Source of the DNA: Bacilli bacterium
GTDB lineage: Bacteria; Bacillota_I; Bacilli_A; RFN20; CAG-826
Assembly (NCBI GenBank): GCA_017940265.1
Contig: JAGAYY010000025.1
Coordinates: 711 to 64,710, forward strand
DNA length: 64,000 nt
Reading direction: 5' to 3'
In this document: one piece after another, positions 1 through 64,000 of the stretch
Numbering within the stretch: position 1 is the stretch's first letter
Layout: every line of letters begins with the position of its first letter
Notes under the pieces: generated by a model
The model's database searches: none
What the model was told of the DNA's origin: nothing
The model's input: the letters and a program-made list of their open reading frames with translations, nothing else
Made by a program: the position numbers and the translations under genes

Positions 1-1
1 A

Positions 2-115
2 ACAGGTACTGAGGGATATCTTCCACATTATACCAAGATTGTCAGGAAACGGAATGGCTATTATAATTTCGTTGACCTAAATGATAAAGAAAAATTAAAA
101 ATAATTAACTTATGA
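2..115 (+). CDS. 3' end of an upstream CDS (partial, runs off the window start)
   Basis: The frame is open from the window edge to TGA at 113-115. That stop overlaps the next ATG (ATGA). Confidence 0.3.
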   Translation, partial: TGTEGYLPHYTKIVRKRNGYYNFVDLNDKEKLKIINL

Positions 116-660
116 TTAATTACAGAATTGATAATGCAAATGAACGTCAGCCTCAGGTACTTCGAGTTAATAGTACTCACTCCCGTTTCTACTTCGATCA
201 AACAGAGAAGACGGCAGAGGGTATGGAGGAGGGTGAAACCTATACATACTGGGAGGCTAAGTTTATTGAGACGGAGAGTACTGAATCTGATCCCCTCAAG
301 TTAATTCAGAAGGCAGCTATTGATCAGATAACCGCATATGATATCTCCAGTGCTGTTAATGAATTTTCGTATGGTGGTTTCCCAATGTGGTTAGATAAAG
401 ACACTCGTAACGGTCTGATGATGAGATTTACTGCTGAGGAATCAGTTGGTAAGACGGAAACGACTCTATGGTATGCTGGTGTTTCATTTACTATTGGAAT
501 CACAGATGGAATTGCTATGCTGAAAGCTCTTGAGGTTTATGCTTCGGCCTGCTATGATAATACTGAGCTTCATAAGTCTCAGGTGTTGGCTATGACAGAC
601 CCCGAGGATGTAATTGCCTTCGATATCACGGCTGGATATCCTGAAAAATTGTCGTTCTAA
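112..660 (+). CDS. hypothetical protein
   Basis: 182-aa ORF whose stop is coupled to the next start (TAATG). No motif recognised. Confidence 0.5.
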   Translation: MINYRIDNANERQPQVLRVNSTHSRFYFDQTEKTAEGMEEGETYTYWEAKFIETESTESDPLKLIQKAAIDQITAYDISSAVNEFSYGGFPMWLDKDTRNGLMMRFTAEESVGKTETTLWYAGVSFTIGITDGIAMLKALEVYASACYDNTELHKSQVLAMTDPEDVIAFDITAGYPEKLSF

Positions 661-1082
661 TGATTTGGATTATTGGCTTGATCCCTATCCTGTGGTACGT
701 CATCAAAAATCATGAATTTCCAGAATCTATATCTTCCTTAGTTTACATGATGGGAGGAACACTATGGACCTTATGGATTTGGACATTAACAGGTCTTACT
801 ATGCCTAAGCTACTAAATGTATTGCCTGAGGAATGGAAGTTTATTGGATTTATTGGATTGGGATGCCTAGGTTTTGTAGGAGCAATGCCATTAATCCCTG
901 ATGAAAAAAATACTTTACATAATGTGTTAGGGATAGCTACTGGGATATTTACTCAAGTGGCAGTTTTAATACTTTGGCCTTCTCTACTCTGGTGCTGGAT
1001 TATTTTTCTAGTGCTGGGGTGGAGAAAGCCAGTTTTTGTATCTGAAATGATATGTTGGGTGACTTTGGTTAGTTGTCTGTAA
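660..1082 (+). CDS. small multi-pass membrane protein (Trp-rich)
   Basis: 140 aa with about four hydrophobic segments (IWIIGLIPILWYVI, LWTLWIWTLTGL, FIGFIGLGCLGFVGA, VAVLILWPSLLWCWIIFLVLGW). Confidence 0.5.
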   Translation: MIWIIGLIPILWYVIKNHEFPESISSLVYMMGGTLWTLWIWTLTGLTMPKLLNVLPEEWKFIGFIGLGCLGFVGAMPLIPDEKNTLHNVLGIATGIFTQVAVLILWPSLLWCWIIFLVLGWRKPVFVSEMICWVTLVSCL

Positions 1083-1111
1083 AAGAAAGGAAGGGATCAT
1101 AGCGGTCTCTT

Positions 1112-1124
1112 CCTTATTATTGTT
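1112..1124 (+). promoter_or_regulatory. CCTTATW-NN-TGTW box (ccttattattgtt) directly abutting ATG 1125
   Basis: Member of the recurrent motif family described in the findings. It is preceded by the hairpin gaaaggaag/cttcctt. Confidence 0.45.
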
Positions 1125-2456
1125 ATGATTAAACTTTACGTAAATAAAGAAAGTGATATTAATTACTTAGGAAGGATAATCGAGATACAAGACTATGAAT
1201 CAATTCCTGGTGCTGATAGAATTAAGGTAGCTAGGGTATTTGGTTTCAAGGTTGTAGTAGGAAATGATGCTGAGCCAGGAAAGTATGTATATTTTCCGGT
1301 AGGTAGTGTGTTAAATCCTGAGATGTTATCTTTTCTAGGTCTATACAGAAAATCAAAGTATAATACTGACAAAACCAAAGAAGGTGACTTAGAATTTTCC
1401 GGGCGCATCAAGGGTCGGAAATTTCGGGGCATCTGGTCTGAGGGTTATTTACTTAGGATCGAGGAAGTAGAGCAATGGTTAGGGACATTTGATTCTGGAA
1501 CTATACTCTGGGCTAATGAATTTGATACTCTGGGGTGGCAAGACTCTGGTGGAAATCATTCTACATGGATCCTCAAGAAATTCTGCCCCAAGATAGAACC
1601 GACCAGAGGAAAACAGCGCCCGGATATGAGAGGAAATGTACCGGAGAGACTCTATCGGCGTATGATTCCTGGGCAATTTAACTTCCACTATGAAACGCTG
1701 CAACTAAAGTATAAGCCTGGAATTATTCGTCCTGATACTTTTTTGTGGATAACTAAAAAGGTAGATGGAACTTCAGGGATATCAGCCAAAGTATTAGTGC
1801 AGCGTAAGTCATGGGAAGTATGGAAGCCCAGGAGGTATTACGCCGGAATTTATGCCTCTAGTAGTGTTATCAAGTCTAAGTGGCTAAATCATAAGGCTGG
1901 TCCTGGTTGGTATGGAGTTGATATATGGGCTGAAGCAGATAAAGTCGTAGGCCCTAAGCTCTGGAAAGGTATGACTGCTTATTATGAGATTGTCGGATAT
2001 TTACCTAACGGAGAATTTATTCAGAAAAACAATGACTTCGGTTGTATTAAGCCGGGAGGAGATGAATTTGAAGTAGGTAAAAATTTCAGAGTCTTATTAT
2101 ATCGGATTACCTTAACTAGTCCTGATGGTGAGGTACATGAGTTTACTCCCCCTCAAGTTAAAGAATGGGCAGAGTCGGTTGGTCTAGAATCTGTTACCCT
2201 ATTGTATGAGGGTTGGGCTAAAAACTTATACCCCGAACTTGACCCTGCCAAACACTGGAATGATAACTTCATGGACAGATTATCTAAGGATTTTGGTATG
2301 GAAGGATTAGATCCAGAATGTAAGAATGAAGTTCCCCTTGAAGGACTTGTTATTCGAGTTGGAAATCTGGCTTATAAACTTAAATCAAACTTCCATCTCG
2401 AGAGAAAAGCGGCCTGGGAAGAAAGTGGTTATCAAGATCCGGAGGACTTAGCATGA
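1125..2456 (+). CDS. ATP-dependent RNA ligase (N-terminal OB-like domain plus nucleotidyltransferase, Rnl5/DRB0094-like)
   Basis: Motif I KxDG is present (ITKKVDGTSG). EGLVIRV resembles motif IV and YKLKS resembles motif V. The N-terminus (IPGADRIKVARVFGFKVVVG) resembles the OB module of N-OB RNA ligases. Confidence 0.6.
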   Translation: MIKLYVNKESDINYLGRIIEIQDYESIPGADRIKVARVFGFKVVVGNDAEPGKYVYFPVGSVLNPEMLSFLGLYRKSKYNTDKTKEGDLEFSGRIKGRKFRGIWSEGYLLRIEEVEQWLGTFDSGTILWANEFDTLGWQDSGGNHSTWILKKFCPKIEPTRGKQRPDMRGNVPERLYRRMIPGQFNFHYETLQLKYKPGIIRPDTFLWITKKVDGTSGISAKVLVQRKSWEVWKPRRYYAGIYASSSVIKSKWLNHKAGPGWYGVDIWAEADKVVGPKLWKGMTAYYEIVGYLPNGEFIQKNNDFGCIKPGGDEFEVGKNFRVLLYRITLTSPDGEVHEFTPPQVKEWAESVGLESVTLLYEGWAKNLYPELDPAKHWNDNFMDRLSKDFGMEGLDPECKNEVPLEGLVIRVGNLAYKLKSNFHLERKAAWEESGYQDPEDLA

Positions 2457-2839
2457 ATGAAAGAATAGCGAAAAAGTCTAGAGAAATAATAATAGGTCTT
2501 AGCTTGTCTCCAAAAGGATCAGTAGACTATAGATTTACATATATTCCGGTAGGTACAAAACTAGGATGGTTCAAGAAAACTAAGGAACCGTTGTGGAAAA
2601 CGTATCACCTAGGTCAGTACTTAACTTACTTGACTAGGGATGAATTATCTAGGTGGATGTCTTCTGGGTGTTTCGTCGGAGTAGATAATGTTGTATATTT
2701 TAAACCATCAGTCACTATATATTACTCTGGTTATGATTTCTTATCGAAGAAGAATACAGAAACTAAATTCTTTGATACAGAGTCAGAAGCTATAGAATAC
2801 TTTGAGGAATTAAAGAAAGAAAACAATTTATATGAGTGA
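2453..2839 (+). CDS. hypothetical protein
   Basis: 128-aa ORF with ATGA overlaps at both ends. Confidence 0.5.
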   Translation: MNERIAKKSREIIIGLSLSPKGSVDYRFTYIPVGTKLGWFKKTKEPLWKTYHLGQYLTYLTRDELSRWMSSGCFVGVDNVVYFKPSVTIYYSGYDFLSKKNTETKFFDTESEAIEYFEELKKENNLYE

Positions 2840-4946
2840 AAGATTAGAACGAATAGAGAAACTTAAACAAGTCGCGGAAACTGTTAAGACTGAGTACGTA
2901 GGTCTTGATGGAATTATTGATGAACTTGAGAAAGCTATCTGTCCTTGGTATATAACTCCGGAGATCATTGAAAGACCACAAATTATATCACTCTGGGGTA
3001 TGACTGGGACAGGTAAAACTTCGGTCGTTAAACGTTTTCTCGAACTTTTGGGTCTAATTCCTAAAACTTTGTTCTTGGATTGTGGGGAACTTGCCGGGGA
3101 TTCTGGACGCTCATTGACAGATAAAATAAATGATTACCTTGGAGAAGATGAAGATGCGATGTCTCCAGAGGGATTAGTCTTTGTTTTCGATGAATTTCAG
3201 TATTCCAGAACCTTAAATGAATCTGGGGAAGAGGTTACCAAATCAAATCTTCGACCCGTTTGGAGTTTAATAGATTCAGGTATCATTAATCTTACCGAAA
3301 ACTCTTGGGATGCTGGAACATTCGAAAGTTTTTATGAGGATTTGAGATCTTTTGCGGACTTACACCCTGGGATTGTACTAGATGAATGTAATATAATTAA
3401 TCCCGATGACGTTAAGACTATCTTAGGGGACTTGGGATTAGTCTATTTCGGACGTGGAATTCCTGGATTTATGAAACCGAAGAAATCTTATAGTCATAAT
3501 TCGGATGAAGATGCTAAAGAAGATGAGGATCCATATCGTCCACTTAGAGTTATCGAAGATAATATTGTTAGAATCTTGAGATGGAAACTTAAGCAGAGAT
3601 GTGGAATAGAATATTTTCAGTCCGTTCTTGGTAGATTAATGTCCGCCAAGACCTTGATTGAATTTGTTGATGTCTTAGGGGAACAACGTCAATATGTATT
3701 AGCCCCTAGAAATATAGATTGTTCTGGTTCGCTAGTATTCATCTTAGGAAACTTAGATGAAGCCTATCGAAGTTCAGAGGACATAAATCCAGATCTTGAT
3801 GCCGATATGTTCTATGATACAACAAGTAAAGTAACTATTTCAGATATTAAAGAGGCATTAAAGAAAAGATTTAGACCAGAACAAATTGCTAGATTTGGGA
3901 ATAACATTATTAGATACCCCTCCTTATCTCGGGCCCATTTTATTGAATTAATTGAGAAAGAATGTGATCGAGTATGTAGAAGATTCACTGAGTCGACGGG
4001 TATATCAGTTAGAGTGGCTGAAGATCTTAAGAACTTATTATACTCGGAAGGTGTTTATCCAGTCCAAGGAGCAAGACCGATTTTCACTACTATCTCAACT
4101 ATCCTAACTCCATTATTTTCTAGGATCCTGATTTTCCTCGACTCCAAAGAAAATAAAGAGTCATACAATGTTATTCTCTCATTAAATGGTCAAACTGATT
4201 TTAAACGTCAGGAAATCAAAGCTTACATAGAATATTCCGATGTTATGAGAGAGACAGTAACAGTTCCATTACAACTTGGGGCTGAACGTGATCCTGCCTG
4301 TCGGAAAACTCGAGTTCCCAATAGTGTTCATGAGTCAGGGCATGCAATCGTTATGGCATACTTAACGGGAATAATCCCCACCCAAGTAATATCGGTATCT
4401 ACTGATCATGGTGGATTTTGTCTCACCTATGATAAAGATAAACATTCAGAGATCCCCTCTCGTGGTGATATAGCTAATAATGTATGTATCGGGTTAGCGG
4501 GATACGAAGCTGAAAAATTAATCTTTGGTGAACGGTCAGAAAAATTACTGTGTGGATCAACAAGCGATATAGAAACGACTTGGAATGAATTCGCGCAAGA
4601 AGCATATCGTGGAGGATATTTTGAACCTTTCAGTTATTCTTCCTATCAAACGGAAAATACGACTGATGGGATACCTTCTGGATATGGGGATGATTGGTTG
4701 CGCGATAAAATCAAGTCGGAGTTTGATCGCTTACGTAATAACACAGTTAATATCCTGACCGAAAATAAAAAACTTCTCTGTACAATGGCAAAGAAGATGT
4801 CTGAGAGTGGTGGTCTAAGTGCCCCTGAAATAAAAGATCTCATCGACAAAAACTACGAGGGAACACTAACCTCCGAAAGACTTGCCGAAGCTGCAGAGGA
4901 TAATAGTTATTCTTGGTATCTCAAGAAACTGGAAGAACAAGTCTAA
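2832..4946 (+). CDS. AAA+ ATPase fused to an FtsH-like (M41) zinc metalloprotease domain
   Basis: Walker A is GMTGTGKTS and Walker B-like is VFVFDEF. The C-terminal HESGHAIV is an HExxH motif in FtsH-like context. No N-terminal TM helices are evident. Confidence 0.7.
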   Translation: MSERLERIEKLKQVAETVKTEYVGLDGIIDELEKAICPWYITPEIIERPQIISLWGMTGTGKTSVVKRFLELLGLIPKTLFLDCGELAGDSGRSLTDKINDYLGEDEDAMSPEGLVFVFDEFQYSRTLNESGEEVTKSNLRPVWSLIDSGIINLTENSWDAGTFESFYEDLRSFADLHPGIVLDECNIINPDDVKTILGDLGLVYFGRGIPGFMKPKKSYSHNSDEDAKEDEDPYRPLRVIEDNIVRILRWKLKQRCGIEYFQSVLGRLMSAKTLIEFVDVLGEQRQYVLAPRNIDCSGSLVFILGNLDEAYRSSEDINPDLDADMFYDTTSKVTISDIKEALKKRFRPEQIARFGNNIIRYPSLSRAHFIELIEKECDRVCRRFTESTGISVRVAEDLKNLLYSEGVYPVQGARPIFTTISTILTPLFSRILIFLDSKENKESYNVILSLNGQTDFKRQEIKAYIEYSDVMRETVTVPLQLGAERDPACRKTRVPNSVHESGHAIVMAYLTGIIPTQVISVSTDHGGFCLTYDKDKHSEIPSRGDIANNVCIGLAGYEAEKLIFGERSEKLLCGSTSDIETTWNEFAQEAYRGGYFEPFSYSSYQTENTTDGIPSGYGDDWLRDKIKSEFDRLRNNTVNILTENKKLLCTMAKKMSESGGLSAPEIKDLIDKNYEGTLTSERLAEAAEDNSYSWYLKKLEEQV

Positions 4947-4952
4947 AAAAAA

Positions 4953-4992
4953 AGACCTACCCCAAATTAATGGAGTAGGTTCTTCCTTTTTT
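4953..4992. terminator. hairpin terminator between convergent genes
   Basis: Stem gacctac/gtaggtt is flanked by an A-run on the 5' side and a T-run on the 3' side. Confidence 0.5.
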
Positions 4993-5680
4993 ATGCCCTA
5001 AATGGCTTTCTATCAAAGGAAGATCGCTCGACGCGGCGGAGGGTCCAGTTAATCGCAGAAGCCTTAGAGTTTCCGGTAAATCTTTCACGAGGGTAATTAA
5101 TACGTCCCCAATCAAGAATCTTCAACGGATTTTTCATCTCTAAGTCTGTATTCCGATAAGCTGCAACCGGCTCAAACCAGTAGGCATCCTTATCACCACA
5201 GATCTTCAGAACAATGAAGTCCTTGGCCGTCCATAGAACATCAATGAGATTACCTGGCTGAAATTTATATGTTCTCCAGCGAAGTATATCACGAAGTCCT
5301 TGAATTAATGATTTCTGGGCTGCATTTCCCCAACCCAATTCAATAAGTGGGAATCCCTTTTCTGATGGGTTCTGTTCAATCACATTCCCATCTTTCTTGA
5401 GGATATTTTCCTTCAAGAAGTCAGCAGCCACCTTAGTTGACATCTTTTTTCCAAGACCAACACAATAACTAATAATATCCAAGTCACTACCTTCTTCGGT
5501 AGCTTTTGTTTTTTCAGCTAGTTTAGTCATAGAAAAGTAAGGTATACATTTCGGACTAAGACCTGGAGTGTTGATCTGATAAAGGAAATAAGACGAACCT
5601 AAGCCAATATTCCCTAAGAAAAAGGGATATTGATTGCCGATAAGGGTGCCAGTCAAGCTAAATTGTCTATCACTTAACAT
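4991..5680 (-). CDS. hypothetical protein
   Basis: 229-aa ORF with no recognised motif. Confidence 0.5.
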   Translation of the reverse strand: MLSDRQFSLTGTLIGNQYPFFLGNIGLGSSYFLYQINTPGLSPKCIPYFSMTKLAEKTKATEEGSDLDIISYCVGLGKKMSTKVAADFLKENILKKDGNVIEQNPSEKGFPLIELGWGNAAQKSLIQGLRDILRWRTYKFQPGNLIDVLWTAKDFIVLKICGDKDAYWFEPVAAYRNTDLEMKNPLKILDWGRINYPRERFTGNSKASAINWTLRRVERSSFDRKPFRA

Positions 5681-5721
5681 AAACGTTATAGTTTAGTTAT
5701 ACAAATAGGTGTGCGAACATT

Positions 5722-5940
5722 TTATAGGCGTCGCACGATTCGCCCTTTTGTTAAGTCGTAGGGTGAAACTTCTAGCTTCACTTTATCGCCGACCATTATG
5801 CGTATATAATGCATCCGGATTTTACCAGATATAGTACATAGCACTTCCGAACCATTCATATCTAGTTCTACCTTGAACATAGCATTTCCTAGTTCGGCGG
5901 TTACTGTTCCAGTCACTTCTAAATTTTTTTGCTTTGCCAT
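5722..5940 (-). CDS. infA: translation initiation factor IF-1
   Basis: The 72-aa protein is collinear with bacterial IF-1 (MAK...GTV...MF+VEL..G....ISGK+R..YIRI..GDKV.+E++PYDL+KGRIV.R). Confidence 0.9.
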
Positions 5941-7449
5941 TTAGTTGATCTCTCCTTCTTTATCAAAAGTAACAGATGCCCAAACGAAGTGACTTAACAT
6001 TATCTCTTTCTTAAGGTTTTCAGACATTCCCGATATCCCTTTTTTAAATTTGAGAATATCATCGAGTGTTACTTTTGAGATTATATATTCTTTCGGATCT
6101 TTTTTAGTTCCAATATTAACAGCCGTATATTCTGAGATTCCGAGACCATAATTATCTCTAGCATTCTCAATTACAGCTTTGATTGTATCTCTAAGCTCTC
6201 CTTCACCATATAGATCTTTGAGAGTGACAACTTCTAGTTTATAATCAGTAGATTTAATTCTCTGTTTACTAGTGTTGTTCTCCAGTTTAATTCTATTTTG
6301 GTTAGCATAATAGTCATGGTATTTCAAATAGGTATCGAAGTCTCCGTCTAGCTTAGTTCCTTGCCATTCGTGAAAAACTTCTGTTGCTAATCCTAGAAGA
6401 TTTAATCCAATGTTTTTGAAAAGCTCTGGATAATATAAGTTCTTCAAGAAATTACCATCTTTAATTTGTGTTGCTATAAAAAGCTTAGAAAGATTCCTTA
6501 TGTTCTCCTCATCTGAGTTTTTATTTCCAATATAGAGGTCTGCTCTATAATGATCAATATCCCAAGAATCTATAATTGTAGTAAAAATATGATTCTTAAT
6601 AATATCAGACAACTCAAGAACTGGGATTCTATCAGAGAGAAGAGAACGGCCTGGTGATATAATACTAAAAATATCTAATACAGATTTAAGATTTTCTCCT
6701 GATGTATTCTTAAAAATATCTTTCCAATAGTCTTGAATATCACCGGAAAAATCATCCTCTAAGGCAACACCAGAATCTACCATACTTGATTTAGTATATC
6801 CTATCTTTATTTCGCCCATTCCTCTTCCTCTTAATATATCAGAAATTTTCTTTTCATCATCGTTCAAAGATTCAACATATAAGAAAACTTCAGACATATC
6901 ACTCTCAGAAGATTTAAATTCTGAGTTTAATTCATCCTTACGTCGAGAAAGTACCGGACATAAGTAGTAAACCGATGAGGTAATAGTATCATAACGATGG
7001 CCTGGAACCCATTTCTTTGTTTTCTTACACATCTCACAATTGATTCGACGCTTCATTTCTTCAAAGTAGGATTTATATTCCAACATTTCCGGACATACAA
7101 AGCTAACTTTTCCGAGTTGATTATCAGAAAAACAAGCTTCATATTCACCGTTAATAATTCCATGACCAATATCAACCTGAGCTATTATTTTACTAAGTTC
7201 GGGGAGATGAAAATTTGGAATTTCATACCAATCATCTACCGGAAATTCTGAACATTTAGCATAGATTGATAAATTTTCACCGATCATGAGTTTAAAACTA
7301 TTTTCATATAGTCTTACTTCCTCACATACTTCGTTTCCAATTAGTTTAAGTACTTCGGATTGATATTGTTTCTTTTCAACGGCCGATAAATATACCTTTT
7401 TAGTACCTATCGGGAAATACGCAATAATCTCACTGGTTAATCTCCACAT
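5941..7449 (-). CDS. hypothetical protein
   Basis: 502-aa ORF whose stop abuts the infA start. Confidence 0.55.
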   Translation of the reverse strand: MWRLTSEIIAYFPIGTKKVYLSAVEKKQYQSEVLKLIGNEVCEEVRLYENSFKLMIGENLSIYAKCSEFPVDDWYEIPNFHLPELSKIIAQVDIGHGIINGEYEACFSDNQLGKVSFVCPEMLEYKSYFEEMKRRINCEMCKKTKKWVPGHRYDTITSSVYYLCPVLSRRKDELNSEFKSSESDMSEVFLYVESLNDDEKKISDILRGRGMGEIKIGYTKSSMVDSGVALEDDFSGDIQDYWKDIFKNTSGENLKSVLDIFSIISPGRSLLSDRIPVLELSDIIKNHIFTTIIDSWDIDHYRADLYIGNKNSDEENIRNLSKLFIATQIKDGNFLKNLYYPELFKNIGLNLLGLATEVFHEWQGTKLDGDFDTYLKYHDYYANQNRIKLENNTSKQRIKSTDYKLEVVTLKDLYGEGELRDTIKAVIENARDNYGLGISEYTAVNIGTKKDPKEYIISKVTLDDILKFKKGISGMSENLKKEIMLSHFVWASVTFDKEGEIN

Positions 7450-7450
7450 A

Positions 7451-7864
7451 TTATTCCTCTATTTTAAATTTTATTTTCTTAGGGACGCTATTGAAACTAA
7501 TCTTGCGTCCGCCGAAAAGTTTCAAAACATCAGATAACATTTCTTTAATCTCGATATCCTCATCACGAATAAGATTAGGGTCAAGAATTTCTAGATGAGC
7601 CAACTTAAATTTACGTTTTACTGTATCAGGCTCGTCTAAACCAACACAAGAGAAGAGTTTACCATCCGTGGCCAAGATTAATTTCTGTAGCTCAGGAATT
7701 TTATAACACTCATAATTAAATCGCATTTCAACAAACTGCTCAAAACTAGTACAAACTTCACGTAGTTCTGGGGTTCGTCGACAAGAGATATAATCTTTCT
7801 CATATGTACTAAGAGTTCGATTAACCTCTGCTATAACTTTAAGTAATATTTGGTCTAAGTCCAT
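7451..7864 (-). CDS. hypothetical protein
   Basis: 137-aa ORF. Confidence 0.5.
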   Translation of the reverse strand: MDLDQILLKVIAEVNRTLSTYEKDYISCRRTPELREVCTSFEQFVEMRFNYECYKIPELQKLILATDGKLFSCVGLDEPDTVKRKFKLAHLEILDPNLIRDEDIEIKEMLSDVLKLFGGRKISFNSVPKKIKFKIEE

Positions 7865-8312
7865 TGCATAAAGTACTTATTAATTTATCTTTCTCAAGAA
7901 TAACTGATTTATTAATTGGAATTTCAAGTTTCTCTGGATAACCAATTGCAGTAGACTTATAATAACTACTACCACAAGTTTTTATAGAGAAATCAATTTC
8001 TTCACCAGTCCTATTATTTCTAAGTAGATATGACCCAGTTCCTACAACTTTATAAAACTCATAATCTAGATGACAATGTGCTTTCATAATATTGAGGATA
8101 TATTTCTTTGAGGGTTGATTACTCAGTTGAATTAACTCCCAATCACTAAAATCTAGTTTACCGATTTCAGTATCTTCTGGCCCAAATAGCAATACTACAT
8201 TTAGGCTAGGAAGATTTAGTAACCACCCTTTTCCTTCTATTTCATAATACGGCCAATCATAAGGAAGTTCGAGATCAGAATATTCTATTACTTTACTCGG
8301 TTGGTTTCCCAT
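7839..8312 (-). CDS. hypothetical protein (start trimmed to MGNQPSKV)
   Basis: The tracked ORF 7839-8498 overlaps the radical SAM gene by 164 nt. The first ATG downstream of that gene's stop is at 8312. Confidence 0.45.
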   Translation of the reverse strand: MGNQPSKVIEYSDLELPYDWPYYEIEGKGWLLNLPSLNVVLLFGPEDTEIGKLDFSDWELIQLSNQPSKKYILNIMKAHCHLDYEFYKVVGTGSYLLRNNRTGEEIDFSIKTCGSSYYKSTAIGYPEKLEIPINKSVILEKDKLISTLCNGLRPNIT

Positions 8313-8334
8313 ACACGCAGCCTCAAATCTCGAT

Positions 8335-9324
8335 CTAGTGCTTAAGCGTATCATAAAAATCAAGCAATTTAATTTTATTCCAGTCAATTCTTTCAGGTGA
8401 TCTAGAGGTTCTTGCATATTGACCTTTGACAGCATCAATATACATACTACAAGTTCCCTCATCCCCAAGGTAACATTTACTCCAAAGCTTATCTCCAACT
8501 AATTCTTTTATTCCAAGTTGTTCGGTAGCCAGATTATCAAATCCAATTGTATTATAACTATCTGGCTCTCTTTCTGTAATTAATTCAGAGATAGCTTCTT
8601 TCCACTCAGTCATGTCAGGGAGATTATTATTCCTGGCTCTCCCCCATTGTTTATATCCCAGAACTAGAATGGCCCCTTCTATATTGTTATAGAGAGTTTT
8701 TAGCTGGGATGCAGGAAAAATACCAGCAATAACATGATATACTCGATAACAACTGATATTCTCTCCTAGATCGGTTCCAGTTGAGATATCATGTGAGTAA
8801 GCGTCTTTAGATGGAGGTTCTATACCATCCATACTTTGAATACTAATCCCTACAGCGGAAACAGAATTTATTAGTTTAAGTCTTTGTTCATCTTTTCCTG
8901 GATCACCTGTACTTTTTAGATCTTTCCAGTTAATAGTTAATCTGGGCCTGTTACCTCTTTCGATTAACCACTCTATTAGGTTTAGAGCTTTTTCAGGACA
9001 TTCTAGTACATTTCCACCACCAATAGCTACTTCAATTCCTACTGGTGGAAGTTGTCCTAAAATTTCTTTTGTTTTCTCTAAGTCAAAATCTTTACCATCA
9101 GGAGTACTAGATTCATGACAGAAAGGACAACCCCAAGAACATCTTTCAGTTATTTTTAGATCAATAGAGTCTGGAAATTCTGATACGAATTCCTCATCTA
9201 CTCTAAGACATCGTTTATTAAGTCGTTCTAGTTTACGTCCTGAATATCTTGAATCATCTCCTGATACAAAATAATTTCCATTTAGATAAAAATATGAACC
9301 GCTTCTATACCTCATACGAGCCAT
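8335..9324 (-). CDS. radical SAM domain protein
   Basis: A CX3CX2C cluster motif is present in TERCSWGCPFCHESS, followed by a GGG-containing strand (AIGGGNVLE). Confidence 0.7.
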   Translation of the reverse strand: MARMRYRSGSYFYLNGNYFVSGDDSRYSGRKLERLNKRCLRVDEEFVSEFPDSIDLKITERCSWGCPFCHESSTPDGKDFDLEKTKEILGQLPPVGIEVAIGGGNVLECPEKALNLIEWLIERGNRPRLTINWKDLKSTGDPGKDEQRLKLINSVSAVGISIQSMDGIEPPSKDAYSHDISTGTDLGENISCYRVYHVIAGIFPASQLKTLYNNIEGAILVLGYKQWGRARNNNLPDMTEWKEAISELITEREPDSYNTIGFDNLATEQLGIKELVGDKLWSKCYLGDEGTCSMYIDAVKGQYARTSRSPERIDWNKIKLLDFYDTLKH

Positions 9325-10339
9325 AATCTAATAGTTTAACAGTAATCTTGAGGAGATGATAATCTTTATCCTCAACTAATTTTCCCATTGTTTCTTTACT
9401 AATCTGATCAAAGTCCCAATTTTCTCCAGCTTCTTTCTTTAAACCTTCGAATAATTCGCCATATGCTCGATTAGTATAGATAAGATAATTTGATCCTCCT
9501 ATTCGAATAAATCTAGGAATATGGCTGAAGGTTAAGTATTTTGAGTTAGGATCTTTTAAGAAATCAGAAACTATATCCTCTGTAAATATAGCAAATTTCT
9601 TTTCCTCGCTATCATAGAGCAGATTATTTACTATACCAAAGGAATCATACATAGTAATATCATGAATAACACTATGTCGACCATGAATAGGAAAGCTACT
9701 AATAGTCCAGTCTACTCTCCCGATAGGCTCTCCGAAGAAAGCACTCACAATAGCCTTAGTTCTAGTGTCTTTCTTAGCTGTTTCATTGTAAAAACCTTCT
9801 GGAGAATCACTATTATCATTTCCTCCATATAACCACGAATCTCTGGAAAATAAATAATGCTTAATAACATCTTCATTTTCTGTTATCTCTTCGAAGATAT
9901 CATGAGAATTGTGATCTATTTCTGGGTAATCATAATATACGTTCTCTGGATCTTCTGCTTCTTTTAATCTTTGAGTATATTCTGTTATCCATTCGAACTC
10001 AACATCCTTAACTTCAAATAACTTCATCAATAACTTTTTAAATTTAGATATTGATTTTTTACCATTAAACTCTACGATATCAGAACAATAGATACCACAG
10101 AGATAATGTAGCTTAGTTAATAAGGTGTTAGTTTTAAAATATCCCCAACCAAAATCTTCACTTCTTTTTGGAATCTTGAGTACACCATTTATAATTTCTA
10201 TATCCCATTCTGGATCTCCTGGTTTAATTAGGTTGGAATCAGACATTGATATAGAAACCGCATGGGACGAAGAAGAGTTAGTTTCTGGCAATCCAATTCT
10301 TCTAACTATTTTAATTTTATTTTTCATTTTTTCGCCCAA
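9305..10339 (-). CDS. hypothetical protein, first gene of the leftward operon
   Basis: 344-aa ORF overlapping the radical SAM gene by 20 nt. Confidence 0.5.
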   Translation of the reverse strand: MGEKMKNKIKIVRRIGLPETNSSSSHAVSISMSDSNLIKPGDPEWDIEIINGVLKIPKRSEDFGWGYFKTNTLLTKLHYLCGIYCSDIVEFNGKKSISKFKKLLMKLFEVKDVEFEWITEYTQRLKEAEDPENVYYDYPEIDHNSHDIFEEITENEDVIKHYLFSRDSWLYGGNDNSDSPEGFYNETAKKDTRTKAIVSAFFGEPIGRVDWTISSFPIHGRHSVIHDITMYDSFGIVNNLLYDSEEKKFAIFTEDIVSDFLKDPNSKYLTFSHIPRFIRIGGSNYLIYTNRAYGELFEGLKKEAGENWDFDQISKETMGKLVEDKDYHLLKITVKLLDYGSYEV

Positions 10340-10366
10340 GACCTCCCTTATTTCTATCTAGGAGGT

Positions 10367-10379
10367 CTCATGAATAAGG
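10367..10379 (-). promoter_or_regulatory. CCTTATW-NN-TGNN box (ccttattcatgag), leftward
   Basis: Lies 28 nt upstream of ATG 10339 in a divergent intergenic region. Confidence 0.4.
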
Positions 10380-10388
10380 AAATCAACT

Positions 10389-10401
10389 CCTTATATATGT
10401 G
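10389..10401 (+). promoter_or_regulatory. CCTTATW-NN-TGTW box (ccttatatatgtg), rightward
   Basis: The GTG start of ORF 10399 forms the last 3 nt of the box. Confidence 0.4.
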
Positions 10402-10689
10402 ATTGACTATATTTTATATATAAGTACAGAGAATGATGTTTATGCATTATTAATAGGTGATATAATTATAGCAACACCAAGATTTACTAGGAAAAAGAAA
10501 ATTCATAATATTTCTAGGTTATTTTGCATTCATATGGTTGTTATTAGTAAGGATATACCAGAAAATATGAAAGAAATAGCCTCAGGGAAAATTAAGAGAT
10601 CTGATATTTATAATATTATCCGACGTAAGTTTAATCCGGATGAACCAGCTTATAAGATGTGGACAGATTATATAAATACTATTACATAA
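10399..10689 (+). CDS. hypothetical small protein (GTG start)
   Basis: 96-aa ORF, the first in a rightward series of small basic ORFs. Confidence 0.4.
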   Translation: MIDYILYISTENDVYALLIGDIIIATPRFTRKKKIHNISRLFCIHMVVISKDIPENMKEIASGKIKRSDIYNIIRRKFNPDEPAYKMWTDYINTIT

Positions 10690-10964
10690 GAGATCTCGGG
10701 TGTTCTAGATTTTGGATTTATAATCAAGAAAATGATAAAACCATATACATTCAGATAGAACATGGCCCTCTTAGGTATTGGAATAAGAAGATACATAATC
10801 CTATCAGACATGCTCTTCATTATTCTATTCCAAAGTATAGAAATCTTCCTGAAATAAAAATAGGCCAACTTCCAGGATTTACAGGATATATAGGAGAAAA
10901 AGATTTACAAAAATTATATACAGCATCAGGAAATGAATTACCAGTACAAAAGAACAGAATCTAA
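10659..10964 (+). CDS. hypothetical small protein
   Basis: 101-aa ORF. Confidence 0.35.
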   Translation: MDRLYKYYYIRDLGCSRFWIYNQENDKTIYIQIEHGPLRYWNKKIHNPIRHALHYSIPKYRNLPEIKIGQLPGFTGYIGEKDLQKLYTASGNELPVQKNRI

Positions 10965-11385
10965 TTATATAGTAGCACTTAAGTCTGGAAAATACTTACT
11001 TCTAACAAATAAAGGAAGAATATCAAATAAGAAACATAGATTTATCAGACTTAACAAATTTGATATTGAAGTAAAGTATTATGATGTTGAGGGTAAAACT
11101 TATATGATCAAGAAACCTCAACTTCTTAAGGTTCTGAGAAAAGGTGTCCCGGATGGAGAATCAACAAGAAAAGCTATTTTTGAAGAGTTTGGAACTGAGA
11201 TTTTTGGACTAACGGATTACGAAAGAAGATATTTTACTGCTAACTTCCGGAGTAGACAAAGATTAGAAGCATTCCTAAAAACATTAGGTAGAGGTGGAGG
11301 ATATTACCCATTTGAGGAAGGATCTATATACATTAACAGAACTAAAGTTAAGAAAGCCCTTAGAGAATTATATGTTACAGAGTAG
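10933..11385 (+). CDS. hypothetical protein
   Basis: 150-aa ORF. Confidence 0.4.
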   Translation: MNYQYKRTESNYIVALKSGKYLLLTNKGRISNKKHRFIRLNKFDIEVKYYDVEGKTYMIKKPQLLKVLRKGVPDGESTRKAIFEEFGTEIFGLTDYERRYFTANFRSRQRLEAFLKTLGRGGGYYPFEEGSIYINRTKVKKALRELYVTE

Positions 11386-11716
11386 CTATAGATGTAGAGT
11401 TGATCTTTTTCCAGAATTACGTCAACTTAATATTCTAGTGTATCTTGGAAATAGGGTTAAGGGAGATAGAACAAGAAAGGTAACTATTGAACTGTCTTCT
11501 CCTAGCTATAGACGAAAATCTAAAGGAATACCACCACCAAAAGATAAATATGTATTATCTCTAGGTTATGTGATGAAAGATAAACGTTTTCCAAGAACTA
11601 TGTCGCGTTCAGTCCTAGTAGATTTTATAAAACGAGCATTTGAAAGAAAAGATGGAATGCGTGAAAGAGCTTTGGAAATTGTTTATTCAGTGGATCCAAG
11701 CCCAATTGATATCTAA
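11372..11716 (+). CDS. hypothetical basic protein (start trimmed to MLQSSYRC)
   Basis: The tracked ORF 11294-11716 overlaps its upstream neighbour by 92 nt. An internal ATG at 11372 reduces the overlap to 14 nt. Confidence 0.35.
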   Translation: MLQSSYRCRVDLFPELRQLNILVYLGNRVKGDRTRKVTIELSSPSYRRKSKGIPPPKDKYVLSLGYVMKDKRFPRTMSRSVLVDFIKRAFERKDGMRERALEIVYSVDPSPIDI

Positions 11717-11760
11717 ATTGACAAAACACGTATCAGACAGCCTAAGATCCTTATCACTGA

Positions 11761-11803
11761 GAGAGAAGAACAGTATACCCACTGTTTTCTTCTTTCTCTT
11801 TTT
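11761..11803 (+). terminator. rho-independent-type terminator
   Basis: Imperfect hairpin gagagaagaacagt/actgttttcttctttctc followed by TTTTT. Confidence 0.5.
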
Positions 11804-11946
11804 AACTGGACTCTGCAAATCGACAAAACGCGCTCTAGAAAGGCAGAGAACCTTATACCCGAAAGAGCTTAGGTGTTACTATTAAATTCTGGAATAAAAT
11901 AGCCACTAAGTCTCTTTAATAATTGTATAAACTAAATATTAAAAGA

Positions 11947-13008
11947 ATGAATGATGATTTTCTTTTAGATGACGATGATTCCGAGCTGAATGAAGCCGGA
12001 TATTATCAGCAACCACCTCCAGAAGACGAAGATGACGCTGGAGATGAAGAAGAATCTAGTGAAGAAGAATTAACAACTAAAGAGTATGATGGCAAATTAA
12101 ATGACTTCGAATTAAAGTGTATCTTGGGGTATGATGATATTCAAAAGTATGGAAAATCTTCAGAGGATTTCATGATGGATGCCCTACTCGTTATTGTAGG
12201 TACAAACCCTTACCATGAGTCAAGCAAAACTATTGCAGATATAACACGTAGTGTATTAGGTAGAAATGGACATAATCGAGTTGCAAATACTCTCTATACT
12301 GCTGAAGATACTACTCTTACAGGTGTAGATGTTGATGAAGATTTTCTGGACAAAGAGGATTCTAAGTTTAACCAAGAATTTACAGAGGAAGCAAGACGAA
12401 TGATAGCTGATTTTATTGACTATCTAGCAAATCGTGACCTCTCTAAGGATTCAGTGTTTTCTCGGAATCGAAAGCTTAGAAATATCCCTGCGCTAATTAT
12501 TCTTTTGTTCAGCTCTAACTTGTATGGATTAATTGTAGGTATCGAAACACTCCCGAAAGTTTATGCAGATCAAGTAGATAATGCTTTCAATATTATAACC
12601 AGGCGTAAGCAGGATATAGTTGAAGAGTTAGCTAGAGCATATGAAGAAAGAGGAAGACAGATTGTAGCAGATAGAGTTAGGAGAATGGGTATCGCATGGT
12701 TTGAGCGCGAGCCAGCAGAAATCCGAGTCTTAGCTGAATTTGCTGATCTGGAATTAACCTATGATGATGTTGTCTTATATCGTGAATATCGTGTTAAATT
12801 TACTAATTCAAGTAAGACTATCACACAGGATTATATTTCAGATTTAATCGAAGTGGTTATTGATCCAGAAGCAGGTATCTATGAGCGCCTTAAGGACAAA
12901 ACAAGATCCGAGGCTATTGCAGATGTTAAGCAAATTTGGAAACAATGGGCTACAGAGAATGCACAAGATTCAGAACTCGCCAAGAAAATTATTTGGAAAT
13001 CAATTTAA
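11947..13008 (+). CDS. hypothetical protein with a strongly acidic N-terminus, immediately upstream of the beta-prime homologue
   Basis: ATG at 11947 (the track start 11923 is TTG). Residues 1-45 are D/E-rich. Confidence 0.5.
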   Translation: MNDDFLLDDDDSELNEAGYYQQPPPEDEDDAGDEEESSEEELTTKEYDGKLNDFELKCILGYDDIQKYGKSSEDFMMDALLVIVGTNPYHESSKTIADITRSVLGRNGHNRVANTLYTAEDTTLTGVDVDEDFLDKEDSKFNQEFTEEARRMIADFIDYLANRDLSKDSVFSRNRKLRNIPALIILLFSSNLYGLIVGIETLPKVYADQVDNAFNIITRRKQDIVEELARAYEERGRQIVADRVRRMGIAWFEREPAEIRVLAEFADLELTYDDVVLYREYRVKFTNSSKTITQDYISDLIEVVIDPEAGIYERLKDKTRSEAIADVKQIWKQWATENAQDSELAKKIIWKSI

Positions 13009-13011
13009 GTT

Positions 13012-13920
13012 ATGGGAATTTCACTAGAATTATTAACAGATGAGGATATACTTGACTATTCTCGGGAAGCAGGTGAAGATCATGTCCTAACTTCTAAGTC
13101 GGACCTGAACCTGAAATATGATAATATTCGCCCTATCGTAGGTGGATGTTATGACCCGGTGATTTTTGGTAGTCCTTTCGCAGATCGTTGTATTTGCGGT
13201 AAGATAAGACAACCTTCGAAATCACCTTGCCCGAATTGTGGAGTAAGAGTATATTCGAAAGAGGAAGCACTTAGAAGATTTGCTCGTATTGAATTGCCAT
13301 TCTATTATCTAAATGACCTGAGATTTGACATTTTCAAGCAGAAATTTGATACTATTTTTAAAGACACAAAGATTATTCTCAACTTTAGTGGTGATGATCT
13401 TAAGCGTCTAGGATATAGTGCAAGAGGAGCTAAGAAAATGGGTATTAAGGTCTTCGATATGTGTCAATTCGATTATAATCCCGACACTAAAGAACTAACT
13501 GTCAGTGAATTTATTACTGACGAGTCTAAATGTTCTTATGAAGGAATAATGAAAATAATCGAAGAGTATTTCCCCGAACATTTGACGGAATACAAGAAAC
13601 TAATTAACCGTTATTATCTTGTACTCCCTGCTGTTATGCGCCCCTTCACACTTACCTATAGAGATGGTAAAAAACTGATGGGAACGCACAAACTCAGTAT
13701 TTGGTATTCTTCTATTATTTGGCTTTGTTGCGTCGAAGATAAGAAGGGTGCAGATAAATTAAATTATGAAACGGTTATGGAGTCGCTCAAAACACCGGGC
13801 GAACGAGTTAGATATACGGCTCTCTTACGCGCTTACCTAAATGCTGGTAAAAAAGAAGCCACCGAACTCCTTAATACCTCTAAGGAAAATCTAGCACGTG
13901 AACTCTATGCCGTACGTACT
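13012..13920 (+). CDS. rpoC: RNAP beta-prime homologue, exon 1
   Basis: An N-terminal zinc-ribbon region is present (FGSPFADRCICGKI...CPNCGV...RFARIELPFYY). The exon ends in U at 13920, which is paired to the intron guide sequence. Confidence 0.75.
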
Positions 13921-14733
13921 AAGCAGAATTTTTGGTACGTGAAAGTTACTAATAGACTTTCTACTTGAATCCAAATCAAGTAAATTTTGTGTATTGCTGG
14001 AACCTCGTGAATGGGGAATCAGCAGCTTTACTTAGGGATTATTATTAAATAAAAATAGAAGATTATGAGAATACCAAGACTCTCCGAAGTTTCTGATTTC
14101 TCTGATCTCCTAGACTTCGATTTCTTTGATAGATCTGAACGAATGAAAGAACTACATCGGGAAGGACGTTACATTGGTACTTCCAAGATTGGTGTCTGGA
14201 ATAGATCAGAAGAAAAAAGAGAAAGAATGAAACGGATCCGAGAACAGAATCAGAAAGATAAAACTTCTCGGGGATATGGATCAGAGTATCATCAGCGTCA
14301 AGCTAATCGTACGCTCCTTCATAATAAGTTTCAAGGACTCAAAGGTTTTATGTACCTGCTCGAGTTCCCTAAAACTATTAAAGTAGGATTCTCGAAAAAC
14401 TGGGAAAGACGTACGAGTAAACAAATAATTGGTGGTCGAGTAGTATTAATTATCTCCGGCCCTACCAATAATCTGGCTGACTTGGAATTTGATACTTTAG
14501 TCGAGTTTCAAGATTTTACACAGCTGGATGAAACAGGAACTAGATATACTGAGTTCTTAGATAAAAAGGTTGCGCCAGAAGTATATGATTTCTTGATGGA
14601 ACACGCAGTATCCGACCCTACCCTAAAAGTCGAGGTACAGAATCCTCTCTAAAAGTAAAGTTCAACGACTATGTACAAAACTCTCGTAGAAGATATAGTC
14701 TATGTTAGGAAAAGGAAACTTACCTAACTAAAG
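13921..14733 (+). mobile_element. group I intron 1 (813 nt) carrying an endonuclease ORF
   Basis: Core elements: P ttgctggaacc 13994-14004, Q gaatcagcagc 14016-14026, R gttcaacgactatg 14660-14673, S agaagatatagtcta 14688-14702. Guide ggtacgtg (13934-13941) pairs 8 bp with the exon end, with U.G at 13920. A P9-like hairpin gttagg/cctaac is followed by taaaG at 14733. Confidence 0.7.
14065..14652 (+). CDS. intron-encoded T5orf172/GIY-YIG-like homing endonuclease
   Basis: 195 aa. The C-terminal half FMYLLEF...IKVGFSKNWERR...TEFL resembles the T5orf172 (GIY-YIG superfamily) pattern. The ORF sits between the Q and R elements. Confidence 0.5.
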   Translation: MRIPRLSEVSDFSDLLDFDFFDRSERMKELHREGRYIGTSKIGVWNRSEEKRERMKRIREQNQKDKTSRGYGSEYHQRQANRTLLHNKFQGLKGFMYLLEFPKTIKVGFSKNWERRTSKQIIGGRVVLIISGPTNNLADLEFDTLVEFQDFTQLDETGTRYTEFLDKKVAPEVYDFLMEHAVSDPTLKVEVQNPL

Positions 14734-14977
14734 AAAAATTCCGCACGTTGCCCGATTGTACCTGACATGAATCTTAAGATTGATGAGCTGGGGATCCCGA
14801 GACATATAGGATACGAAATGCTTAGGGAGGGCTTCATTGAATATTTAATGAAGGAACTCAACTTCACTAAAAAAGAAGCAATGAAGGCAACTAAGGAAGA
14901 AGCAACAAATCCGGAGACTCAGAAATTGTTTAAAGAATATGCAGAAAAACAATATGTATTGGTGAATAGACAACCGT
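14734..14977 (+). CDS. rpoC: RNAP beta-prime homologue, exon 2
   Basis: The exon 1-2 junction reads LYAVRT|KNSARCPIVPD...DELGIP (compare LMGKRVDFSARTVI...GVP in Rpb1-type sequences). The exon ends ...VLVNRQP plus T. Confidence 0.7.
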
Positions 14978-15138
14978 TAATAGTGGCGGCTTATGGTAAA
15001 AACTTTAAGAAAAGTTCATTAAATGCTAGAATGGTTTAGACCTAATTAGCAGCTTAGAATAATAAATTCTAAGTTCAACGACTATATATGAACCCTAGAT
15101 GATATAGTCTACGTTATTCAGGAATGAAATAACTATAG
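14978..15138 (+). mobile_element. group I intron 2 (about 161 nt, no ORF)
   Basis: Core elements: P aatgctagaatgg 15022-15034, Q ctaattagcagc 15042-15053, R gttcaacgactatat 15073-15087, S agatgatatagtct 15097-15110. Hairpin gttatt/aataac is followed by tataG at 15138. A short P1 forms between ccgt and gcgg. Confidence 0.6.
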
Positions 15139-16129
15139 CGCTTCACGAATACTCTATTTTCTGTGTAAAAATTAAACTAGTGGATGATTATACATTACAT
15201 TTTCCACCGGCCATCTGTTCTCCGCTTAACGCTGATTTTGACGGCGATACGGTGTCTATTCAGCTTGTGCCTGAAGATGTAGCTGAGGACACATATCGAA
15301 AAATGTCACCAAGATACGTAACGTATTATAAGAAAAATGGTAAACCTATTCCTGAGATAAACCATGAGGTACTTAATGGTTTAGCAGTATTATCGGAATG
15401 GACACCAGAATCTGCGGAAGAACTTAAGGAACCAAGATATTATTATGATGATTATGTTAAACTCCTCAAGGATGTTGAAGTAAATAAAGTAATAAAAGTT
15501 GGTACTCCTATAGTATTTACGGGCCAAATAGGAAAAGTTAAGTATCAGTCTGAAATAACAACCTATGGAAAAATTCGACTTTCTAAGATTCTCGAAAAGA
15601 ATATAGATGATCTCGGATTCACAAAAGATAAATACACTCGATTCGATGCAAAAGCTGCTACTAAATTGAGTGCTTACCTATGTGATTTCCCCGAAGATGG
15701 AGTTGAAAAGAGACTTGAGCTCCAGAAACTTTGTCTAAGAGTTGTTAGTTTGGCAGGTGTAGTAACATTTGATTATTCTACACTCTACACAGATACTAAT
15801 ACAGAAACCTACAAGGAAATTTGTAAGATTGCAGATTCACCAGACCTAACAGATCAGCAAAAATTATGTCTCCTTACTGAAAAATACGAAAAGTATGAGA
15901 AGGAGATCGAAGCGAGTTTCTCAGACGACCTTAAGAACGAATTAAATCGAGCAGGTCGTGTTAAGATAAGTAGCATATCAGCCTTGAATATGCCCCAACT
16001 AATTATTAGTGGTGTAGATGAACTTCCTGTAATTACTAGAGGTTCATTGTTATCAGGGTTATCAGAAAAAGATATGATATTCCATTCTATTGAGAACCGC
16101 TCATTACAATCCATAAAAGTTAGTGGCGT
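15139..16129 (+). CDS. rpoC: RNAP beta-prime homologue, exon 3 (catalytic NADFDGD)
   Basis: The exon 2-3 junction gives NRQP|SLHEYSIF. LNADFDGDTVSIQL lies downstream. The exon ends ...ENRSLQSIKVSG plus GT. Confidence 0.75.
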
Positions 16130-16481
16130 ATATTACATCAACCCCGAATAGATGGTGCGCTACTTAATAAAAATGCAGATTATTGCTGGAAAGAATGAAA
16201 TTTTTAATCAGCAGCTTATTATTATGAACACCAAGTCAATAGTATCAATCTTAATAACAGTCGGAACAATCTTATCCGGAATTGGCCAGCTCATACACGA
16301 ACTGGAAAACTCGCGCAAAAAGATGTCCGACGATAAGAAACATATGTAATAAGTTCAACGACTATATACTGTACTTAGATGATATAGTCTAATTGGTTAT
16401 GGATGAACATAACCCATAAGGCGTCGGAAGAAGATATTGCGCGTGAATCTTCAGTTCGTCTCCTTATTGACCAAATTCGGG
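16130..16481 (+). mobile_element. group I intron 3 (about 352 nt)
   Basis: Guide gcgctact (16157-16164) pairs 8 bp with exon agtggcgt, with U.G at 16129. Core elements: P 16183-16193, Q 16206-16215, R gttcaacgactatat 16353-16367, S 16377-16390. Using G 16481 as the 3' terminus restores SGV|SLTRQ. A structurally canonical alternative 3' site lies at 16420. Confidence 0.55.
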
Positions 16482-16824
16482 ATCACTTACTCGTCAAATT
16501 TCCTTCCTCTTAAATAATTACGTTTATCAGGATGGAGAAGACATAGAAAATCCTGGTCTACTTATTCCAAGATACAAGGCACTCGGAAGAACTGCCCCAA
16601 ATGGAAAAGTATACCCAGAAACTTACTCAGGCAAACCAAATGAAGACGACCTTGTTCCTGTTAGATCTATCCTTACTAAAAAGACCGGAGACTTAAATGT
16701 AGTAACTCCAGACTTGATCGGTAAGAAATTTAAAGATTTTACATCAGGAGCAGCTATCGGACTATCATTTGCACGTTCACTTACCGAAGGAACAACTCAG
16801 GCCGCACTAGGTTTGAAACACGGT
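16482..16824 (+). CDS. rpoC: RNAP beta-prime homologue, exon 4 (bridge helix to trigger loop)
   Basis: SGVSLTRQISFLL matches the NSGYLTRRLVDV region. GAAIGLSFARSLTEGTTQAALGLKHG matches GEAIGxIAAQSIGEPGTQLTMRTFHxGG. The ORF track missed this exon because it is short. Confidence 0.6.
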
Positions 16825-18036
16825 CGGAAAAATGACTGCTGTGTATAAATAAGTAAAAATGCTGGAAGGGTAGAATAACCAAATCAGCAGCTAGCATAAA
16901 ATTATTGGGCTTCTTAAAATTAATATGACAGAATTAATAACCTATAAAGGAAAACAATATGAAGTAACTAATCCAGGAGAACTAATATATAGTACAACAC
17001 ATTATCTCAGAGGTTGTAGAAAAGATAAACGATTTGAAATAGTAGATCAACTTAATGGATGTTCTGAAATTCAATAATCATTCAAGTTGTGGTAGTAGAA
17101 TAAAATACCTACAAACTAAATACGGATTAACTGAACTAGATTATTATATAATAGTAGTCTGTAGAGGAGATGAATCAAAGTTACCTAGATGTACTTACGT
17201 AAATCCATATACGGATGAAATATGTAACAAACCTAAGAAATTTCGAACATTAACTCCAGGATTATATTAAAGAACCGGAAAACGAAAAAGAATATTTCAT
17301 GAAGGGTGTGAAGAGCATGCAAGTAATGCAGCAGCTCAAATAGCACAACGAGAAAATTATAAACGTGGCGTTACTAGTCTCCAAAAAGCAGATAGAAAAT
17401 CTAAAGTTTGGAGAAAAACTAAGTCTTCATGCCAAGAAACAAATGGAAGAAGGTAATAGCATCTTTTCTCCAGATGATATCAGAAATGAAAATCTGCCTA
17501 GTTGGAAAAATTTTCAAGTTTTCCCATCAATAAATCATTATAAAGATATCGCAATTTCTCTTGGTATGGATGAGTATAACTTAAGTATCGAGAATTGTAT
17601 ATTAATTGATAAAATAAATTATATACGGAGAGGGAATCCTGAAGATATTTGTATCTATTATTTAACCTATTTTGAAGAAACTAGTGATTACTTTAAACCA
17701 GGTGTTACAATAGACTTAAAAGAAAGATCTAATACTGATTACCATGGATATAAATATAAAACTCCAGAAATATTATTTACATCTAGTCGATTAATTATTG
17801 CAGAAATCGAATATGAGGTAAAATTAAAATTTAAAGATTTCATAGTTTTAGGAAATGAAGCTTTTGATATCAAACACAAAGATGAAATCTTAGAATATAT
17901 AGAAGAACGAATTAACTATTATAATAAAAACGAAGCTCAAGATAGTTAATTATAAAAAAAAATAAAATGCTAGTTCAAAGACTAATATGCTTACAAAGAA
18001 GATATAGTCTATCCTTTTATAGAAATATAAAAGCCG
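16825..18036 (+). mobile_element. group I intron 4 (about 1.2 kb) with a fragmented endonuclease gene
   Basis: Guide gctgtgt (16838-16844) pairs 7 bp with exon acacggt, with U.G at 16824. Core elements: P 16857-16870, Q 16881-16891, R gttcaaagactaat 17973-17986, S 17997-18010. A hairpin cttttata-GAAA-tataaaag follows. The 3' terminal G is 18036 (18033 is also in frame). Confidence 0.6.
16925..17949 (+). pseudogene. intron-encoded T5orf172/GIY-YIG-like endonuclease, apparently split over three frames
   Basis: The coding sequence is in three pieces: 16925-17077 (frame 2), 17055-17270 plus an in-frame continuation after TAA (frame 0), and 17365-17949 (frame 1). The last piece carries ICIYYLTYF...KPGVTIDLKER...GNEAF. 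Confidence 0.4.
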
Positions 18037-18888
18037 GAAGGTCATGAAAGAGTGCTCGATAAAATGGGCTACTTAAAAGCTGAGAAATCTTGCACGTTCA
18101 GAGAAGAAGGTAAGTGGATTATCCTTAAGGTTAGAGGAGGAGAACTTAAGTATCCAAGACCCGATAACCTAGTAACATTGGGAAAGGATAAGTTTGAGAA
18201 AGGTGAGAGTGTATGTTGTGCTTATAATACCTCATCTCCAATCAGTAAGCTTAATTCATTGATTAATTTAATGAGAGCTAGAGGTTCGGCAGGTTTGAGG
18301 TATTTTGAGAAGGATAATATCATTGTATCGGATTGCTATGCATATGAAGATGGGATTATCAAGTATGTAGAAACTGAAGGGGGAGATATTGAAGTTAAGA
18401 TTGGGTCTAAGACTTATCAATATAATCCTAACTGTATGTATTATTTCCCTGACGGTTCTGAAGTGAAGAAATTTGATAGAATCTGCTCTGGAGTGGTTAA
18501 TATGGGCCATGTGATTTCAGAGCTAGGAACAGATCTGAATGATATCTATCTTATCTTCCGTAAGCAATTCTATACTTTAACAGATGGTGGATTCTTGAAA
18601 AATGGATTCTCTGATCTTGGTTCGACGCAGGAAGAAATTATTGAAATTCTGTTCGCAGGATTGACCAATATTAACTATGATCCTAAGTCAGCTAAAATTC
18701 AGGATATCGATTATCAAGGAACACAGACTGCCGTACTCTCAAAGAAATCATTCTATACCGTACTGTCTTATGGATATAGTTCTAGAATCATCGGTAAAGC
18801 ACTCAAAGGCGAAGTTAATCTTGGTAATGATGTTATGACCGGTGTTATCTTAGGCTTACTCCTTGATAATAAACTTGATCAGGATTAG
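18037..18888 (+). CDS. rpoC: RNAP beta-prime homologue, exon 5 (C-terminal part)
   Basis: In frame with exon 4. The five exons total 3339 nt, which is 1113 codons including the TAG stop. Confidence 0.6.
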   Translation, partial: EGHERVLDKMGYLKAEKSCTFREEGKWIILKVRGGELKYPRPDNLVTLGKDKFEKGESVCCAYNTSSPISKLNSLINLMRARGSAGLRYFEKDNIIVSDCYAYEDGIIKYVETEGGDIEVKIGSKTYQYNPNCMYYFPDGSEVKKFDRICSGVVNMGHVISELGTDLNDIYLIFRKQFYTLTDGGFLKNGFSDLGSTQEEIIEILFAGLTNINYDPKSAKIQDIDYQGTQTAVLSKKSFYTVLSYGYSSRIIGKALKGEVNLGNDVMTGVILGLLLDNKLDQD

Positions 18889-18898
18889 GAATAATTAT

Positions 18899-19120
18899 AT
18901 GGGAACTATGAAGATTGAATTTGACGTTCCTGAGTTTGAAAAGGAACTCGAGATCAACATAGTTATTCGAAAAGATGGTGAGGTGGTTGTAAGAGAATCA
19001 GCCACTCCACCATCAACCTCGGAAACTATGACAGAAGAAAAACAGATGAAAAAATCTGTATCCAAGGCAAAGAAGAGCCCTGGTAATTTGATGGACCCTA
19101 ACTTATTTGATACAATATGA
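18899..19120 (+). CDS. hypothetical small protein
   Basis: ATG at 18899 (the tracked TTG start overlaps the beta-prime gene). 73 aa. Confidence 0.4.
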   Translation: MGTMKIEFDVPEFEKELEINIVIRKDGEVVVRESATPPSTSETMTEEKQMKKSVSKAKKSPGNLMDPNLFDTI

Positions 19121-19473
19121 GTGGAGATAATACTTACTACAACATTATCCTGACTTACGAGATACCATATAATGTATTAGATAGTCAGGACCCTAGTATA
19201 ATTCAAGCCCGGGATAACCTATATGAGAGGTTGGCTAATATAATTCCCCCTAAGTATGAACTTTTCTCGGTTAAACTTGTATTATACCAACTCAAGGATA
19301 CTTATAATTTCTTAGTTACTTACAATGCTTTCTTTAGATCTACCTCGGGATTACCAATGAGTGAATATGTTGAGGCTCGAGATCTAAAGGACTTAATAAA
19401 TAGTGAACTTGAGGAATTTTTCAACTCAGTAGATTGTGAATATAAACAATTGAATATTAAATCTTTAGTATGA
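19117..19473 (+). CDS. hypothetical protein
   Basis: 118-aa ORF with ATGA overlaps on both sides. Confidence 0.45.
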   Translation: MSGDNTYYNIILTYEIPYNVLDSQDPSIIQARDNLYERLANIIPPKYELFSVKLVLYQLKDTYNFLVTYNAFFRSTSGLPMSEYVEARDLKDLINSELEEFFNSVDCEYKQLNIKSLV

Positions 19474-21841
19474 GCAACTTTAATGAGTATTTCAGAAACA
19501 AAGGTGCCAGTTTGATGGTAGAGAGATTCTTCGGAAATGCAGATACTTTTAATCCAAATGTCAAAATTGCTACTATGACTCACTCTATTGTTGATGAGCC
19601 AGAACAACCAGCTTCATATTATGTTGAAAATGGTCTGACTGCAACACATAAGGTGAGAATTGAGTATACAACTACTGACGCTCCGGATGAAATAAAGTAT
19701 TCTGAATTCGAAGTCCCTAAAGAAATAGATGGCGTCTTCATTATTGAGGGAGCCTATCGAATCGCAACCAACAAAATGGGATCGGATTATGACTGCCGTA
19801 TTAGAATGTCTGGATCAGGAGATTATATAATTAACTTCGACTATGACAGAAGATACGACATTAATAAACGTATTCTGAAAATCAAGAGGACTAATCCAGA
19901 ACTCAGATTAATTGACCGAGATGTTAAACTAAAGTATGAGGAAATAGATGCTGCAACAGGTGAAACTAAGGAATTACTGAAACTCTCCGAAGATCAGATT
20001 AAGAAATTCCAGATTAAACTTAACATCGACTATAAACCTGAATATATTAGTACTAGGTTAATTAATGATTGCTTGGCCTTTGGAGATGATAGACTTAAAG
20101 ACTTGATTATAGACAAAACGATAGAAAGTGTACCGACTAGTTTTATAAAACATATCTTTAGATCGAATAACGGTAGAAACTATAATAGTGCTCGTCGTCA
20201 TATTTCGAGCTATTTTGCAAAATATGGAAAACTATCGGAGCAAGTTTCTGTTATAACCACAATGTCTATCCGATTCTTTAAGGGAAGTTCAGATTCAAAG
20301 GGAGATACCGGCTTACAAGTTCCTCCAGGTATTAACGCTGCGAACTTACAAAGCTTGGGAAGTAAAATTACAGTACCAGCAACAGTAGCTTTTAATAGCA
20401 CATTCACTGATTTGATCGATATAGCAGATACACCGATAAATAATAATACCAACCTACAGAACGCACTGACCGTATCTACATCGATTACTGATGATGGTAT
20501 TATATTTCAGGCCTACACATTAGATTGGCAAAGAGTTCCTATTAAGTATATTGATTACTTAAATGCGAAAGTATGTGCCTCTGAGTATGTAGATTACAAA
20601 ACGCATCAAATTAAGCCGAATGAAAATGGTGAGGTTGAGGTTAAGTACAGAATGAGACGCAAAATGGTCAAGGTAGATGAAATTGAATTAATAGATCTAC
20701 ACCCCGATTTCCGTCTCTCTGAAGCTACTCGTCGAATTCCATTTATTAATTCAACTGACTCTGTTCGTATTTCAATGGGCGCATCGATGCTAAAACAAGC
20801 AATCCCATTGGTAAATGCAGAACGAGCACTTGTCGGTACTGGTCATTCAGAAGAACTGAAAGACAATGTACTAAATGAAAAATTTAAATACGACAAAGGA
20901 AAGGTTAAAGATATTACGGAGTTTGATATTGAAATAGAACTTCCGGATGGTCAGATAATCAAACATCCTCGTCGAACAGCAATCCAATCTCAGAATGATG
21001 TTTGTGTCTATTCTCAGCCTAAGGTTAAGATAGGACAGAAACTTAAGAAGGGAGATATTATTGCTGGTGCCACTAACTTAGAGGTAGATACTTATAAAAA
21101 TGGTATCAATGCTCTTGTACTATTCCATGCCTATCACGGTTTAGTTAATGAAGATGCACTTGTTGTGTCTGAATCATTCGCTAATAAATGTGTTCACTAT
21201 AGTATCATTGATTTACAGTTGAACATTAAGAATACTGCAGCCCTTAAATGGATTGCTCCGATAGGTACAAAAGTTAAGTCTGGGGATAGTGTTGTTGGTG
21301 TTTATAAGACGAATCGATTAGATGACGTAAATAAAGCTCTTGCCGAAAAATTAGGAGGACTTTTTGGTGAAGGAGGTAAGGATATCACTGAATATACTAC
21401 CGAAGATTTCCTTAAGGTACCAAATAACATTGACGAAGCTTATATATCCGATGTCTTAATTCAGGAACAAAAAAATCCTAAAATTCCTAAGTCAGTTAAA
21501 ACCCCCGACTATCGATTTTCACAAACTTCTCGTGAGGTTGCAGCCGAGTACGAAAAGGGAATGGATAGAAAAGTAATCTATGACCGTTTCCCAGAGTATG
21601 TAGCCTCCGATCGTCTACGCCCAATTAATATGAGCCGTGATGAATATAAAGTTACTTTTACCGTCAGAATAAGACTAATCAAGAGAACTATCCTTATGGT
21701 TGGTTCAAAAGTTACTAATTCTTATGGTGGAAAGGGTGTGATCTCGATGGTTAAACCAGATGAATTAATGCCTATAATGGTTGACAAAAACACAGGCAAA
21801 CAGCATCGTGTCGAAGTCATAATGAACCCATATTCCACGAT
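19470..21841 (+). CDS. rpoB: RNAP beta homologue, exon 1
   Basis: RRIPFINSTDSVRISMGASMLKQAIPL matches [38 protein letters not shown]...ELMP matches GDKxAGRHGNKGVxS...DMP. The exon ends ...MNPYSTI. Confidence 0.75.
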
Positions 21842-22699
21842 AAACTAGCGATTTGTCGTGATTAAATTGTATAAAAATGCTGGAAAGGTTAATCCCAATC
21901 AGCAGTATAGATTAGTATTGTAAGTTAGTATGTCTGTCCTGAACTTAACAAAAATAAAAGCATATGGAAACAGATAAAAACTTATGGTGGTATGAGAGAT
22001 TATATAAACAAATCACCGAACGAGGAAAACTACGTGGAGATGATAAATCAAAATTAGAAGGATACTATGAAAGGCACCACATCGTTCCTAGATGTGTTGG
22101 AGGTGGAGACGAACCAGAAAATCTAGTCCTCCTAACCTTCAGAGAACATGTCTTATGTCATATTATTCTCACTCGATTATATCCACGAAACTTACATATC
22201 TTGTTAGCAGCAAATATCTTGTTGCGAATAGACAAGAAAGACACAAATGGTAATATTATTAAGGTAACTATTAAACGATCTAGAGTTGCCGAAGACATAA
22301 AACTTAAATACGCAGAGGGTAAAACTAGAGAAGAAAGAATCAAAGTTTCTACCCCAGAATTAGGTCGTCGTTATTCTAAAGAAACGAGAGAAAAATTTAG
22401 GGCAGCTAGATTAGGGAAGAAACACCCAGGACATCCAGGCTTAGGAACAAAACCCAAGCCAGTCAAAGATCCAGCAGGTGTTATATTCCGAAGTCTTAAT
22501 CGCTGTTCAAAGGCATATTGCGTTAGTATTTCCACAGTTAAAGGTTGGATTACGAGAAGACAAGGATTTACTTACGTAGAAGATGATGAGTAAGACGACT
22601 GACCTACAATACTTAATCTATATTCAAAGACTATATATACAACTGTCCCAGATTACAGATGATATAGTCTAGCCTAAGGTGCAAACCTATAGGATATTG
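21842..22699 (+). mobile_element. group I intron 5 (858 nt) with an HNH endonuclease ORF
   Basis: Guide gtcgtg (21855-21860) pairs 6 bp with exon cacgat, with U.G at 21841. Core elements: P 21875-21888, Q 21897-21906, R attcaaagactatat 22612-22626, S agatgatatagtct 22647-22660. A hairpin is followed by atattG at 22699. Confidence 0.7.
21964..22593 (+). CDS. intron-encoded HNH homing endonuclease
   Basis: HHIVPRCVGGGDEPENLVLLTFREHVLCH is an HNH motif. NUMOD-like repeats (SKETREKFRAARLGKKH) lie C-terminal to it. Confidence 0.75.
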   Translation: METDKNLWWYERLYKQITERGKLRGDDKSKLEGYYERHHIVPRCVGGGDEPENLVLLTFREHVLCHIILTRLYPRNLHILLAANILLRIDKKDTNGNIIKVTIKRSRVAEDIKLKYAEGKTREERIKVSTPELGRRYSKETREKFRAARLGKKHPGHPGLGTKPKPVKDPAGVIFRSLNRCSKAYCVSISTVKGWITRRQGFTYVEDDE

Positions 22700-23492
22700 A
22701 AATCGCAAAATTTCAGGCGTTATTATGGAACAGTCACTCGGAAACTGTGTCCATCGTATATATGATCTGGTTGAAGAGTATAAAAGAACTAAAACGGGTC
22801 AAAAGAAAATCATGCCCCTAATTGAAAAATACTATCCAGGACGTTACACTGGAATGGATGTTTTAGATTTCATTAAGTTACATGAATCAAAACCAATCGA
22901 GGAAGTATATTATCTCGAGGTAGGATGTTATTCTGATTTTACACCAGAAATAGTCGACCAATGGATGGAAGAACTTGGTGTAGAGAGTCAGTCAGAAATC
23001 CTAATGCCTGAGGTAGAACTTTCTGATCTGGATGAACTTAAGAATAATCTAAGCCCAGAAGAGTATGATGAGATTAGAAAGGATATGATTGGAAAATTTA
23101 GACCTGTAGATAAGAAGCTTCAGTGTGGTTGGATGCTTCTTGAGGAACTCTATCATATTCCAAGCTATTCGAATAAAGTAACAACAAGTATGGCAGGAAT
23201 CGACATTAACTCTAAGAAGGATGAGCCTATCTTGGGTAGAGGTCGATATAGAATTACTGGTCAGAAAATTGGTGAAGATGAACTTAGTGCTTTGTTATCA
23301 AGAAATGCTAGAGAATTTATTCAAGGTACTAGAAAAGATACCGCAAGAGAAGATAATCAGCTATTCTTGAATAATCTATTGAGTCTTGGTTTAACAATTT
23401 CGGATAGTGAAGGATTCAATCAAGGTGGTTCTAGTCTTAAGAGCGACCTTAAGAATATGAAGACTAAATTTAGATTAAAGAATCAGAAATGA
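22700..23492 (+). CDS. rpoB: RNAP beta homologue, exon 2
   Basis: The junction gives NPYSTI|NRKISGVIMEQSLG, matching [20 protein letters not shown]. The two exons total 3165 nt (1055 codons). Confidence 0.7.
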
Positions 23493-24124
23493 ACGACGTA
23501 ATTAATAGCTGTCTTATGTGGGCAGTTAACTTGGAGACCCCTGTGAGCCTCGGTTGCCTTTTTGATTCAGAAGATCTAAAGGACACCGGAATAGAGATAG
23601 ATTCACATATTACTCTTCTTTATGCTCAAGGAAAGGTTATTGACAGAAAAAACTTATTAGAAGAAATTCATGATATCCTAGGTCCTGATGATTATAATTG
23701 GATCTTAGAGTTTATTCAGGGAGACTCGAGTTATAGAATTTTGGATGTCTTTGACCTTGGATGTTTTGAGAATGATTCTGACTATTTAGTACTTAAACTT
23801 AGAAAAGAAACTGAAGTCTATAAAGCTTTAAGCCTAATAAATAAAAGTCTAAGTATTAAATACGGAGTTACATCTGATTTTGCTCAGTATACTCCACATA
23901 TAACGTTGGCTGAACTACAACCAGGTACTGTGAAAAAATACTTAGAATCAGATGTAGTCAGACTCGTTCTTGAAGACAGTGTATATAATTTTGAGGACTT
24001 GTTTATATCATATGGAACTGCAAATGAACCAGTTGATAGAAAACAATATTATCTCACTAATTATAAATGCTTAGATCGCTTTTTTAGATTACTCCGGCTG
24101 AAAAAAGAAATAGATGAGCTCTAA
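23489..24124 (+). CDS. 2H phosphoesterase superfamily protein (LigT / 2',3'-cyclic phosphodiesterase-like)
   Basis: Two HxT motifs are present at the expected spacing: DSHITLLYA and TPHITLAEL. Confidence 0.65.
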   Translation: MNDVINSCLMWAVNLETPVSLGCLFDSEDLKDTGIEIDSHITLLYAQGKVIDRKNLLEEIHDILGPDDYNWILEFIQGDSSYRILDVFDLGCFENDSDYLVLKLRKETEVYKALSLINKSLSIKYGVTSDFAQYTPHITLAELQPGTVKKYLESDVVRLVLEDSVYNFEDLFISYGTANEPVDRKQYYLTNYKCLDRFFRLLRLKKEIDEL

Positions 24125-24308
24125 AACTCATCTACCAGCTTTCTTTATCAAGAAGGACTAAAAGATTTCAGAATATGATCTTTCGAGGTTTTTGATAATA
24201 ATCATTACATATCTAAAACACAAAACCTATGAGGATAAAAAAATATGGTATTCCATAGATTAAACATAAATACCATAATTCCTCATATATAGTTTTGAGG
24301 CGATCTGG

Positions 24309-24343
24309 GACGGTGTAGATTTTTATCTACACCGTCCTTTTTT
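24309..24343. terminator. strong bidirectional hairpin terminator
   Basis: 12-bp stem ggacggtgtaga/tctacaccgtcc followed by TTTTTT. It lies between convergent transcription units. Confidence 0.65.
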
Positions 24344-24947
24344 ATTTTGTTAATATCTCTTTCACAATTTCTTTAATCCCGACTCTTTCTTTAAACTTAT
24401 AAGTGCCACGATTAGTTTTTAATACTAGATTCCTAGTTCGCGTTTCCATCCATACTACTAGGGTAATTATTGCTTCCCAGTCTTGATAGGCCTTCCAGAA
24501 TAATTTTATTTCGCAGATTAGAGTATCATCTGTGTAACCAAGTTCTCTGATTATATCTCCTATCTTCTTTCTCTTAACAGTTTCGAATCTATCATGAAGA
24601 TTTTGATATAATTCTGCGAACTCTTCACCCTCTAAAATCCTATCGGGGAGTTCTGGAAGCTCTATATTCCCTAGTAATGATTTTTGGATACCGCGCCAGG
24701 ATGAGTCTTTTCTTATTAGTACTCTTTGTTGGCCTAGTTCGACTATACAAGTTTCTTCCCTAGTATAATGATAACCAATAATCATAGTAACCGCTTCTCT
24801 AGTCATCCCATTTAGCCATAATCGTTCTAAGTTTCGTAAGACTTCTAGATCAGAAATACCAAAAGTACTGAAAGACCTCGGACCCTCTATATGTGAAATT
24901 ATTCCATCATATAAACGCCCAAACATTTCTTGTGTTATTACTTTCAT
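24342..24947 (-). CDS. hypothetical protein
   Basis: 201-aa ORF whose ATG lies 6 nt after a CCTTATA box. Confidence 0.5.
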   Translation of the reverse strand: MKVITQEMFGRLYDGIISHIEGPRSFSTFGISDLEVLRNLERLWLNGMTREAVTMIIGYHYTREETCIVELGQQRVLIRKDSSWRGIQKSLLGNIELPELPDRILEGEEFAELYQNLHDRFETVKRKKIGDIIRELGYTDDTLICEIKLFWKAYQDWEAIITLVVWMETRTRNLVLKTNRGTYKFKERVGIKEIVKEILTK

Positions 24948-24960
24948 CTTAATTATAAGG
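24948..24960 (-). promoter_or_regulatory. CCTTATA box (caaaaccttataattaag) abutting ATG 24947
   Basis: One half of a divergent pair with 24986-24998. Confidence 0.45.
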
Positions 24961-24985
24961 TTTTGCTCTTCATAGGGTCTGTATT

Positions 24986-24998
24986 CCTTATAGGTGTT
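24986..24998 (+). promoter_or_regulatory. CCTTATA-NN-TGTT box (ccttataggtgtt) abutting ATG 24999
   Basis: One half of a divergent pair with 24948-24960. Confidence 0.45.
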
Positions 24999-25148
24999 AT
25001 GAAGAAAATTGTATTTATTTTAGGTGCCTTCGTTATGGTTACCTTCGGCTGTACTGGGAATAAGACGGCCGAGAACACAGGAGTAGTAGATTCAGATACA
25101 GTAGTGGTTGATACAGCTGCTATTGATTCAACTATTTGCCCTGATTAA
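24999..25148 (+). CDS. small lipoprotein
   Basis: MKKIVFILGAFVMVTFGC is a signal peptide with a lipobox Cys. The start is trimmed from the tracked 24930. Confidence 0.55.
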   Translation: MKKIVFILGAFVMVTFGCTGNKTAENTGVVDSDTVVVDTAAIDSTICPD

Positions 25149-25210
25149 GAGAGTAGGAGAATCTTTTTAGGTTCTCCGAAATCCTTATTTAAGAAATTAA
25201 GACAAAATAT

Positions 25211-27784
25211 ATGGAAGACTTAAAATTTACAGTTTCAGATGAACTTAAAGTTATACTGAGAAATGCTAATCAAATGGCAAAATCAAATAGCGATAAGGAA
25301 CTGACTGTCGAACTTATTACGTATCTTATCCTCAAACGATATATAAACGAGGAGGGAGACCTAGAGAGTAATATTATTAAGGGTGTTCTAGATGATTACA
25401 AAGATTCAGCAAAGAAAGAAATGCTTGAAGCTTGTAAGAAAGAATATGAGAGAACAGCCAAGAAAACATCATTATTCTCAAGATTTGAAAATTATACATT
25501 CTCGGAAGGATTAGAGGAAACCTTCGAACGTACTAATACAATAATGTCTATTAAAAATGAAATAGAAAGTACGGAGGGTAATATTATAACTACCGAGCAT
25601 CTCTTAGTCTACGGAATTCTACATCATAAATGTAAATTGGTAGACCTCCTTAGTGGAACTTATCAATTTAATCATATAAGATTCATGGCTCAGCAAGTAT
25701 GTGAGTCAATCTTTAGTGAACCAGAACTTAAGGAGAAGAGAATAGAAACTCCCCCAGAAAAAGAGGATACGACTGAGGAAGATGATGATAAGTTTGAAAG
25801 AGCCGCCGAAGGACAAGATGCAATCTCCGTCCGAAAACATGATCCCAATTCGAAAACTCCATATCTAGATCAATTTGGCCTTGATATGACACAAAAGGCA
25901 AAAGATGGAGGATATGACCCAGTAATCGGTAGAGATAAGGAGATTTCACAAGTCATCGAGGTATTATGTTGTCGAAAGAAAAATAATGCAGCTCTTCTTG
26001 GTGAGGCTGGTGTCGGTAAAAGTGCACTAGTAGAAGGTCTTGCTCAGAAAATAGCGAACGATGATGTACCTATGGAGCTTAGAGGAAAACAAATATTCTC
26101 GGTTTCCACCACAGATCTTCAGGCAGGTACAATCTATAGAGGACAACTTGAGGAAAGAATTCAGAAGTTATGTGAGGAGGTCAGAGATAATCGAGATATC
26201 ATTCTCTATATCGACGAATTCCATCAAGCTGTTTCCGATAGTTCCTCTAATATTGCCCAAATGATGAAACCTTCTTTAGCACGTGGAGAACTCAATGCGA
26301 TTGTTTCTACGACTGTATCTGAATATAGAAGATATGTTGAGAAAGATGCCGCTCTTAAAAGAAGATTTGAACCTATCTACTTAGAAGAGCCTAACACCGA
26401 GGAAACTGTTAAGATCTTGGAAGGATTAGCTCCTGGATATGCTAAATTCCACCATGTTCGTTTTGGTGAAGGGGTTCTTGAAAAGTGTGTGGAATGGTCT
26501 GGACGTTATATAACAGATAGACAATTCCCAGATAAAGCTATTGGAATTATGGATATGGCTGCTTCGGTAACTAAACTCCAAAATCCATTAGATTATGAGA
26601 AGAGAACCGAACTACAGGAAGCTATTGATAAACTTAACTCACAAGCTGACTCCGCCATTGAGAATTCAGAATTTGAAAGGGCGTCTAAGATCAGGGATGC
26701 TAGAATTAAAATAGAATCCGAACTTAAAGATCTCATTCAGGCTCAAGAAGAGAACCAAGAGGGATGGCCAGAAGTTACTATTAATGAAGTTTCCTCAGTA
26801 ATCTCTAAATTATCTGGAGTTCCTATTGACAAAATAATGAACTCTGATATGGGTAAGGTTAGAGAAATGAAAGCTACCTTAGGGAAACAAGTAATTGGAC
26901 AGGATAAAGCTATTGAAGAATTATCTGTAGCCCTTCAGAGAAATATCTTAGGTTTACGTGATCCGAAAAAACCTATCGCATCATTCCTTTTAGTGGGACC
27001 GACTGGAGTAGGTAAAAGCTTGGTCTCTAAGGTTCTCGCCCAAGAATTTTTTGGATCAGATAACTCTTTGGTTACTATTGCTTGTTCTGAATATATGCAA
27101 GAATGGGCAGAGTCTAAGTTATTGGGCTCGGCTCCCGGTTATGTTGGATTCGAAAATACAGAACCGCGCCTCTATGTTCTTAAGCGTCGGCCTTTCTGTG
27201 TTCTCTTAATTGATGAAATTGAGAAATCACACAGTAACTTATATAATATTTGGTTGAATATGCTTGAAGAAGGAGAAGTAACCTTGAGTAGCGGCGAGAA
27301 AGTTAGCTGTAGAGATTGTATTATTATCTTCACAGGTAATGTCGGAACTAAATCTCTCGAACTTAAGTCTGGGGATCTTGGATTTGGCACTAAGAGTAAA
27401 GAAGATAAGAAAAAGACCGACGTTGCTACAGTGATGAAAGAAGTTAAAAAAGAATTTCGGCCCGAGTTTTTAAATAGACTTTCTGGAATTATAGTATTTA
27501 ATCCCTTGGGGAACGAGGAACTTCTGCAGATCTTCGACTTAGAATTAGGTAAGCTTCAGGAACGACTCTCTGGTAAATATAAGATCGGAGTTAGTAAAAA
27601 GCTCAAATCTTGGATAGTGGATAAAGCTGAACCGCAATATGGAGCTAGATCCTTACAGAGATTAATTGTCGAGTATGTAGAACAAGAAATCTGTAAAAAA
27701 CTACTTGATGAAGATCCTGGCGACAAGAAAAAAGTAAGTCTTGACCTTGGAAAAGATGAGGTAATTAAAGTTAAGTTTTCATGA
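25211..27784 (+). CDS. Clp/Hsp100 double-ring AAA+ unfoldase (ClpC/ClpB-like)
   Basis: NBD1 has GEAGVGKSALVEGLA and ILYIDEFH. NBD2 has GPTGVGKSLVSKVLA and VLLIDEIEK. A UVR-like linker (FERASKIRDARIKIE) and an LGF tripeptide (GDLGFG) in NBD2 are present. Confidence 0.8.
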   Translation: MEDLKFTVSDELKVILRNANQMAKSNSDKELTVELITYLILKRYINEEGDLESNIIKGVLDDYKDSAKKEMLEACKKEYERTAKKTSLFSRFENYTFSEGLEETFERTNTIMSIKNEIESTEGNIITTEHLLVYGILHHKCKLVDLLSGTYQFNHIRFMAQQVCESIFSEPELKEKRIETPPEKEDTTEEDDDKFERAAEGQDAISVRKHDPNSKTPYLDQFGLDMTQKAKDGGYDPVIGRDKEISQVIEVLCCRKKNNAALLGEAGVGKSALVEGLAQKIANDDVPMELRGKQIFSVSTTDLQAGTIYRGQLEERIQKLCEEVRDNRDIILYIDEFHQAVSDSSSNIAQMMKPSLARGELNAIVSTTVSEYRRYVEKDAALKRRFEPIYLEEPNTEETVKILEGLAPGYAKFHHVRFGEGVLEKCVEWSGRYITDRQFPDKAIGIMDMAASVTKLQNPLDYEKRTELQEAIDKLNSQADSAIENSEFERASKIRDARIKIESELKDLIQAQEENQEGWPEVTINEVSSVISKLSGVPIDKIMNSDMGKVREMKATLGKQVIGQDKAIEELSVALQRNILGLRDPKKPIASFLLVGPTGVGKSLVSKVLAQEFFGSDNSLVTIACSEYMQEWAESKLLGSAPGYVGFENTEPRLYVLKRRPFCVLLIDEIEKSHSNLYNIWLNMLEEGEVTLSSGEKVSCRDCIIIFTGNVGTKSLELKSGDLGFGTKSKEDKKKTDVATVMKEVKKEFRPEFLNRLSGIIVFNPLGNEELLQIFDLELGKLQERLSGKYKIGVSKKLKSWIVDKAEPQYGARSLQRLIVEYVEQEICKKLLDEDPGDKKKVSLDLGKDEVIKVKFS

Positions 27785-28437
27785 AGATAGAGTTTTTACC
27801 TGACAAATATAGGTGTAATTCTAATAACGGAATTACCCTACATAAGAAAGAAGGACTAATCTCGGATCTATCTAGGGTTATTGATTTCGAACACTCTACC
27901 TATCCTAAGAAATGGGTAGATGAAGGAGAGAAATACGTAGGACATGATCAGACAGTAACAGACTTTCTAGGTGATAGACGTGTACTAGAACCAGGTGATA
28001 TGTTTATTCATGCTGGTCAAGTTCTAGCAGTAAATGATCCGGAAACTCTAATCCTTTGTGTTTCGGAGACTGGTGGATTTGCACTTCAGAGATTTGTTAA
28101 TGAAGTACTAGCCGCTGAACTTGAACTCCTAGATACAGACTTGGTTGATACGGAAGTTAAGGTTGAACCGGTTGTAGGGAATGAAGAAAAACCCACCGGA
28201 GAAATAGCCATCCCGTATTATAAAATGAAAGCTTGGCGCGAAAAATTAGACCGCCCAGAAAAAGCTACCTACCCGATTAAGGCAACTATAAACTGCCCTG
28301 ATCTTCTCCTTCCCGTCAGTATTTGGATTGGGGACTGGGAGGCTTGGTACATGGAAGAAGAAATAGATGATCCAGATGTTGCCAAGGATATGGTAGGTAA
28401 AGTTCTGGGATGGACCTACAAAAATGGACTGGTGTAA
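27781..28437 (+). CDS. hypothetical protein
   Basis: 218-aa ORF with an ATGA overlap with the clp-like gene. Confidence 0.5.
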   Translation: MKIEFLPDKYRCNSNNGITLHKKEGLISDLSRVIDFEHSTYPKKWVDEGEKYVGHDQTVTDFLGDRRVLEPGDMFIHAGQVLAVNDPETLILCVSETGGFALQRFVNEVLAAELELLDTDLVDTEVKVEPVVGNEEKPTGEIAIPYYKMKAWREKLDRPEKATYPIKATINCPDLLLPVSIWIGDWEAWYMEEEIDDPDVAKDMVGKVLGWTYKNGLV

Positions 28438-28459
28438 AAACCGGTCCTTATTTTTTTTG
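28426..28459 (+). terminator. rho-independent-type terminator
   Basis: Stem ggactggt/accggtcc followed by a T-run. Confidence 0.6.
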
Positions 28460-28553
28460 TAATTAAGAGCTTCTGGGGACTAATTCCAAGATAAAGTATA
28501 AAATCATATATTATGTTATCTATGATAACTAGGTATATGATTTTTTTATTTCC

Positions 28554-28740
28554 TCTTGGGTCGCCCACCTAGCCAGTCGCTTCGCTCCCGCCCGACCCAA
28601 GACTTTACTTCAGAAAACCTGAAGTAAAGGATATCACAAGACCATAATACTATATTCAAGGTGAGGGAGGGAACCGACCTCTCTTGAATAAGTCTGAGCC
28701 TTAGTGAGGGCTTTGTCCCGAACGTCTAAGGTGAAGACTA
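28554..28740. other. GC-rich, highly structured intergenic island (candidate ncRNA or cis-element)
   Basis: Perfect 10-bp stems are present: tcttgggtcg/cgacccaaga (28554-28602) and tttacttcag/ctgaagtaaa (28604-28628). A 7-bp stem attcaag/cttgaat (28654-28689) follows, with further pairings to about 28740. No ORF covers the region. Confidence 0.4.
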
Positions 28741-28845
28741 GATAAAAATTGCAGGGACATTATATAAGAGATTACCTCAGATTAGAAAAATAAAATTGCA
28801 GTTTCACGCTTCAGAGAAGCTCAAATCCTTACTGATGAATAAGAG

Positions 28846-30993
28846 ATGGTTCCCCAGAAACTCTCAATTACAGTTTCTGTGTCTGGAATCATGAAACGAC
28901 TAAAATATATGAGTATGAAAAAATTTGTTGTTAGCGTGCCAAAAGGGGTGCGTTATATTGGAGAGTGGAAAGAGTATAGTTTGAGGAATTATGCCTTTCC
29001 TCATATTTTGAACAAAACCTTAACGGGATGTGGATATACTGAATATTGTATAACCAATGACCAGGACCTCATTGTGTGTAGTCCTCGTCGTATCCTCTTA
29101 GAAAATAAAGAGTCTCAACATCAGGGGGAGGTATTCTATGCTAGGAGTGGAATCTATGGGCCCCTAGGATATGACAGAGATTTAACTGTCCCTAAGAAAT
29201 TTACTGGTCCGAGATTTATTAGTTCGCAGATGAGAGCTGAGATGGAAGCCAAGGAGAAAAGAAAGGCTGAAGAAAGGGCTAAAGCTATTCTGGAATTTAA
29301 GAATAGTATATTTCAGTATTATCAAGAGTGTCGAGCTAGGGGAGTACCAGTTAAGATCTTGGTTACTTATGATTCCTTCCGTCACGTTAAGGAAGCATTA
29401 GGTCTTCATATTGAGGAATTTCAGGTAGTTATCGACGAGTTCCAATCAGTTCTGGTGGATGCTAAATTTAAATCGGAAACAGAGTTAGACTTTCTTAATC
29501 AGCTCCTAGGTCTTCAGAAGGTATGTTTTGTATCTGCTACGCCCTTGATGGATAAATACCTTGATAGACTAGATGAATTTAAGGATCTACCATACTATGA
29601 GCTTGACTGGAAAACTGAAGATCCTGGAAGAGTTATTAGTCCGGAAATTAAGGTTAAAACATATGAAGGTAGTTTAACGGCCGAAATCACTAAAGTTATA
29701 GATAAATACCAAAAAGGAAAGTATGAAGTCTGGATGGTTAATGATGAAGAAAAAGGTCACCACGAAATTCAGTCCCGGGAAGCTGTCATTTATGTTAACT
29801 CGGTAAAAACTATTTGTAGTGTAATTCGACGTAATAGATTAACTTTGGAGAATACTAATGTCCTGTGTGCGAGAACTACCGAGAACACAAAAAAGATCAG
29901 GGAAGCATTTAATGACTCGTATAGAAAGCAGGAATTAGCGCATCGAGTATCTACGAAGGATGATCCTATTGGTAGTGTTCCTAGGAGAGGTGAGGTGCAT
30001 AAGATGTTTACTTTATGTACCAGAACAGTATACCTAGGAGCGGACTTTTATTCAACCAATGCACAGACCTTCGTATTTTCCGATGCGAATATTGACTGCT
30101 TAAGTGTTGATGTTAGTACAGACTTAGAACAAATCTTAGGGAGGCAGAGACTAGACATTAACCCCTGGAAAAATACTGCTAATGTTTGGATTAAGCTTTC
30201 GACAGCCCTACTCACTAAGGCAGATTTCGATAAGGAATTAGAGAGAAAAGTTAAGACTACGTATGATCTTCTTGGTTCATATGATTATTCACCTACCGAT
30301 ATGAGACATTCATTGGCCGATAAATATAGGAAAGATGCTATTAGTTCTGCCTATAAAGATGATTATGTAGCCGTGAATAGACATGCTGGATCTGATCTTT
30401 TGCCAGTATTCAATAACTTAATGTTGATTGCTGATGAGAGAACTTATGAAATTCAGCAAATTGACTATAAGGATAGATTTAGTGTATATAGTACTATGAA
30501 GTCTGAAGGATTTATAGTCGAGAGCTCTGATATTGTGGCTTCAGTAGATGAGTTTAAATGCCTAACTAGATTTACTGATAGAATGATGTTAGTTGTAGAT
30601 AAAGAGAAGACGCTATCAAGGGAGGACTACATAACCTTCTTGGGAAGAATTCCATCAGAGTATAGAAACTATATAGAAGCCTTAGGGACTGATGAAATCA
30701 AAGCTTCGGGATATCAGAGATCTAAGATATTTGAAAGGTGGAGTAAACTTATGAATATAGACTCCAAGGAAGATCTTGTTAGATTCAGAGTTTATACAGA
30801 ATTTGAAATAGGTTTTAATTACACAAAAGCTCAAATTAAAAACAAACTTCGAGAAATTTATACTGAGATTGGATATCGAGGTACACCTAAAGCTATAGAT
30901 ATAGAAAAATGGTTTGAAACCAGGGCAACTATGTTTACAAATAAAGAAACAGGTAAAAGAGAAGCTGGTTTTGAAATAATTAAACAGTTATGA
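28846..30993 (+). CDS. SF2 (DEAD/DExH-like) helicase. The start is uncertain: alternative ATGs lie at 28891 (MKRLKY...), 28909 and 28915.
   Basis: Motifs seen: VVIDEFQS (motif II), FVSATP (motif III), QILGRQRL (motif VI), and a degenerate motif I (LTGCGYT). Confidence 0.6.
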   Translation: MVPQKLSITVSVSGIMKRLKYMSMKKFVVSVPKGVRYIGEWKEYSLRNYAFPHILNKTLTGCGYTEYCITNDQDLIVCSPRRILLENKESQHQGEVFYARSGIYGPLGYDRDLTVPKKFTGPRFISSQMRAEMEAKEKRKAEERAKAILEFKNSIFQYYQECRARGVPVKILVTYDSFRHVKEALGLHIEEFQVVIDEFQSVLVDAKFKSETELDFLNQLLGLQKVCFVSATPLMDKYLDRLDEFKDLPYYELDWKTEDPGRVISPEIKVKTYEGSLTAEITKVIDKYQKGKYEVWMVNDEEKGHHEIQSREAVIYVNSVKTICSVIRRNRLTLENTNVLCARTTENTKKIREAFNDSYRKQELAHRVSTKDDPIGSVPRRGEVHKMFTLCTRTVYLGADFYSTNAQTFVFSDANIDCLSVDVSTDLEQILGRQRLDINPWKNTANVWIKLSTALLTKADFDKELERKVKTTYDLLGSYDYSPTDMRHSLADKYRKDAISSAYKDDYVAVNRHAGSDLLPVFNNLMLIADERTYEIQQIDYKDRFSVYSTMKSEGFIVESSDIVASVDEFKCLTRFTDRMMLVVDKEKTLSREDYITFLGRIPSEYRNYIEALGTDEIKASGYQRSKIFERWSKLMNIDSKEDLVRFRVYTEFEIGFNYTKAQIKNKLREIYTEIGYRGTPKAIDIEKWFETRATMFTNKETGKREAGFEIIKQL
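30550..30993 (+). repeat. direct repeat copy 1 (3' end of the helicase gene)
   Basis: Similar at DNA and protein level to 31518-31955. The final 27 nt (gg[t/c]tttgaaataattaaacagttatga) match at 26 of 27 positions. Confidence 0.8.
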
Positions 30994-31955
30994 TTTATTT
31001 AATACGTGTTAAATACGAAAAAGAGACTTTACTTAAGATAGGATATACTGAAGACTCTCGTAAGAAACTTAGATATTCTAATTATAAAATGCATAATCCT
31101 TTGTATGAATTATTGAATGAAATTCCAGAGGGAGATTTACAGGATGAAACAAACTTACATTACAAGTTTCGTCATCTACTGAAATACGGAAGAGAATGGT
31201 TTAGTGAAAGTAAGGAAATATATGAATTCTTTAAATCTCACACTACTAAAGAGTCTCTACAGGAGCTCAAGCCTTATTTTCCTTCGTTTATTAGATCAAA
31301 GCAACTTCCAATAGTTAATCCTTATGTAAATGCTATTGTTAGAGTTCTAGGAAATAACATGACTCCGGTAGATATTAATAACCTAAGGGAGGATCTTATT
31401 GACTGTGTTCCGGAATTAATCGACGGTTATATACAAAGACTGTTTCCTAATGAGTTTAATGAGATTATTAAGGCATATAAAGACTTAACTGCCAGTAATA
31501 GTACTCCTGAACTGGATGAGTTTAATAGTCTCGCTAGATTTGATGATAGAATGATGTTAGTTGTAGATAAAGAAAAGATATTATCTAGAGAAGACTACAT
31601 AACTTTTTTGACCAGAATTCCTGCTGAATATAGAAATTATGTGGAAACTCTTGGAACAGATGAAATTAGGGCGGCTAGCTATCAAAGATCTAAGATATTT
31701 GAAAGATGGAGAAAATTAGTTAGTATTGATTCAGCCGAAGATTTAGTTCGGATGAGAGTTTATACAGAATTTGAAGTAGGAAAAAGATATTCTAATCTTC
31801 AGACAAAACAAATACTGAATGAAATATATCAAGAATTAGAATATCAAAAAACACCCAAAGCTACTGATCTAGAAAATTATTTTGAAGTTAAACATTTAAA
31901 AGTAACTATAGACGGTAATAGGGTTAATGGCTTTGAAATAATTAAACAGTTATGA
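30990..31955 (+). CDS. T5orf172 (GIY-YIG superfamily) domain protein fused to a copy of the helicase C-terminal domain
   Basis: The N-terminus reads MIYLIRV...LLKIGYTEDSRKKLRYSNY...LHYKFRH...GREWF. The C-terminal ~145 aa are collinear with the helicase C-terminus. Confidence 0.65.
   Translation: MIYLIRVKYEKETLLKIGYTEDSRKKLRYSNYKMHNPLYELLNEIPEGDLQDETNLHYKFRHLLKYGREWFSESKEIYEFFKSHTTKESLQELKPYFPSFIRSKQLPIVNPYVNAIVRVLGNNMTPVDINNLREDLIDCVPELIDGYIQRLFPNEFNEIIKAYKDLTASNSTPELDEFNSLARFDDRMMLVVDKEKILSREDYITFLTRIPAEYRNYVETLGTDEIRAASYQRSKIFERWRKLVSIDSAEDLVRMRVYTEFEVGKRYSNLQTKQILNEIYQELEYQKTPKATDLENYFEVKHLKVTIDGNRVNGFEIIKQL
31518..31955 (+). repeat. direct repeat copy 2
   Basis: See 30550-30993. Confidence 0.8.
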
Positions 31956-32887
31956 AAGTAATTAAGAGTAGTGTTCAGGTCTTAGAACAAGGACCTGGTT
32001 TGGAAGGTATGTTTAAGCATATCGAGCGTGTTGGTAGAATCTCCTATAAGTCTGAGGATAGAATAGGTCCAGATTCGTGGAAGAAATTTGTTGAGGGACT
32101 TAGGAGAAGAGGACATTGGGCCGTTTTCGAGCACGGAACAGTCTATGTCAGGGTAGATAGAATCGATAACTTACCCACCATATTCCTCGAAAGATCTAGA
32201 TGGGAAAGAGATAACGATTCTGGATATCTCCTGACAACAAATTACCGTGCTATTTGTCAGGCCGGTTTGGGAGAAGGAAACTGGTTGGAAGAACATTGGG
32301 TAGAGCCTGAAGGACGACCAGAGAGAGTATCGGCGTTATTTGTTTGTTCGAGAGCCACTTCACATCAGTTGGTACGTCATAGAAAATATAGTTTCCTTCA
32401 GGCGTCTCAGAGATATTGTAATTACTCCAAGGATAAGTTTGGTGGAGAACTTACCTATATATTACCAGCCTGGGCATATGATGTAAGAGATGATTGGGCG
32501 GCTAGTATAGACCCGTTGACAGGTGAATCATATGGTTGGCTCAGAAAACAGGATGGTCAGGAGTTATGGAATTCGTTGTGCTGTTTAGATCGGACTGTTT
32601 CTTCGAGGGATGACCTATGGAAGAGAATAGAAGATGAGTATATGATTGAGACCTCGGAAAATGATGGTACTAAGCTTAAACCAGAAGAAGCCCGTGGAAT
32701 CTTACCCAATGATATAATGACAGAACTTGTTATGACGGGATGGATTAATGACTTCTATGAGGTACCGGCTGAAGGGAGTCCGGAAAAAGTTGGATTCTTC
32801 TTCCTTCGATGTGCCCCAGATGCTCAACCAGATATTAGAATCTTGGCTGAAGAATTAAAACGTAAGTTAGATGAATATACTAAGTAA
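31952..32887 (+). CDS. thyX: flavin-dependent thymidylate synthase
   Basis: The ThyX signature RHRxxSxxxxSxRY is present as LVRHRKYSFLQASQRY. The N-terminus (RISYKSE...GHWAVFEH) is typical. Confidence 0.85.
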   Translation: MKVIKSSVQVLEQGPGLEGMFKHIERVGRISYKSEDRIGPDSWKKFVEGLRRRGHWAVFEHGTVYVRVDRIDNLPTIFLERSRWERDNDSGYLLTTNYRAICQAGLGEGNWLEEHWVEPEGRPERVSALFVCSRATSHQLVRHRKYSFLQASQRYCNYSKDKFGGELTYILPAWAYDVRDDWAASIDPLTGESYGWLRKQDGQELWNSLCCLDRTVSSRDDLWKRIEDEYMIETSENDGTKLKPEEARGILPNDIMTELVMTGWINDFYEVPAEGSPEKVGFFFLRCAPDAQPDIRILAEELKRKLDEYTK

Positions 32888-33818
32888 TATAGATGAGCTT
32901 CGTGGCTTCTTAAGTTTCACAGAGTGGATTGAGACTGAATTAACTAGAGAACCAGAGAAGTGTTATCGATGTAATAGACCTCTCTCTCCATTATCTTGGT
33001 TTGATCCCGATTACTATACTCTTCCGTGTTGGGATTGTATTGGGAAGAGAAAATCGGACCGAGAGGTTATGACGGAGAATATAATCAGAAACATTCGAGA
33101 TTATTATCTAGGGAGAATACTTGGGGATAGATATTTTCAGCTTTTCATAGTTGATCCAATCTATTACGCCAATACCCTCCCTCATGATTATACCGAATTT
33201 AAGAAGGTAATAACTCAACTTGGTCCTCCCCCACGTAATGATATCTGGTTTATTGATTGGAAACCCGGATATCCCAAGTTAGTATGTAGAGAGAACTTAG
33301 TGGGACTCAAGGTAGTAAATCTGTCTAATCGATATCCTAGAGTAGATCTGGGAAAATCCAAGATCACTATTGAAGATTACGAGATTGTTATGCCGGTAGA
33401 AGTTAGTCCGGATACAAGACATAAGACTAGGTATGGTATCTTCTCAAAAGGATCAGATAATAGAAAATCCAAACGTGTCAAGGTATCAGAGAAATGTTAT
33501 CGTCTCTGGAATACGGATGTGGAAGGTGTTAAATCAATTTTCAAGGTATATAAAGGAGGTGAGGAGATAGCATTCAGGAGTCTAACATATCAAGACTACG
33601 TAATCCTGAAGTTAGCCGTTATGAGGGATAGATCTTTTATTAAGTTCTTGTTTGATCTCCTCTCCGAACTAATACGATCGACCGGCACTTATAAAGATTC
33701 GGTATTTCTTAAGAACAAGGTAGTAATAGATCCGAAGAAACCAGGAAAGCTTAACCTAATTTGGAATCCGCTTTCTCCTGATATTGATCCAGACTACATA
33801 AATATTTCGATTTTATGA
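32871..33818 (+). CDS. hypothetical protein
   Basis: 315-aa ORF. Confidence 0.5.
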   Translation: MNILSNIDELRGFLSFTEWIETELTREPEKCYRCNRPLSPLSWFDPDYYTLPCWDCIGKRKSDREVMTENIIRNIRDYYLGRILGDRYFQLFIVDPIYYANTLPHDYTEFKKVITQLGPPPRNDIWFIDWKPGYPKLVCRENLVGLKVVNLSNRYPRVDLGKSKITIEDYEIVMPVEVSPDTRHKTRYGIFSKGSDNRKSKRVKVSEKCYRLWNTDVEGVKSIFKVYKGGEEIAFRSLTYQDYVILKLAVMRDRSFIKFLFDLLSELIRSTGTYKDSVFLKNKVVIDPKKPGKLNLIWNPLSPDIDPDYINISIL

Positions 33819-34948
33819 TTAACAAAATAAAAGGTGCCGGTCTAGATTTCACCGACTATAGATCTAAACCCTCATTACTAGAACGGCCGGAGTATGTACA
33901 CTTGGATATTCGGTCTAATAATTCATATCTCTTCGAGAATGTAATTACCGAAGAGACTCAAGTGTGTTGTACGGCCGAATTTCATGAGGGCTTATTTGAT
34001 GGAATAGAGGGGTTATTATCTGAGATAGGTCGGTCGTGGGTAGAGGTGCTTCTAATTTCGGGGGAGATAACTAACACCGAGCCTCTTCTTAGATTACTTG
34101 AAGCAGGTTATGTCAAAGATATTGGTGTTTCTTGTCCCCCGTCCCCTGAGCACCTTAAAAAGACGACCGATAAGATTAAGGAGGTCATAATTCCTAAGCA
34201 TGTTTCCCTTAATATCTCACCAGTCTATTTTCCCTGGTCAATCCTTAAGGAGGCGGAGGAAGAAGAACTAGAGGTTATTGGGTTAAATCCCTTTGGTGAC
34301 AGGATCTCTAAGACTGCAACTATTGATTCCTTCGGTATTCCATACTTACTAGGGTTTGCTGCTAGGTATTCAGATATAGTATTTACAGACGAAGAAGAAA
34401 ATCTAGACTACCTCTCAGCCTTGATTGGAAAAGAATTAGGTCCGGAGTATGAATTAACCAAAGATACTAATCATCTGTTTAAGCCGTATAAACGAATGAT
34501 TTACTCATCGATCACTCCTTCACCCGAGTTGATTGTTCCATATGATGCTCAAACCTATATCTTCAACCCCTCCGAACTAACCTTAGGATTTTCACCAGGA
34601 AGATTACAAGTTCCGGAGGATGAGAATTACCCACCCCTTATTTCCAAGGTACTCGAAGGATTTTATGGATATCTTGAACTTCTGAATCCCTATACGGAAG
34701 GAACAGGGATAGAGAATTACATGTCTTGTATTCGTCCAAAAGTTAAGGGTCTAATTTCTAGTATCTTAGGATCAGTGTGGAAAGTAGAAACGGTTAACCT
34801 TGGGAAGACAGTATTTGTGTTTAGGGCTACGACTGAAATAGTAGAAAGAAGATTCTTACGGCGGGCTAAGACTAGAATAGAGACATTAAATTTCTTGTTA
34901 GCTTCTGGTCAAGATAATAAATTAGAGCTTGCTTATTTACCAAATTAA
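33815..34948 (+). CDS. hypothetical protein
   Basis: 377-aa ORF. Confidence 0.5.
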   Translation: MINKIKGAGLDFTDYRSKPSLLERPEYVHLDIRSNNSYLFENVITEETQVCCTAEFHEGLFDGIEGLLSEIGRSWVEVLLISGEITNTEPLLRLLEAGYVKDIGVSCPPSPEHLKKTTDKIKEVIIPKHVSLNISPVYFPWSILKEAEEEELEVIGLNPFGDRISKTATIDSFGIPYLLGFAARYSDIVFTDEEENLDYLSALIGKELGPEYELTKDTNHLFKPYKRMIYSSITPSPELIVPYDAQTYIFNPSELTLGFSPGRLQVPEDENYPPLISKVLEGFYGYLELLNPYTEGTGIENYMSCIRPKVKGLISSILGSVWKVETVNLGKTVFVFRATTEIVERRFLRRAKTRIETLNFLLASGQDNKLELAYLPN

Positions 34949-35050
34949 TGAAACGCTCTTCTTAAGCCGTGAGAACCTTATCCCTGAGAGATTCCCTTAG
35001 TGCCCTGGGTATTAGGGGAACAATAAAATAAATTTTATATTATAATAATT

Positions 35051-35542
35051 ATGAGAATTTATAATGGTACTAAATCAACGTTAATCTTGCCATTAACTGG
35101 CAATGAGCGTGTAACTATTGCGCCTAAGACTCCGTCTGGCAACGTTTTGTGTAGTAATGATTTCTTGTCTTTGTTAGTTACATCATATACAACAGATGAA
35201 GTAGCTATCATCGCATCAGGCCCTTTTGAGGTAACAGCATGTGCCAATGTTCCAACAGCAGTTAATTATGTTGTTCAGTCATTGGATGAAGCAATTCAGC
35301 GTTTTGCGCCGAAGCCAGAGACAAAGGAACCAGCTCCTAAGGTTGTTGACGAAGAGCCAGCTGCCCCAGAAGCAGTGGTTGAACCCGAGCTTGAGGTAGA
35401 GGAAGAGCCCGCTGCTCCTGAAGAAGAGGAGGTAATCCCAGAGGATGCTGCCCCCGAGGAAGAAGCTGCTTCAGTCGAAGAAGAGACCATGCCTACCGAA
35501 CAGCATGAACGTCGCAAGAAGGATAAGAAAAAGCGCAAGTAA
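35051..35542 (+). CDS. hypothetical protein with a Pro/Glu/Ala-rich acidic tail and a basic C-terminus
   Basis: 163 aa. EEPAAPE-type repeats are followed by RRKKDKKKRK. Third codon positions look more GC-rich than in neighbouring genes. Confidence 0.55.
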   Translation: MRIYNGTKSTLILPLTGNERVTIAPKTPSGNVLCSNDFLSLLVTSYTTDEVAIIASGPFEVTACANVPTAVNYVVQSLDEAIQRFAPKPETKEPAPKVVDEEPAAPEAVVEPELEVEEEPAAPEEEEVIPEDAAPEEEAASVEEETMPTEQHERRKKDKKKRK

Positions 35543-35563
35543 ATTAATTAACAGGAATCTCTT

Positions 35564-36520
35564 TTGTATGAAAATAAATCAAAGGAGATTCCATGTTTTC
35601 TACGTATGGTAGATTATAAAGAAGTAAAAAGAAAAAACGGCAATGTCTTGATCTTTTGTAACTTCGAAGATCTCTTGAAGGAGGCCTACGGAGTTAAAAC
35701 TATGGATGAAGTATTACCTATGGCCAGTGGTGATGAATATATATGTCATTGCCCATTTTGTAAGGCCGAAGGACATACTAAACATAAACTCTATATCAAG
35801 ACAGACCTAACTGTTGGGCATTGTTTCGTTTGTACTCGAAATTTTATTAACCTAACAGATGAAGTAAAAACAGAATATAAGATTCCAAATTTTCTAGGAT
35901 TTATGGGTTCACCAGGTCCACTTGAATTAGTAAGATTGACGGATCCTATATGGTCACTAGATAAATTTAAGTATGAGTTTGATGATTTCTCTCAGGAAGG
36001 ATATGATTATTTAATAGGTCGTCATGGATTTATGAGCGACTTATATAAAGTTCTAGATTTCAAGTTTATGGATGGAAATATAGTCATGCCTTTCAAATAT
36101 CATGGAGAGATATTCTATTATCAGATTCGATTCTCAGGGTCTTCTAATATTCGTTACTTCTTTCCTCCTATCTCGGCAAAACCTCCGTATATAATTGAAA
36201 AACCAGTTAATAAGAATTTTATAATCTGTGAAGGTGTCTTTGATGCTATTGCTTGTCTAATTATGGCACCAGACTATACGCCCTTCGCAGTATTGGGGTC
36301 ATCGATTTCAGAATATCAGATGAAATTTCTTAGGGAGTATGTCCCCGAGAAAATACTGGTTTATATGGATGAGACAAAGATATCTAATAGAATTGCCGAG
36401 AACTTAAAACAAGAGGTGGGATATTGTCCAATAGGTATAATTCGCTCGACAGGTGAAGATCCAGAGGAAAACCTAAAGAAACGATTAGCCTTCGGGAAAC
36501 CACTTCAATGGATAAAATAA
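35564..36520 (+). CDS. DNA primase (DnaG-like zinc finger plus Toprim)
   Basis: The zinc finger is CHCPFC...HCFVC. Toprim residues are ICEGVFDA and YMDETK. The tracked start is TTG, so the true start is uncertain. Confidence 0.7.
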   Translation: MYENKSKEIPCFLRMVDYKEVKRKNGNVLIFCNFEDLLKEAYGVKTMDEVLPMASGDEYICHCPFCKAEGHTKHKLYIKTDLTVGHCFVCTRNFINLTDEVKTEYKIPNFLGFMGSPGPLELVRLTDPIWSLDKFKYEFDDFSQEGYDYLIGRHGFMSDLYKVLDFKFMDGNIVMPFKYHGEIFYYQIRFSGSSNIRYFFPPISAKPPYIIEKPVNKNFIICEGVFDAIACLIMAPDYTPFAVLGSSISEYQMKFLREYVPEKILVYMDETKISNRIAENLKQEVGYCPIGIIRSTGEDPEENLKKRLAFGKPLQWIK

Positions 36521-36524
36521 AAAC

Positions 36525-38012
36525 ATGGTACACTTATATGTTGATAAATCGATAGGAAAAATAAAACTTGTAACGGATGATCCTACTGCAAGATTTCTCC
36601 TAGAGGTTGTTACTAAGAACAATGAGTATATACCCTGGCAGAAAAAGTATGGTGTAGTTACAAAAACCCATAAGATATATGAGGAACGTAGAAATCCGAT
36701 GCCGAAAGGTGGGATTTATACTTATACAATGGGATTAGGTTGGGCTGCATATCTTATAAATACTTTCAAGCCTCATATTACTCAAGACGATTATTATGCA
36801 ATACTTCGAGATGCAATATATTCGGATAATTATAGAACGATTCCATTCCCGGAGCTAAGAGATTATCAGAATGAAGATGTTCTCCACCTGCTTAAATATA
36901 GGATTGGGTTGTTTAGTTGTTTCACAGGTTACGGTAAAACCCAAGTTATAGCAACAATAGCGAAATATGCATACGATCTGGGAAAAACAGTCCTATTAGT
37001 AACACCAGGGAAAAAAGCTCAAGATGAACTTCTCAAAAGATGTAAATCTGCTTTTGGTCTTGTTCCGGATGATAGACTTGGTGCAATAATAACTTCTGGT
37101 CTCTCAAATCGCAAGGACTATAAAGATCCAAAGCTTAGAGTAAACCTTGAGAAAGATCTAGCAAGATATGAATGGGTCTTGGCAGATGAGGTAGAATATA
37201 CAATAAATGACTCTGGAGAATACTTATACTCTCATCTTTTAGGGGCTACTAATCTCTATGGGTTTTCTGGAACTTCTGATAAACAAGCTGCTGAATCAAT
37301 AACTTTTGTGTCTGGACTCTCTGAAGTGATAGTTAGAAATAAAGACTTAATTAAATTCTTTGGTCCTAATCTAGTCTATAGAATGCCATTAAATAAAAAT
37401 ATAAATGATATTCAGATTAAAACTTCAGCTTTAGACCTGATACAGTTTGATTGGGGCAATGATAATTCTAACATATACTTCAAGATTATGTCACAGATAT
37501 GGACAGACCCTGGAGTATGTGCAGTAATCAAAAAAGTGATTAAGAAGTTCCCCTTGACATTTATCCCGATTAATAACTTGACTAATGTATTATCGGAATG
37601 GATTGATAAATATTTTGTAGGAACGTTTAAAGTTTTGTTAGTATGTGGTGAAGGTTATATCTATTATGACTTAAAAGGAAAGAAAACTAAACTTGACTTA
37701 ACTACTGCATGTGATTATATTCGAGATGGGAAAGTAGATGTTATACCCTCTACCTCAGCCGGATATCGTGCCTTGGATTTTCCTAACTTAGAGAATATTT
37801 TACTTATTGAAGGTCTCAAGGCGGGTGTGGTTCTGCAGCAAATTGGTAGAATAGCTCGTTCTCAGAATATGAATATTATCACATTATCCGGAATATCAGA
37901 TAAGAAAATACCTGTTTATTCCAAGTCTGATGAATCACGAAAAGAACTTTATCAGACATATTACAAGTTCTGTAATATTACAGAATCTGTTATATACGAA
38001 AATAATCTTTAA
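36525..38012 (+). CDS. SF2 DNA helicase (DEAD/DExH-like)
   Basis: Motifs seen: FTGYGKTQV (Walker A), LADEVEY (motif II), QQIGRIARS (motif VI). Confidence 0.65.
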   Translation: MVHLYVDKSIGKIKLVTDDPTARFLLEVVTKNNEYIPWQKKYGVVTKTHKIYEERRNPMPKGGIYTYTMGLGWAAYLINTFKPHITQDDYYAILRDAIYSDNYRTIPFPELRDYQNEDVLHLLKYRIGLFSCFTGYGKTQVIATIAKYAYDLGKTVLLVTPGKKAQDELLKRCKSAFGLVPDDRLGAIITSGLSNRKDYKDPKLRVNLEKDLARYEWVLADEVEYTINDSGEYLYSHLLGATNLYGFSGTSDKQAAESITFVSGLSEVIVRNKDLIKFFGPNLVYRMPLNKNINDIQIKTSALDLIQFDWGNDNSNIYFKIMSQIWTDPGVCAVIKKVIKKFPLTFIPINNLTNVLSEWIDKYFVGTFKVLLVCGEGYIYYDLKGKKTKLDLTTACDYIRDGKVDVIPSTSAGYRALDFPNLENILLIEGLKAGVVLQQIGRIARSQNMNIITLSGISDKKIPVYSKSDESRKELYQTYYKFCNITESVIYENNL

Positions 38013-38018
38013 ACATTT

Positions 38019-39452
38019 ATGGAGCACTTAGATTTTGTATATTCATTAACCTCTCCATACTTATTCGGAGAGGCAAAAGCAAATATTAATGATCTTGAAT
38101 ACTATTTCTCAACGGAACCTGCTACTTCTGGGGATCCGCTGGTTATGGGAATAATTAATGCCATTAAGAATTATGATTATGATTCTTTTGGGGATCCATT
38201 ATTTCAGTCGATTATCGGAAAATGTAGGTATACTAATCCGGGAGAACCTCAGAAAATTCTAGATCAAATTCATAAGTGGCAAAGCTATAATAAAGAAGCG
38301 ATTAAGCCTGCTGAAAAAACTCTTAAGGATGTTATTTATGGTATAGCAATCCAAAGAGCTAATTCGAAGTTTGGTGGTCGAGACGCTGAAGCATTTGTTA
38401 AGTATATTAAGAATTTAGATATCAAATTTGGAGGTTTGGATGATCATTTCGGTTCGACAAACTTCAATGATTTCGATATCCAGAAAATCTTAGATCAACA
38501 ATCTTTAGGTGCCATCCCAACAAACTATCAATGGTTAAATGATGTCTTCCCTCCACATAATGGTATAGAACGTGGACAACTCGGAATTATTAGTGCTCCT
38601 CCGGGTGTTGGTAAGAGTCTATTTGCGATGAACTTAGCCTTATATTTTGCGTCTCAGGGTATTAAGGTTCTGTATGTTACTCTGGGCGATCTGGTTGAAC
38701 GAGATTGGATTGTTCGTCTAGGGGCAATTGCTTATGGTGTACCTTTTTCTGAAGTTTATAAGAACATGAAAGTTGTATTCCATAATCTACAAACCTTATC
38801 GAGAGGATGTTTAGCAGTTTCGATTAATCCTAGCGGTGTTATAACTGCAGATGAAATTGTTGAATATGCTCTAGGTCACGACTTCGAGGTAGTATTTGTA
38901 GACTACGATGCGAATCATAAGGGTGCAGCCGATGGAACAGAGGGTAATGGTCAGTCTATGTATTCTAGTATTGGTCAGATTTATTCAGCTTATACTAAAT
39001 TGAGTATGAGTGGAAAATTAGTTTTTATGTGTAGTCAACCGAAGATTTATGCATGGAATCAGCTCATTGGACTTTCTGATATTGGTGAGTCTAAGAGAAA
39101 ACAGGAAACTGCTGACTTCATTATAACGATTTCCAATACTGCTCCTGACTGCCCTAATCACTTATATACAGCCTCTATCCCAAAAGCTCGACGTGGTAAG
39201 GTAGGAACAAAGAAGTATCTGATAAGAATAGAAGGTAGATTTATTGAAATCCCCAGAAGCTTATATGATCAACTTGCCACTCAAACTGACGAAGTCCAAT
39301 ATACAGAGCAGCAAATAGAAACTATGTCAAGGGAATATAGAAAACAAGAACAGCAGATTAAGGCGCAAATAAATAAACAGATGCAAGGTCCGGTCCCTAC
39401 CCAACAAAAACCAGGCCAACAGCTAATTAATCCATTTGCGACTAATCCATAA
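38019..39452 (+). CDS. DnaB-family replicative helicase
   Basis: A C-terminal RecA-like core carries ISAPPGVGKSLFAMNLAL (Walker A) and VVFVDYD (Walker B). Confidence 0.65.
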   Translation: MEHLDFVYSLTSPYLFGEAKANINDLEYYFSTEPATSGDPLVMGIINAIKNYDYDSFGDPLFQSIIGKCRYTNPGEPQKILDQIHKWQSYNKEAIKPAEKTLKDVIYGIAIQRANSKFGGRDAEAFVKYIKNLDIKFGGLDDHFGSTNFNDFDIQKILDQQSLGAIPTNYQWLNDVFPPHNGIERGQLGIISAPPGVGKSLFAMNLALYFASQGIKVLYVTLGDLVERDWIVRLGAIAYGVPFSEVYKNMKVVFHNLQTLSRGCLAVSINPSGVITADEIVEYALGHDFEVVFVDYDANHKGAADGTEGNGQSMYSSIGQIYSAYTKLSMSGKLVFMCSQPKIYAWNQLIGLSDIGESKRKQETADFIITISNTAPDCPNHLYTASIPKARRGKVGTKKYLIRIEGRFIEIPRSLYDQLATQTDEVQYTEQQIETMSREYRKQEQQIKAQINKQMQGPVPTQQKPGQQLINPFATNP

Positions 39453-39460
39453 ATAGAAAA

Positions 39461-39492
39461 AGTTCCCCATTTTTATGTGGGAACTTCAACTT
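39461..39492 (+). terminator. hairpin terminator
   Basis: Stem agttccc/gggaact followed by a T-rich tract. Confidence 0.45.
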
Positions 39493-39498
39493 TTATAT

Positions 39499-40296
39499 AT
39501 GTCAAATAGAATAAATTTTGTATTGGGAGCTAAGAAGATTATATCTGTCAATGCTCTTTATAAAGCCAAACTTACTTATACTCCTCGTGGTCAGGTAGCA
39601 ACGATCTATAAGTCTAAGGAAGCTAAAATGACTGAGGCTTATATCAAAGAACAAGTCGAACTTTTAGATGTCCCTCGTAATTATCCTTGGATTACTCCTG
39701 ATACTCTTTTCAAAATGACAATCAAGGTCATCTTCAGAAGTGGAATTTTTATGAGAGACCTGGACAATACAATAAAGCTAATTCAGGATGGGATATTCAG
39801 AGCCTTGGGAGTAAATGATTCGCATGTAGTTTCAATTATAGCAAATAAAGTATTATTCCCAGGTGTCCTCGAAGAAAAAATACTTGTATGTTTAGAAGAA
39901 GTAGATACAACCGGCGTAAGATATGACATACTTCCCAAGCCTCATATCATATGGTCGGAAGATATTGATCTAGGACTTAAGTTATATCCGGGAAAGGGAG
40001 CCAGGAAATCTACTTTCTATCAAACCGACCAAGAGGATGAGGCTGATACTTATGTCTATCTTATAACGCCGGAAACATTTGGATATATGGTTCCGGTTAA
40101 GGTAATGGAGAAAGTAACTGAATGTATCCTAGAGTCGAAAGGTTTTGTTTTTATAGGTTTTCTTCCAGGTACAGAAGACCTATCTGAATTTAAAAGCCTT
40201 ATTTGTGAACATCAAAAAGAATATAGTGGAATTAAAATGAAAGACCTATCTAATAAAGAAGAAATATTAGAATGGATAAAATCTATTACTCCATAG
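39499..40296 (+). CDS. RusA-like Holliday junction resolvase domain protein with a C-terminal extension
   Basis: MRDLDNTIKLIQDGIFRALGVNDSHV matches the RusA DxDNxxKxxxDxL...DDxxV pattern. The start is trimmed to the ATG after the terminator. Confidence 0.5.
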   Translation: MSNRINFVLGAKKIISVNALYKAKLTYTPRGQVATIYKSKEAKMTEAYIKEQVELLDVPRNYPWITPDTLFKMTIKVIFRSGIFMRDLDNTIKLIQDGIFRALGVNDSHVVSIIANKVLFPGVLEEKILVCLEEVDTTGVRYDILPKPHIIWSEDIDLGLKLYPGKGARKSTFYQTDQEDEADTYVYLITPETFGYMVPVKVMEKVTECILESKGFVFIGFLPGTEDLSEFKSLICEHQKEYSGIKMKDLSNKEEILEWIKSITP

Positions 40297-40547
40297 TTTT
40301 TCTGGACGGACTTAATACGACGAATGTAAATTTTTGGGTACGTTCAACAGGATTTGACAATTGGAGAGGTATTTTGTTTGAAGTTCGAGGATTTATTGGA
40401 AATAAATATAAATCCAGCAACCTTATAGATCGTATTCGTAGTAAGGCTTATAATACGGTTGATATTGGTGATGGATTTAAAGATATGGTTACAACTTCGT
40501 ATATTATTGATGACCCAGGGAAAGTTATTAGATGTCTGGCTAGATAA
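40272..40547 (+). CDS. hypothetical protein
   Basis: 91-aa ORF. Confidence 0.4.
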   Translation: MDKIYYSIVFLDGLNTTNVNFWVRSTGFDNWRGILFEVRGFIGNKYKSSNLIDRIRSKAYNTVDIGDGFKDMVTTSYIIDDPGKVIRCLAR

Positions 40548-40845
40548 ATTGGGTAATAGAATTTGGTTAATATATGTACCTCTGATATCCCTAGGTCTGA
40601 AACCTTCTAAGGTAACTCTCTCTAATTACAAGGGAAAGACTGAATTTTATTTAAGGTTCTATTTACCAAAGAAAAGTTTAAATAAAAAATTTAGGGCAAG
40701 ATTATTACCAATTACCGGAGGATTTCATCATGAGGTCTTACCCAAAAATGTTATTGAACTTAAACTCAAAGTTACAATAAATAAAAAGATAATTATTGAT
40801 ACAATGAATAATTACAAGTTAATTACACACAATCAGTATGAATGA
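40510..40845 (+). CDS. hypothetical basic protein
   Basis: An internal ATG of tracked ORF 40459-40845 is chosen to reduce overlap. Confidence 0.3.
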   Translation: MTQGKLLDVWLDKLGNRIWLIYVPLISLGLKPSKVTLSNYKGKTEFYLRFYLPKKSLNKKFRARLLPITGGFHHEVLPKNVIELKLKVTINKKIIIDTMNNYKLITHNQYE

Positions 40846-41218
40846 ATTCTTAGTTATTATCTGTGGCTCTAGAAGTTTTACTGATTACGAAAGATTAGCC
40901 AAAATGTGTGACTATTATCTTTCTCGTCGTATTCAGGAGGGACAGAAAGTAATTATCATATCGGGAGGAGCTGATGGAGCTGATAAACTTGGTGAAAGAT
41001 ATGCAACCGAGAGGGGCCTTGATTATAGAGTTTTTCCGGCAGATTGGGATCGATATGGGAAAAGAGCTGGTATGATAAGAAATGCTAAGATGGCTGAAAT
41101 AGCTAATGCTTGTATTGCTTTTCCATCTGCTTATTCTGAGAATCGAGGGACTAATAATATGATTAAAGTAGCTCGAAGGAACAATCTTCTAGTTAGAGTT
41201 GTTGAGGATGAAGGATGA
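40838..41218 (+). CDS. SLOG/DUF2493-like (DprA/LOG-fold) protein
   Basis: IIISGGADGADKLGERYA... followed by MIRNAKMAE fits the DUF2493 pattern. Confidence 0.5.
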   Translation: MNEFLVIICGSRSFTDYERLAKMCDYYLSRRIQEGQKVIIISGGADGADKLGERYATERGLDYRVFPADWDRYGKRAGMIRNAKMAEIANACIAFPSAYSENRGTNNMIKVARRNNLLVRVVEDEG

Positions 41219-41522
41219 AGAAACCATAGTAGCTTTGGTAGAAGAACGTCAATACTTATCTAACTTTGGTGTCGATCACCTAGATAGAATAGCAGATATA
41301 GACTCTTCTATTTGTGAACTAGGACAGCGAATTTTCAGAAAGGTCTTAGATGATAGAACTTATTTTCAGAAGATTTCTGTATCTACTCTCTTTCCAGACA
41401 TGAGAGGTGTAATATTTCATGCTCTTAATCCATCCGACTTTAGTTTTGAGGTTGATAACATTGATCCATTAATATTAAAAGGAACCTATAAAAATGGAGG
41501 ATACATTACACTCTACTGTTGA
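41199..41522 (+). CDS. hypothetical protein
   Basis: 107-aa ORF. Confidence 0.4.
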   Translation: MLRMKDEETIVALVEERQYLSNFGVDHLDRIADIDSSICELGQRIFRKVLDDRTYFQKISVSTLFPDMRGVIFHALNPSDFSFEVDNIDPLILKGTYKNGGYITLYC

Positions 41523-41790
41523 GACACTAGATGCATTAGGTGAAGAGTTAGATTGGCTTTATAAAAATAAAGAGGATCAAGAAAGACAGGATGATATTAG
41601 GAAAATAATGAAAATATATACTGAAAAAGTATATCAGGCAGTATTTAATAAATATCATAATCTGTTTCCCTATAATACTGTATATACTTGGTCATACGCT
41701 CTTGGGGTATTTGTTATAAATTTCAAGGAAGGAGAACTTAGATTTTTCTGTAGATGTGATGATGCTCCGCGATTTATTGGAGACGTTTAG
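41494..41790 (+). CDS. hypothetical protein
   Basis: 98-aa ORF. Confidence 0.4.
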   Translation: MEDTLHSTVETLDALGEELDWLYKNKEDQERQDDIRKIMKIYTEKVYQAVFNKYHNLFPYNTVYTWSYALGVFVINFKEGELRFFCRCDDAPRFIGDV

Positions 41791-42073
41791 ATGGATAACT
41801 ACTTATAGTAATCAAGAACCCGATCCTGAATTTTATGAGCCACTCTGGACATATTTAGGGATTAAAATTTTGGAAAAACTAGATCAAGTACCTCCATCAC
41901 CAGAAAGTTGGTTTGGTTGGAAGTGTACTGTAGATTTTCCAAATATTCCGAGAGAAGAATTAGTTTTTAGGCCCGGTGAGTATTCAATTAAAGCATACCA
42001 TCGAGGTAGATTAGTAACAGATATTAGATTAGGAGGTTTGTATGAACATGCTAAGAAAAATCAATTGTTATAG
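41756..42073 (+). CDS. hypothetical protein
   Basis: 105-aa ORF. Confidence 0.4.
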   Translation: MMMLRDLLETFRWITTYSNQEPDPEFYEPLWTYLGIKILEKLDQVPPSPESWFGWKCTVDFPNIPREELVFRPGEYSIKAYHRGRLVTDIRLGGLYEHAKKNQLL

Positions 42074-42563
42074 TCACTATGAATTTAATGATCTGTGCGA
42101 AGAAAGAGGTTGGAATGATGATAAAAATCCTCCTCCTTCCGGGATAGCACTGATTTCTATTTGTTGTACTCCAGAATGTGCTAGGTATTGGTTGGAGGAA
42201 GATGATGATCATTGGTTTAAGGAAGAACACCCTAACGTACTTAACTTAAACTTCGATGATATTCCGCGCGATCAGATAGAGTGGAAAGGTCATATATTCT
42301 ACGGTCTAACTAAAGAAGATGCTAAGAGATGTTTTGATTTCATCGAGAGAGTAATTCCAGAGGTTAGTGAGATTTGGATACATTGTCGCGCGGGTCAATC
42401 TCGAAGTCAGGGAGTAGTACGTTATATTTTGGATTGCTATTCAGATCAATATGAATTAGAGACTAGAAATGATAACCCATGTCTTACCCCGAATATCGAT
42501 GTAGTAGCTAAATTAAAAAGATGCTATGTAGAATCTATACTCAAAGAGGATATATCGGATTAA
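42042..42563 (+). CDS. Cys-based (CX5R) protein phosphatase, dual-specificity/PTP-like
   Basis: The active-site signature is IHCRAGQSRSQG (HCxxGxxRS). Confidence 0.65.
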   Translation: MNMLRKINCYSHYEFNDLCEERGWNDDKNPPPSGIALISICCTPECARYWLEEDDDHWFKEEHPNVLNLNFDDIPRDQIEWKGHIFYGLTKEDAKRCFDFIERVIPEVSEIWIHCRAGQSRSQGVVRYILDCYSDQYELETRNDNPCLTPNIDVVAKLKRCYVESILKEDISD

Positions 42564-42838
42564 TTCTCTCAGAGGCTAAAGTCAAAGACGGAACAGAAGT
42601 AATAGGGGTTGTAGCTTCATGGCGCGGGACACAAAAGAAAATAATAACCCACCCAAGATTTTACATCGTCAATTCTTCACGGATTTGTCTCTCACGGTTT
42701 AATCATGCTGGCATAGTAATTTGGGAAGGAGACATTCCCGGACCTCAACTTCTCGAGGTATTAAATTCTTCTGAAGTTTCTGAAATAATTATAGAATATA
42801 TAGAAGAAAATAAAATTAAAGAAAGGCTATTAATTTAA
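42521..42838 (+). CDS. hypothetical protein
   Basis: 105-aa ORF. Confidence 0.35.
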   Translation: MLCRIYTQRGYIGLILSEAKVKDGTEVIGVVASWRGTQKKIITHPRFYIVNSSRICLSRFNHAGIVIWEGDIPGPQLLEVLNSSEVSEIIIEYIEENKIKERLLI

Positions 42839-42850
42839 CCTTTCTTTTTT

Positions 42851-43384
42851 TCATGTCCAAAGTGTTACTGGAACCTTAAGAGCACTGATGATGTTTCTGG
42901 CAGTTTCTATACCAATAACTCTACCTTCAAATTTCATAGTTTCTGAATAATTCATGACAATTAGAATATCGGTTGCAGGGTTATAGGAAACTTCATATTT
43001 GCCAGGTTCTGTTTTCCACCAAGTACCTTCTATTTCATTAAATCCTGATAGTTTCCAAACTAAATCTGGATCTCCGTCTTCGCCATTAATAGTTTTAATG
43101 GGATAATCTATATTATCATTACCAAAATCTACCTCGGGATTTGGTACTTTTCCGAAAGAACTACCAATGTAAGTAATCATTTCGTCATCCTTCCTACCCG
43201 GTCTAAATAATCTCTTATCCATTCGTCCCGGAGTACCAAAGAAATCATTACTTACCTGATCATATCTAGTTCGAAAAATATGATCTAATACAGTATAAGT
43301 ATCTACATAACCATTCCATGCTCCACCCCATACTTCATCTTCTGGGTTTTCCATTAACTTCTTTGCTAATTCTTTTGCTTTCAT
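42851..43384 (-). CDS. hypothetical protein
   Basis: 177-aa ORF convergent with the rightward block. Confidence 0.5.
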   Translation of the reverse strand: MKAKELAKKLMENPEDEVWGGAWNGYVDTYTVLDHIFRTRYDQVSNDFFGTPGRMDKRLFRPGRKDDEMITYIGSSFGKVPNPEVDFGNDNIDYPIKTINGEDGDPDLVWKLSGFNEIEGTWWKTEPGKYEVSYNPATDILIVMNYSETMKFEGRVIGIETARNIISALKVPVTLWT

Positions 43385-43443
43385 AACATATAAAAATATT
43401 AATAGAATAAGATACGGACGCCGATGTGCCCTACCTTATATTA

Positions 43444-43456
43444 TACAAATATAAGG
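43444..43456 (-). promoter_or_regulatory. CCTTATA-NN-TGTA box (ccttatatttgta), leftward
   Basis: Lies 60 nt upstream of ATG 43384. It contains TAtaTTTG. Confidence 0.4.
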
Positions 43457-43511
43457 CTCTTACTCTATTATCTGTTAAGTTTCTCACGCCTAACTTTTGA
43501 TTTTCTTCTTT

Positions 43512-43524
43512 CACATGTATAAGG
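43512..43524 (-). promoter_or_regulatory. CCTTATA-NN-TGTG box (ttaaaaccttatacatgtg), leftward
   Basis: Second leftward copy in the divergent region. Confidence 0.35.
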
Positions 43525-43532
43525 TTTTAAGC

Positions 43533-43545
43533 CCTTATTAATGTT
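43533..43545 (+). promoter_or_regulatory. CCTTATT-NN-TGTT box abutting ATG 43546
   Basis: The sequence ccttattaatgtt is followed directly by ATG. Confidence 0.45.
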
Positions 43546-43749
43546 ATGAAACAGCTTTGTAAATGTAGAGAAGAATTAGAAAATATTATTAATAGTTGGA
43601 TAAGACCATTCTTTAAACCAAACATATCCGAGGTTACTTATCCATGTATTTTTGTTTGGACATCTGAACCAATATATAGACCAGAACTCCTAGAAGGAAC
43701 TCTTGTAACTTACTATTGGGAGTTTGTTTATCCTGAAGATCTATTATGA
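43546..43749 (+). CDS. hypothetical small protein
   Basis: 67-aa ORF. Confidence 0.4.
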   Translation: MKQLCKCREELENIINSWIRPFFKPNISEVTYPCIFVWTSEPIYRPELLEGTLVTYYWEFVYPEDLL

Positions 43750-44093
43750 TTGTATACATATTATTTTGGATTTGGCAGTTCCCTCAAAATATATTAGGGT
43801 GGTTATTATCGGCCCGTCATAAAAACAGACATATAGGACCGGCCGGATTTAAGTATATTCATAGTAAGGGATGGATTCCTTGTATGTGTTTAGGAGAATA
43901 TCTTTTTGTAGGTCCTTCATCATTAGTTAGATTTGCATACGGCCGGGGAGTTTTGTCTGTAATCTTCGGGCCGTTATATCTTCCTTTTATATCATTGCCA
44001 GCCATAATTGTATCTTTGTTCGGTAGGTATTATTATATGGCACATTACTCTACTAGGTGGGCACTTAGAATAGGGAAACGAAAACCTTATTAG
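43746..44093 (+). CDS. small membrane protein
   Basis: 115 aa with hydrophobic segments IVYILFWIWQF and VIFGPLYLPFISLPAIIVSLF. Confidence 0.45.
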   Translation: MIVYILFWIWQFPQNILGWLLSARHKNRHIGPAGFKYIHSKGWIPCMCLGEYLFVGPSSLVRFAYGRGVLSVIFGPLYLPFISLPAIIVSLFGRYYYMAHYSTRWALRIGKRKPY

Positions 44094-44097
44094 TGTT

Positions 44098-44373
44098 ATG
44101 ATAAAACAATTAAAAGTAGTTGGTTATAAAAAACAATATTGTTGGTCTTCGCGAAGAACAAAGATCGGAATATGGGAAGATGATGTTGGTGGTGTGTTAG
44201 TAGCCGTAGCATGTAGATCTTTTGGTCTGTGCTTAAGCGCTATCTCAGAAAACATCGAAGAATTAAGGCAAGATTTCAATGATGCCTTAGAAATTCTGAC
44301 TTTCCGTTTCCCAGATAAACCCGCGAGGAAATGGTTAAGAAAAATTATTCAAACAAATTATAAACAATTATGA
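44098..44373 (+). CDS. hypothetical protein
   Basis: 91-aa ORF with an ATGA overlap with the ATPase gene. Confidence 0.4.
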   Translation: MIKQLKVVGYKKQYCWSSRRTKIGIWEDDVGGVLVAVACRSFGLCLSAISENIEELRQDFNDALEILTFRFPDKPARKWLRKIIQTNYKQL

Positions 44374-46880
44374 AAAATTACAAAGGTTTAACAAATTCAG
44401 AAGTCCTAGAATCAAGGGCTACCCACGGAGAGAATAGACTCACCCCTCCGAAGAAAACTCCATGGTATATCTTATTCCTGGAGAAATTCAAAGATCCTAT
44501 TATAGTAATCCTCTTAGTGGCAGCAGCTATTTCTATTGTCGTAGGATTCTTTCAGGGATCATTCATTGAGTCTGTAGGTATAATTGTTGCTATCGGACTG
44601 GCTACTGGTGTATCTTTTTGGATGGAATACTCCTCAAAGAAAAAATTCGATATCCTGAATCAAGTCAGTGATACCGAGCCAGTCAAGGTAATTAGAGAAG
44701 GAAATGTCACTGAAATTCCCAAGACGGAAGTAGTTGTTGGTGATATTGTAATTCTTGAGACTGGTGCTGAAATTCCTGCTGATATTGATCTTCTTGAGGC
44801 TCTAGAACTTAAGGTGGATGAGTCTTCTATGACCGGTGAATCTATGCCTGCTTCTAAACGAGCAAAAGCAGATAGTGAAGGTGAATATACTGGTTCTGGA
44901 TTTGCTCCTTGGTTTGTTCTTAGGAGTACAAAAATTACAGAGGGTACAGGTGTTGGAGTAGTTGTTAAGATTGGTGATGAAACTGAAATAGGAAAAACCT
45001 CTAGAGCTGCAATGGAGGAGGTTGATGAAGAAACTCCACTCAATAAACAGCTCAATGGATTAGCTGATCTTATTAATAAAGCCGCATTCTCATTAGCTGG
45101 CTTACTCCTTCTATTCTTAAATGTTCATCATTTTGTATTCACCGACTTCGATCCCAGCTTCATGGCTATTTTCACGGAAGAAGTTAAGTATCTCATGATG
45201 GCATTGGCGTTAGTTATTTGTGCTGTCCCAGAAGGAATGCCACTAGCTTCTACGCTTTCATTGGCATTTGCTATGGATACAATGAGAAAACAGAATAACC
45301 TCATTAAAAAGCTTCATGCATGTGAAACTATCGGATGTACTAATATTATATTTAGTGATAAGACTGGTACGCTGACTCAAAATAAGATGGTTGTTGTGGA
45401 TACTGACTTAGTAAATAAAGAGAAGCTCTTTATTAATGCGGCCATAAATTCTACAGCCAATCTTGATGAATCTGGAGAAGCTTTAGGAAATCCGACAGAA
45501 GGTGCAACTCTCAAATTCTTGAAGTCTGAGGGTACTGACTATCGTGAGCATCGTCGCTTAGAGGTTATTGATCAAAAGCCATTTAATTCCACAGATAAAT
45601 ATATGTCTACAACAGTCAAGGATGGTACCATCTATGTTAAGGGTGCTCCTGAGATTGTTGCTGGATTAGCTAAAGATAATAGCTATCTTGGGAAGGTAGA
45701 GGAACAACAAGCGAAGGGCAGACGTGTACTCAGTTTTGCTTCAGGTAACTCTATGGATACTCTTATCTATGACGGTTCAGTATTTATTGAGGATCCTGTA
45801 CGAGTAGATGTTCCTCAGGCAGTTAAAGATTGTTATCATGCAGGTATCAATGTAGTGATGATGACTGGCGATAACATTAAAACTGCAGCTGAAATTGGTC
45901 GTCAAGCAGGGTTCAAGAAAAATGAGACTACTGGAAAAGTTTGGGCAATTGAGGCTAAGGAATTTGATAACATAGATTGGAACAATAACGAATATCCTAC
46001 AGTTATCGCAAGATGTAAACCCAGTGATAAACTCCACATTCTCAAGTCATTCCAAGAGAAATATAAGGGAACTGACGATGAGTTCGTATGTGCAATGACA
46101 GGGGATGGTGTTAATGATAGCCCATCTCTCAATCACGCAAATATTGGTATCGCTATGGGATCAGGAACTTCTGTGGCTAAAGAAAGTGCAGATATTGTAC
46201 TCTTAGATGACGCATTCCCAAGTATTGTTACCGGCGTTAAGTGGGGTCGAAGTTTATATAAGAATATTCAATCTTTCCTCACTTTCCAGCTCATCATAAA
46301 TGTAGCAGTATGTTTCACTGTCCTGGTAGGTCCGTTACTTGGCATTGATCTTCCATTTACAGTAACACAGCTTCTGTGGGTTAATATTGCTATGGATACT
46401 CTAGCTGCTATTTGTCTTGCTACAGAGAAGGCAGACTCGAATGTAATGGATGAACTTCCACGTAAGCAGACAGAATTTATTATAACTAGTCCGATGTATA
46501 AGACTATATTCGGAATGGGTATTCTGGTATTTTTAATCCTAAGCTCTATCATTTATGACATTTCACATAACAATAGTGCTTGGTTTGGATTAGATCTCAC
46601 TGGATTGTTTGCTACATTCTTGATGATTTGCTGCTGGAATATCTTCAATATTCGTGTATTCCGTAAGAACCATAGTATCTTCTATGGACTCGGAACCAAT
46701 AAGTATTTCTTAATTGGAACACTTGTATTGTTTATTGGCACAGTTCTTATTGTAGAATTTGGTGGAGAAGTTTTCAATACACACCCACTCTCGGTAACTG
46801 AATGGATTAAGATTATTGCTGCAACAAGCATTATCGCTTTCGGACGTGAAGCTTGGTATTGGATTAAGAAACTTTTGTAA
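44370..46880 (+). CDS. P-type cation-transporting ATPase (P2-type, Ca2+-ATPase-like)
   Basis: Motifs seen: TGES, DKTGTLTQN (phosphorylation site), MTGDGVNDSPSL (hinge), VPEGMP in the TM4 position. About 8-10 hydrophobic segments. Confidence 0.85.
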   Translation: MKNYKGLTNSEVLESRATHGENRLTPPKKTPWYILFLEKFKDPIIVILLVAAAISIVVGFFQGSFIESVGIIVAIGLATGVSFWMEYSSKKKFDILNQVSDTEPVKVIREGNVTEIPKTEVVVGDIVILETGAEIPADIDLLEALELKVDESSMTGESMPASKRAKADSEGEYTGSGFAPWFVLRSTKITEGTGVGVVVKIGDETEIGKTSRAAMEEVDEETPLNKQLNGLADLINKAAFSLAGLLLLFLNVHHFVFTDFDPSFMAIFTEEVKYLMMALALVICAVPEGMPLASTLSLAFAMDTMRKQNNLIKKLHACETIGCTNIIFSDKTGTLTQNKMVVVDTDLVNKEKLFINAAINSTANLDESGEALGNPTEGATLKFLKSEGTDYREHRRLEVIDQKPFNSTDKYMSTTVKDGTIYVKGAPEIVAGLAKDNSYLGKVEEQQAKGRRVLSFASGNSMDTLIYDGSVFIEDPVRVDVPQAVKDCYHAGINVVMMTGDNIKTAAEIGRQAGFKKNETTGKVWAIEAKEFDNIDWNNNEYPTVIARCKPSDKLHILKSFQEKYKGTDDEFVCAMTGDGVNDSPSLNHANIGIAMGSGTSVAKESADIVLLDDAFPSIVTGVKWGRSLYKNIQSFLTFQLIINVAVCFTVLVGPLLGIDLPFTVTQLLWVNIAMDTLAAICLATEKADSNVMDELPRKQTEFIITSPMYKTIFGMGILVFLILSSIIYDISHNNSAWFGLDLTGLFATFLMICCWNIFNIRVFRKNHSIFYGLGTNKYFLIGTLVLFIGTVLIVEFGGEVFNTHPLSVTEWIKIIAATSIIAFGREAWYWIKKLL

Positions 46881-46890
46881 AACTAATATT

Positions 46891-46921
46891 AGAATTAGAG
46901 TTTAGGCTCTAATTCTTTTTC
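46891..46921 (+). terminator. rho-independent-type terminator
   Basis: 10-bp stem agaattagag/ctctaattct followed by TTTTT. Confidence 0.65.
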
Positions 46922-46981
46922 ACCTCTCAGACAGCTTGATGTCCTTATTATTGGGGAGGAAATAATCCTCCTCAATTAAAT

Positions 46982-49900
46982 ATGAATAGAAGAATTACAA
47001 TATTTGATGAAAAAGATTTTGAAACCAATTATCTACTCTGGTGGTCTCTACCTCTAGGTCAAGAAATCTATTCTATCAGTAACTTAATGGCAATGACACG
47101 TCCAGATCTCGAAAGAATACTTAGTATCGGAGAAGGAGACGCTGTATTAGTTGCCTGTTCTGATGGATGGAAGATGATTAAGGATAGATATCATGTTGGA
47201 GTTAGATCTGAAGGTTTTGTAGATTGCCAACAGCTGAAGAGGTTATCTGTTGAGGGCGGAGCATTCCTGAAGTGCATACCTGCCGGAGAATTCCCAGAAC
47301 CAGAAGATATAGCTGAGTTCATGGATCCTGGATTTACTACACCAGTTAAATATGATTGGTTTAAGCAAAAGGTTCTTAAGACTTTGGAAGAAGCTAATCG
47401 ATTTATGGACTGGGCAGAGAGTCAACCCATGAATGTACATTGGGGATTTGACTACGAGGGTTCTGGTATGCCATTAGATAAGTGGTATGAACTTTCCGGA
47501 TTTTCACTATGTACTACTAGAATTGGTGCATTTGTTAGTTTGACTGATATTAGACATCGTTCTAGTCCAGAGGATTATCAAGCTTTTCTTCTCAGATTGG
47601 GAAGATTTTTAGAGACTAGAATGAAAACTATCTGGGTATTCAATATGCAATATGAGTTTCTAGTGAGTCATAGAATGTTAGGTGGAGTAGATCTATATAA
47701 CCTATGTGATTCTGGTGTTTTCAATATACTGGATGGATATCATTTAAATAAGAAATATTCACTTAAGTGGACTGCTCAGAGAATTTTAGGTGTTCAAGTG
47801 TGGGATGCAGAATTTGATAGAATCTCAGATCTCATCGACTCTATGTTATTCACTGAAGTTGGAAAAACTAAAGCTGAAAAACACAAAGTACTTAAAGTTA
47901 CTCCCACCGATTATCAAGGAACTCCGGAATGGGCTGAACTATGTAAGAGATATCCGACTTATATAGCAGAATTCGAGTCTCTTATAGCGGAATACTGGGG
48001 AAATCCATTTATGTGTATTCCTTCAGATATCCTAGGTTATTACTGTAATCTTGATGCATTCTATACTTTAATGCTATATGAAACCAAGAAAACAGAATAT
48101 ACTTGGGAAGCTATAGATACTTTTCTTGATAACCTTAGATTAGCATGTAGACTTCATTCTTGTGGTATACCTAAATGGGAATCTTATCGTAAGGAATATG
48201 AAGTTTATTGTGAAGAACAGATGGCATGGGGTATAACCTATTGTGCTGCCGCTAGATGTAAAATCAAAATGAATAAACATCAAGCTAAGATGGCAGACAT
48301 AAAAAAATACCCCGAGATAGCACAGAAACTACTTAAGAATAATAAATTCTTTGGTGGAGATCCTATTGCAATAACTAAAGATATCCTAGTCTCTAATCTG
48401 GATACAATGGATACAACTGAAACAGGATTGAATGATGGTCTCTTGCTTATGAACTATGGACCTGACTTCGCTGAAAAATTCCTCGAAGTTGTTAAGAATG
48501 CAATGGTTCAGGTTAAGATGAAAACTAAGATAGATGATGGAATAATTAGAAAAAAGAAAATCCTAGGAATCATAGCCGAGGAAGTTACTAAACTGATCGG
48601 ATTAGATAAACTTAAACTAGGACCTAAACATATCGAGCTTGAAAAATATCTGTATTATGAAAGAGCATATAACGAACTCATTAAGATTTCTAGAACTCAA
48701 CTCACAGATATTAATAATGTACCTGATGCTATCATAGCTTTCGGCCAGAAATTTACACGACTCGAATATTCAGATTATATATCCGAGAATTATTTCAAGT
48801 GTAAGAGTCCGATAGAAAATGATGAAATCTGTCTCGAGTTTGCACAATTATTTCCTTCCGAGTCGAGTTTTCTGGCCGCCTTACATGATAGCATTCAACA
48901 GCTTAATGGTACTACAGGATTTTATAAAAACTTGGGTATAACTACGATAGAGGATGCATTTAAACATTTCCAAACCGAATACACTAAAGTATGGAATGGA
49001 ACACCTATCGAACAAACCGATTATCCAGAAAAAGTCTATTCATTAGCGTATTCCTTCTATAATAACCTTAAGTGCGACGAAGTAAAAGAAATTTGGTCAG
49101 ATTTCAAGGGTTTCGAATCACAAGAGAAGTTTTTCGGGTATGTAGGAGATCAATTCCTCGACTATGAAAAACCATTCGAGCCAACTGACTTAGATAATAA
49201 CTTCTTCTTCATGAGAAAGTTAGTAGTTAGTTATCTTATGTATAAAAAATATGCCAAAGTTCTTAGTACTTATATTGACGGAATGTTCACAAAAACAGAT
49301 ACTTGGGTAATGGAAGATCCGATCAGCCATGTAATGATACGAGAGGCTGATCCATCCGAACCAGGAGCTGTTTGTAAGATGAGACCAAAATTCCAATGTA
49401 TGGAAAAAAGCTCTAAACGATGGAGTTCTGGTTATCATACAATTATAAGTCATTCTGATATCAAAAGTACTCTTCGATCTTATTCAGGACACTTACTTTC
49501 GTACTTTGACATAAGTAGTGCGGAGGTAAAGTCTGCTGGTTTTGCTAGTGGTGATCCTGATTTGATTAATATGTTTATAAATGGAATTGATGTATATATT
49601 GCAACAGCTAAACTTTATCTTGGAGAAGCAGGTTGGGGAAAATTAACCAAAGGAGATCAGAAAGAATGGAGAAAAAAATTTAAAACAATTTTCCTAGGAA
49701 TTCTGTATGGTCTCGGAAAACAATCTTTGGCAACCCGACTTAATTGTAGTGTAGACGAGGCTGAAAAAATCATTCAAGCAGTTTATACAGCATATCCAAA
49801 ACTTAGAGAATATGTGGCTGGTCAACAGCAATATGTTCTTGAGCATGAAGGTTATATTAATACCTTCTTTGGCGATAAACTTAGAGTTGCTGAGTGGAAA

Positions 49901-50464
49901 TGGTATAAGAAGGCAAAAACCGAAAGAGAGAAAAAGAATCTCGAAGCTAGAATGGCAAGACTTGGGGTAAATCTTCCTATTCAAGGAGGAACAAGTACTG
50001 CTATGAGTTCAGGTTTCTTCAATGACCTTAGAGTTGCCAAACAGGAGGGTTGGGCATTAACAAGTTTTGTAACGGTTCATGATTCAAATACTTGTGATTT
50101 TAGTGTTGATAAGCTTTGGGGAATACGAAGCTTTTATGATAAAAACTTCACTGACTTCTGTTATGAAAAGACGGGTATCAAGTTATTGTTTGATATCTTA
50201 ATAGGAGTAACATATGAAGATGCCTGTGAAGCTAAACAAATAAGTGATGATATTGTAGAACTTAAAGGTAATGCAAGATCTCATTTAATGATAATCGAAG
50301 AGATGAATAATTGTCCTGGTCTTAAATATGAGATTAATGTTCCACTAGAAAGCATTGTTCCAAATTATATAGAAGATCCAGTTCAAAGGTTCGTTAAAGA
50401 AAAGGGTTGTTCGATGGTAATGGATAAATCTAGTTATACCATTCAATATCGAAAACTTAGTTAA
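46982..50464 (+). CDS. family A DNA polymerase with an N-terminal 3'-5' exonuclease region
   Basis: Exonuclease motifs: FDYEGSG and YYCNLDAFY. Polymerase motifs: A YFDISSAEVK, B RKKFKTIFLGILYGLG, C TVHDS. Confidence 0.8.
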   Translation: MNRRITIFDEKDFETNYLLWWSLPLGQEIYSISNLMAMTRPDLERILSIGEGDAVLVACSDGWKMIKDRYHVGVRSEGFVDCQQLKRLSVEGGAFLKCIPAGEFPEPEDIAEFMDPGFTTPVKYDWFKQKVLKTLEEANRFMDWAESQPMNVHWGFDYEGSGMPLDKWYELSGFSLCTTRIGAFVSLTDIRHRSSPEDYQAFLLRLGRFLETRMKTIWVFNMQYEFLVSHRMLGGVDLYNLCDSGVFNILDGYHLNKKYSLKWTAQRILGVQVWDAEFDRISDLIDSMLFTEVGKTKAEKHKVLKVTPTDYQGTPEWAELCKRYPTYIAEFESLIAEYWGNPFMCIPSDILGYYCNLDAFYTLMLYETKKTEYTWEAIDTFLDNLRLACRLHSCGIPKWESYRKEYEVYCEEQMAWGITYCAAARCKIKMNKHQAKMADIKKYPEIAQKLLKNNKFFGGDPIAITKDILVSNLDTMDTTETGLNDGLLLMNYGPDFAEKFLEVVKNAMVQVKMKTKIDDGIIRKKKILGIIAEEVTKLIGLDKLKLGPKHIELEKYLYYERAYNELIKISRTQLTDINNVPDAIIAFGQKFTRLEYSDYISENYFKCKSPIENDEICLEFAQLFPSESSFLAALHDSIQQLNGTTGFYKNLGITTIEDAFKHFQTEYTKVWNGTPIEQTDYPEKVYSLAYSFYNNLKCDEVKEIWSDFKGFESQEKFFGYVGDQFLDYEKPFEPTDLDNNFFFMRKLVVSYLMYKKYAKVLSTYIDGMFTKTDTWVMEDPISHVMIREADPSEPGAVCKMRPKFQCMEKSSKRWSSGYHTIISHSDIKSTLRSYSGHLLSYFDISSAEVKSAGFASGDPDLINMFINGIDVYIATAKLYLGEAGWGKLTKGDQKEWRKKFKTIFLGILYGLGKQSLATRLNCSVDEAEKIIQAVYTAYPKLREYVAGQQQYVLEHEGYINTFFGDKLRVAEWKWYKKAKTEREKKNLEARMARLGVNLPIQGGTSTAMSSGFFNDLRVAKQEGWALTSFVTVHDSNTCDFSVDKLWGIRSFYDKNFTDFCYEKTGIKLLFDILIGVTYEDACEAKQISDDIVELKGNARSHLMIIEEMNNCPGLKYEINVPLESIVPNYIEDPVQRFVKEKGCSMVMDKSSYTIQYRKLS

Positions 50465-50472
50465 TAAAAATT

Positions 50473-50513
50473 AGATCAACAATAGATAAATTCTAAAGTT
50501 GATCTTTTTTTTG
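50473..50513 (+). terminator. rho-independent-type terminator
   Basis: Stem agatcaac/gttgatct followed by T8. Confidence 0.6.
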
Positions 50514-50525
50514 CTGCCCTTAAAA

Positions 50526-50538
50526 CCTTATAACTGTA
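50526..50538 (+). promoter_or_regulatory. CCTTATA-NN-TGTA box (ttaaaaccttataactgta) 6 nt upstream of the tRNA 5' end
   Basis: Same box and spacing as upstream of the other two tRNA or tRNA-like genes. Confidence 0.5.
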
Positions 50539-50544
50539 TTAATA

Positions 50545-51027
50545 GGTTCCGTAGCTCAGTTGGATAGAGCAACTGCCTTTAATTATCTAGAAATAGATAA
50601 TGGAGTGCTATGGCGAGAAATCCCATAGTAGAAGTGCCCTAATTAAATACCTTAAATTTAAAGGTACGGTGAAAGTCCTTTTTATAAAAATACTAAACAA
50701 TAATGTATGAGGATAACGCCGAGCTAAATTGAAAATATGAAATAAGCGTTTGTACTTGAAGAAATATTTTCATAAATGTGTAGAGAACATAGAGGCACAA
50801 CCTAAGTTGGAATTAAGCAAGAATCATAAGACTCTTGCTTATAGAAATGTAACAATTTATCAAACATTACTTGCAAGAATTTCAATATGGTTATAACATG
50901 TTCCAGACTACAACAACATCAGCTTGTAATAAAGTGCTAGAAATAATTGGAGACTGTAATGTTGGCTATAGTAATATAGTGTAGTATGCTAAGCAGTAGG
51001 TCTTGGGTTCGACTCCCAACGGAATCA
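50545..51027 (+). tRNA. tRNA-Arg(UCU), interrupted by a group I intron in the anticodon loop
   Basis: 5' half, 50545-50579: ggttccg ta gctc agttggata gagc a actgc ctt. 3' half, 50989-51027: ctaa gcagt aggtc ttggg ttcgact cccaa cggaatc a. The spliced loop CUUCUAA gives anticodon UCU. No CCA is encoded. Confidence 0.7.
50580..50988 (+). mobile_element. group I intron (409 nt, no ORF) within tRNA-Arg
   Basis: R-like gttccagactaca (50900-50912) and S-like aatatagtgtagta (50973-50986) give a P7 of actaca/tgtagt. P1 is a hairpin capped by GAAA (50581-50601) with U.G possible at 50579/50603. The intron ends in G at 50988. Confidence 0.6.
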
Positions 51028-51030
51028 CAT

Positions 51031-51066
51031 AAGAAAGACAAGGTTAAAGTCTTTCTTTTTTTTTAT
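51031..51066 (+). terminator. rho-independent-type terminator after the tRNA
   Basis: Stem aagaaagac/gtctttctt followed by T9. Confidence 0.65.
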
Positions 51067-51215
51067 TTATAGATATATAAGAGAGACATAATTTAGCCTA
51101 GCTAGGTATCTAAATTTTTTTGTCCCTCTCTTACACAATTTTCTAATGAGTTTATTGTGTTTCATTCTTAGGGTTCTTAGGGCTTCTCAAGCGCGTTTTT
51201 CCAAAGTCAAGAAAA

Positions 51216-51228
51216 CCTTATTTATGTT
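51216..51228 (+). promoter_or_regulatory. CCTTATT-NN-TGTT box (gaaaaccttatttatgtt)
   Basis: Lies upstream of pncB. An in-frame ATG at 51224 sits inside the box and the ATG at 51245 lies 16 nt after it. Confidence 0.4.
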
Positions 51229-51244
51229 ATATAAAAATAAAATT

Positions 51245-52423
51245 ATGATGTTAAGTATTTTAGACACAGACTTGTACAAAGCAAGTACCTCCTATGCTTA
51301 TTGGAGTTTATATCCATTAGCAGAAGGAACATTTACGTTTAATGATCGTAATAAAGAAACTTATGATCAAGAATTCATTGATCAACTTAAGTTAGAATTT
51401 ACTAAGTTAGGATCTCTTCGCCTTAAGGATGATGAATTTGAGTGGGCAGTTAAAAAAATCCCATATATTCCTCTTCCTTTCTGGGAGTGGCTTAAGACTT
51501 TTAAATTTGAGCCCACCAAGATTCATATAGGCCTTGATTCAGAGGGACACCTAGAAATTGAAGTAACAGATTTTCTATATAAAGTTACTTGGTATGAAAT
51601 TCCAGTTTTAGCTATCGTATCTGAGCTGCGCAATAAATATCGCGGGTATATAGCTAATCATTCTAAAATGATTGAGATACTTGATGAGAAGATTAACATG
51701 GCAAATGAATATCATCTCAAATTTTCTGAATTTGGAACCCGCAGAAGATATAGCGCAGCAAGTCATGATAGCATTGTTGGCCGTTTAAAAGAAAGATGTC
51801 CGATCTACTGTGTTGGTACGTCAAATATGTACCTTGCAATGAAGTATGGAATTACTCCTTCTGGTACATTTCCTCACGAATGGATACAGGCCCATGCAGG
51901 TATGTTTGGTAATAAGAGAGCAAACTACTTAATGCTTGAAGCTTGGATCAAAGTTTACAGAGGAGATCTAGGAACTGCACTTACTGATCTTTTTGGAACT
52001 GAATCTTTCTTAAGAACATTGACAAGACAACAAGCTCTCCTGTTACAGGGTTATCGAATTGATTCTGGTGATAATTTTAAAGTTGGTAACATGATTATTG
52101 ACCGACTTAAAGAGTTTAAGATTGATCCAAAAACTAAGCTTCTTGTGTTCTCCAATGCTCTAGATTTCCCGAAGTATAAAGAAATTTATGACTATTTTAA
52201 TGGACGTATTCAAGTTAGTGCAGGTATTGGAACGAATATAACGTGTGATCCTGGAATTGATGGGTACAAACCTGCTAATATAGTTATGAAACTTAGTCGG
52301 GTTAGAATGTCTGATAAAGATCCTTGGGAAAAGTGTATCAAAATCTCAGATGATTTAGGAAAACATATTGGTGATCCTAAGGAAATTGAAATTGCTAAAT
52401 ATGAGCTTCACATTGGAGACTGA
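51245..52423 (+). CDS. pncB: nicotinate phosphoribosyltransferase (alternative start 51224)
   Basis: Motifs seen: ILDTDLYKAS, SEFGTRRR and VGTSN, all typical of PncB-type NAPRTase. The tracked start 51146 is probably too far upstream. Confidence 0.75.
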   Translation: MMLSILDTDLYKASTSYAYWSLYPLAEGTFTFNDRNKETYDQEFIDQLKLEFTKLGSLRLKDDEFEWAVKKIPYIPLPFWEWLKTFKFEPTKIHIGLDSEGHLEIEVTDFLYKVTWYEIPVLAIVSELRNKYRGYIANHSKMIEILDEKINMANEYHLKFSEFGTRRRYSAASHDSIVGRLKERCPIYCVGTSNMYLAMKYGITPSGTFPHEWIQAHAGMFGNKRANYLMLEAWIKVYRGDLGTALTDLFGTESFLRTLTRQQALLLQGYRIDSGDNFKVGNMIIDRLKEFKIDPKTKLLVFSNALDFPKYKEIYDYFNGRIQVSAGIGTNITCDPGIDGYKPANIVMKLSRVRMSDKDPWEKCIKISDDLGKHIGDPKEIEIAKYELHIGD

Positions 52424-52631
52424 TCTAGACGTTATTATCTATGGTGCTTGTCAGGTTCGGGAGGTAACTAGAAAGTTTAGGGTTAATAAAATAACTCCAG
52501 AAATGGTTGAATCTATTAAAAGAGTTATTCCAATCTATCAAGACCTCAAGGATCGAGAAGATTTTAAAGCAACAGTTAAAAATTTTGAAGGAAAACTTGA
52601 TATACTTAAGAAACTCGGATATAAATTATGA
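52368..52631 (+). CDS. hypothetical small protein (start uncertain)
   Basis: 87-aa ORF overlapping the pncB 3' end by 56 nt. Confidence 0.3.
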   Translation: MVILRKLKLLNMSFTLETDLDVIIYGACQVREVTRKFRVNKITPEMVESIKRVIPIYQDLKDREDFKATVKNFEGKLDILKKLGYKL

Positions 52632-53245
52632 AAGAAAGAAATATTCCGTACGTAGCATTTCGGCCGGAGACTGGTAAACTTATTAAGGCTGGAACAAATA
52701 TAGAAACTGCCAGCAAAGATTTATACGTTTTTCCGGCCGATCAAAAACGTACGCTCTATGATGGAAGATATTGTGCGGTTAGTGGTTTTGTATTTGCTGT
52801 AGTTCATGGTAAATACTCAGTACTTGCCAATCAACGTGGACAAGGGACGCCAGATTATCAGGGATGTTGGAATTGTCCTTGTGGATTTTTAGAGTGTTCG
52901 GAAACCTCTCAAGAAGGAATTGCCAGAGAAATCATGGAAGAATGTATGGTACAGGTAGATCCCAAAAGACTTAAGGTGGTGTATGTAGAAACAGAGCCGG
53001 AAAAATGTAATAATGGTAATGTAACTATTAGACATCGAGTATTCTTAGGGAAGCAAGCTCAAATTATCTGGGATCCTAATCTTGGTCTTGAAAGTGGTGG
53101 TGAGAAAGATGAGGTAGAGTCTGTTAGGTGGATTCCTTTAGATAAGGTAGATAAGTATGAATGGGCTTTCGGGCATAAGGAAACTATTATGAGTTTAGCT
53201 CCGAGGCCCTGGATAAGAAAAATCCTAGAGTTGTGGTATTCTTAG
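52628..53245 (+). CDS. Nudix hydrolase
   Basis: Nudix box GFLECSETSQEGIAREIMEECMV (Gx5Ex7REUxEE). Confidence 0.7.
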   Translation: MKERNIPYVAFRPETGKLIKAGTNIETASKDLYVFPADQKRTLYDGRYCAVSGFVFAVVHGKYSVLANQRGQGTPDYQGCWNCPCGFLECSETSQEGIAREIMEECMVQVDPKRLKVVYVETEPEKCNNGNVTIRHRVFLGKQAQIIWDPNLGLESGGEKDEVESVRWIPLDKVDKYEWAFGHKETIMSLAPRPWIRKILELWYS

Positions 53246-53901
53246 TTCAGAGCGGAGTAAATTTTGATTTCTGTTTTGAACTTAGACTAGCTAAGGAATA
53301 CTATGATTGGCTAGGGAAAGAGACCCTAGAGATTAGGTATGAGATGAAGGATAATAATCCAGATCGTTATATTCCTATTGGTTCGGTAGAGTTTGTTTCA
53401 GAATACCTAAATAAATTCTACCCTTCCAGCTCTAAGGCTCTTCTACCAATAAATGTTCCTACCTCTCTATTTAAGTTTTGCAAAAGAAAAATATCCAATA
53501 GTCCAGATATCGAGGGAATTGTTTTTAGAAAATCTAATCTAAAAATAAAACACCCAGATAATGGGATAGGGCCAGCACTTCCTGGATTTCAAATATCTGA
53601 ATTAGTAAGAATTGAGTCTGAGTGGAGAGTTTTCATATTTCATAAAGAAATATTATATATAGCTAATTATTCAGGCGATCCTCTATTGTTTCCGGATTCT
53701 TTGGAAATCAAGAAAATGGTTCAAGAATACAATGATTCTCCAGTAGCCTATACTTTAGACGTAGGAGTATCACAGGAACGAGGAACATTTGTTATTGAAT
53801 GTCATAGATTTTTCTCTTGTGGATTATATGGATTTTCGGATCATGCAAAAATACCTAAGATGTTTTCGCAATGTTGGTATGAGATGAAAAATATAAAGTA
53901 G
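53233..53901 (+). CDS. hypothetical protein, possibly ATP-grasp-like
   Basis: EWRVFIFHKEILYIANY and the C-terminal pattern resemble small phage ATP-grasp (DUF4343-type) proteins. The resemblance is weak and judged by eye. Confidence 0.3.
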   Translation: MVFLVQSGVNFDFCFELRLAKEYYDWLGKETLEIRYEMKDNNPDRYIPIGSVEFVSEYLNKFYPSSSKALLPINVPTSLFKFCKRKISNSPDIEGIVFRKSNLKIKHPDNGIGPALPGFQISELVRIESEWRVFIFHKEILYIANYSGDPLLFPDSLEIKKMVQEYNDSPVAYTLDVGVSQERGTFVIECHRFFSCGLYGFSDHAKIPKMFSQCWYEMKNIK

Positions 53902-53926
53902 ACTAAATTAATAGTCTACTTTTTTA
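53898..53926 (+). terminator. rho-independent-type terminator
   Basis: Stem gtagacta/tagtctac followed by TTTTTT. Confidence 0.65.
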
Positions 53927-53958
53927 TTTCGTAAAATTAAATTAAAGGCTAAGAAAGT

Positions 53959-53971
53959 CCCCCCCCCCCCC
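53959..53971. repeat. C13 homopolymer (G13 on the minus strand)
   Basis: 13 consecutive C in an AT-rich intergenic region between convergent genes. Confidence 0.9.
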
Positions 53972-54008
53972 GATTTTTGAATTTCCGGAGAGGAGAACTA
54001 AGTTCTCT

Positions 54009-55001
54009 TTACTTCTTACCTGAAGGTGTTGTTTCAGAAGCAGTAACATATGTTGTAGATCCAGAGTTCTTGGCAACCGTGGTGGCCAGTTCCTGGTTAC
54101 GAACATAAGCATCGTCGAGTTTCTTCTCAAGTGCCTCAATCTTCTCAGCCTGAGACTTGATAGTTGCTTCCTGTGAATCAACCTTAGCCTGGAGCAGATT
54201 CTTCTCATATTCTGCGTTCTTCTCCATAGCTCTCTTCTCGAATGCGTGTGCTTTATCGGCTTCGACCTTACCGGATGCTTTTCCATTAGCTTCGGCTTCC
54301 TCAAGGCGCTTGGGGAATTCAGCAATCTGCTTTTCCATTCCGTCCATCTTAGCCTCACGCTCTGCTACTGCTGCGACACGATCGGCGAGATCCTTCTCAC
54401 AATCAGCCAGAACTTTCTCGCGAGCAGTTTTCTCATCTTCCCAGGCATCATTCTCTTTAGCACGAGTACGCTCAAGTGCATACTTGAATTCTTCAGCCTC
54501 ACGAGCCCGCTGCTGGGCGAGATCTTTCTTGTAGAGCTTCTCTTCTTCATCGAGTTCTTTCTTCGTCTTCTTCAGATTGTCCTGAGCTTCCTTGATCTCA
54601 GCATTAATCGTAGCGATTTGTGCTTCTTTCTCAGACTGACGAACATCGGCTTCTTGTGCTGCTTGTTCATCAAGCTCAATCTTCGTGATCTTGTAAGCAT
54701 TGTGCATAGCAGCTAACTTAGCTCCTTCTGACTCAATACCATAGAGTTCCTTCAAGGTTGCTTCCTTTTCAGCGATCTCATTCTTCAGATCCTTGAATTT
54801 CTGAACCACATCTACACTAACGAAACCAGACTCAATGAATTCGGCTGCAGACTTCTCCTGTCGTGCTGCTTCAGCTTTCTTTTGCTCAGCATAAGGATCA
54901 GTTACAGTTGACTCCTTTTCCTTCAGTTTCTTCATTGCCTCTTGATAAGCGGCGTAAATAACGTCTTTGCTAGAGGTCTTAGTGACTTTCTTTTCTGCCA
55001 T
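54009..55001 (-). CDS. coiled-coil protein (K/E/A-rich), probably abundant
   Basis: 330 aa with heptad-like low complexity throughout and GC-richer codon choice than its neighbours. Confidence 0.6.
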   Translation of the reverse strand: MAEKKVTKTSSKDVIYAAYQEAMKKLKEKESTVTDPYAEQKKAEAARQEKSAAEFIESGFVSVDVVQKFKDLKNEIAEKEATLKELYGIESEGAKLAAMHNAYKITKIELDEQAAQEADVRQSEKEAQIATINAEIKEAQDNLKKTKKELDEEEKLYKKDLAQQRAREAEEFKYALERTRAKENDAWEDEKTAREKVLADCEKDLADRVAAVAEREAKMDGMEKQIAEFPKRLEEAEANGKASGKVEADKAHAFEKRAMEKNAEYEKNLLQAKVDSQEATIKSQAEKIEALEKKLDDAYVRNQELATTVAKNSGSTTYVTASETTPSGKK

Positions 55002-55060
55002 AATTTTTTTTTAATTAAAAAATTGTTAAACTTAATTTTACTTAGAGTATTATAAAATAA

Positions 55061-55073
55061 CTCATGTATAAGG
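55061..55073 (-). promoter_or_regulatory. CCTTATA-NN-TGAG box (ctcaaatccttatacatgag), leftward
   Basis: Lies 60 nt upstream of ATG 55001 and just downstream of the hairpin at 55097-55123. Confidence 0.4.
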
Positions 55074-55106
55074 ATTTGAGGCGGTCAAAAAAAAGAAGAT
55101 ATTTTT

Positions 55107-55655
55107 TTAATATCTTCTGTTGTTTATATGATACCAGAGTCTATCCTTAAGATCTTCTACAACCCTATTACATTCTTCTTTAGTATAGAAATAATTTGAA
55201 CTATTAAAATTTTCTAAGTCAGTATCAGAATTTTTCCACACACCAGTAATAACTTCTGGATACATACTAAATTTAATATAATAATAAGTTTGCCCTTCTT
55301 GAGGTTTCCACACTAACTCCTTATTATCATTAATCGAGAATCCCTGTTCGGTAAGTAAGGAAAAGAATCGATCTTTCTCAGGTTGAGTTGCTAGACCATC
55401 TATTTCAGAAAGTTCTAACTCACTAAGTGAAAACATTTCTAATCTATCTGTTCCTTTTCTCAGGATAGTATAAGAATAAAACATACCAGTAAATCCTCCA
55501 AATTCATACATAGCAATATCTCCATTCTTCAACTTCAAAATATCACCTTTTTCAGGTTTAAAAACTAATTGAAGTTTAGTTGTAGATCCTGCAATTACAT
55601 ATCCTTCTGGAAGATCTATTCCAGTTTTTAATACTTCTAAGAGATTTTTATCCAT
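55107..55655 (-). CDS. hypothetical protein
   Basis: 182-aa ORF. Confidence 0.5.
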   Translation of the reverse strand: MDKNLLEVLKTGIDLPEGYVIAGSTTKLQLVFKPEKGDILKLKNGDIAMYEFGGFTGMFYSYTILRKGTDRLEMFSLSELELSEIDGLATQPEKDRFFSLLTEQGFSINDNKELVWKPQEGQTYYYIKFSMYPEVITGVWKNSDTDLENFNSSNYFYTKEECNRVVEDLKDRLWYHINNRRY

Positions 55656-56479
55656 TTTTTTAGATTTTCGTAAATAAGGGGACTATATATCACATATTTA
55701 CCACTCTGGGTAGGCAATTTTTTACAAACCTCAGAAACGAATCCTTCTCTTGATTCTATAGTTTTAGGAGAAAATTTTATTATTCCTTCTTCCTTAAACC
55801 AGTCTTTCTGTTCATTTTGTTTAATAACTTCTATAAGAGTCTCGGATTCAAGAGTTCCAAAATCTGTATTATATTCAAGCCCTGGTATTATATTTTCATT
55901 TTCACCAAGTACAACTCTAAGAGACCTTTCCCTAAAATCAATTAAAGTTCCATCATTAATTAAGATATTACTTTTAGGAAACATATTCCAAGTTAAGGCA
56001 GTCTCTGAAGAATGATTAGAAAAACCATAGATAATTGAAGTCCTAACAATAAAATATACGTCAGCACCTTCTTTCCTAAGAGCTTCTAATTCATTTGGAA
56101 ATCTAATATCATCTACTACAACATTCCCTTCTATAGACCTAATTTTTTCTAACATCCTTTTTACATGCCAGTCCGGATCTACACCTCTAATAATATCTGT
56201 TCCAACAATCTGAAGTAATTCTCTAACTGTTGTAACATAATATTCCTTAGTTGAGCCTCCTTCAATAATGTCTGAGCCTTTAAATTTTAGTTCTATAGCT
56301 GTTCCAGTGTTCTTTAATTCATTTAATTTTTGTAAATCAACACCAAGAAGTCCTGCACATAATTCCTTAAGTGCATTGGCTATGGTAACAATAGTATAAC
56401 CTTTCTCTTGAAGTGCTTTAGCCATAACATCTTTTCCAGATCTTTGTCTTCCGGAAAATCCTATTATTTTTCTTTCCAT
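55637..56479 (-). CDS. P-loop kinase, dNMP-kinase-like N-terminal domain
   Basis: IIGFSGRQRSGKD resembles the T4 gp1-type SGxxRSGKD P-loop. Confidence 0.45.
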   Translation of the reverse strand: MERKIIGFSGRQRSGKDVMAKALQEKGYTIVTIANALKELCAGLLGVDLQKLNELKNTGTAIELKFKGSDIIEGGSTKEYYVTTVRELLQIVGTDIIRGVDPDWHVKRMLEKIRSIEGNVVVDDIRFPNELEALRKEGADVYFIVRTSIIYGFSNHSSETALTWNMFPKSNILINDGTLIDFRERSLRVVLGENENIIPGLEYNTDFGTLESETLIEVIKQNEQKDWFKEEGIIKFSPKTIESREGFVSEVCKKLPTQSGKYVIYSPLIYENLKKWIKIS

Positions 56480-56481
56480 TA

Positions 56482-57333
56482 TTAATAAGGATTTAATATT
56501 TCAATTATCTCAAGTAATCTATCTGCCTTAATAATATCTCCCGAAAGTTCTGGAAATTCTTGTAATAATATTTCCGATGTGGGAGAATCTAATTCTAAGG
56601 CTGGTTCGATGCACGGAAGAATATCAAAATTTTCTTCTTTAAAATTTTGAATTGCTATTTCAGTAAACTTGGGAACTTCAATTCTATGTGTTTTTGCTGA
56701 ATTCTTGAGTTGCAGACCACCAGAATTATTCTTGGCATAATCATTTTTCCTTTGTGTTTTAATACCAAAAACTTTTTCTACGTATCTATCTCTCGCTTTA
56801 TCCGCCTGTCTTTTATGAAGATGGGATTTATCATCCAATTCAATAATCCAACCAATATCTGGGATGAATATATCTGCACTTATATAACTTCTATACCAAT
56901 ATTCATCACTAGTCTCACCTTCTTCGGCTAGATAGGTTCTCCAAAGATCAAGGTTTGTTATTGGAATAATAAATTCTTGGATACAAAGAAATCCCGGACA
57001 GGCTTCTCTAATATGTTTATAGAAAAGTTTTTGATTTTCTGATGATCTAGCCCTCTCTAATAATGAATTCTTTTTTCTACCTTGTCTATTATCACATAGA
57101 TTAATCCACTCATGTTTTGGGTTTGAAGTTATTCCTTCTAGATATCGGCGATTCTTTAGGTATAAGGGGCATTTTACTTTTCCAACATCACTATAACTAA
57201 AAATCCAATTATTGGAACCACCTCTTTTAGTGATTCCATCAAACACAATTTTTTCAAAATTAACATCCATCATCAATAAGGAATACTTCGCTGATGGGAC
57301 GTGTTTTAAGAAAATAAAAAAAAGATTTCCCAT
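56482..57333 (-). CDS. putative PD-(D/E)xK nuclease-fold protein (DUF559/Vsr-like core)
   Basis: SADIFIPDIGWIIELDDKSH matches the aDf...iiElDGxxH pattern. Confidence 0.4.
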   Translation of the reverse strand: MGNLFFIFLKHVPSAKYSLLMMDVNFEKIVFDGITKRGGSNNWIFSYSDVGKVKCPLYLKNRRYLEGITSNPKHEWINLCDNRQGRKKNSLLERARSSENQKLFYKHIREACPGFLCIQEFIIPITNLDLWRTYLAEEGETSDEYWYRSYISADIFIPDIGWIIELDDKSHLHKRQADKARDRYVEKVFGIKTQRKNDYAKNNSGGLQLKNSAKTHRIEVPKFTEIAIQNFKEENFDILPCIEPALELDSPTSEILLQEFPELSGDIIKADRLLEIIEILNPY

Positions 57334-57349
57334 AAACTTAGGAAATCTG

Positions 57350-57421
57350 TAGCCGGTAGGAGAGTCGAACTCCTCTTTAGAGAATGAAAATCTCTCGTCC
57401 TAACCGATAGACGAACCGGCC
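57350..57421 (-). tRNA. tRNA-Glu(UUC)
   Basis: A canonical 72-nt cloverleaf on the minus strand: ggccggt tc gtct atcggtta ggac g agaga ttTTCat tctct aaag aggag ttcgact ctcct accggct a. Confidence 0.85.
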
Positions 57422-57426
57422 CTACT

Positions 57427-57439
57427 AACATATATAAGG
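57427..57439 (-). promoter_or_regulatory. CCTTATA-NN-TGTT box (ccttatatatgtt) 5 nt upstream of tRNA-Glu
   Basis: Lies between the terminator hairpin and the tRNA 5' end. Confidence 0.5.
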
Positions 57440-57440
57440 A

Positions 57441-57470
57441 ATTAAAGGGAGGGTTTTATCCCTCCTTTTA
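57441..57470 (-). terminator. hairpin terminator
   Basis: Stem aagggaggg/ccctccttt overlapping the stop codon of the small ORF. Confidence 0.5.
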
Positions 57471-57569
57471 CTTTTTAAGCTCTGAAGCAGTATCTGCAAT
57501 AAGAGCTACGTTCAAGAAAATGGTTGCTACTGCTACCACAATCTTACAAATTGCTAATGATTTTTTCAT
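57468..57569 (-). CDS. 33-aa hydrophobic peptide (MKKSLAICKIVVAVATIFLNVALIADTASELKK)
   Basis: Not in the ORF track because it is under 60 aa. It has an ATG, one TM-like segment, and a terminator directly after it. Confidence 0.3.
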   Translation of the reverse strand: MKKSLAICKIVVAVATIFLNVALIADTASELKK

Positions 57570-57582
57570 AATGTTTAATTGT

Positions 57583-57864
57583 TTAATTATTAATCATGAC
57601 CTCTTTGATCATGTAGTAATGTAGATAGAACACATTAATATTAGCTCTTAGTTCGCTCTCTATGTTCCATCGTTCTAGTTTCTGCAAATCTTCCGGAGCA
57701 ATTTTCTTTACCCGGTTAATAAGTTCTTCTAAATCCTCAAGTTTAACTACCCGACAGATCTTTTCTTTCTTTTGATCATCTTTAAGTAACGATCCTATAA
57801 ATGCAGCATCTTTTTCTAATTTGATGATTTCTTTTGCTGTTAAAATATTTACTAATTTGTCCAT
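57583..57864 (-). CDS. hypothetical protein
   Basis: 93-aa ORF. Confidence 0.45.
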   Translation of the reverse strand: MDKLVNILTAKEIIKLEKDAAFIGSLLKDDQKKEKICRVVKLEDLEELINRVKKIAPEDLQKLERWNIESELRANINVFYLHYYMIKEVMINN

Positions 57865-57897
57865 AATGTTTGTTATTTGTTTCGAAGAGGAGTTGGT

Positions 57898-58185
57898 TTA
57901 TTCCTTCTCCTCAAAAATGTGAACTCGATAACCCATGTCGTTTGAGAAACCAATCCACTCAGTTCCATCATTGCCTCGGATTAATCGAGATTTTGTTACT
58001 CCAATACACTCTTTTATGTTTCCGTCTTCTTCTACAGACTGAAAAAGATTCACATATTTTTTGTAATTTTCACCACCTACGAGTGTAATTTTGGTTTCAT
58101 TAGTTCCAGTAAAGAACTCTACTAGATTACCATCTAAAACTATTCCATGATGGTCATTCTCACTTAAATAAATTTTTACTTTCAT
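57898..58185 (-). CDS. hypothetical protein
   Basis: 95-aa ORF. Confidence 0.45.
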   Translation of the reverse strand: MKVKIYLSENDHHGIVLDGNLVEFFTGTNETKITLVGGENYKKYVNLFQSVEEDGNIKECIGVTKSRLIRGNDGTEWIGFSNDMGYRVHIFEEKE

Positions 58186-58227
58186 ATTTTAATTTTTAGT
58201 TATAGTTCTTAAAAAATAAATATAGAA

Positions 58228-58297
58228 TCAATAATCTAGGATTCGAACCTAGGACCTCTAAATTTCTCTAGCACTCTACCATCTGAGCTAATTATTT
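58228..58297 (-). ncRNA. tRNA-like RNA lacking an anticodon loop (GAAA tetraloop in its place)
   Basis: The minus strand reads aaataat ta gctc agatggta gagt g ctaga GAAA tttag aggtc ctagg ttcgaat cctag attattg a. The D-arm, variable loop and T-arm are canonical. The anticodon stem is capped by only 4 nt. Confidence 0.55.
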
Positions 58298-58302
58298 TCT
58301 TC

Positions 58303-58315
58303 TACATATATAAGG
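58303..58315 (-). promoter_or_regulatory. CCTTATA-NN-TGTA box (ctgaaaaccttatatatgta) 5 nt upstream of the tRNA-like gene
   Basis: Same spacing as at tRNA-Glu and tRNA-Arg. Confidence 0.5.
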
Positions 58316-58377
58316 TTTTCAGCCTTCCCGAGACGGTCAGTTTTGCGCCTCTGAAAAGGGAAGAATCTTATTTATAT

Positions 58378-58887
58378 ATGAAGATAGTTTTAATAGAAGA
58401 AATGGTGAGCATTAAAATATTTAATGCCGCCACAAATGGAGTTTGGTTTAGACGTCCGAAGATAAACTTAGAAGGAGTAGATAGTAAGTACATAGAAGAG
58501 TATGAAGATTGGGAAGGTAAGAAGTGTTTGAGATTTAATTTTGAAGAATATGCAAAAGATCATCATGAATTAGACTGTACGATTGATTATCCATTATCTA
58601 CTAAATGTGATTTTAAAATAATTCTTCCCGAAAATAAATGGAGACCCGGAGAATATGTATTTAACACAGAGGATATAGTAGATCAAGTATGTAAGAAATA
58701 TCATGAAATATATCGAGAAGAATCAGAAACTCTAACTAAAATAGATAAACCTAATCCACATCTCATTAATCGGGGCTTCTCTAATGGAAAATGGGGAATT
58801 TGGGGACATGATATAGGAGATCTAGTTCTTGAAGAGATTTCGTTAGATACAGAAAAACATAGAATAAACTTAGAAATTGGATCTTGA
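58378..58887 (+). CDS. hypothetical protein
   Basis: 169-aa ORF. Confidence 0.5.
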   Translation: MKIVLIEEMVSIKIFNAATNGVWFRRPKINLEGVDSKYIEEYEDWEGKKCLRFNFEEYAKDHHELDCTIDYPLSTKCDFKIILPENKWRPGEYVFNTEDIVDQVCKKYHEIYREESETLTKIDKPNPHLINRGFSNGKWGIWGHDIGDLVLEEISLDTEKHRINLEIGS

Positions 58888-59201
58888 ATATGAAAACAGG
58901 TATCGAATTAATTGCAGACGAAAGAAAACGTCAGGTTGAGGTAGAAGGTTATACATCACAACATGATTCTCAACATAATGCAAGTGAGTTTATATATGCA
59001 GCAATTGCATATATTGAGGCTGCTAAAGCTGGAGTAAACTGCGATGAAATGAATATTAAAGATGAGCTCAAAATTAGCAGATATAAAAATGAGAAAGGTA
59101 AAATTTTTCCCTGGGGTGATTGTAATTTTAAACCAACAACTAACATTCGTGATTTAGTAAAAGCGGGCGCATTAATTGCTGCTATTGATAGATTACAATA
59201 A
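58884..59201 (+). CDS. hypothetical protein
   Basis: 105-aa ORF. ERKRQVEVEGYTSQHDSQH is a helical N-terminal pattern that I could not assign. Confidence 0.45.
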   Translation: MNMKTGIELIADERKRQVEVEGYTSQHDSQHNASEFIYAAIAYIEAAKAGVNCDEMNIKDELKISRYKNEKGKIFPWGDCNFKPTTNIRDLVKAGALIAAIDRLQ

Positions 59202-59206
59202 ATAAA

Positions 59207-59237
59207 AATATGTAAGATTTTTATAGTCTTACATATT
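59207..59237. terminator. bidirectional hairpin terminator
   Basis: 11-bp stem aatatgtaaga/tcttacatatt between convergent genes. Confidence 0.55.
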
Positions 59238-59619
59238 TATTTTTACTTGAGAATAAAAGAACCTTAACAGAAAGTTCTGCATTCTCATCTGTATTAGAAG
59301 TTATCCTATATTTTCGTTTCCTTGTATGATATATCCACCTAACATCTCTTAACTTATTATCTGAAATAGACCAATTTTTCAGGTCATGGCCATTGATAAT
59401 TCCAAATTTAGTAATACTATTATCGCCTACTTCTATATTATTAAGATCTTCTGGTAAAATAAAAGCTTCGGGCGAATAAAGTTTTTCTATCAGCCAATCA
59501 TACCCTGAGTCTACATCATCTTTTGTTATATAGATTGGGTATTCACAACATAACTTGATTAGGTCTTCATCTATATTGAGTGGTCTAATTAATATTACTT
59601 TCGACATATATACAACCAT
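59221..59619 (-). CDS. hypothetical protein
   Basis: 132-aa ORF. Confidence 0.45.
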   Translation of the reverse strand: MVVYMSKVILIRPLNIDEDLIKLCCEYPIYITKDDVDSGYDWLIEKLYSPEAFILPEDLNNIEVGDNSITKFGIINGHDLKNWSISDNKLRDVRWIYHTRKRKYRITSNTDENAELSVKVLLFSSKNKYVRL

Positions 59620-60083
59620 CTAGGTTCATATACACAAGTTCCTAGTCTGCATTTAAGAGGTGGATTTGTTTTGTGTATATAAAGAAACGCTATATAAGAA
59701 AGTCCATGATTTACTGTTTTAGCAATACATTGAAATTCATTAGTTTTATAAGAAAAACTATATTCATTGCCAAAACTAGTTTTCTCAATCCAAGTATACG
59801 GTTTTATTACTTCAATCGTTTGTCGCGTATCATAAAATCTAACAAAAATTCGTTTATCATATAGAGTTACAAATTTTCTTTCCCATCTTTGTTTAAGTCG
59901 GTAATAATCTAATTCTGTTGTACTTACCGCTAGGGATTCACTATTTTCATCTCCATTAAGTTTATAAATCCCACCAAATATTATTTCATATGAGGCTCCA
60001 ACAGATTTTAGATCTTTAATAATAGTATTTATTATTTGACTTAATTTAGCTTCTTTAGATTCAATATTTATTATGTAATGCAT
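59595..60083 (-). CDS. hypothetical protein
   Basis: 162-aa ORF. Confidence 0.45.
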   Translation of the reverse strand: MHYIINIESKEAKLSQIINTIIKDLKSVGASYEIIFGGIYKLNGDENSESLAVSTTELDYYRLKQRWERKFVTLYDKRIFVRFYDTRQTIEVIKPYTWIEKTSFGNEYSFSYKTNEFQCIAKTVNHGLSYIAFLYIHKTNPPLKCRLGTCVYEPRWLYICRK

Positions 60084-60507
60084 TTTCTAGGGCTAAACAA
60101 TAATATATATCTCTTTCAAAAGTATCTGGAAAATATAGAATATCTAATCTTGTTTCCTTAGTAACATCAACGGCAGTGACGTATCCGAAGTTATCAGAAT
60201 TAGATTTTCGCACATTAGATGGAAGAAAAGGTTTAATTTCTTCCTCACTATATATACTAATATCTAATATTTTTCTACTCCTATACTTATTCCCTTTTCT
60301 AGATAAGATCTCTATTGCTAATTTATTATAATTATTATTTTTAGTAATTCCAAATATTATTGATTCTGACAATTCATTCTCAAAACTATTGATCTTAAGA
60401 ACTCTGTTTGTCATTTCAACTATATTACTGTTTATGTATTCAATAACCTCTGAGAGTTTAGTACAACCTACATCATCTAATAATTTAATTGAAATATATA
60501 AATTCAC
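60061..60507 (-). CDS. hypothetical protein (GTG start inside the promoter-like box)
   Basis: 148-aa ORF. Confidence 0.4.
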   Translation of the reverse strand: MNLYISIKLLDDVGCTKLSEVIEYINSNIVEMTNRVLKINSFENELSESIIFGITKNNNYNKLAIEILSRKGNKYRSRKILDISIYSEEEIKPFLPSNVRKSNSDNFGYVTAVDVTKETRLDILYFPDTFERDIYYCLALENALHNKY

Positions 60508-60517
60508 ACTTATAAGG
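60505..60517 (-). promoter_or_regulatory. CCTTATA-NN-TGTG box (ccttataagtgtg), leftward
   Basis: One half of a divergent pair with 60528-60540. The two boxes form the inverted repeat tataagg/ccttata. Confidence 0.4.
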
Positions 60518-60527
60518 TTATTGAGAG

Positions 60528-60540
60528 CCTTATATTTGTT
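60528..60540 (+). promoter_or_regulatory. CCTTATA-NN-TGTT box (ccttatatttgtt) abutting ATG 60541
   Basis: It contains TAtaTTTG. Confidence 0.45.
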
Positions 60541-61236
60541 ATGGATAGAATAAAAGAATATGCAAAAGAAATTTACACGAAGACCAAATATTATGGGAAT
60601 AAACTGACGTGTAATAAATCATTCATTCGAGATAATATAATTAAAGCACAAGAAACTGGTATATTTCCTTGGACTTTTAATCGAATAAAAACTAAGGTGC
60701 AAGAATTAGAGATTAATGTTTTTAGTGCTATTATTAGGGTAGTAGATTATGGTAGCTACTATGAAACTTACAACTATTTAAAAGGGTTAGATGATAGTAC
60801 TTGGATGATACAGAAAACAGCCTATGGTAAGGAGGATATCGAATTTTATGCTGTTATTAAGTTCTCCGATCACTATAAAGAACGATTTGAAGAAAGGAGC
60901 TCCGGGTTTGTTCGTCTTATTGGAAACATAGATGAAGCTCTTTCTCTAGATCTTCAAGCTGCTCATAATAGTTTTTCAAATCCCCAAGGTATAAGAGATC
61001 CAGAACGGGCAATTGAAATACTTAAAGAGCTAACTGATAATACTGAGGAGCATATAGAAAAAGTAATAAACATAAAGGAAAATATATCTATTATTAAAAC
61101 TTATACAGGATATGGTATCTATAGAATTTTAGATATAACTCAGCCTGTAGTGGAGATAGTAATGATAACCTGGATTTCTCGTGATATGATGACTCAGAAA
61201 CAAAAAGATATGGTTGATATGCTATGTTTTGAATAA
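60541..61236 (+). CDS. hypothetical protein
   Basis: 231-aa ORF. Confidence 0.5.
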   Translation: MDRIKEYAKEIYTKTKYYGNKLTCNKSFIRDNIIKAQETGIFPWTFNRIKTKVQELEINVFSAIIRVVDYGSYYETYNYLKGLDDSTWMIQKTAYGKEDIEFYAVIKFSDHYKERFEERSSGFVRLIGNIDEALSLDLQAAHNSFSNPQGIRDPERAIEILKELTDNTEEHIEKVINIKENISIIKTYTGYGIYRILDITQPVVEIVMITWISRDMMTQKQKDMVDMLCFE

Positions 61237-61278
61237 AAGGTTTAATAGCCTTTTATTTTTTATTGGACTCTGTAATAA

Positions 61279-61291
61279 CCTTATATATGAT
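61279..61291 (+). promoter_or_regulatory. CCTTATA box (gtaataaccttatatatgat) overlapping ATG 61287
   Basis: Follows the hairpin aaaagg/cctttt plus T-run at 61238-61262. Confidence 0.4.
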
Positions 61292-62120
61292 GAAAAATAA
61301 ATTATTAGAATTATATAATAAATATGTTTGGGCAGAGAAACCGGATATAAATACAATTAGAAGTGAATTTTCTTTGCCCTCTAGTAGCTTACCAGATATA
61401 CTCAAAATATTGAATGATATAAAATCAATATCATTAGAAGATCTGACCAAAATTACTATTCCAGATAATTCAGTATCTGGTAGAAAAGCTATTTATATAC
61501 CTAATAAATTTTTTAGCTCTTTTGTTAATTATTTTCCTTGGGAGACATTCGCACTAAACTACAACAGTCCTATTATTGGAATGGCAACTGTATGGTCCAT
61601 TGAAGATAAACTTAAGTGTGATCTAAGAGAAGTTCCTAAGGTTTATACCGGAACAGAAAACTTATGGAACATAATTATACCAACTTTATCCGAACTTATT
61701 AAAACACAAGAATGGTACGGCTTTAATTTAGGTGATCCATATAATAAACGCAGGAAAAGACCTATAGTACGAAGAAAAATAGAAATCCTTGAAGTTCAGA
61801 TTGATAAGTATTCTTCATATTATGGCAGATATTCTAATATCAACGCTTATGGAATAGATGTAAAAACTGGCCAAAATCTGTGTTTAATTGGATCAAATGG
61901 TTGGAACTTATATCTCTCAGAGGAAATTATGAATCAAAGGTTGGAAGATCTTGAGAATTATTGGATGAGAGGCTATGATGAAAAAGTTCGAAGTCTTGAA
62001 ATCCAAATACAAAACAAAGAATCTGAGATTAAAAACCTTAAGGAAGAAAGAAAAAGAATGATGAATTCTATAGATGAATATAAAAAAGAATTAGATAAAA
62101 TAGTATGGAAAGACTTTTAG
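61287..62120 (+). CDS. hypothetical protein with a C-terminal coiled coil
   Basis: The start is trimmed to the first ATG (the tracked start 61263 is non-ATG). Confidence 0.45.
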   Translation: MMKNKLLELYNKYVWAEKPDINTIRSEFSLPSSSLPDILKILNDIKSISLEDLTKITIPDNSVSGRKAIYIPNKFFSSFVNYFPWETFALNYNSPIIGMATVWSIEDKLKCDLREVPKVYTGTENLWNIIIPTLSELIKTQEWYGFNLGDPYNKRRKRPIVRRKIEILEVQIDKYSSYYGRYSNINAYGIDVKTGQNLCLIGSNGWNLYLSEEIMNQRLEDLENYWMRGYDEKVRSLEIQIQNKESEIKNLKEERKRMMNSIDEYKKELDKIVWKDF

Positions 62121-63181
62121 ACTTTTTAGACATTGCACTTATACCTTCTGAGAAAAATAGTGGGACTGGTAAATACAATTTTAGTGTTACAGATGAGCTA
62201 GATAGAAGTCAAAGTCTCCCGATTTTTACTTCACCAATGGATTCGGTTGTTAGTGAAAAGAATTGGGAGGTTTATAATTCTAATGGTATCAAGCCAGTAC
62301 TCCCCAGAACATCACCTTTAAATGTTAGACTCGAGGGTTGTCAGTATGTTTTTGCTGCATTCTCATTAAAAGAAGTTCAAGATAACTTCCTTCTAAGAAA
62401 ACGGATTTCACAAATGCAATTTAAGGTTTGTATTGATCCTGGAAACGGACATGATACTAAGATCTTCGAATTGGGGAAAGCACTAAAAGCAATGTATGGG
62501 CCTCAGATCAACCTAATGGGAGGAAATATTGGATCCCCCAAGGTATATGGTGAATACTGTAAGACTGGGTTTGATTATGTTAGGGTAGGTATGTCAGGCG
62601 GTTCATTGGTAGATCCTGGAAAATATGGGTTCTATTATCCGCAAGCCTCACTCTTAATTGATATCCTAGGAGTTAAGAATACAGCACTAACTGGACTTAA
62701 ACATACAAAGATAATTTCTGATGGGGGTATTAAAAATCCTTCCGATATTCTCAAGGCTATAGCACTTGGAGCAGATTATGTAATGATTGGTAGAGAATTT
62801 GCAAAACTTTTAGAAGCTGCGGGTCCTTTATTTCAAAAAACCGAGAAGGGTAAGGAACTCGTAACTGATCCTACTATATTGGCCGATCTTCCTGATACCG
62901 AGCTTAAAGATTCTGGACTAATTCGATATTATTCAGGTTCCACATCTTTAGAAATGCAAGCTAGAAGAGGTGGCTATGAAGATATACATGATTGGCTTGG
63001 TGCTCCTGGTATGAAACGTAATCCCTCCGACTCTAGAACTGACGAACTAAAAGTTACTAAATCCTTGAAGACTTGGTTAACTGAAATGTATGACTGTTTT
63101 GGATATGGATTTACTATGAGTGGAGCAAAAGATTGGCAGACATTTAAATCTAATGCAAAGTTCGTTCAAGTTCAGATATGA
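62105..63181 (+). CDS. IMPDH/GMP-reductase family TIM-barrel protein (GuaC-like, no CBS domains)
   Basis: FLDIALIPSE resembles FDDVLLVP. ISDGGIKNPSDILKAIALGADYVMIG matches the phosphate-binding region. Confidence 0.65.
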   Translation: MERLLDFLDIALIPSEKNSGTGKYNFSVTDELDRSQSLPIFTSPMDSVVSEKNWEVYNSNGIKPVLPRTSPLNVRLEGCQYVFAAFSLKEVQDNFLLRKRISQMQFKVCIDPGNGHDTKIFELGKALKAMYGPQINLMGGNIGSPKVYGEYCKTGFDYVRVGMSGGSLVDPGKYGFYYPQASLLIDILGVKNTALTGLKHTKIISDGGIKNPSDILKAIALGADYVMIGREFAKLLEAAGPLFQKTEKGKELVTDPTILADLPDTELKDSGLIRYYSGSTSLEMQARRGGYEDIHDWLGAPGMKRNPSDSRTDELKVTKSLKTWLTEMYDCFGYGFTMSGAKDWQTFKSNAKFVQVQI

Positions 63182-63453
63182 TTAGACTTTGGATTGCTGA
63201 ATGCGGAGGAGAGAATTTCTGGATTAAGGCTGAGTCTGAAAGGGCAGCTAAAAAGATATTCAAAGAGTTCGTTGTATCTAAAGCTTTCTGGGAGACTGAG
63301 AACGAAGTATCAGAGGAACAAAAAACCTTCGGGCTAGATTTATATAAGAAATTTAAGTTTAGTGAATGTCCGGGAATAATACCTAATCAAACAAGAGGAG
63401 ATGTTATGATTGATATAACAAATCCAGCAGAAGATTGGATATGGCAAAAATAG
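63178..63453 (+). CDS. hypothetical protein
   Basis: 91-aa ORF. Confidence 0.4.
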   Translation: MIRLWIAECGGENFWIKAESERAAKKIFKEFVVSKAFWETENEVSEEQKTFGLDLYKKFKFSECPGIIPNQTRGDVMIDITNPAEDWIWQK

Positions 63454-63908
63454 GAATAGATTTTGATGGATGTTGCGTAGTTGCTCTTCCCGAACCTGGT
63501 ATATGTGATGTAGATACTGGTGCTTCTGAAGTTCTTGGTGATCTTGTCAAGAATGGGCACGAATTAATTCTTTGGACCTGCAGAAATGATGACAAGGAGA
63601 ATCCATATAATTGGGTCAACGGAGAATTACGAACCGAAACTAGTCTAGGGGAAGCGATAAGATGGTTTTCCGAGCATGATATTCCGTTGGCAGGAATTAA
63701 TGGGTACCAAGAAGAAACCCAACGAATAGGACATGCTCGAAAGTTACTTATCGACTTATTAATAGATGATACAAATCTCGGTTCGAAATATACCGTTGGA
63801 GAAGTAGAGTATATATCATTAGAAACTGGTGAGATTAAGAAGATAGAAACTTATTCTTTAGATTGGGGATGGGTAAGAGACGAATTAGTGAAGATGGACT
63901 TATTATAA
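63435..63908 (+). CDS. HAD-superfamily phosphatase-like protein
   Basis: Motif I is IGIDFDGCCV (DxDG). A late LLIDD motif is present. Confidence 0.45.
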   Translation: MDMAKIGIDFDGCCVVALPEPGICDVDTGASEVLGDLVKNGHELILWTCRNDDKENPYNWVNGELRTETSLGEAIRWFSEHDIPLAGINGYQEETQRIGHARKLLIDLLIDDTNLGSKYTVGEVEYISLETGEIKKIETYSLDWGWVRDELVKMDLL

Positions 63909-64000
63909 GTAGGAGTATCTATGTACATGAATCTGGACATTTCATTGGATATTGTAAATCCATTCAACAAAATATAAAAGGTCGAGTTAAGAGGAAACAC

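Follow-up and report, generated by a model that had tools for sequence, protein, structure and literature searches.

Why would a bacteriophage keep a complete cation pump among its replication genes? The question is raised by a stretch of 64,000 nucleotides (hereafter the window), in which a gene for an 836-aa P-type ATPase stands directly upstream of a DNA polymerase gene. A preliminary description, made from the sequence alone, had proposed a phage-encoded, full-length P2-type pump acting on host cation, possibly Ca2+, homeostasis. In our view the gene probably codes for a working, minimal P-type ATPase of the PMCA type (P2B-like), belonging to a Jug-like jumbo gut phage of about 376 kb, and the manipulation of host Ca2+ is, as far as the sequence can indicate, the best-supported candidate for its function. 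The pump and a small gene upstream of it are already known from Jug phages, and the copy in the window is a divergent relative. What this analysis adds is a residue-level prediction of a single Ca2+ site, a selection test, defined boundaries of the transcription unit and, with confidence as far as a predicted structure allows, a model of the orphan partner as a soluble β4-α2 protein for which no structural analogue was found among PDB structures.

Gene structure and genomic setting

The reading frame runs exactly where the preliminary description had placed it (Table 1), and the four motifs named there are all present, i.e., TGES (residues 155-158), DKTGTLT (330-336), TGDGVNDSPSL (577-587) and PEGMP (287-291). 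The signatures of P-type ATPases (HAD-IC) are complete (D330-KTGT, T155-GES, T499-GDN, G578-DGVND), five Pfam domains were found, among them E1-E2_ATPase, Hydrolase, Cation_ATPase_N and Cation_ATPase_C, and TIGR01494 is matched with 280 bits (cut-off 62). Hydropathy gives ten hydrophobic segments (approx. residues 43-62, 63-87, 230-258, 264-300, 633-655, 660-686, 703-734, 736-764, 776-804 and 807-825), which fits the 2 + 2 + 6 arrangement of P2 pumps. The setting among replication genes was also described correctly, as the polymerase follows the pump, with genes for a helicase and a DnaB-like protein at 36.5-39.5 kb.

Table 1. Features at the pump locus (positions within the window).
Feature	Position	Strand	Evidence or remark
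Promoter-like box CCTTATTAATG	43533..43543	+	2 nt ahead of the 67-aa gene start; pattern CCTTATWNNTG
67-aa ORF, no family match, lineage-specific	43546..43749	+	Seen only in L009, a close relative (93% identity); dN/dS 0.08
115-aa hydrophobic ORF, probable small membrane protein, lineage-specific	43746..44093	+	Found only in L009; dN/dS 0.12
Promoter-like box CCTTATTAGTG, heading the two-gene unit of 91-aa gene and ATPase	44085..44095	+	2 nt ahead of the 91-aa gene start
91-aa soluble partner, orphan β4-α2 fold (model)	44098..44373	+	Homologous to the 77-aa gene that precedes the ATPase in Jug phages
P-type ATPase, PMCA-type (P2B-like), 836 aa, predicted single-site Ca2+ exporter	44370..46880	+	Motifs, profiles, selection, hydropathy
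Terminator-like hairpin, 11 predicted pairs then UUUUU, closing the unit	46891..46916	+	RNA fold ΔG -12.4 kcal/mol, z = -3.62
Promoter-like box heading the separate PolA unit	46943..46953	+	PolA start at 46982
Family-A DNA polymerase PolA, 1160 aa (context)	46982..50464	+	55% identity to PolA near the ATPase on Jug-type contigs

Phage nature of the contig

The contig that carries the pump (C18) is 376,162 bp long with an exact terminal overlap of 141 bp, bears PHROG replication and RNA-polymerase genes, and finds relatives among IMG/VR viral contigs approx. 400 kb long. In tetranucleotide composition it correlates with the bin at 0.88, where the other large contigs reach 0.975-0.995, and Shine-Dalgarno motifs stand ahead of 3% of its ORFs (a background rate), compared with 32% for the remainder of the bin. 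Because of this foreign profile and the lack of Shine-Dalgarno use, we take the contig for a jumbo phage that was mis-binned into a bacterial metagenome-assembled genome (MAG). A capsid candidate (C18:312874-314334) shares 85-86% identity with proteins of IMG/VR contigs, approx. 400 kb in size, on which the Jug-type pump is present, and it weakly matches (E = 1e-6) the annotated major capsid protein of a cultured myovirus; its profile search against PDB sequences gave no match, and its AlphaFold model was poor (pLDDT 43.6) and unusable. A six-frame Pfam search of the contig for the virion hallmarks Terminase_6N, Phage_sheath_1 and GPW_gp25 gave no match, while the same search for Gp23 was uninformative since its control was empty too. 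PHROGs and Pfam searches on 33 ORFs outside the window gave only nucleic-acid enzymes and homing endonucleases, with no virion hallmarks. Regarding the host, missing Shine-Dalgarno motifs are typical of Bacteroidota, and the pump itself has Bacteroidota affinity; no CRISPR spacer match was found in the bin, which has no arrays, and only trivial matches of 18-29 nt link it to the contig.

The pump might still be no phage function at all, if it were a host gene captured recently and now decaying, a product of chimeric assembly, or a bacterial gene whose viral appearance comes from mis-binning only. The deposition of the contig within a bacterial MAG speaks for this, as does the fact that many P-type ATPase matches in 'phage' databases are evidently host DNA (Listeria, Enterococcus and Salmonella records), and some IMG/VR matches (L155, L157-L159) sit on short branches nested inside cellular Bacteroidales. 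However, the pump gene is under strong purifying selection, as the comparison with its closest relative gives 181 synonymous and 19 non-synonymous differences (dN/dS 0.023), with all motifs intact. The pair of small gene and pump recurs near PolA on 390-404-kb gut contigs and IMG/VR viral contigs, i.e., in independent assemblies from many samples, and a phage-specific promoter-like box abuts the unit. The contig, unlike the bin, lacks Shine-Dalgarno motifs. The phage pump shares no more than 36% identity with the bin's own pump, a two-site type that groups with Bacilli, and 55% with the nearest cellular relative among the matches listed. These identities, together with the low dN/dS, exclude a recent, non-functional host capture, and we give next to no credence to a non-phage explanation as a whole.

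Subfamily and predicted ion site

The class of the pump could be refined from P2-type to PMCA-type (P2B). TIGR01517, the PMCA-type model, reaches 569.6 bits against the NCBIfam curated cut-off of 507.05 and is the sole equivalog that passes; PMR1 (443 vs 798), SERCA (392 vs 703), H+ (316 vs 616) and Mg2+ (229 vs 611) models stay below, and Na/K and K/Na models are likewise far under their cut-offs. Among PDB entries, the top relatives are Ca2+ pumps throughout (ACA8, LMCA1, SPCA1 and PMCA1). Inspection of the ion-site residues gave the single-site PMCA pattern: the ligands of site II are kept (Glu288 in the PEGMP of M4, Asn644 in M5, Asn672 and Asp676 in M6), while the SERCA site-I positions E771, T799 and E908 are Val647, Met675 and Cys754 (A, M and Q in ACA8), so that the acidic residues of site I are replaced. 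Of 57 aligned sequences, 56 share the E/N/N/D ligands without change; the exception (L003) is a distant ATPase that comes from the bin and is of a different class. At the site-I positions, neither the phage clade nor its Bacteroidota sister has acidic residues, and the bin's own pump has E/T/E. We therefore predict one Ca2+ site for this pump. Phage copies differ among themselves at the positions of Val647 (V/T/A/C/L) and Cys754 (C/N/Q/V), which are Ala and Gln in PMCA, so the pump may deviate in its finer properties.

SPCA-type pumps bind Mn2+ at the same site II, and because of this the substrate is not readable from sequence with certainty. The pump could be active on another cation (Mn2+ as in SPCA/PMR1, Mg2+, Na+ or H+), in which case the phage would manipulate something besides calcium; SPCA1 structures being among the best PDB matches, the unusual and variable residues at the vestigial site I, and the fact that no assayed bacterial member of the clade of Bacteroidota and phage pumps is apparent in the literature are all compatible with this. 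On the other hand, only the PMCA-type model passes its cut-off, with the PMR1-type and the other cation models far below theirs, and the M6 motif NIAMDT matches NLIMDT of PMCA/ACA8. Additionally, other phage lineages tightly link the pump to genes for TerD (a Ca2+-binding domain) and TerB, and three terD genes are present on this contig, so another substrate seems quite improbable to us and Ca2+ remains the predicted one.

Eukaryotic PMCA/ACA members are defined by a terminal autoinhibitory domain that binds calmodulin. No such N- or C-terminal extension is found in the phage pump, where homology to TIGR01517 extends over residues 4-820 and Cation_ATPase_C stops at 831 of 836; the protein is therefore a PMCA-like core and not a regulated PMCA of the eukaryotic type. 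The M4, M5, M6 and M8 motifs align with those of eukaryotic PMCA and plant ACA8 (P2B; PDB 6A69, 8QMP), which share the single Ca2+ site, and ACA8 is the best PDB sequence match (E = 2.4e-105), although these proteins have 1054-1274 aa. Another close match is LMCA1 of Listeria monocytogenes (E = 1e-100), a characterised pump of prokaryotic size with one Ca2+ site, also site II (PDB 6ZHF, 9EUQ). It is SERCA-like in its PEAL of M4 and NLVNDS of M6, in contrast to PEGMP, NIAMDT and Cys754 in the phage pump. In LMCA1, site I is filled by an Arg in M8.

Relatives and origin

Ion pumps had been called very unusual cargo for phages, which does not hold: relatives were found on 270 IMG/VR viral contigs by an alignment-based scan (a single-protein scan gave none), PHROGs includes a family for the pump (phrog_12316), and phage-borne pumps of this kind were published in 2025-26. 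Chen et al. (Sci Adv 2026; preprint Aug 2025) described the same pump in Jug gut phages of 360-402 kb and in 85 other gut phages, found it highly transcribed and co-transcribed with an upstream 77-91-aa gene, and already proposed the manipulation of host Ca2+ for these relatives (PMC12880540). [quoted passage not shown] 95% identical between Alpha and Beta (PMC12880540).

The window phage resembles them in the clade of its pump, its size class (376 kb vs 360-402 kb), a terminal overlap that fits a circular assembly, a small orphan gene (77-91 aa) upstream of the ATPase, PolA nearby, and three terD genes arranged two plus one. It differs from them in that identity is only 66-68% for the ATPase, 55% for PolA, 32-34% for the small protein and 85-86% for the capsid candidate, GC is 35.9% vs 26-31% in Jug-type loci, the small gene and the pump overlap by ATGA instead of being separated by a gap, and there are additional 67-aa and 115-aa hydrophobic ORFs upstream. 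From the GC content and the PolA and ATPase identities, we conclude that this phage is a relative outside the four named Jug groups as described (PMC12880540).

In our tree, which comes from a quick search with limited sampling of cellular genomes, the window pump and the Jug-type copies are sister groups (SH-aLRT 99), and the two together are sister to a Bacteroidota-dominated clade (SH-aLRT 100). The pumps of this clade (Prevotella, Paraprevotella, Dysgonomonas, Porphyromonadaceae MAGs and the T9SS-bearing contig L279) share the domain set and the single-site signature (E, N, A/V, N, M, D, Q-like), but they are 41-55% identical and approx. 25-135 aa longer, and none of the cellular loci examined has the 77-91-aa partner gene upstream. 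The pump lineage probably came from Bacteroidota long ago and has since been kept by selection in several gut-phage lineages. A reading of the tree with an all-viral clade was dropped, since one member (P0121) sits on a bacterial T9SS-type contig.

Transcription unit and the 91-aa partner

The pump and the 91-aa gene form a two-gene unit, delimited by a promoter-like box and a terminator-like hairpin and joined by an ATGA overlap. The window has 19 matches to the box pattern CCTTATWNNTG where 2.06 are expected, and none of 100 shuffles had as many; CCTTATTAGTG recurs at the equivalent position in L009, and Jug-type loci have a box with one mismatch, TCTTATTAATG, approx. 20 nt ahead of their 77-aa gene. 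A hairpin with a T-run follows the ATPase at the equivalent site in Jug-type loci (L005-L008, L118-L124 and L163). For the hairpin in the window, the consensus scan reported the palindrome on the minus strand only.

The preliminary description had treated positions 43546-44373 as small genes, one of them a membrane protein, that might be translationally coupled to the pump. The stretch holds three ORFs (67, 115 and 91 aa), of which one, the 115-aa ORF, is convincingly membrane-like, with a Kyte-Doolittle peak of 1.95 (19-residue window) at residues 68-93 and a hydrophobic N-terminus; a Pfam search gave no match for it. The 67-aa and 115-aa ORFs also overlap by ATGA, and 4 nt separate the 115-aa from the 91-aa ORF. 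The suggested coupling is consistent with the overlap of the 91-aa ORF and the ATPase, although the conserved partner is this soluble protein and not the membrane one, and the overlap itself is not conserved, as Jug-type loci have a gap of 13-82 nt and L163 an intervening ORF.

The 91-aa protein shares 32-34% identity and 24 invariant columns (alignment A1) with the 77-aa Jug-type proteins (pairwise E 4e-7), and a Pfam search of this family of about 20 clusters gave no match. Its AlphaFold model (pLDDT 90.5, pTM 0.81) has four strands and two helices, and Foldseek against PDB gave no significant analogue (best E 0.23, TM ≤0.45). The top Foldseek match, Pur-alpha, has a similar ββββα order and is not significant. 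A phospholamban-like membrane peptide was also considered and rejected, since the 77-aa homologs do not conserve its single hydrophobic stretch and the predicted structure is that of a globular β/α domain.

To our knowledge, the small regulators of P-type ATPases (phospholamban, sarcolipin, FXYD, KdpF) are all single-pass membrane peptides. Most likely, the 91-aa protein regulates or assists the pump. To hypothesize further, the 77-91-aa protein could be a new kind of dedicated soluble P2B-pump subunit that replaces the missing calmodulin-type autoinhibitory domain and gates the viral Ca2+ exporter in infection; we hold this for rather unlikely, but if true, it would be a solution unlike the single-pass peptides.

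Proposed function

In the mechanism that we propose, the phage-specific promoter-like box would drive the pump and the 91-aa soluble β4-α2 protein, the only partner conserved across the Jug lineage, as a two-gene unit, and the pump would be inserted into the host cytoplasmic membrane during infection and follow the standard E1/E2 cycle. ATP would phosphorylate Asp330 and the TGES loop would promote dephosphorylation, with one Ca2+ exported per ATP, probably in exchange for H+, through the single predicted site II, the second site of SERCA being absent. Since there is no calmodulin-type extension at either end, the pump may be constitutively active or controlled in trans.

The same chemistry could serve another role, with the pump as an arm of a membrane-damage or anti-defence programme rather than for a general lowering of Ca2+ for replication; it would then clear Ca2+ leaking through lesions or defence-triggered pores, together with phage TerD and PspA-like proteins. 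TerD-TerD-ATPase, TerD-ATPase and TerB-like-ATPase arrays in other phage lineages point in this direction, as do recurrent PspA-TerD-vWA-ATPase neighbourhoods reported in a preprint (10.64898/2026.10.24.761521) and the three terD genes of this contig. However, the pump is adjacent to neither terD nor pspA here or in Jug-type phages, with terD genes near 152 and 202 kb of the contig and the pump near 45 kb, and it lies among replication genes with a promoter-like box of its own. We see this role as a possibility worth keeping in view, though the less likely one, and retain general manipulation of host Ca2+ as the preferred reading. A bolder reading is that Ca2+ export by the pump unit, together with the phage TerD proteins, might blunt a Ca2+-dependent host response.

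Such pumps have already been taken to show that very large phages alter the ionic conditions of infected cells besides their nucleotide metabolism (PMC12880540), and as Jug-type phages make up approx. 1% of human gut metagenome reads (PMC12880540), the pump could affect abundant Bacteroidota. The divergent lineage studied here (36% GC, 66% identity) indicates that the pump and small-gene pair was kept under strong purifying selection over a long phage divergence, and with the one-site prediction, the defined unit and the partner model, the pair is a well-defined target for biochemistry. The chlorovirus (Nucleocytoviricota) Ca2+-transporting P-type ATPase, cited as the only earlier viral example (PMC12880540), is a virus-encoded Ca2+ pump transcribed during infection; it belongs, unlike the phage pump, to a eukaryotic virus with an algal host.

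The pump and its ion site

The gene lies where the preliminary description placed it and has the same length of 836 aa, and all motifs quoted there were found (TGES 155-158, D330KTGTLT, TGDGVNDSPSL 577-587 and PEGMP 287-291), together with TGDN at 499-502, N-domain residues aligning with SERCA F487, K492, K515 and R560, and ten membrane segments in a 2+2+6 pattern by hydropathy. The replication-gene setting was also found, with PolA (1160 aa) downstream and a helicase and a DnaB-like gene at 36.5-39.5 kb. The only NCBIfam equivalog passed by the pump was the PMCA-type TIGR01517 (569.6, curated cut-off 507); for the PMR1-, SERCA-, Na/K-, H+- and Mg2+-type models it scored far under each cut-off. 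Its closest solved relatives are Ca2+ pumps (plant ACA8, Listeria LMCA1, SPCA1 and PMCA1), and it has no terminal extension able to house a calmodulin-binding autoinhibitor. Both the observation and its interpretation, a putative phage-encoded P2-type (Ca2+-ATPase-like) cation pump, are upheld.

The ion site was read from residue-level alignments to ACA8 and LMCA1 and from a 57-sequence alignment. The site-II ligands Glu288 (M4), Asn672 and Asp676 (M6), as well as Asn644 (M5), do not vary across 56 of the 57 sequences; only L003, a distant ATPase from the same bin that belongs to another class, departs from them. Val647, Met675 and Cys754 stand at the SERCA site-I positions E771, T799 and E908, a numbering which we take from SERCA1a motifs, the alignments themselves being computed. 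At these positions most phage copies and the sister clade from Bacteroidota share the PMCA/ACA pattern A/M/Q, and the bin's own pump shows the two-site E/T/E pattern. The ion site of the window pump reads as that of a predicted single-site pump.

The supposed rarity of such pumps in phages does not hold, as 270 IMG/VR contigs encode relatives and a PHROGs family (phrog_12316) exists; the phenomenon is already published (PMC12880540). New here are a divergent pump on which purifying selection is strong, the reading of its ion site as a single one, the boundaries of the unit and a partner-protein model of high confidence.

The replicon

The assembly GCA_017940265.1 comprises 63 contigs and 1.73 Mb, and the contig carrying the window (C18, window at 711-64710) is by far the largest, with 376,162 bp and 141 identical bases overlapping at its ends; it looks like a complete foreign replicon. 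Its tetranucleotide correlation with the rest of the bin is 0.88, with values of 0.975-0.995 for all other contigs of 25 kb or more, and a Shine-Dalgarno core is present ahead of 3.0% of its long ORFs, no more than background, versus 32% of ORFs in the rest of the bin (background 1.3%). C18 makes up 22% of a MAG scored 88% complete and 3% contaminated. The bin held no CRISPR arrays, and its matches to C18 were trivial only.

C18 encodes RNA polymerase β-like pieces, RNA ligase, helicases, PolA, topoisomerase II, a CCA-adding enzyme, a ClpB-like ATPase, an SbcCD-like nuclease and homing endonucleases. Pfam and PHROG profile searches recognised no virion genes on it; a capsid candidate of 486 aa is 85-86% identical to proteins on ~400-kb IMG/VR viral contigs bearing a related ATPase, and over its C-terminal 40% it matches a protein annotated as "putative major capsid protein" in a cultured E. 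coli myovirus (E = 1e-6), its fold model being poor (pLDDT 44). We are highly confident that C18 is a jumbo phage binned in error, and we infer Bacteroidota as its host; mis-binning of jumbo phages was likewise noted for UHGG MAGs (PMC12880540).

Two window genes suggest that the phage brings along protein-unfolding and protease machinery: one encodes a double-AAA+ protein of 857 aa, ClpB/ClpA-like (phrog_4871, E = 2e-185), the other a protein of 704 aa in which a ClpB D2-small domain is joined by a weak Peptidase_M41 (FtsH-type) domain. A 173-aa ORF gave a weak dual-specificity phosphatase (DSPc) match (E = 1e-4, under the Pfam cut-off) surrounding the CxxxxxR-like motif HCRAGQSRS.

Comparison with Jug phages

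Jug phages of human and animal gut (360-402 kb, 27-30% GC; Chen et al., Sci Adv 2026, PMC12880540; preprint August 2025) have Bacteroides and Phocaeicola as predicted hosts, and pumps of these genera are the nearest to theirs. The pump occurs in 60-74% of Jug genomes as well as 85 further gut phages, and its transcription is high and shared with a 77-91-aa orphan gene upstream; each genome has three terD genes, of which one lies away from the other two (PMC12880540). A later preprint ties such pumps to PspA, TerD and vWA genes (10.64898/2026.10.24.761521). C18 resembles these phages in genome size, in the pair of small gene and pump and in its three TerD-domain genes, two close together and one apart, with none on the bin's other contigs. 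However, its GC content is 35.9% versus a computed 26-31% for Jug-type loci, its PolA and ATPase are 55% and 63-68% identical to theirs, and its capsid candidate is 85% identical, versus ~95% between the Alpha and Beta groups (PMC12880540). Going by the published descriptions of the four named Jug groups, these differences make C18 a relative outside them.

Selection and origin

Between the pump and its closest relative (L009, 98% protein identity) there are 181 synonymous and 19 non-synonymous differences (dN/dS 0.023), and the gene is under strong purifying selection. In a quick IQ-TREE phylogeny of 57 sequences it is sister to copies on ~400-kb contigs (SH-aLRT 99), these together with other phage copies are sister to a Bacteroidota-dominated clade (SH-aLRT 100), and the bin's own pump clusters with Bacilli. 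Named cellular relatives reach only 41-42% identity among the matches listed.

The 16-member pump group cannot be all-viral, since P0121, the closest cellular relative found (55% identical), lies inside it, nested among phage copies, on a 16-kb Logan contig (SRR33454320). Its gene sits between TonB and ECF sigma factor genes, and since UvrA and a Por_Secre_tail protease are also neighbours, the contig is bacterial and Bacteroidota-like, so that P0121 is a Bacteroidota chromosomal gene; P0122 and P0125, the other two representatives inside the group, are on phage-like contigs. Phage and Bacteroidota pumps therefore interleave. The distance to P0121 and the low dN/dS exclude the recent host capture considered in the preliminary description.

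Four IMG/VR "viral" contigs (L155, L157, L158 and L159) carry pumps whose short branches fall within the cellular Bacteroidales clade. Host fragments, prophage flanks or recent captures may each account for them, and they need checking before being counted as phage pumps.

The transcription unit and partner proteins

Upstream of the pump, a hydrophobic membrane-like ORF (115 aa) is present as first described, but the stretch consists of three ORFs (67, 115 and 91 aa) and not one; only the 115-aa ORF is convincingly membrane-like, and it and the 67-aa ORF were seen only in the window lineage. A promoter-like box, CCTTATWNNTG, is strongly over-represented in the window, with 19 copies versus 2.06 expected, a count reached in 0 of 100 shuffles. 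The 91-aa gene stop and the ATPase start overlap (ATGA), and a hairpin followed by UUUUU (ΔG -12.4 kcal/mol, z = -3.6) lies 3' of the ATPase. The layout in L009 is identical, and Jug-type loci have a one-mismatch box ~20 nt 5' of the small gene and a hairpin with T-run 3' of the pump. Taken together, these features define a conserved unit of small gene and pump. The 160-nt divergent region between a minus-strand 177-aa gene and the 67-aa gene holds three boxes, two facing left and one right.

Features of C18 and of compared loci (positions without prefix refer to the window)
Feature	Position	Strand	Remark
P-type ATPase	44370-46880	+	
PolA	from 46982		
Promoter-like box	43533-43543	+	ends 2 nt ahead of 67-aa start
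Promoter-like box	44085-44095	+	ends 2 nt ahead of 91-aa start
Promoter-like box	from 46943	+	ahead of PolA
Promoter-like box	43446-43456	-	divergent intergenic region
Promoter-like box	43514-43524	-	divergent intergenic region
704-aa protein	2832-4946	+	
857-aa protein	25211-27784	+	
173-aa ORF	42042-42563	+	
TerD-domain gene	C18:152115-152558	-	
TerD-domain gene	C18:152863-153423	-	
TerD-domain gene	C18:202217-202822	+	
Capsid candidate	C18:312874-314334		
Gene region upstream of pump	L126:4341-4967		
Gene region upstream of pump	L151:4592-4942		
Gene region upstream of pump	L134:4576-4923		
Gene region upstream of pump	L195:4493-4873		
Gene region upstream of pump	L280:2274-3625		
Gene region upstream of pump	L069:5601-5978		
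Interrupted pump gene	L163:5001-8655		
Intron_gpI match	L163:6779-7118		
243-aa ORF	L163:7128-7859		

The 91-aa protein is a homologue of the 77-aa protein whose gene precedes the Jug-type pump (32-34% identity, 24 invariant columns, pairwise E = 4e-7), and a profile search of its family gave ~20 clusters with lengths of 51-92 aa, all lacking Pfam domains. Its AlphaFold model (12-sequence alignment; pLDDT 90.5, pTM 0.81) shows a β-meander of four strands with two helices after it, and Foldseek found no significant analogue in the PDB. On this basis the protein is a soluble orphan domain, and a phospholamban-like membrane peptide is ruled out.

In other phage lineages the gene directly upstream of the pump encodes TerD (82 bits), a TerD pair (L280) or a TerB-like protein (TerB 31.7 bits) that is small, acidic and built with ADG..D.EE repeats, and a cellular Lentimicrobiaceae pump is preceded by a similar acidic repeat protein. 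The upstream partner has thus been swapped lineage by lineage, often for Ca2+- or metal-associated Ter proteins.

In L163 (IMGVR_UViG_3300030381_000254; 254 kb, 26% GC) a pump homologue, 63% identical, is interrupted exactly within TGDG|VND by an insert of ~1.05 kb, which contains a full-model match to Rfam Intron_gpI (34.7 bits, E = 9e-7, under the gathering score of 50) and a 243-aa ORF that matches no Pfam family; the pump gene here probably harbours a group I intron carrying a homing-endonuclease-like gene. In the same locus a 116-aa ORF stands between the small partner gene (83 aa) and the pump.

Follow-up and report, generated by a model that had tools for sequence, protein, structure and literature searches.

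The locus at positions 50545-51027 of the window (the whole 64,000-nt stretch of DNA that was analysed, from a contig assigned to a Bacilli bacterium) raises the question of what separates the two halves of a tRNA gene, and whether the gene can still give rise to a tRNA. Gene content, the only basis for the label 'phage', suggests that the window belongs to a large phage-like genome. An earlier note had read the locus as a tRNA-Arg(UCU) gene that is interrupted between positions 34 and 35 by a group I intron of 409 nt. That reading is borne out here by homology, by covariation, by a custom covariance model, by the Rfam matches of relatives and by covariation of P1 and P10 with the exons. Very probably, 50545-51027 is a functional tRNA-Arg(UCU) gene in which an ORF-less, IC3-like group I intron lies between U34 and C35, is spliced out in the manner proposed below and is likely to be a selfish passenger that spreads by reverse splicing.

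The tRNA-Arg(UCU) gene and its genomic setting

The two cloverleaf halves described in the earlier note could be read directly, with a gap between them of exactly 409 nt (50580-50988). The 5′ exon reads GGTTCCG TA GCTC AGTTGGATA GAGC A ACTGC CTT and the 3′ exon reads C TAA GCAGT AGGTC TTGGG TTCGACT CCCAA CGGAATC A, with no CCA encoded (Table 1). When the exons were joined as CUU|CUAA (predicted ligated junction ...ACUGCCUU-CUAAGCAGU...), a canonical class I cloverleaf of 74 nt was obtained, which ARAGORN called as tRNA-Arg(tct), in agreement with the spliced loop CUUCUAA and the UCU anticodon that had been claimed. The joined exons also gave a gap-free and collinear alignment with the annotated intronless tRNA-Arg of cyanophage S-TIM5, in which the anticodon arm ACTGCCTTCTAAGCAGT was identical. 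A megablast search of the whole locus against a phage collection matched only the 5′ half of the tRNA, the 38-nt matched stretch (50545-50582) being 95 % identical to annotated phage tRNA-Arg genes. Under the E. coli rules, A20 and C35 are the arginine identity elements; position 20, in the D-loop AGUUGGAUA, is an A, and splicing restores C35. AGA accounted for 51.5 % of the arginine codons in 26 ORFs of the window, and tRNA-Arg(UCU) is the decoder of this codon, the commonest arginine codon in the genome.

The gene lies between two terminator-like hairpins (Table 1), of which the first, as read from the sequence, would form the upstream bound of the tRNA transcription unit; it was not flagged by the consensus terminator scan because its stem has too few G-C pairs. 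The sole terminator called by that scan lay inside the tRNA and was dismissed as false. No sigma-70-type promoter was predicted upstream of the tRNA gene by the promoter scan. Searches for the same phage or for an intronless allele gave no match of the PolA C-terminus in IMG/VR and no record in an exact look-up of the NAPRTase protein. Elsewhere in the window, at 15.0-18.0 kb, a different R/S pair (GTTCAACGACTA...GATGATATAGTC) occurs in three copies, which makes it plausible, as had been proposed, that the genome hosts at least two intron lineages.

Table 1. Positions in the window of the tRNA-Arg(UCU) exons, the elements of the intron and the flanking hairpins (three-digit residue numbers are the last three digits of the position)
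Feature	Position	Strand	Description and basis
Terminator-like hairpin	50473..50513	+	AGATCAAC...GTTGATCT and T-run, after the family A DNA polymerase (PolA) gene; read from sequence
tRNA-Arg(UCU) 5′ exon	50545..50579	+	Acceptor 5′ strand, D-arm with A20, anticodon-stem 5′ strand, loop C32 U33 U34
P1	50577..50605	+	Exon CUU (50577-79) with guide GAG (50603-05); sequence, MFE fold, family covariation
Group I intron, 409 nt	50580..50988	+	Family profile, covariation, custom covariance model
P2 hairpin	50607..50629	+	CUAUGG/CCAUAG with G615-C622 and A616-U621; GAAA L2 at 50617-50620
P3 5′ strand	50634..50638	+	GUGCC; partner GGCAC at 50794-50798
Extra 6-bp hairpin in J3/4	50648..50666	+	MFE fold, family comparison
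P4, J4/5, P5/P5a	50667..50721	+	CGGUG 50667-71/CGCCG 50717-21; AAA; GUCCU 50675-79/AGGAU 50711-15; AUAC/GUAU
P6 and P6a	50723..50779	+	P6 GC/GU; P6a UGAAAAUAU 50730-38 with AUAUUUUCA 50764-72
J6/7, P7 5′ strand, P3′	50780..50798	+	GUAGAGAACAU AGA GGCAC; aligns to the RF00028 R element in relatives
P8	50799..50892	+	AACC/GGUU base, 11-nt receptor, 9-bp P8a, distal extension of about 60 nt
J8/7 and P7 3′ strand	50893..50904	+	AUAAC and AUGUUCC; aligns to RF00028 S in relatives; covariation, custom model
3′ domain: P9.0, P9, P9a	50907..50985	+	Covariation and sequence
Terminal guanosine (omega G)	50988	+	Last intron base
tRNA-Arg(UCU) 3′ exon	50989..51027	+	C35 U36 A37 A38, anticodon-stem 3′ strand, 5-nt variable loop, T-arm, acceptor 3′ strand, discriminator A
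Terminator-like hairpin	51033..51064	+	AGAAAGAC...GUCUUUCU and T-run, starting 6 nt past the tRNA; read from sequence

Detection by tRNA and RNA finders

With intron search, a check that the earlier note had suggested, ARAGORN detected one tRNA at this locus, at 50545-51028, with an intron of 409 nt. A second intron-containing candidate, c[58228,58772], was rejected, its 'intron' lying within the ORF at 58378-58887 and Rfam recognizing a complete 70-nt tRNA-like RNA at 58228-58297. For the present locus, ARAGORN with the -i option gave the anticodon gct and i(35,409), which would make the gene a tRNA-Ser(GCU) with the intron one base upstream (50579-50987), and this shifted junction also yields a 7-nt loop. 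The intron would then end in U and follow U50578, however, and the pattern of U·G pair, terminal G and P10 that is found throughout the family would be lost. Bacterial tRNA-Ser has a long variable arm, whereas the variable loop here is of 5 nt, and the body of the tRNA is 95 % identical to tRNA-Arg genes and possesses A20. The anticodons called by ARAGORN were also inconsistent (tca, tta, gct and caa) across 25 other contigs with the same GCCTT|...G|CTAAGC arrangement. A tRNA-Ser(GCU) gene is thus extremely improbable, and the assignment as tRNA-Arg(UCU) is retained.

Neither ARAGORN in its default mode nor the Rfam tRNA model detected the split tRNA-Arg gene. The Rfam group I model (Intron_gpI, RF00028) gave no match on the window copy at the gathering threshold (50 bits), at E≤10 in a 751-nt region or at E≤1 over the whole window, so that the covariance-model search by which the earlier note had proposed to refute a group I fold formally went against it. 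We attribute this miss to the long peripheral insertions of the window copy, about 200 nt in total, and therefore to a problem of sensitivity. With the same model, the relatives L043 and L039 scored 71.9 and 63.6 bits, respectively, both above the gathering score of 50, and a third relative, L029, matched the model from end to end with 39.2 bits (E=1.5e-8).

These matches also bear on other kinds of interruption: a bulge-helix-bulge tRNA intron of the archaeal or eukaryal sort, a group II intron, or an insertion of unrelated origin between tRNA-like halves that arose by chance. The position in the anticodon loop is all that speaks for them. The insertion is at 34/35 and not at 37/38, the usual place of bulge-helix-bulge introns, no bulge-helix-bulge motif was recognized by eye in the junction sequences or the minimum free energy (MFE) fold, and 409 nt is short for a group II intron. 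Given also the full-length homology of the insert to a group I family whose relatives pass the Rfam threshold, next to no weight can be given to any of these.

Homology and covariation

A profile built from 19 relatives, with the window left out, matched 50595-50994 (E=2e-56), which was its sole match in the window. A custom covariance model of P3-P8, likewise built without the window, matched 50661-50907 over its full length (70.3 bits, E=4e-15), again as the sole significant match, in a region of 30 % G+C. The P3 5′ strand was misplaced by this model because of the J3/4 insert, and its position in the window copy was assigned by eye.

Covariation was assessed in a MAFFT alignment of 20 introns, for which 51 pairs were tested. 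Standard pairing was found in 91.9 % of the cells, compared with 35-43 % when the partners were slid; changes on both sides were seen in 29 pairs, compared with 8-11 in the slid controls, and the observed covariation score was reached by none of 500 shuffles. P2, P4 and P5 stood out of structural register in the MAFFT alignment and for that reason were assessed by RNAalifold and the custom model outside the formal pair count; P9 and P9a of one subfamily were also misregistered. Unguided RNAalifold recovered the anticodon stem, P2, P3, P4, P5, P6, P6a, P8 and P9.0, the anticodon stem being predicted between the two exons with compensatory changes, and a single-sequence MFE fold of the precursor recovered P1-P6 (z=-3.5).

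The splice sites covaried with the exons in the same manner. The guide GAG occurs with exon CUU and GUG with exon CAU (tRNA-Met), while in P10 covariation links the 5′ neighbour of the guide to the base that opens the 3′ exon (G/C in Arg, U/A in Leu and C/G in Ser), and application of the same splice rule to relatives yielded 13 proper tRNAs. The last intron base is G in 19 of the 20 family members, the exception (L014) ending in A, which indicates that inactive copies exist within the family.

The insert in the window might be regarded as a decayed group I intron that has lost splicing, the tRNA-Arg gene being a pseudogene, and the blindness of the generic group I model to this copy, its unusual J3/4 hairpin insertion, the absence of the terminal G in L014 and the presence of C in place of U at the 5′ splice site of another relative (L033) are compatible with such decay. 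In the window copy, however, all 51 tested pairs are standard pairs, several of them with compensatory double changes compared with relatives (P3 GUGCC/GGCAC, P7 GAACA/UGUUC and P9a CUAUA/UAUAG), a pattern which implies that the structure is still under selection. The window copy has also kept the U·G pair and terminal G, the guanosine-site motif, the GAAA L2 and the 11-nt receptor, both exons are intact, AGA is the main arginine codon, and J3/4 inserts are common among family members. Decay is therefore considered improbable, and an active intron is the preferred reading.

Anatomy of the intron

The insert is a true group I intron whose core is IC3-like, a label based on its likeness to bacterial tRNA introns. 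No ORF of more than 48 aa was found in the intron (the longest overlapping ORF was of 48 aa), and it contains no homing-endonuclease ORF. The GAAA-capped P1, the U·G pair at 50579 and the terminal G at 50988 that had been noted earlier were all present. P1 comprises the pairs C577-G605, U578-A604 and U579·G603, the last of them (U50579·G50603) lying at the 5′ splice site. It is extended by 8 bp with a GAAA cap at 50590-93. P10 in the window copy consists of one Watson-Crick pair only, G50602-C50989. P2 differs in sequence among family members with its pairing kept, and P3 showed compensatory changes in five of five pairs, with 100 % of cells paired.

The helix that the earlier note had taken as P7, actaca (50907-12) with tgtagt (50980-85), is real and covaries in relatives, but it is P9.0, which holds the terminal G to the core (ACUACA/UGUAGU, with a C-G to U-A exchange among relatives), and the R and S elements assigned with it were wrong. 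The true elements are ugugUAGAGAACAUAGAGGCAC (50777-50798), which contains J6/7, P7 and P3′, and AUAACAUGUUCC (50893-50904), which contains J8/7 and P7′. Together they form P7 as GAACAU (50785-90) with AUGUUC (50898-903) and include the guanosine-site motif (GAGA.../...UCC), composed of G783-C904, a bulged A784 and G785-C903. The last pair was invariant in 20 of 20 aligned family members, and by analogy the motif is predicted to bind guanosine.

P8 includes a canonical 11-nt tetraloop receptor, CCUAAG (50801-06)/UAUGG (50886-90). In the 3′ domain, P9 (CAACAU 50914-19/AUGUUG 50959-64) showed compensatory change in six of six pairs and is followed by the P9a hairpin CUAUA-GUAA-UAUAG (50966-79), whose GUAA loop lies at 50971-74. 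IC3-type bacterial tRNA introns have a GNRA L2 with an 11-nt receptor in P8, a GNRA L9 and neither P2.1 nor P5abc. In the window, the L2 GAAA, the P8 receptor and the GUAA loop stand in the sequence beside extra elements (a hairpin in J3/4, a P5a and extended P8 and P9). The window copy also has long P5, P6, P8 and P9 extensions. Its J3/4 insert is of 22 nt, including the 19-nt hairpin, and J3/4 is an optional insertion site at which many family members carry inserts of 19-144 nt.

Proposed course of splicing

The evidence above shows the intron's anatomy, its homology to the family, the covariation and the splice junction; the catalysis, the sequence of steps, the way in which the intron spread and its neutrality are inferred. 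A precursor of about 0.5 kb would be transcribed between the two terminator-like hairpins. On folding of the intron, P1 would present U50579·G50603, the P3-P9 core would form and the L2 GAAA would dock on the 11-nt P8 receptor. Free guanosine, bound in P7 at G785-C903, could then attack 3′ of U50579, after which P9.0 and P10 (G50602-C50989) would place G50988 in the same guanosine site. Attack by the 5′ exon past G50988 would ligate CUU to CUAA, and the 74-nt tRNA would presumably be completed by RNase P, 3′ trimming and CCA addition.

J3/4 normally makes base triples with the core. The J3/4 insert and the long P5, P6, P8 and P9 extensions could slow or disable folding, an observation that counts against a functional intron. 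So do the silence of the generic group I model on this copy, the misplacement of the P3 5′ strand by the custom model, the single pair of P10, the lack of a predicted sigma-70-type promoter and the terminal A of L014.

With the same anatomy, splicing might be assisted by a phage or host protein cofactor (a maturase or chaperone). Dependence on proteins in vivo is widespread among group I introns, and the RNA here is very A+U-rich (in the custom-model region) and has large peripheral extensions. On the other hand, there is no maturase or endonuclease ORF within the intron, and the sequence contains a tetraloop and a receptor of the kind through which small, self-sufficient IC3 ribozymes typically make contact. 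Protein assistance seems unlikely, although less so than decay, and self-splicing is the course that we favour.

The intron would most likely have arrived as a selfish passenger, by reverse splicing at an anticodon loop containing CUU, and its lineage would have passed between the tRNA-Leu, Arg, Ser and Met genes of phages and entered the primase genes of crAss-like phages. On a purely speculative view, it might be more than a passenger: the supply of the phage tRNA might be delayed until the ribozyme folds, or the gene or precursor might be hidden from host nucleases that act on anticodon loops.

Distribution of the intron family

At least 43 distinct public contigs, from metagenomes and IMG/VR, carry this intron at the identical CUU|CUAA site, as does a Paludibacteraceae metagenome-assembled genome. 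Relatives occupy tRNA-Leu, tRNA-Ser and tRNA-Met genes and crAss-like primase genes, and many family members are in tRNA-Leu(UAA), exactly at the 34/35 site; the shortest relatives are of 190-320 nt. With the intron taken out, the primase gene became one uninterrupted ORF in both IAS virus (330 aa) and cr116_1 (343 aa). An 18-mer of the family, when searched in bacterial genomes, gave 12 matches, of which eight (including those in Dolichospermum and Calothrix) were due to chance and lay outside any intron.

A full-text literature search turned up no description of group I introns in the tRNA genes of phages; subscription journals were thinly covered in this search and an earlier report is possible. 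The earlier note was aware of no phage tRNA-Arg(UCU) example. The window copy is not a one-off, and an apparently unreported intron family is widespread in the tRNA genes of gut and rumen phages. We suggest, tentatively, that the window intron is one of a large, undescribed and ORF-less group I lineage in tRNA genes of the gut and rumen virome (Arg-UCU, Leu-UAA, Leu-CAA, Ser-UGA and Met-CAU), which may hop by reverse splicing between anticodon loops and protein-gene sites that mimic such loops.

Phage tRNA genes with group I introns, common in rumen and gut metagenomes, contradict the generalization of a 2014 review (PMC3984707) that phage introns are confined to protein genes. Default ARAGORN, the Rfam tRNA model and the Rfam group I model are all blind to such genes, and phage tRNA repertoires are consequently undercounted, which could affect analyses of codon adaptation, suppressor tRNAs and missing tRNAs in recoded phages. 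That one lineage occupies CUU| sites in the genes for several tRNA species, and in a primase gene a site that mimics an anticodon loop, provides natural data on endonuclease-free spread by reverse splicing, while the short relatives, with a textbook tetraloop-receptor pair, are candidate ribozymes for study or engineering.

Comparison with known systems

[quoted passage not shown] The differences are that the host gene in the window is tRNA-Arg(UCU) and the genome phage-like. A long P9.0, a three-way P9 domain, the hairpin in J3/4 and the large extension of P8 also set the window intron apart. Neither of the two matches of the family 18-mer in cyanobacterial genomes is an intron, and therefore no direct kinship to the tRNA-Leu(UAA) intron is shown.

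Group I introns are also described in tRNA-Ile(CAU) of Azoarcus and tRNA-Arg(CCU) of Agrobacterium (Reinhold-Hurek & Shub, 1992), structures of the Azoarcus intron being among the work cited in PMC3984707 and PMC13168695. Like the window intron, these are of the bacterial tRNA anticodon-loop type, with an IC3 core (IC3-like in the window), but they are of about 200 nt and G+C-rich, whereas the window intron is of 409 nt with approximately 30 % G+C, and the isoacceptor is Arg(UCU) in the window in contrast to Arg(CCU) in Agrobacterium and Ile in Azoarcus. The Azoarcus and Agrobacterium introns sit 3′ of the anticodon, and that of the window at 34/35. We take GUGUAGAGACUA, CGCCGAGCCAAG, CCUAAG...UAUGG and an L2 GAAA that docks on P8, a docking predicted for the window, to be common to the Azoarcus and window introns.

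The classical phage group I introns (T4 td, nrdB and sunY, Twort, SPO1 and jumbo-phage RNAP) have in common with the window intron a phage genome as host and a self-splicing group I mechanism, which is predicted here. They are, however, all located in protein-coding genes, most of them are of subgroup IA, and homing endonuclease genes are frequent in them; it is the repeated R/S element at 15-18 kb of the window that resembles this type. According to the 2014 review, all phage introns then known were in protein genes, despite the many phage tRNA genes (PMC3984707).

Group I introns of crAss-like phages were found via endonuclease domains by Yutin et al. (2021), in a study that does not mention tRNA genes (PMC7886860). 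Those in the gap of the split DNA primase gene of IAS virus and cr116_1 belong to the same family as the window intron, with core blocks in common and about 80 % identity over the central 150 nt, and follow the same splice rule as the tRNA introns. They differ in that the host is a protein gene, in which the insertion site AGACUU|AAAAUUU mimics the anticodon loop of tRNA-Leu.

tRNA gene and its identity

The two tRNA halves at 50545–51027 form a class I tRNA and are separated by exactly 409 nt (50580–50988). The split tRNA-Arg gene was missed by default ARAGORN, whose sole call in the window was a tRNA-Glu (57349–57421), and by Rfam at gathering thresholds, which returned only this tRNA-Glu and a tRNA-like RNA. 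With intron search enabled, as the earlier note had advised, ARAGORN reported one gene (50545–51028) with a 409-nt intron, its printed junction lying one base upstream of CUU|CUAA. Joining the exons at CUU|CUAA gave a 74-nt cloverleaf that ARAGORN called tRNA-Arg(tct), so that the spacing, the intron search and the spliced product all bore out the split tRNA-Arg(UCU) gene which that note had proposed. A 38-nt segment covering the 5′ half (50545–50582) was 95 % identical to annotated cyanophage tRNA-Arg genes, and the spliced product gave a gap-free alignment with the tRNA-Arg of cyanophage S-TIM5, which lacks an intron and has an identical anticodon arm (ACTGCCTTCTAAGCAGT). The tRNA-Arg identity of the split gene is well supported.

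In the tRNA-like RNA (58228–58297, minus strand; 49 bits on the Rfam tRNA model) the acceptor, D and T arms are normal, but where an anticodon loop would be there is a 5-bp stem closed by a GAAA tetraloop (CUAGA-GAAA-UUUAG), and so no anticodon.

Features of the split tRNA-Arg(UCU) gene, its intron and flanks, and of related primase introns (window coordinates unless a locus is named)
Feature	Position	Strand	Details
tRNA 5′ half	50545–50579	+	GGTTCCG-TA-GCTC-AGTTGGATA-GAGC-A-ACTGC-CTT
P1	50577–50605	+	C577-G605, U578-A604, U579·G603; 8-bp extension, GAAA cap
P2	50607–50629	+	GAAA tetraloop 50617–20
P3	50634–38 with 50794–98	+	GUGCC/GGCAC
Extra hairpin	50648–66	+	insertion in J3/4
P4	50667–71 with 50717–21	+	CGGUG/CGCCG
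P5/P5a	50675–50715	+	GUCCU/AGGAU; AUAC/GUAU
P6 and P6a	50723–50779	+	GC/GU; UGAAAAUAU/AUAUUUUCA
P7	50783–90 with 50898–904	+	G783-C904, bulged A784, G785-C903 through U790-A898
P8	50799–50892	+	11-nt receptor CCUAAG (50801–06) with UAUGG (50886–90)
J8/7	50893–97	+	AUAAC
P9.0	50907–12 with 50980–85	+	ACUACA/UGUAGU
P9	50914–19 with 50959–64	+	CAACAU/AUGUUG
P9a	50966–79	+	hairpin capped by GUAA
Terminal G	50988	+	final base of intron
tRNA 3′ half	50989–51027	+	C-TAA-GCAGT-AGGTC-TTGGG-TTCGACT-CCCAA-CGGAATC-A
Family A DNA polymerase	46982–50464		directly upstream of tRNA unit
Terminator-like hairpin and T-run	50473–50513		upstream flank of tRNA unit; by eye
Terminator-like hairpin and T-run	51033–51064		downstream flank of tRNA unit; by eye
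NAPRTase	51146–52423		directly downstream of tRNA unit
Primase intron locus, IAS virus	L001 1191–1789		split at AGACUU|AAAAUUU
Primase intron locus, cr116_1	L002 1230–1792		split at AAACUU|AAAAUUU

Intron family and splicing rule

In two crAss-like phages, IAS virus and cr116_1, the DNA primase gene is split, and sensitive BLAST of the window intron matched the non-coding gap within it; alignment of the three elements revealed common blocks. The family was searched with the 18-mer TTCATAAATGTGTAGAGA (window 50768–50785), which matched 32 IMG/VR contigs and 12 genome contigs; in 16 IMG/VR loci the element lay within a tRNA gene (ARAGORN with intron search). By the group I rule an intron follows a U and has G as its last base; with this rule, and C in place of U in one case, splicing yielded proper tRNAs, namely eight Leu(UAA), two Arg(UCU) and one each of Ser(UGA), Met(CAU) and Leu(CAA). 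Each split primase gene is annotated in RefSeq as two separate primase CDSs; applied to them, the same rule fused the fragments into single ORFs (IAS virus, 330 aa; cr116_1, 343 aa), which confirmed the elements as introns with the assumed boundaries. Two further primase genes (L012 and L027) are split by the same intron family at AAACUU|AAAAUUU, and the primase insertion site resembles the tRNA-Leu(UAA) anticodon loop, GGACUU|AAAAUCC.

The tRNA-Arg(UCU) intron of L014 (2289–2901, minus strand) terminates in A, not G, and in the tRNA-Leu(CAA) gene of L033 (6640–6974, minus strand) C, not U, precedes the 5′ splice site; these introns may be inactive or relaxed copies.

Evidence for a group I fold

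The generic covariance-model search suggested in the earlier note found nothing: the Rfam group I model (RF00028) gave no match to the window copy at E ≤ 10 in a 751-nt region or at E ≤ 1 in the whole window, and identification therefore rests on its relatives. A profile HMM trained on 19 family members other than the window copy matched 50595–50994 (E = 2e-56), with no second significant match on either strand of the window. The window copy was likewise left out of a custom covariance model spanning the core from P3 to P7′ (162 positions, 36 pairs), which matched 50661–50907 over its full length (70.3 bits, E = 4e-15). In this alignment P4, P5, P6, P6a and P8 paired as expected, and the 5′ strand of P3 was misplaced because the window carries 22 extra nt, 19 of them in a hairpin, between J3/4 and P4; visual inspection and the MFE fold both assign P3 to GUGCC (50634–38) and GGCAC (50794–98).

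Covariation was assessed on a MAFFT alignment of 20 family members including the window copy, using 51 pairs in P1, P3, P6a, P7, P8, P8a, P9.0, P9 and P9a. Standard pairs occupied 91.9 % of cells, compared with 35–43 % when the 3′ partners were slid by 1–3 columns; both-sided changes were seen in 29 pairs (8–11 in slid controls) and the covariation score was 0.344 (0.05–0.08 in slid controls). For four of five measures, the observed value was matched by none of 500 shuffles. P3 was 100 % paired with compensatory changes in all five pairs, the window's GUGCC/GGCAC being replaced by UCUCC/GGAGA, GUUGG/CCAAC and others, whilst P7 was 98 % paired (GACUA/UAGUC, GAACA/UGUUC or GAGUA/UAUUC). All 51 tested pairs were standard in the window copy. 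Unguided RNAalifold on a trimmed alignment without the window recovered the exon–exon anticodon stem, P2, P3, P4, P5, P6, P6a, P8 and P9.0.

Some relatives were matched by RF00028 itself. L029, a 381-nt tRNA-Leu intron, scored 39.2 bits (E = 1.5e-8) over the full model length, and two short relatives with the 18-mer, in tRNA genes of gammaproteobacterial MAGs, scored 71.9 and 63.6 bits, above the gathering score; in these alignments GUGUAGAGAC(U)A aligned to the R element and AUAGUCC to the S element.

The earlier assignment of the insert to the group I introns is thus upheld by the family profile, the custom model and covariation, and we infer ordinary group I splicing as the mechanism. The actaca/tgtagt helix labelled 'P7' in the earlier note is real, but it is P9.0; the supposed R-like element consists of P7′ and the 5′ strand of P9.0, and the S-like element of P9a and the 3′ strand of P9.0. 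The labelling of P7 aside, the finding is real and was rightly interpreted in outline. P7 itself has the form GAGA.../...UCC, which we take to be the guanosine-site motif of Tetrahymena and Azoarcus, and CCUAAG/UAUGG in P8 is a canonical 11-nt tetraloop receptor. No ORF of more than 48 aa is present in the window intron, the longest being 48 aa, and a homing endonuclease is therefore absent.

In the gammaproteobacterial MAG loci L039 (2166–2457) and L043 (3566–3824), group I introns of ~190 nt, which pass the Rfam gathering score, break up tRNA genes after CUGU. The genes are probably tRNA-Asn(GUU), an isoacceptor for which we know of no reported intron of this kind.

Splice junction

Throughout the family a guide triplet pairs with the final three bases of the 5′ exon (GAG with CUU, GUG with CAU), and the nucleotide immediately preceding the guide changes in step with the opening base of the 3′ exon, the P10 pair being G/C in all three Arg introns, U/A in most Leu introns and C/G in the Ser intron. 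Its equivalent in the window, G50602-C50989, supports a junction at CUU|CUAA, and so an anticodon UCU with the intron between positions 34 and 35, as first read from the sequence. The junction printed by ARAGORN would instead yield a tRNA-Ser(GCU); this departs from the U·G, terminal-G and P10 pattern seen across the family, and fits neither the short variable loop nor the resemblance to tRNA-Arg genes.

Prevalence and unusual relatives

Prevalence of the CUU|CUAA arrangement was probed with a degenerate 31-mer across P9a, P9.0, the terminal G and CTAAGC, which matched 37 metagenome contigs and seven IMG/VR contigs, the two sets overlapping by at least one contig (identical length and match position). 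All 25 contigs inspected, several of them 100–190 kb long, carried diverse tRNA-Arg(UCU) genes of the form GCCTT|intron...G|CTAAGC. A bacterial tRNA-Arg(UCU) gene in a Paludibacteraceae MAG (L045, JAZUGJ010000011.1, ~4100–4300, minus strand) contains a minimal ~190-nt intron of the same family at the CUU|CUAA site, adjoining rpoD-like, Clp ATPase and HaeIII restriction–modification genes on the same contig. Intron-split tRNA-Arg(UCU) is therefore not peculiar to the window, and is recurrent in Bacteroidales-associated, rumen or gut sequence space.

Other arrangements were also seen. Around the 18-mer, five IMG/VR loci (L003, L006, L011, L021 and L024) share the P2-to-P7′ ribozyme core and have no upstream GAGU guide, with a complete tRNA-like sequence directly 3′ of P7′ replacing P9.0 and P9; this arrangement is a ribozyme–tRNA fusion. 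Four further cases are more complex. In L026 a tRNA-Leu 5′ half directly follows a ribozyme core. For L004 and L020, where the intron is followed by a tRNA-Leu 3′ half and the 5′ half lies >420 nt upstream, an insert in P1 or P6 is suggested. The guide GGAU and a 3′ exon beginning AA in L019 and L031 suggest insertion after UCU, at position 36/37.

Genomic context

Judged purely by its genes, the window resembles a stretch of a large and highly divergent phage genome. Besides the family A DNA polymerase and NAPRTase on either side of the tRNA unit, these genes specify DnaB-like and superfamily 2 helicases, ClpB, a P-type ATPase, an RNA ligase and a multisubunit-RNAP beta-like protein whose best matches (23–31 % identity) include jumbo phages (Staphylococcus phages S6 and PALS_2). 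AGA makes up 51.5 % of arginine codons in 26 long window ORFs, and tRNA-Arg(UCU) is thus plausibly of use to the phage.

The ORF at 1125–2456 (plus strand) matches a phage RNA ligase (phrog_968, E = 1e-25); considered alongside the phage tRNAs, this match hints that the phage invests in repairing or supplying tRNA. Classical group I R and S motifs (AAGTTCAACGACTATA...AGATGATATAGTCTA) occur in a 78-nt element, likewise missed by Rfam, of which three copies (15056–15133, 16336–16413 and 17956–18033) lie in inter-ORF gaps at 15.0–18.1 kb, just upstream of an RNAP beta-like ORF (19470–21848); these repeats look like a second, different intron lineage in the window.

Comparison with known systems

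Phage introns observed by 2014 were all in protein-coding genes, despite the many phage-encoded tRNA genes (Hausner, Hafez & Edgell, 2014; PMC3984707), and the crAss-like and Jug phage papers report introns in protein genes only. Full-text searches, with most subscription journals outside their coverage, found no later report contradicting the review; because of that coverage, a group I intron in a phage tRNA gene is not claimed here as a firm first. The interest lies in the niche and in the size of the intron family; in practical terms, such split tRNA genes are invisible to routine annotation. With the group I introns of bacterial and plastid tRNA genes the window intron shares its architecture and, we infer, its mechanism; new is its setting, with a phage-like genome as host, Arg(UCU) as isoacceptor and insertions at the periphery.

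Follow-up and report, generated by a model that had tools for sequence, protein, structure and literature searches.

A phage-borne tRNA-like RNA with a GAAA tetraloop in place of its anticodon loop exemplifies a recurrent RNA design

The locus

The window (the whole stretch of DNA that was analyzed, 64,000 nucleotides) carries on its minus strand a 70-nt tRNA-like element, followed by three small open reading frames (ORFs) that may form a unit with it. The features at the locus are as follows:

58303..58315, minus: promoter-like box CCTTATATATGTA, 5 nt upstream of position 1 of the element; putative promoter
58228..58297, minus: anticodon-less tRNA-like RNA gene (RF00005 match, class model R2, minimum-free-energy [MFE] cloverleaf); the discriminator A is 58228
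58273..58288, minus: D arm GCTC-AGATGGTA-GAGT, a 4-bp stem with G10:U25
58258..58271, minus: short arm, with CTAGA at 58267-58271, the GAAA tetraloop at 58263-58266 and TTTAG at 58258-58262 (sequence, cmscan)
58236..58252, minus: T arm CTAGG-TTCGAAT-CCTAG, canonical (sequence and cmscan alignment)
58211..58227, minus: 3' trailer TTCTATAT-TTATTTTTT, with a T-run at 58211-58220 (flank-pairing and T-run analysis)
57898..58185, minus: 95-aa ORF, with its start (ATG at 58185) 42 nt downstream of the element; called as a gene in 10 of 10 related assemblies
57583..57864, minus: 93-aa ORF, second in the putative unit; no family match
57468..57569, minus: small hydrophobic ORF of 33 aa, third in the putative unit; assemblies L008 and L010 likewise have a called gene of 33 aa
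57444..57465, minus: terminator-like hairpin GGAGGGATAAAACCCTCC with a T-rich tail, just before the tRNA-Glu box; it would end the unit

Read from 58297 to 58228, the element is AAATAAT/TA/GCTC-AGATGGTA-GAGT/G/CTAGA-GAAA-TTTAG/AGGTC/CTAGG-TTCGAAT-CCTAG/ATTATTG/A. The box upstream, CCTTATATATGTA, includes a sequence like the Bacteroidota -7 element, TAnnTnTG. When one mismatch is allowed, the box motif occurs 10 times in the window versus 2.2 times expected, and none of 100 shuffled sequences reached 10. Copies also precede the tRNA-Glu gene (by 5 nt) and the split tRNA-Arg gene (by 6 nt), which bears out an earlier reading of this DNA, according to which the element has a box placed as at these two tRNA genes.

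The trailer begins ATTCTATATTT and encodes no CCA. Its positions 58220-58227 are able to pair with 58300-58307 (ATGTAGAA), which would lengthen the acceptor helix. This 5' partner mostly overlaps the box, so it may lie outside the transcript.

Scans of the interval between the element and the 95-aa ORF found neither a terminator-like site nor a further copy of the box. Therefore, the element may be the 5' module of an operon, instead of or besides a free small RNA. This possible role, and the missing terminator-like site and box that suggest it, had escaped the earlier note. The 95-aa ORF yielded no homologues and no family match, and the AlphaFold model of its product is unusable (mean pLDDT of 43). 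Searches of Pfam, PHROGs and NCBIfam returned nothing for the flanking small ORFs.

A tRNA body without an anticodon loop

The Rfam tRNA model RF00005 covers exactly positions 58228-58297, with a score of 49 bits (gathering score 29) and an E-value of 1.9e-7. The MFE fold is a cloverleaf, although its energy z-score of 0.16 is unremarkable. U8 and A9 are present, the variable loop is 5 nt long, and the sequence has the standard tertiary positions U8-A14, G15-C48, G18/G19 with T55/C56, and T54-A58, as well as G26/A44, G53-C61 and G46. The cloverleaf arms and conserved tertiary nucleotides of a canonical tRNA body are thus in place.

The acceptor stem consists of six A-U pairs and an A1/G72 mismatch, followed by A73; positions 3:70 are A:U. 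In the window's real tRNAs the acceptor stems are rich in G/C, and thus genome composition does not explain the A/U acceptor of the element. The six A-U pairs and the A1/G72 mismatch could weaken recognition by RNase P or the CCA-adding enzyme.

At the position of the anticodon arm lies a 5-bp stem, one pair of which is G:U, capped by GAAA. The cmscan alignment to RF00005 places these 4 nt where the model holds a 7-nt loop. The loop has no U33 and no space for three free anticodon bases, and alternative registers of the arm, which give loops of 6 or 8 nt, also lack U33. Because GAAA replaces the anticodon loop, the RNA is unable to read codons and presents no anticodon loop to anticodon nucleases. 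ARAGORN makes no call on the element, as had been predicted; its only call is the tRNA-Glu at 57349-57421. The earlier note had described these same traits, namely U8, A9, the D arm, the 5-nt variable loop and the T arm on the one hand, and the A/U acceptor, the A1/G72 mismatch, the tetraloop-capped stem and the inability to decode on the other, and every one of them is found in the minus-strand sequence or its alignment.

A CTAGA/TCTAG stem also occurs in phage tRNAs with TGT, TGC, GAA, TGG and CAT anticodons and in one tRNA-Lys(TTT). No isotype of origin can be assigned to the element, given that this stem is common to phage tRNAs of several isotypes. Two further structural candidates were rejected. 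Motifs resembling a GAAA-tetraloop receptor (CCUAAG...UAUGG) have 7 matches in the window versus 1.9 in shuffled sequences (maximum 8), and none is convincing as a receptor helix. A K-turn at the G/A-rich junction that links the acceptor stem to the flank helix is ruled out, because the strand lengths do not fit.

The locus in other assemblies

Ten independent assemblies, drawn from ENA and Logan samples and made with differing assemblers, have the identical GAAA arm, which excludes the 3-nt assembly deletion that had been named as a way to refute the gene. Across these assemblies, 6.2 kb of the region contains 13 SNPs (0.2% divergence), one of them inside the element. This sole polymorphic site, 58273 (tRNA position 25), is T or C and gives G10:U25 or G10:C25, so that the D-stem pair is retained.

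More distant versions of the locus were not found in the collections searched: matches to a neighboring 169-aa protein are either at least 94% or at most 45% identical. Because there is no diverged orthologue, purifying selection on this copy is argued from the class to which it belongs. Homologues of the 169-aa neighbor that are at most 52% identical have no tRNA-like genes at their loci, and a 283-aa neighbor has no viral relatives. GenBank phages contain no relative of the region, and their best match to the element is a tRNA-Gly (79%). A genome scan for the arm specific to the window also returned nothing.

The closest relative is a rumen contig (L192), which, with L194 and L204, has the arm CTAGA-GAAA-TCTAG and compensated T and acceptor stems. 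It had been proposed to search related phages for homologues with compensatory changes that keep the tetraloop stem; this relative has the GAAA-capped arm, and the short stem covaries across the class. Relatives with a normal 7-nt loop, which would have pointed to a decayed tRNA, were looked for and none was found.

Recurrence and covariation of the short arm

Metagenomes were scanned with GGTAGAG, GNRA and GGTTCGAATCC as anchors at the right spacing only, leaving the flanking 5+5 nt free. The scan produced 46 distinct sequences, and the free nucleotides pair perfectly in 29 of them and at four of five positions in 6 more, within a sample that the GGTAGAG and GGTTCGAATCC anchors bias toward look-alikes of the window element. 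In all, pattern scans gave about 44 distinct sequences of tRNA-like form that have a GNRA loop on a 5-bp stem where the anticodon arm would be. The short stem in these 44 sequences is 82.7% paired, with both-side changes at all five pairs. Its covariation score is 0.742, compared with 0.188 in shuffles (0 of 500 reached 0.742), and control stems slid along the alignment are at most 52% paired.

Phages gave a second set, whose loops are 3 to 6 nt long. The leader-type class defined here comprises RNAs with an arm of 12-16 nt, made of a stem of 4-6 bp and a loop of 3-6 nt, in a cloverleaf that is complete in all other respects. Alignment and pair counts place the window element within it. Among the 17 phage members, including the window element, 91% of cells are paired overall and 87% in the short arm. 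A class model (R2), from which the window element was excluded during building, scores that element at 71 bits (E-value 4e-21). The element class is one of recurrent anticodon-less tRNA-like RNAs. The class may be polyphyletic, and therefore function need not transfer between contexts.

Genomic contexts

Members of the class occur in three contexts: bacterial operons with Band-7/SPFH and RtcB genes, phage tRNA arrays, and a promoter-proximal leader position in phages. An SPFH gene, an RtcB gene or both lie within a few kilobases of 17 of 24 genome matches and at least 25 of 59 metagenome matches. Every member of the set of 17 shows the leader layout, in which a promoter-like sequence precedes an acceptor with a purine-rich A/U 5' strand, and a T-run follows. 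Of 12 loci checked, 10 have an ORF that begins 29-48 nt downstream. The element in the window conforms to this promoter-proximal context, with its box, its acceptor 5' strand AAATAAT, its T-run, and an ORF on the same strand within the range of ~30-50 nt.

An unannotated element of the same type, at positions 2940-3009 of NC_047916.1, is present in Faecalibacterium phage FP_oengus and comes with a T-run and a promoter-like sequence of its own. The promoter-like sequence is repeated between that element and the next gene; thus, the element in this phage looks like a separate unit.

Comparison with known RNAs

The nearest precedent is b7a-tRNA (Band-7-associated tRNA-like RNA), which was predicted by Burroughs and Aravind (Nucleic Acids Res 2016) and is unvalidated according to bioRxiv 10.1101/312249. 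The Band-7/RtcB-linked elements retrieved here match b7a-tRNA as far as it is described in that preprint. This bacterial precedent had been missed by the earlier note. Both the b7a-tRNA-type loci and the window element have a full tRNA body in which a 5-bp stem and a GNRA tetraloop take the place of the anticodon loop, the arm feature of b7a-tRNA being taken from the loci retrieved here. Both lie upstream of same-strand protein genes, and on model R2 the b7a-tRNA-type elements score 65-77 bits versus 71 bits for the window element. However, the window element differs in being phage-borne and in its all-A/U acceptor. At E < 1e-5, tblastn searches of the 64-kb window with SPFH and RtcB queries found none. 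The element has neither a second tRNA-like unit in tandem nor an encoded CCA, both of which are seen in loci of Xanthomonadaceae and Burkholderiales (compare L170).

Y RNAs such as YrlA and Deinococcus radiodurans Yrn1 have tRNA-like modules and occur in bacteria and phages (Chen et al. 2014, PMC4201824; bioRxiv 10.1101/312249). The "anticodon" stem of Yrn1 is 5 bp long and its loop is shortened, YrlA RNAs bear tRNA-type modifications, and Mycobacterium smegmatis YrlA is cut by RNase P and gains CCA (PMC4201824; bioRxiv 10.1101/312249). Like these RNAs, the window element keeps the D/T elbow and tertiary contacts and is non-decoding. Unlike it, Y RNAs have a helix that binds Ro60 (Rsr) and are encoded beside rsr, and the 5' and 3' ends of YrlA emerge at the position of the anticodon stem. 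A relaxed Rfam scan (E up to 10) of positions 56500-60500 gave tRNA as the only family matching the element, with no Y-RNA match, and none of the 20 window ORFs scanned had a Pfam match to TROVE.

The tRNA-like domain of tmRNA is also an anticodon-less tRNA mimic and is handled by tRNA enzymes. Unlike the element, tmRNA lacks a true D stem and an anticodon arm, includes a reading frame for a tag and uses G3:U70 for alanylation. ARAGORN reports no tmRNA, and Rfam reports only tRNA.

Viral tRNA-like RNAs that are processed by tRNA enzymes but do not serve decoding are known from murid herpesvirus 68 (vtRNAs, or TMERs) and from plant viruses, whose 3' tRNA-like structures are the aminoacylated ends of RNA genomes. 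These RNAs of eukaryotic viruses differ from the element in hosts and polymerases and have no sequence relationship to it.

Canonical phage tRNAs share with the element their tRNA derivation, their encoding by phages, and a promoter and gene layout like that of the tRNA-Glu and tRNA-Arg of the window. Some phage tRNAs evade host nucleases through changes in the anticodon loop or stem (eLife 2023, PMC10264068; NAR 2025, PMC12445682). Such variants and the window element both bear on tRNA-targeting defense, but the variants retain a 7-nt loop and decoding, whereas the window element has no anticodon. A literature search found no description of anticodon-less or tetraloop phage tRNA-like RNAs.

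Explanations for the element

The element is best explained, with a probability of roughly 0.55, as a genuine, selectively maintained, non-decoding tRNA mimic of a jumbo phage that likely serves as a tRNA-body decoy or cofactor in a conflict over tRNA cleavage and repair. This reading draws on what is observed, namely the structure of the element, the independent assemblies that contain it, the way its design recurs and covaries, and its genomic contexts. Many phages share this design, which is also found next to RNA-repair genes of bacteria, so the element looks deliberately kept rather than like a broken gene. The suggestion in the earlier note of a purposeful non-decoding gene, as opposed to an artifact or random decay, is likewise supported by the ten assemblies, the arm of L192 and the class-wide stem covariation.

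It is possible, although we consider it rather unlikely, that the element is purely a cis-acting 5' leader with no function in trans, such as a stabilizer of the mRNA 5' end, a mark for processing by RNase P or RNase Z, or an attenuator built from the closing helix and the U-tract. In the scans, neither a box nor a terminator-like site turned up between the element and the 95-aa ORF. Moreover, at least five phage families, whose downstream genes are unrelated, have the order of promoter-like sequence, tRNA-like element, T-run, ribosome-binding site and ORF; ~11 members combine the T-run with flank pairing that lengthens the acceptor helix; and the purine-rich, A/U-rich acceptor 5' strands are consistent with transcription starting inside or beside the stem. 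However, a plain hairpin would suffice for stabilization or termination. The retention of all tRNA tertiary contacts therefore points to a partner that binds tRNA. Members of the array and Band-7/RtcB types are clearly not mRNA leaders, the FP_oengus element with its second promoter-like copy looks like a separate unit, and in the window the 5' strand of the extended helix, most of which overlaps the box, may not be transcribed.

A quite improbable reading is that the RNA is a b7a-tRNA-type cofactor of RNA repair that works with RtcB or another ligase encoded elsewhere in the ~394-kb phage genome. Its architecture is indistinguishable, by the R2 scores given above, from that of Band-7/RtcB-linked elements; most GNRA-type matches adjoin SPFH and RtcB genes, and RtcB is also encoded on some viral contigs that have short-arm elements (L087). 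An ORF of the window (1125-2456) weakly matches the N-terminal OB domain of DRB0094-type RNA ligases, but this match is below curated cut-offs, lies 56 kb away and finds nothing in the PDB. Against such a cofactor also stand the absence of an RtcB or SPFH homologue from the 64-kb window and of the tandem unit and encoded CCA of the bacterial loci. The function of b7a-tRNA itself is, in the preprint's account, predicted only.

It is very improbable that the element is a recently decayed pseudogene, in which a once-functional phage tRNA lost 3 nt from its anticodon loop and has not eroded elsewhere. The sampled strains are almost identical, and therefore conservation among them proves little; in addition, ordinary phage tRNAs of several isotypes share the CTAGA/TCTAG arm. 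Nevertheless, the loss would need to have left an exact GNRA tetraloop on a perfect 5-bp stem, an outcome seen in dozens of unrelated sequences with covarying stems and, with the very same arm, in an independent rumen phage. Decay is not spread along the element: its tertiary positions and promoter-like box are all intact, and the loop alone departs from the tRNA pattern. The all-A/U acceptor, in turn, is a trait of the phage leader class and not of the window's real tRNAs. An assembly or sequencing artifact, or a decoding tRNA with an unusual loop, is hardly credible and has nothing in its favor except the oddity of the element, because ten assemblies that differ in sample and assembler agree at every base and because neither the 4-nt loop nor its 6- and 8-nt registers offer a U33, the former also lacking room for three free anticodon bases.

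Proposed function

If the element is a maintained tRNA mimic, transcription would start from its own promoter-like box, and the element would stand first in a small operon with the order tRNA-like RNA, 95-aa ORF, 93-aa ORF, 33-aa ORF and terminator. The tRNA body would presumably be recognized by RNase P, RNase Z, and the CCA-adding and modification enzymes, and this handling would yield a stable, tRNA-shaped RNA. After its release, the RNA may act in trans as a tRNA-body decoy or cofactor. The element possibly also protects or marks the 5' end of its own mRNA. The roles suggested in the earlier note, namely a decoy, an enzyme-substrate mimic or a primer, are speculative.

A broader proposal, which we offer tentatively and regard as doubtful, is that the window element and the promoter-proximal elements of gut and rumen phages, including that of FP_oengus, represent an undescribed, widespread class of RNA that would be early, abundant and trans-acting against host defenses. 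Such RNAs might soak up tRNA-directed nucleases or tRNA sensors of the host by way of the tRNA body while being uncleavable at the absent loop, or might aid the repair of cleaved tRNAs.

Implications

The cleavage or modification of tRNA by the host is now recognized as a major anti-phage strategy, and phage tRNAs are being reinterpreted as countermeasures. A phage RNA that retains everything of a tRNA but the decoding part and the part cut by most nucleases would be a countermeasure or regulator of a different kind, acting as a decoy, a cofactor or a 5' cap. Because FP_oengus has a cultured host, Faecalibacterium prausnitzii, the idea is directly testable. Elements of the class are currently missed by tRNA finders or mis-filed as tRNAs. 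The survey joins three previously unconnected things: the predicted b7a-tRNA beside bacterial RtcB genes, odd "tRNAs" in phage arrays, and a promoter-proximal element of gut and rumen phages.

An anticodon-less tRNA body

The element and its immediate surroundings are as follows.
58228-58297, minus strand: tRNA-like element, read from 58297 to 58228 as AAATAAT TA GCTC-AGATGGTA-GAGT G CTAGA-GAAA-TTTAG AGGTC CTAGG-TTCGAAT-CCTAG ATTATTG A
58303-58315, 5 nt upstream of the element: promoter-like box, CCTTATATATGTA
57898-58185, minus strand: downstream ORF of 95 amino acids

The Rfam tRNA model matches the element at exactly these coordinates (49 bits, gathering score 29, E = 1.9e-7), with 4 nt aligned to the model's 7-nt anticodon loop and the 1:72 pair flagged as non-standard. 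A relaxed scan of 56500-60500 (E up to 10) produced no match to the element from any other Rfam family. The cloverleaf is the minimum-energy fold (ViennaRNA), and its energy is ordinary for such an A/T-rich sequence (z = 0.16). Every position on which the tRNA L-shape depends is standard: U8, A14, G15:C48, G18G19, T54-A58, C56, G53:C61, G26/A44, and G46. The transcript would adopt a tRNA-body fold, and it cannot decode. The earlier note described the sequence and the box position correctly throughout, and the element escapes ARAGORN as that note expected; the neighboring tRNA-Glu is the sole ARAGORN call. Canonical tRNA identity is rejected because the 7-nt anticodon loop is missing, and tmRNA identity is rejected as well.

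Recurrence and covariation of the short arm

A pattern scan fixed only a D-loop/stem anchor (GGTAGAG), a GNRA sequence at the tetraloop position, and a T-arm anchor (GGTTCGAATCC), leaving ten stem positions free. It recovered at least 7 loci in viral contigs, at least 59 in metagenomes (46 distinct sequences), and at least 24 in GTDB genomes; these are minimum counts, and the sample is biased because the scans are anchored on two conserved motifs. Of the 46 metagenome sequences, 29 pair perfectly across the free 5+5 nt, and another 6 pair at four of the five positions. About twenty different stems account for this pairing, and the chance of five pairs is <1%. In a set of 44 distinct sequences, pairing in the short helix stands at 82.7%, and all five pairs show changes on both sides. 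Its covariation score is 0.742, versus 0.188 in shuffles (0 of 500 as high), and pairing falls to 52% or less when the partner strand is slid by one to three columns.

A looser viral scan (GGTAGAG, 18-25 nt, then the T-arm anchor) produced at least 45 well-formed cloverleaves whose arm is a 3-6-nt loop on a 4-6-bp stem. Rfam labels all short-arm elements from the scans plain tRNA. Because the short stem pairs and covaries across many matches, sequence comparison indicates that a short capped stem replacing the anticodon loop on a tRNA body is a repeated, structurally constrained design. No account of anticodon-less or tetraloop tRNA-like genes in phages turned up in the literature that we searched, which is not the whole literature.

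Bacterial RNA-repair loci

Genes for an SPFH/Band-7 protein and the RNA ligase RtcB are found a few hundred bases away from the element in Proteobacteria (Xanthomonadaceae, Burkholderiales, Methylophilaceae, Sphingomonas, and others) and in many soil contigs. At 17 of the 24 loci from genomes, and at 25 or more of the 59 from metagenomes, one or both genes are nearby. In bacteria, the design is tied to RNA-repair genes. A Band-7-associated tRNA-like RNA (b7a-tRNA) was predicted beside such genes by Burroughs and Aravind (2016). Where the Wolin laboratory YrlA structure preprint (bioRxiv 10.1101/312249) discusses b7a-tRNA, it is presented as a prediction without experimental validation that strongly resembles real tRNA and possibly contributes to RNA ligation.

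CCA and a second tRNA-like unit, with a 7-nt loop and a nearly absent acceptor stem, often follow the bacterial element. At locus L170 (10496-10636) and at L203, L155, L173, and L226, CTG separates the anticodon-less unit (6-bp acceptor, A, CCA) from a second, downstream unit whose 7-nt loop lacks U33 and whose acceptor stem is only 2-3 bp. The two units look complementary in their missing parts.

Phage contexts

In several viral contigs, the element resides within tRNA gene arrays or beside another tRNA, and some of these copies encode CCA (L017, L093, L136). At least five sequence families share a promoter-proximal arrangement in which an upstream terminator is followed by a promoter-like sequence (typically TTCGCG...AAA...(C)CTTATNATG), then by a few purines and the tRNA-like element, and finally by a T-run, a ribosome-binding site, and an ORF. 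The loci are L038/054/079/082, L026/106/110/122 with L036, L067, L074, L108, and L152, L192/194/204 and L208; these contigs come from gut and rumen, and their ribosome-binding sites are of the Firmicutes style. Of 12 loci checked, 10 have an ORF start 29-48 nt beyond the element, and the downstream genes are mutually unrelated (PHROG 2152 membrane proteins, PHROG 10740, a nuclease). On their 5' side the acceptor stems are rich in purines, with pairs 1-3 mostly A-U, and flanking sequences, followed by the T-run, often lengthen the acceptor helix.

In the gut viral contigs L026, L038, and L074, the elements precede arrays of paralogous membrane-protein genes (PHROG 2152-like, with an N-terminal KHSPEILTG... 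motif), and small conserved ORFs (PHROG 11237, 17256) lie upstream. The cultured Faecalibacterium phage FP_oengus (NC_047916.1) carries an unannotated element at 2940-3009 with a 4-bp stem and a 6-nt loop. It is preceded by a promoter-like sequence of the same type (GGCGCGAAAAA...CTTATGG) and followed by a T-run, and within 2900-3090 the promoter-like sequence repeats ~100 nt downstream, ahead of gp06. In this phage, the element seems to form a small transcription unit of its own. Streptococcus phage Javan389 (MK448748.1) has an unannotated, apparently normal tRNA-Lys(TTT) at 16581-16646, between transcriptional activator and terminase genes; its CTAGA/TCTAG anticodon stem is as in the window element.

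Judged by its sequence, the window element has all traits of the promoter-proximal group. The box immediately upstream reads CCTTATATATG (L067 counterpart, CCTTATAATG), the acceptor 5' strand is AAATAAT, a T-run occupies 58211-58220, and the ATG is at 58185. Flanks 58300-58307 and 58220-58227 could pair. Scans detected no terminator-like site or second box between the element and the ORF. The A/U acceptor does not reflect base composition, because acceptor stems of the genuine tRNAs in the window are G/C-rich.

The closest relative, a rumen element (L192/194/204), has the same D arm and the arm CTAGA-GAAA-TCTAG, with C where the window element has a G:U-forming T. Its T stem (ATCGG/CCGAT versus CTAGG/CCTAG) and acceptor stem (GAAGGTA/TATCTTT versus AAATAAT/ATTATTG) differ by compensated changes. 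In an alignment of 17 promoter-proximal sequences including the window element, 91% of cells are paired across the four helices of the cloverleaf, and the short arm reaches 87%. The element scores 71 bits (E 4e-21, a rough value) on a covariance model from which the window sequence was left out, a score in the range spanned by the class; in the same search, most ordinary tRNAs fall at 20-57 bits, some of them overlapping the class at up to 64. A search with filters off detects no second copy in the window.

The box and the other tRNA genes

The box motif CCTTATANNTGTA, with one mismatch allowed, has 10 matches in the window versus 2.2 expected (10389, 24986, 43444, 43512, 49438, 50526, 57427, 58303, 60505, 60528). 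It stands 5-6 nt ahead of three tRNA or tRNA-like genes; as previously claimed, the others are tRNA-Glu (5 nt) and tRNA-Arg(TCT) (6 nt). At 24986 and 60528 an ATG follows directly. The Bacteroidota -7 promoter element, TAnnTTTG, lies within several of the motif copies. The phage also encodes its own RNA-polymerase subunits.

50545-51027, plus strand: split tRNA-Arg(TCT), 5' part GGTTCCGTAGCTCAGTTGGATAGAGCAACTGCCTT, 3' part CTAAGCAGTAGGTCTTGGGTTCGACTCCCAACGGAATCA, with a CCTTATAACTGTA box ahead

This gene, which ARAGORN does not call, is interrupted in the anticodon loop by a ~409-nt insert, in which Rfam detects no group I or group II intron even at relaxed thresholds. The terminator hairpin after tRNA-Glu (57330-57342, minus strand) contains CCTAAG-TT-TATGG, both strands of the classic 11-nt GAAA-tetraloop receptor. 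Because these strands are only 2 nt apart, the receptor helix cannot form, and their presence is probably a coincidence.

The surrounding phage genome

The window appears to belong to a jumbo phage, with genes for multisubunit RNA-polymerase pieces, a family-B-like DNA polymerase, helicases, Lon/Clp-like AAA proteases, and a dNMP kinase. Auxiliary metabolic genes encode a radical-SAM protein (8335-9324, minus strand), a nicotinamide phosphoribosyltransferase (NAMPT)-like protein (51146-52423, plus strand), and an IMPDH/GMP-reductase-like protein (62105-63181, plus strand). A 443-aa ORF (1125-2456, plus strand) weakly matches, in its first ~100 residues, the N-terminal OB domain of DRB0094-type RNA ligases (PF21189, E 1.7e-5; TIGR02306, E 5e-6; both below curated cut-offs), with no PDB sequence match; it is possibly an RNA-repair enzyme.

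The 95-aa protein is present on at least 24 contigs, the longest of which measures 394 kb and is catalogued in a "Bacilli bacterium" MAG. At the DNA level, the window region has no relative among GenBank phages. Homologues of neighboring proteins are either near-identical or very distant, and loci with distant homologues of the 169-aa neighbor lack the tRNA-like gene.

Ten loci, which come from separate ENA and Logan samples and from different assemblers, were compared. All ten share the identical GAAA arm, which excludes an assembly deletion, raised earlier as a potential refutation, as the source of the 4-nt loop. The ten strains differ at only 13 sites over 6.2 kb, too few to gauge selection on the window copy. 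The sole polymorphism inside the element, T/C at tRNA position 25, changes G10:U25 to G10:C25.

Proposed function

The most economical function would need the tRNA body but not the anticodon. We favor a trans-acting tRNA mimic, possibly with a cis side-effect, at a probability of roughly 0.55. The strongest rival is a pure cis leader that serves as a 5' stabilizer, processing mark, or attenuator. Such a leader explains the promoter-proximal position and the T-run but not the retention of every tRNA tertiary contact, and we regard it as a tentative second choice. A repair cofactor in the strict b7a-tRNA sense is unlikely: the two RNAs look alike, with functions that are proposed for both, but the neighbor genes that define b7a-tRNA were not found within this 64-kb window of a ~394-kb genome. 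A pseudogene is quite improbable, and an artefact or a decoding tRNA deserves almost no weight.

The RNA would be made from the box, whose core resembles TAnnTTTG, starting ~3 nt before position 1, as the first product of a unit ending at hairpin 57444-57465. Recognition of its tRNA body by RNase P, RNase Z, and the CCA enzyme is predicted. [quoted passage not shown] Proteins that bind the tRNA elbow and acceptor end may be the target, with the mimic as their decoy or competitor; it would be uncleavable because the loop attacked by anticodon nucleases is gone. Alternatively, it may serve as a cofactor when cleaved tRNAs are repaired, the role proposed for b7a-tRNA. The class of short-arm elements may have several origins, and its design has been kept by selection across many lineages.
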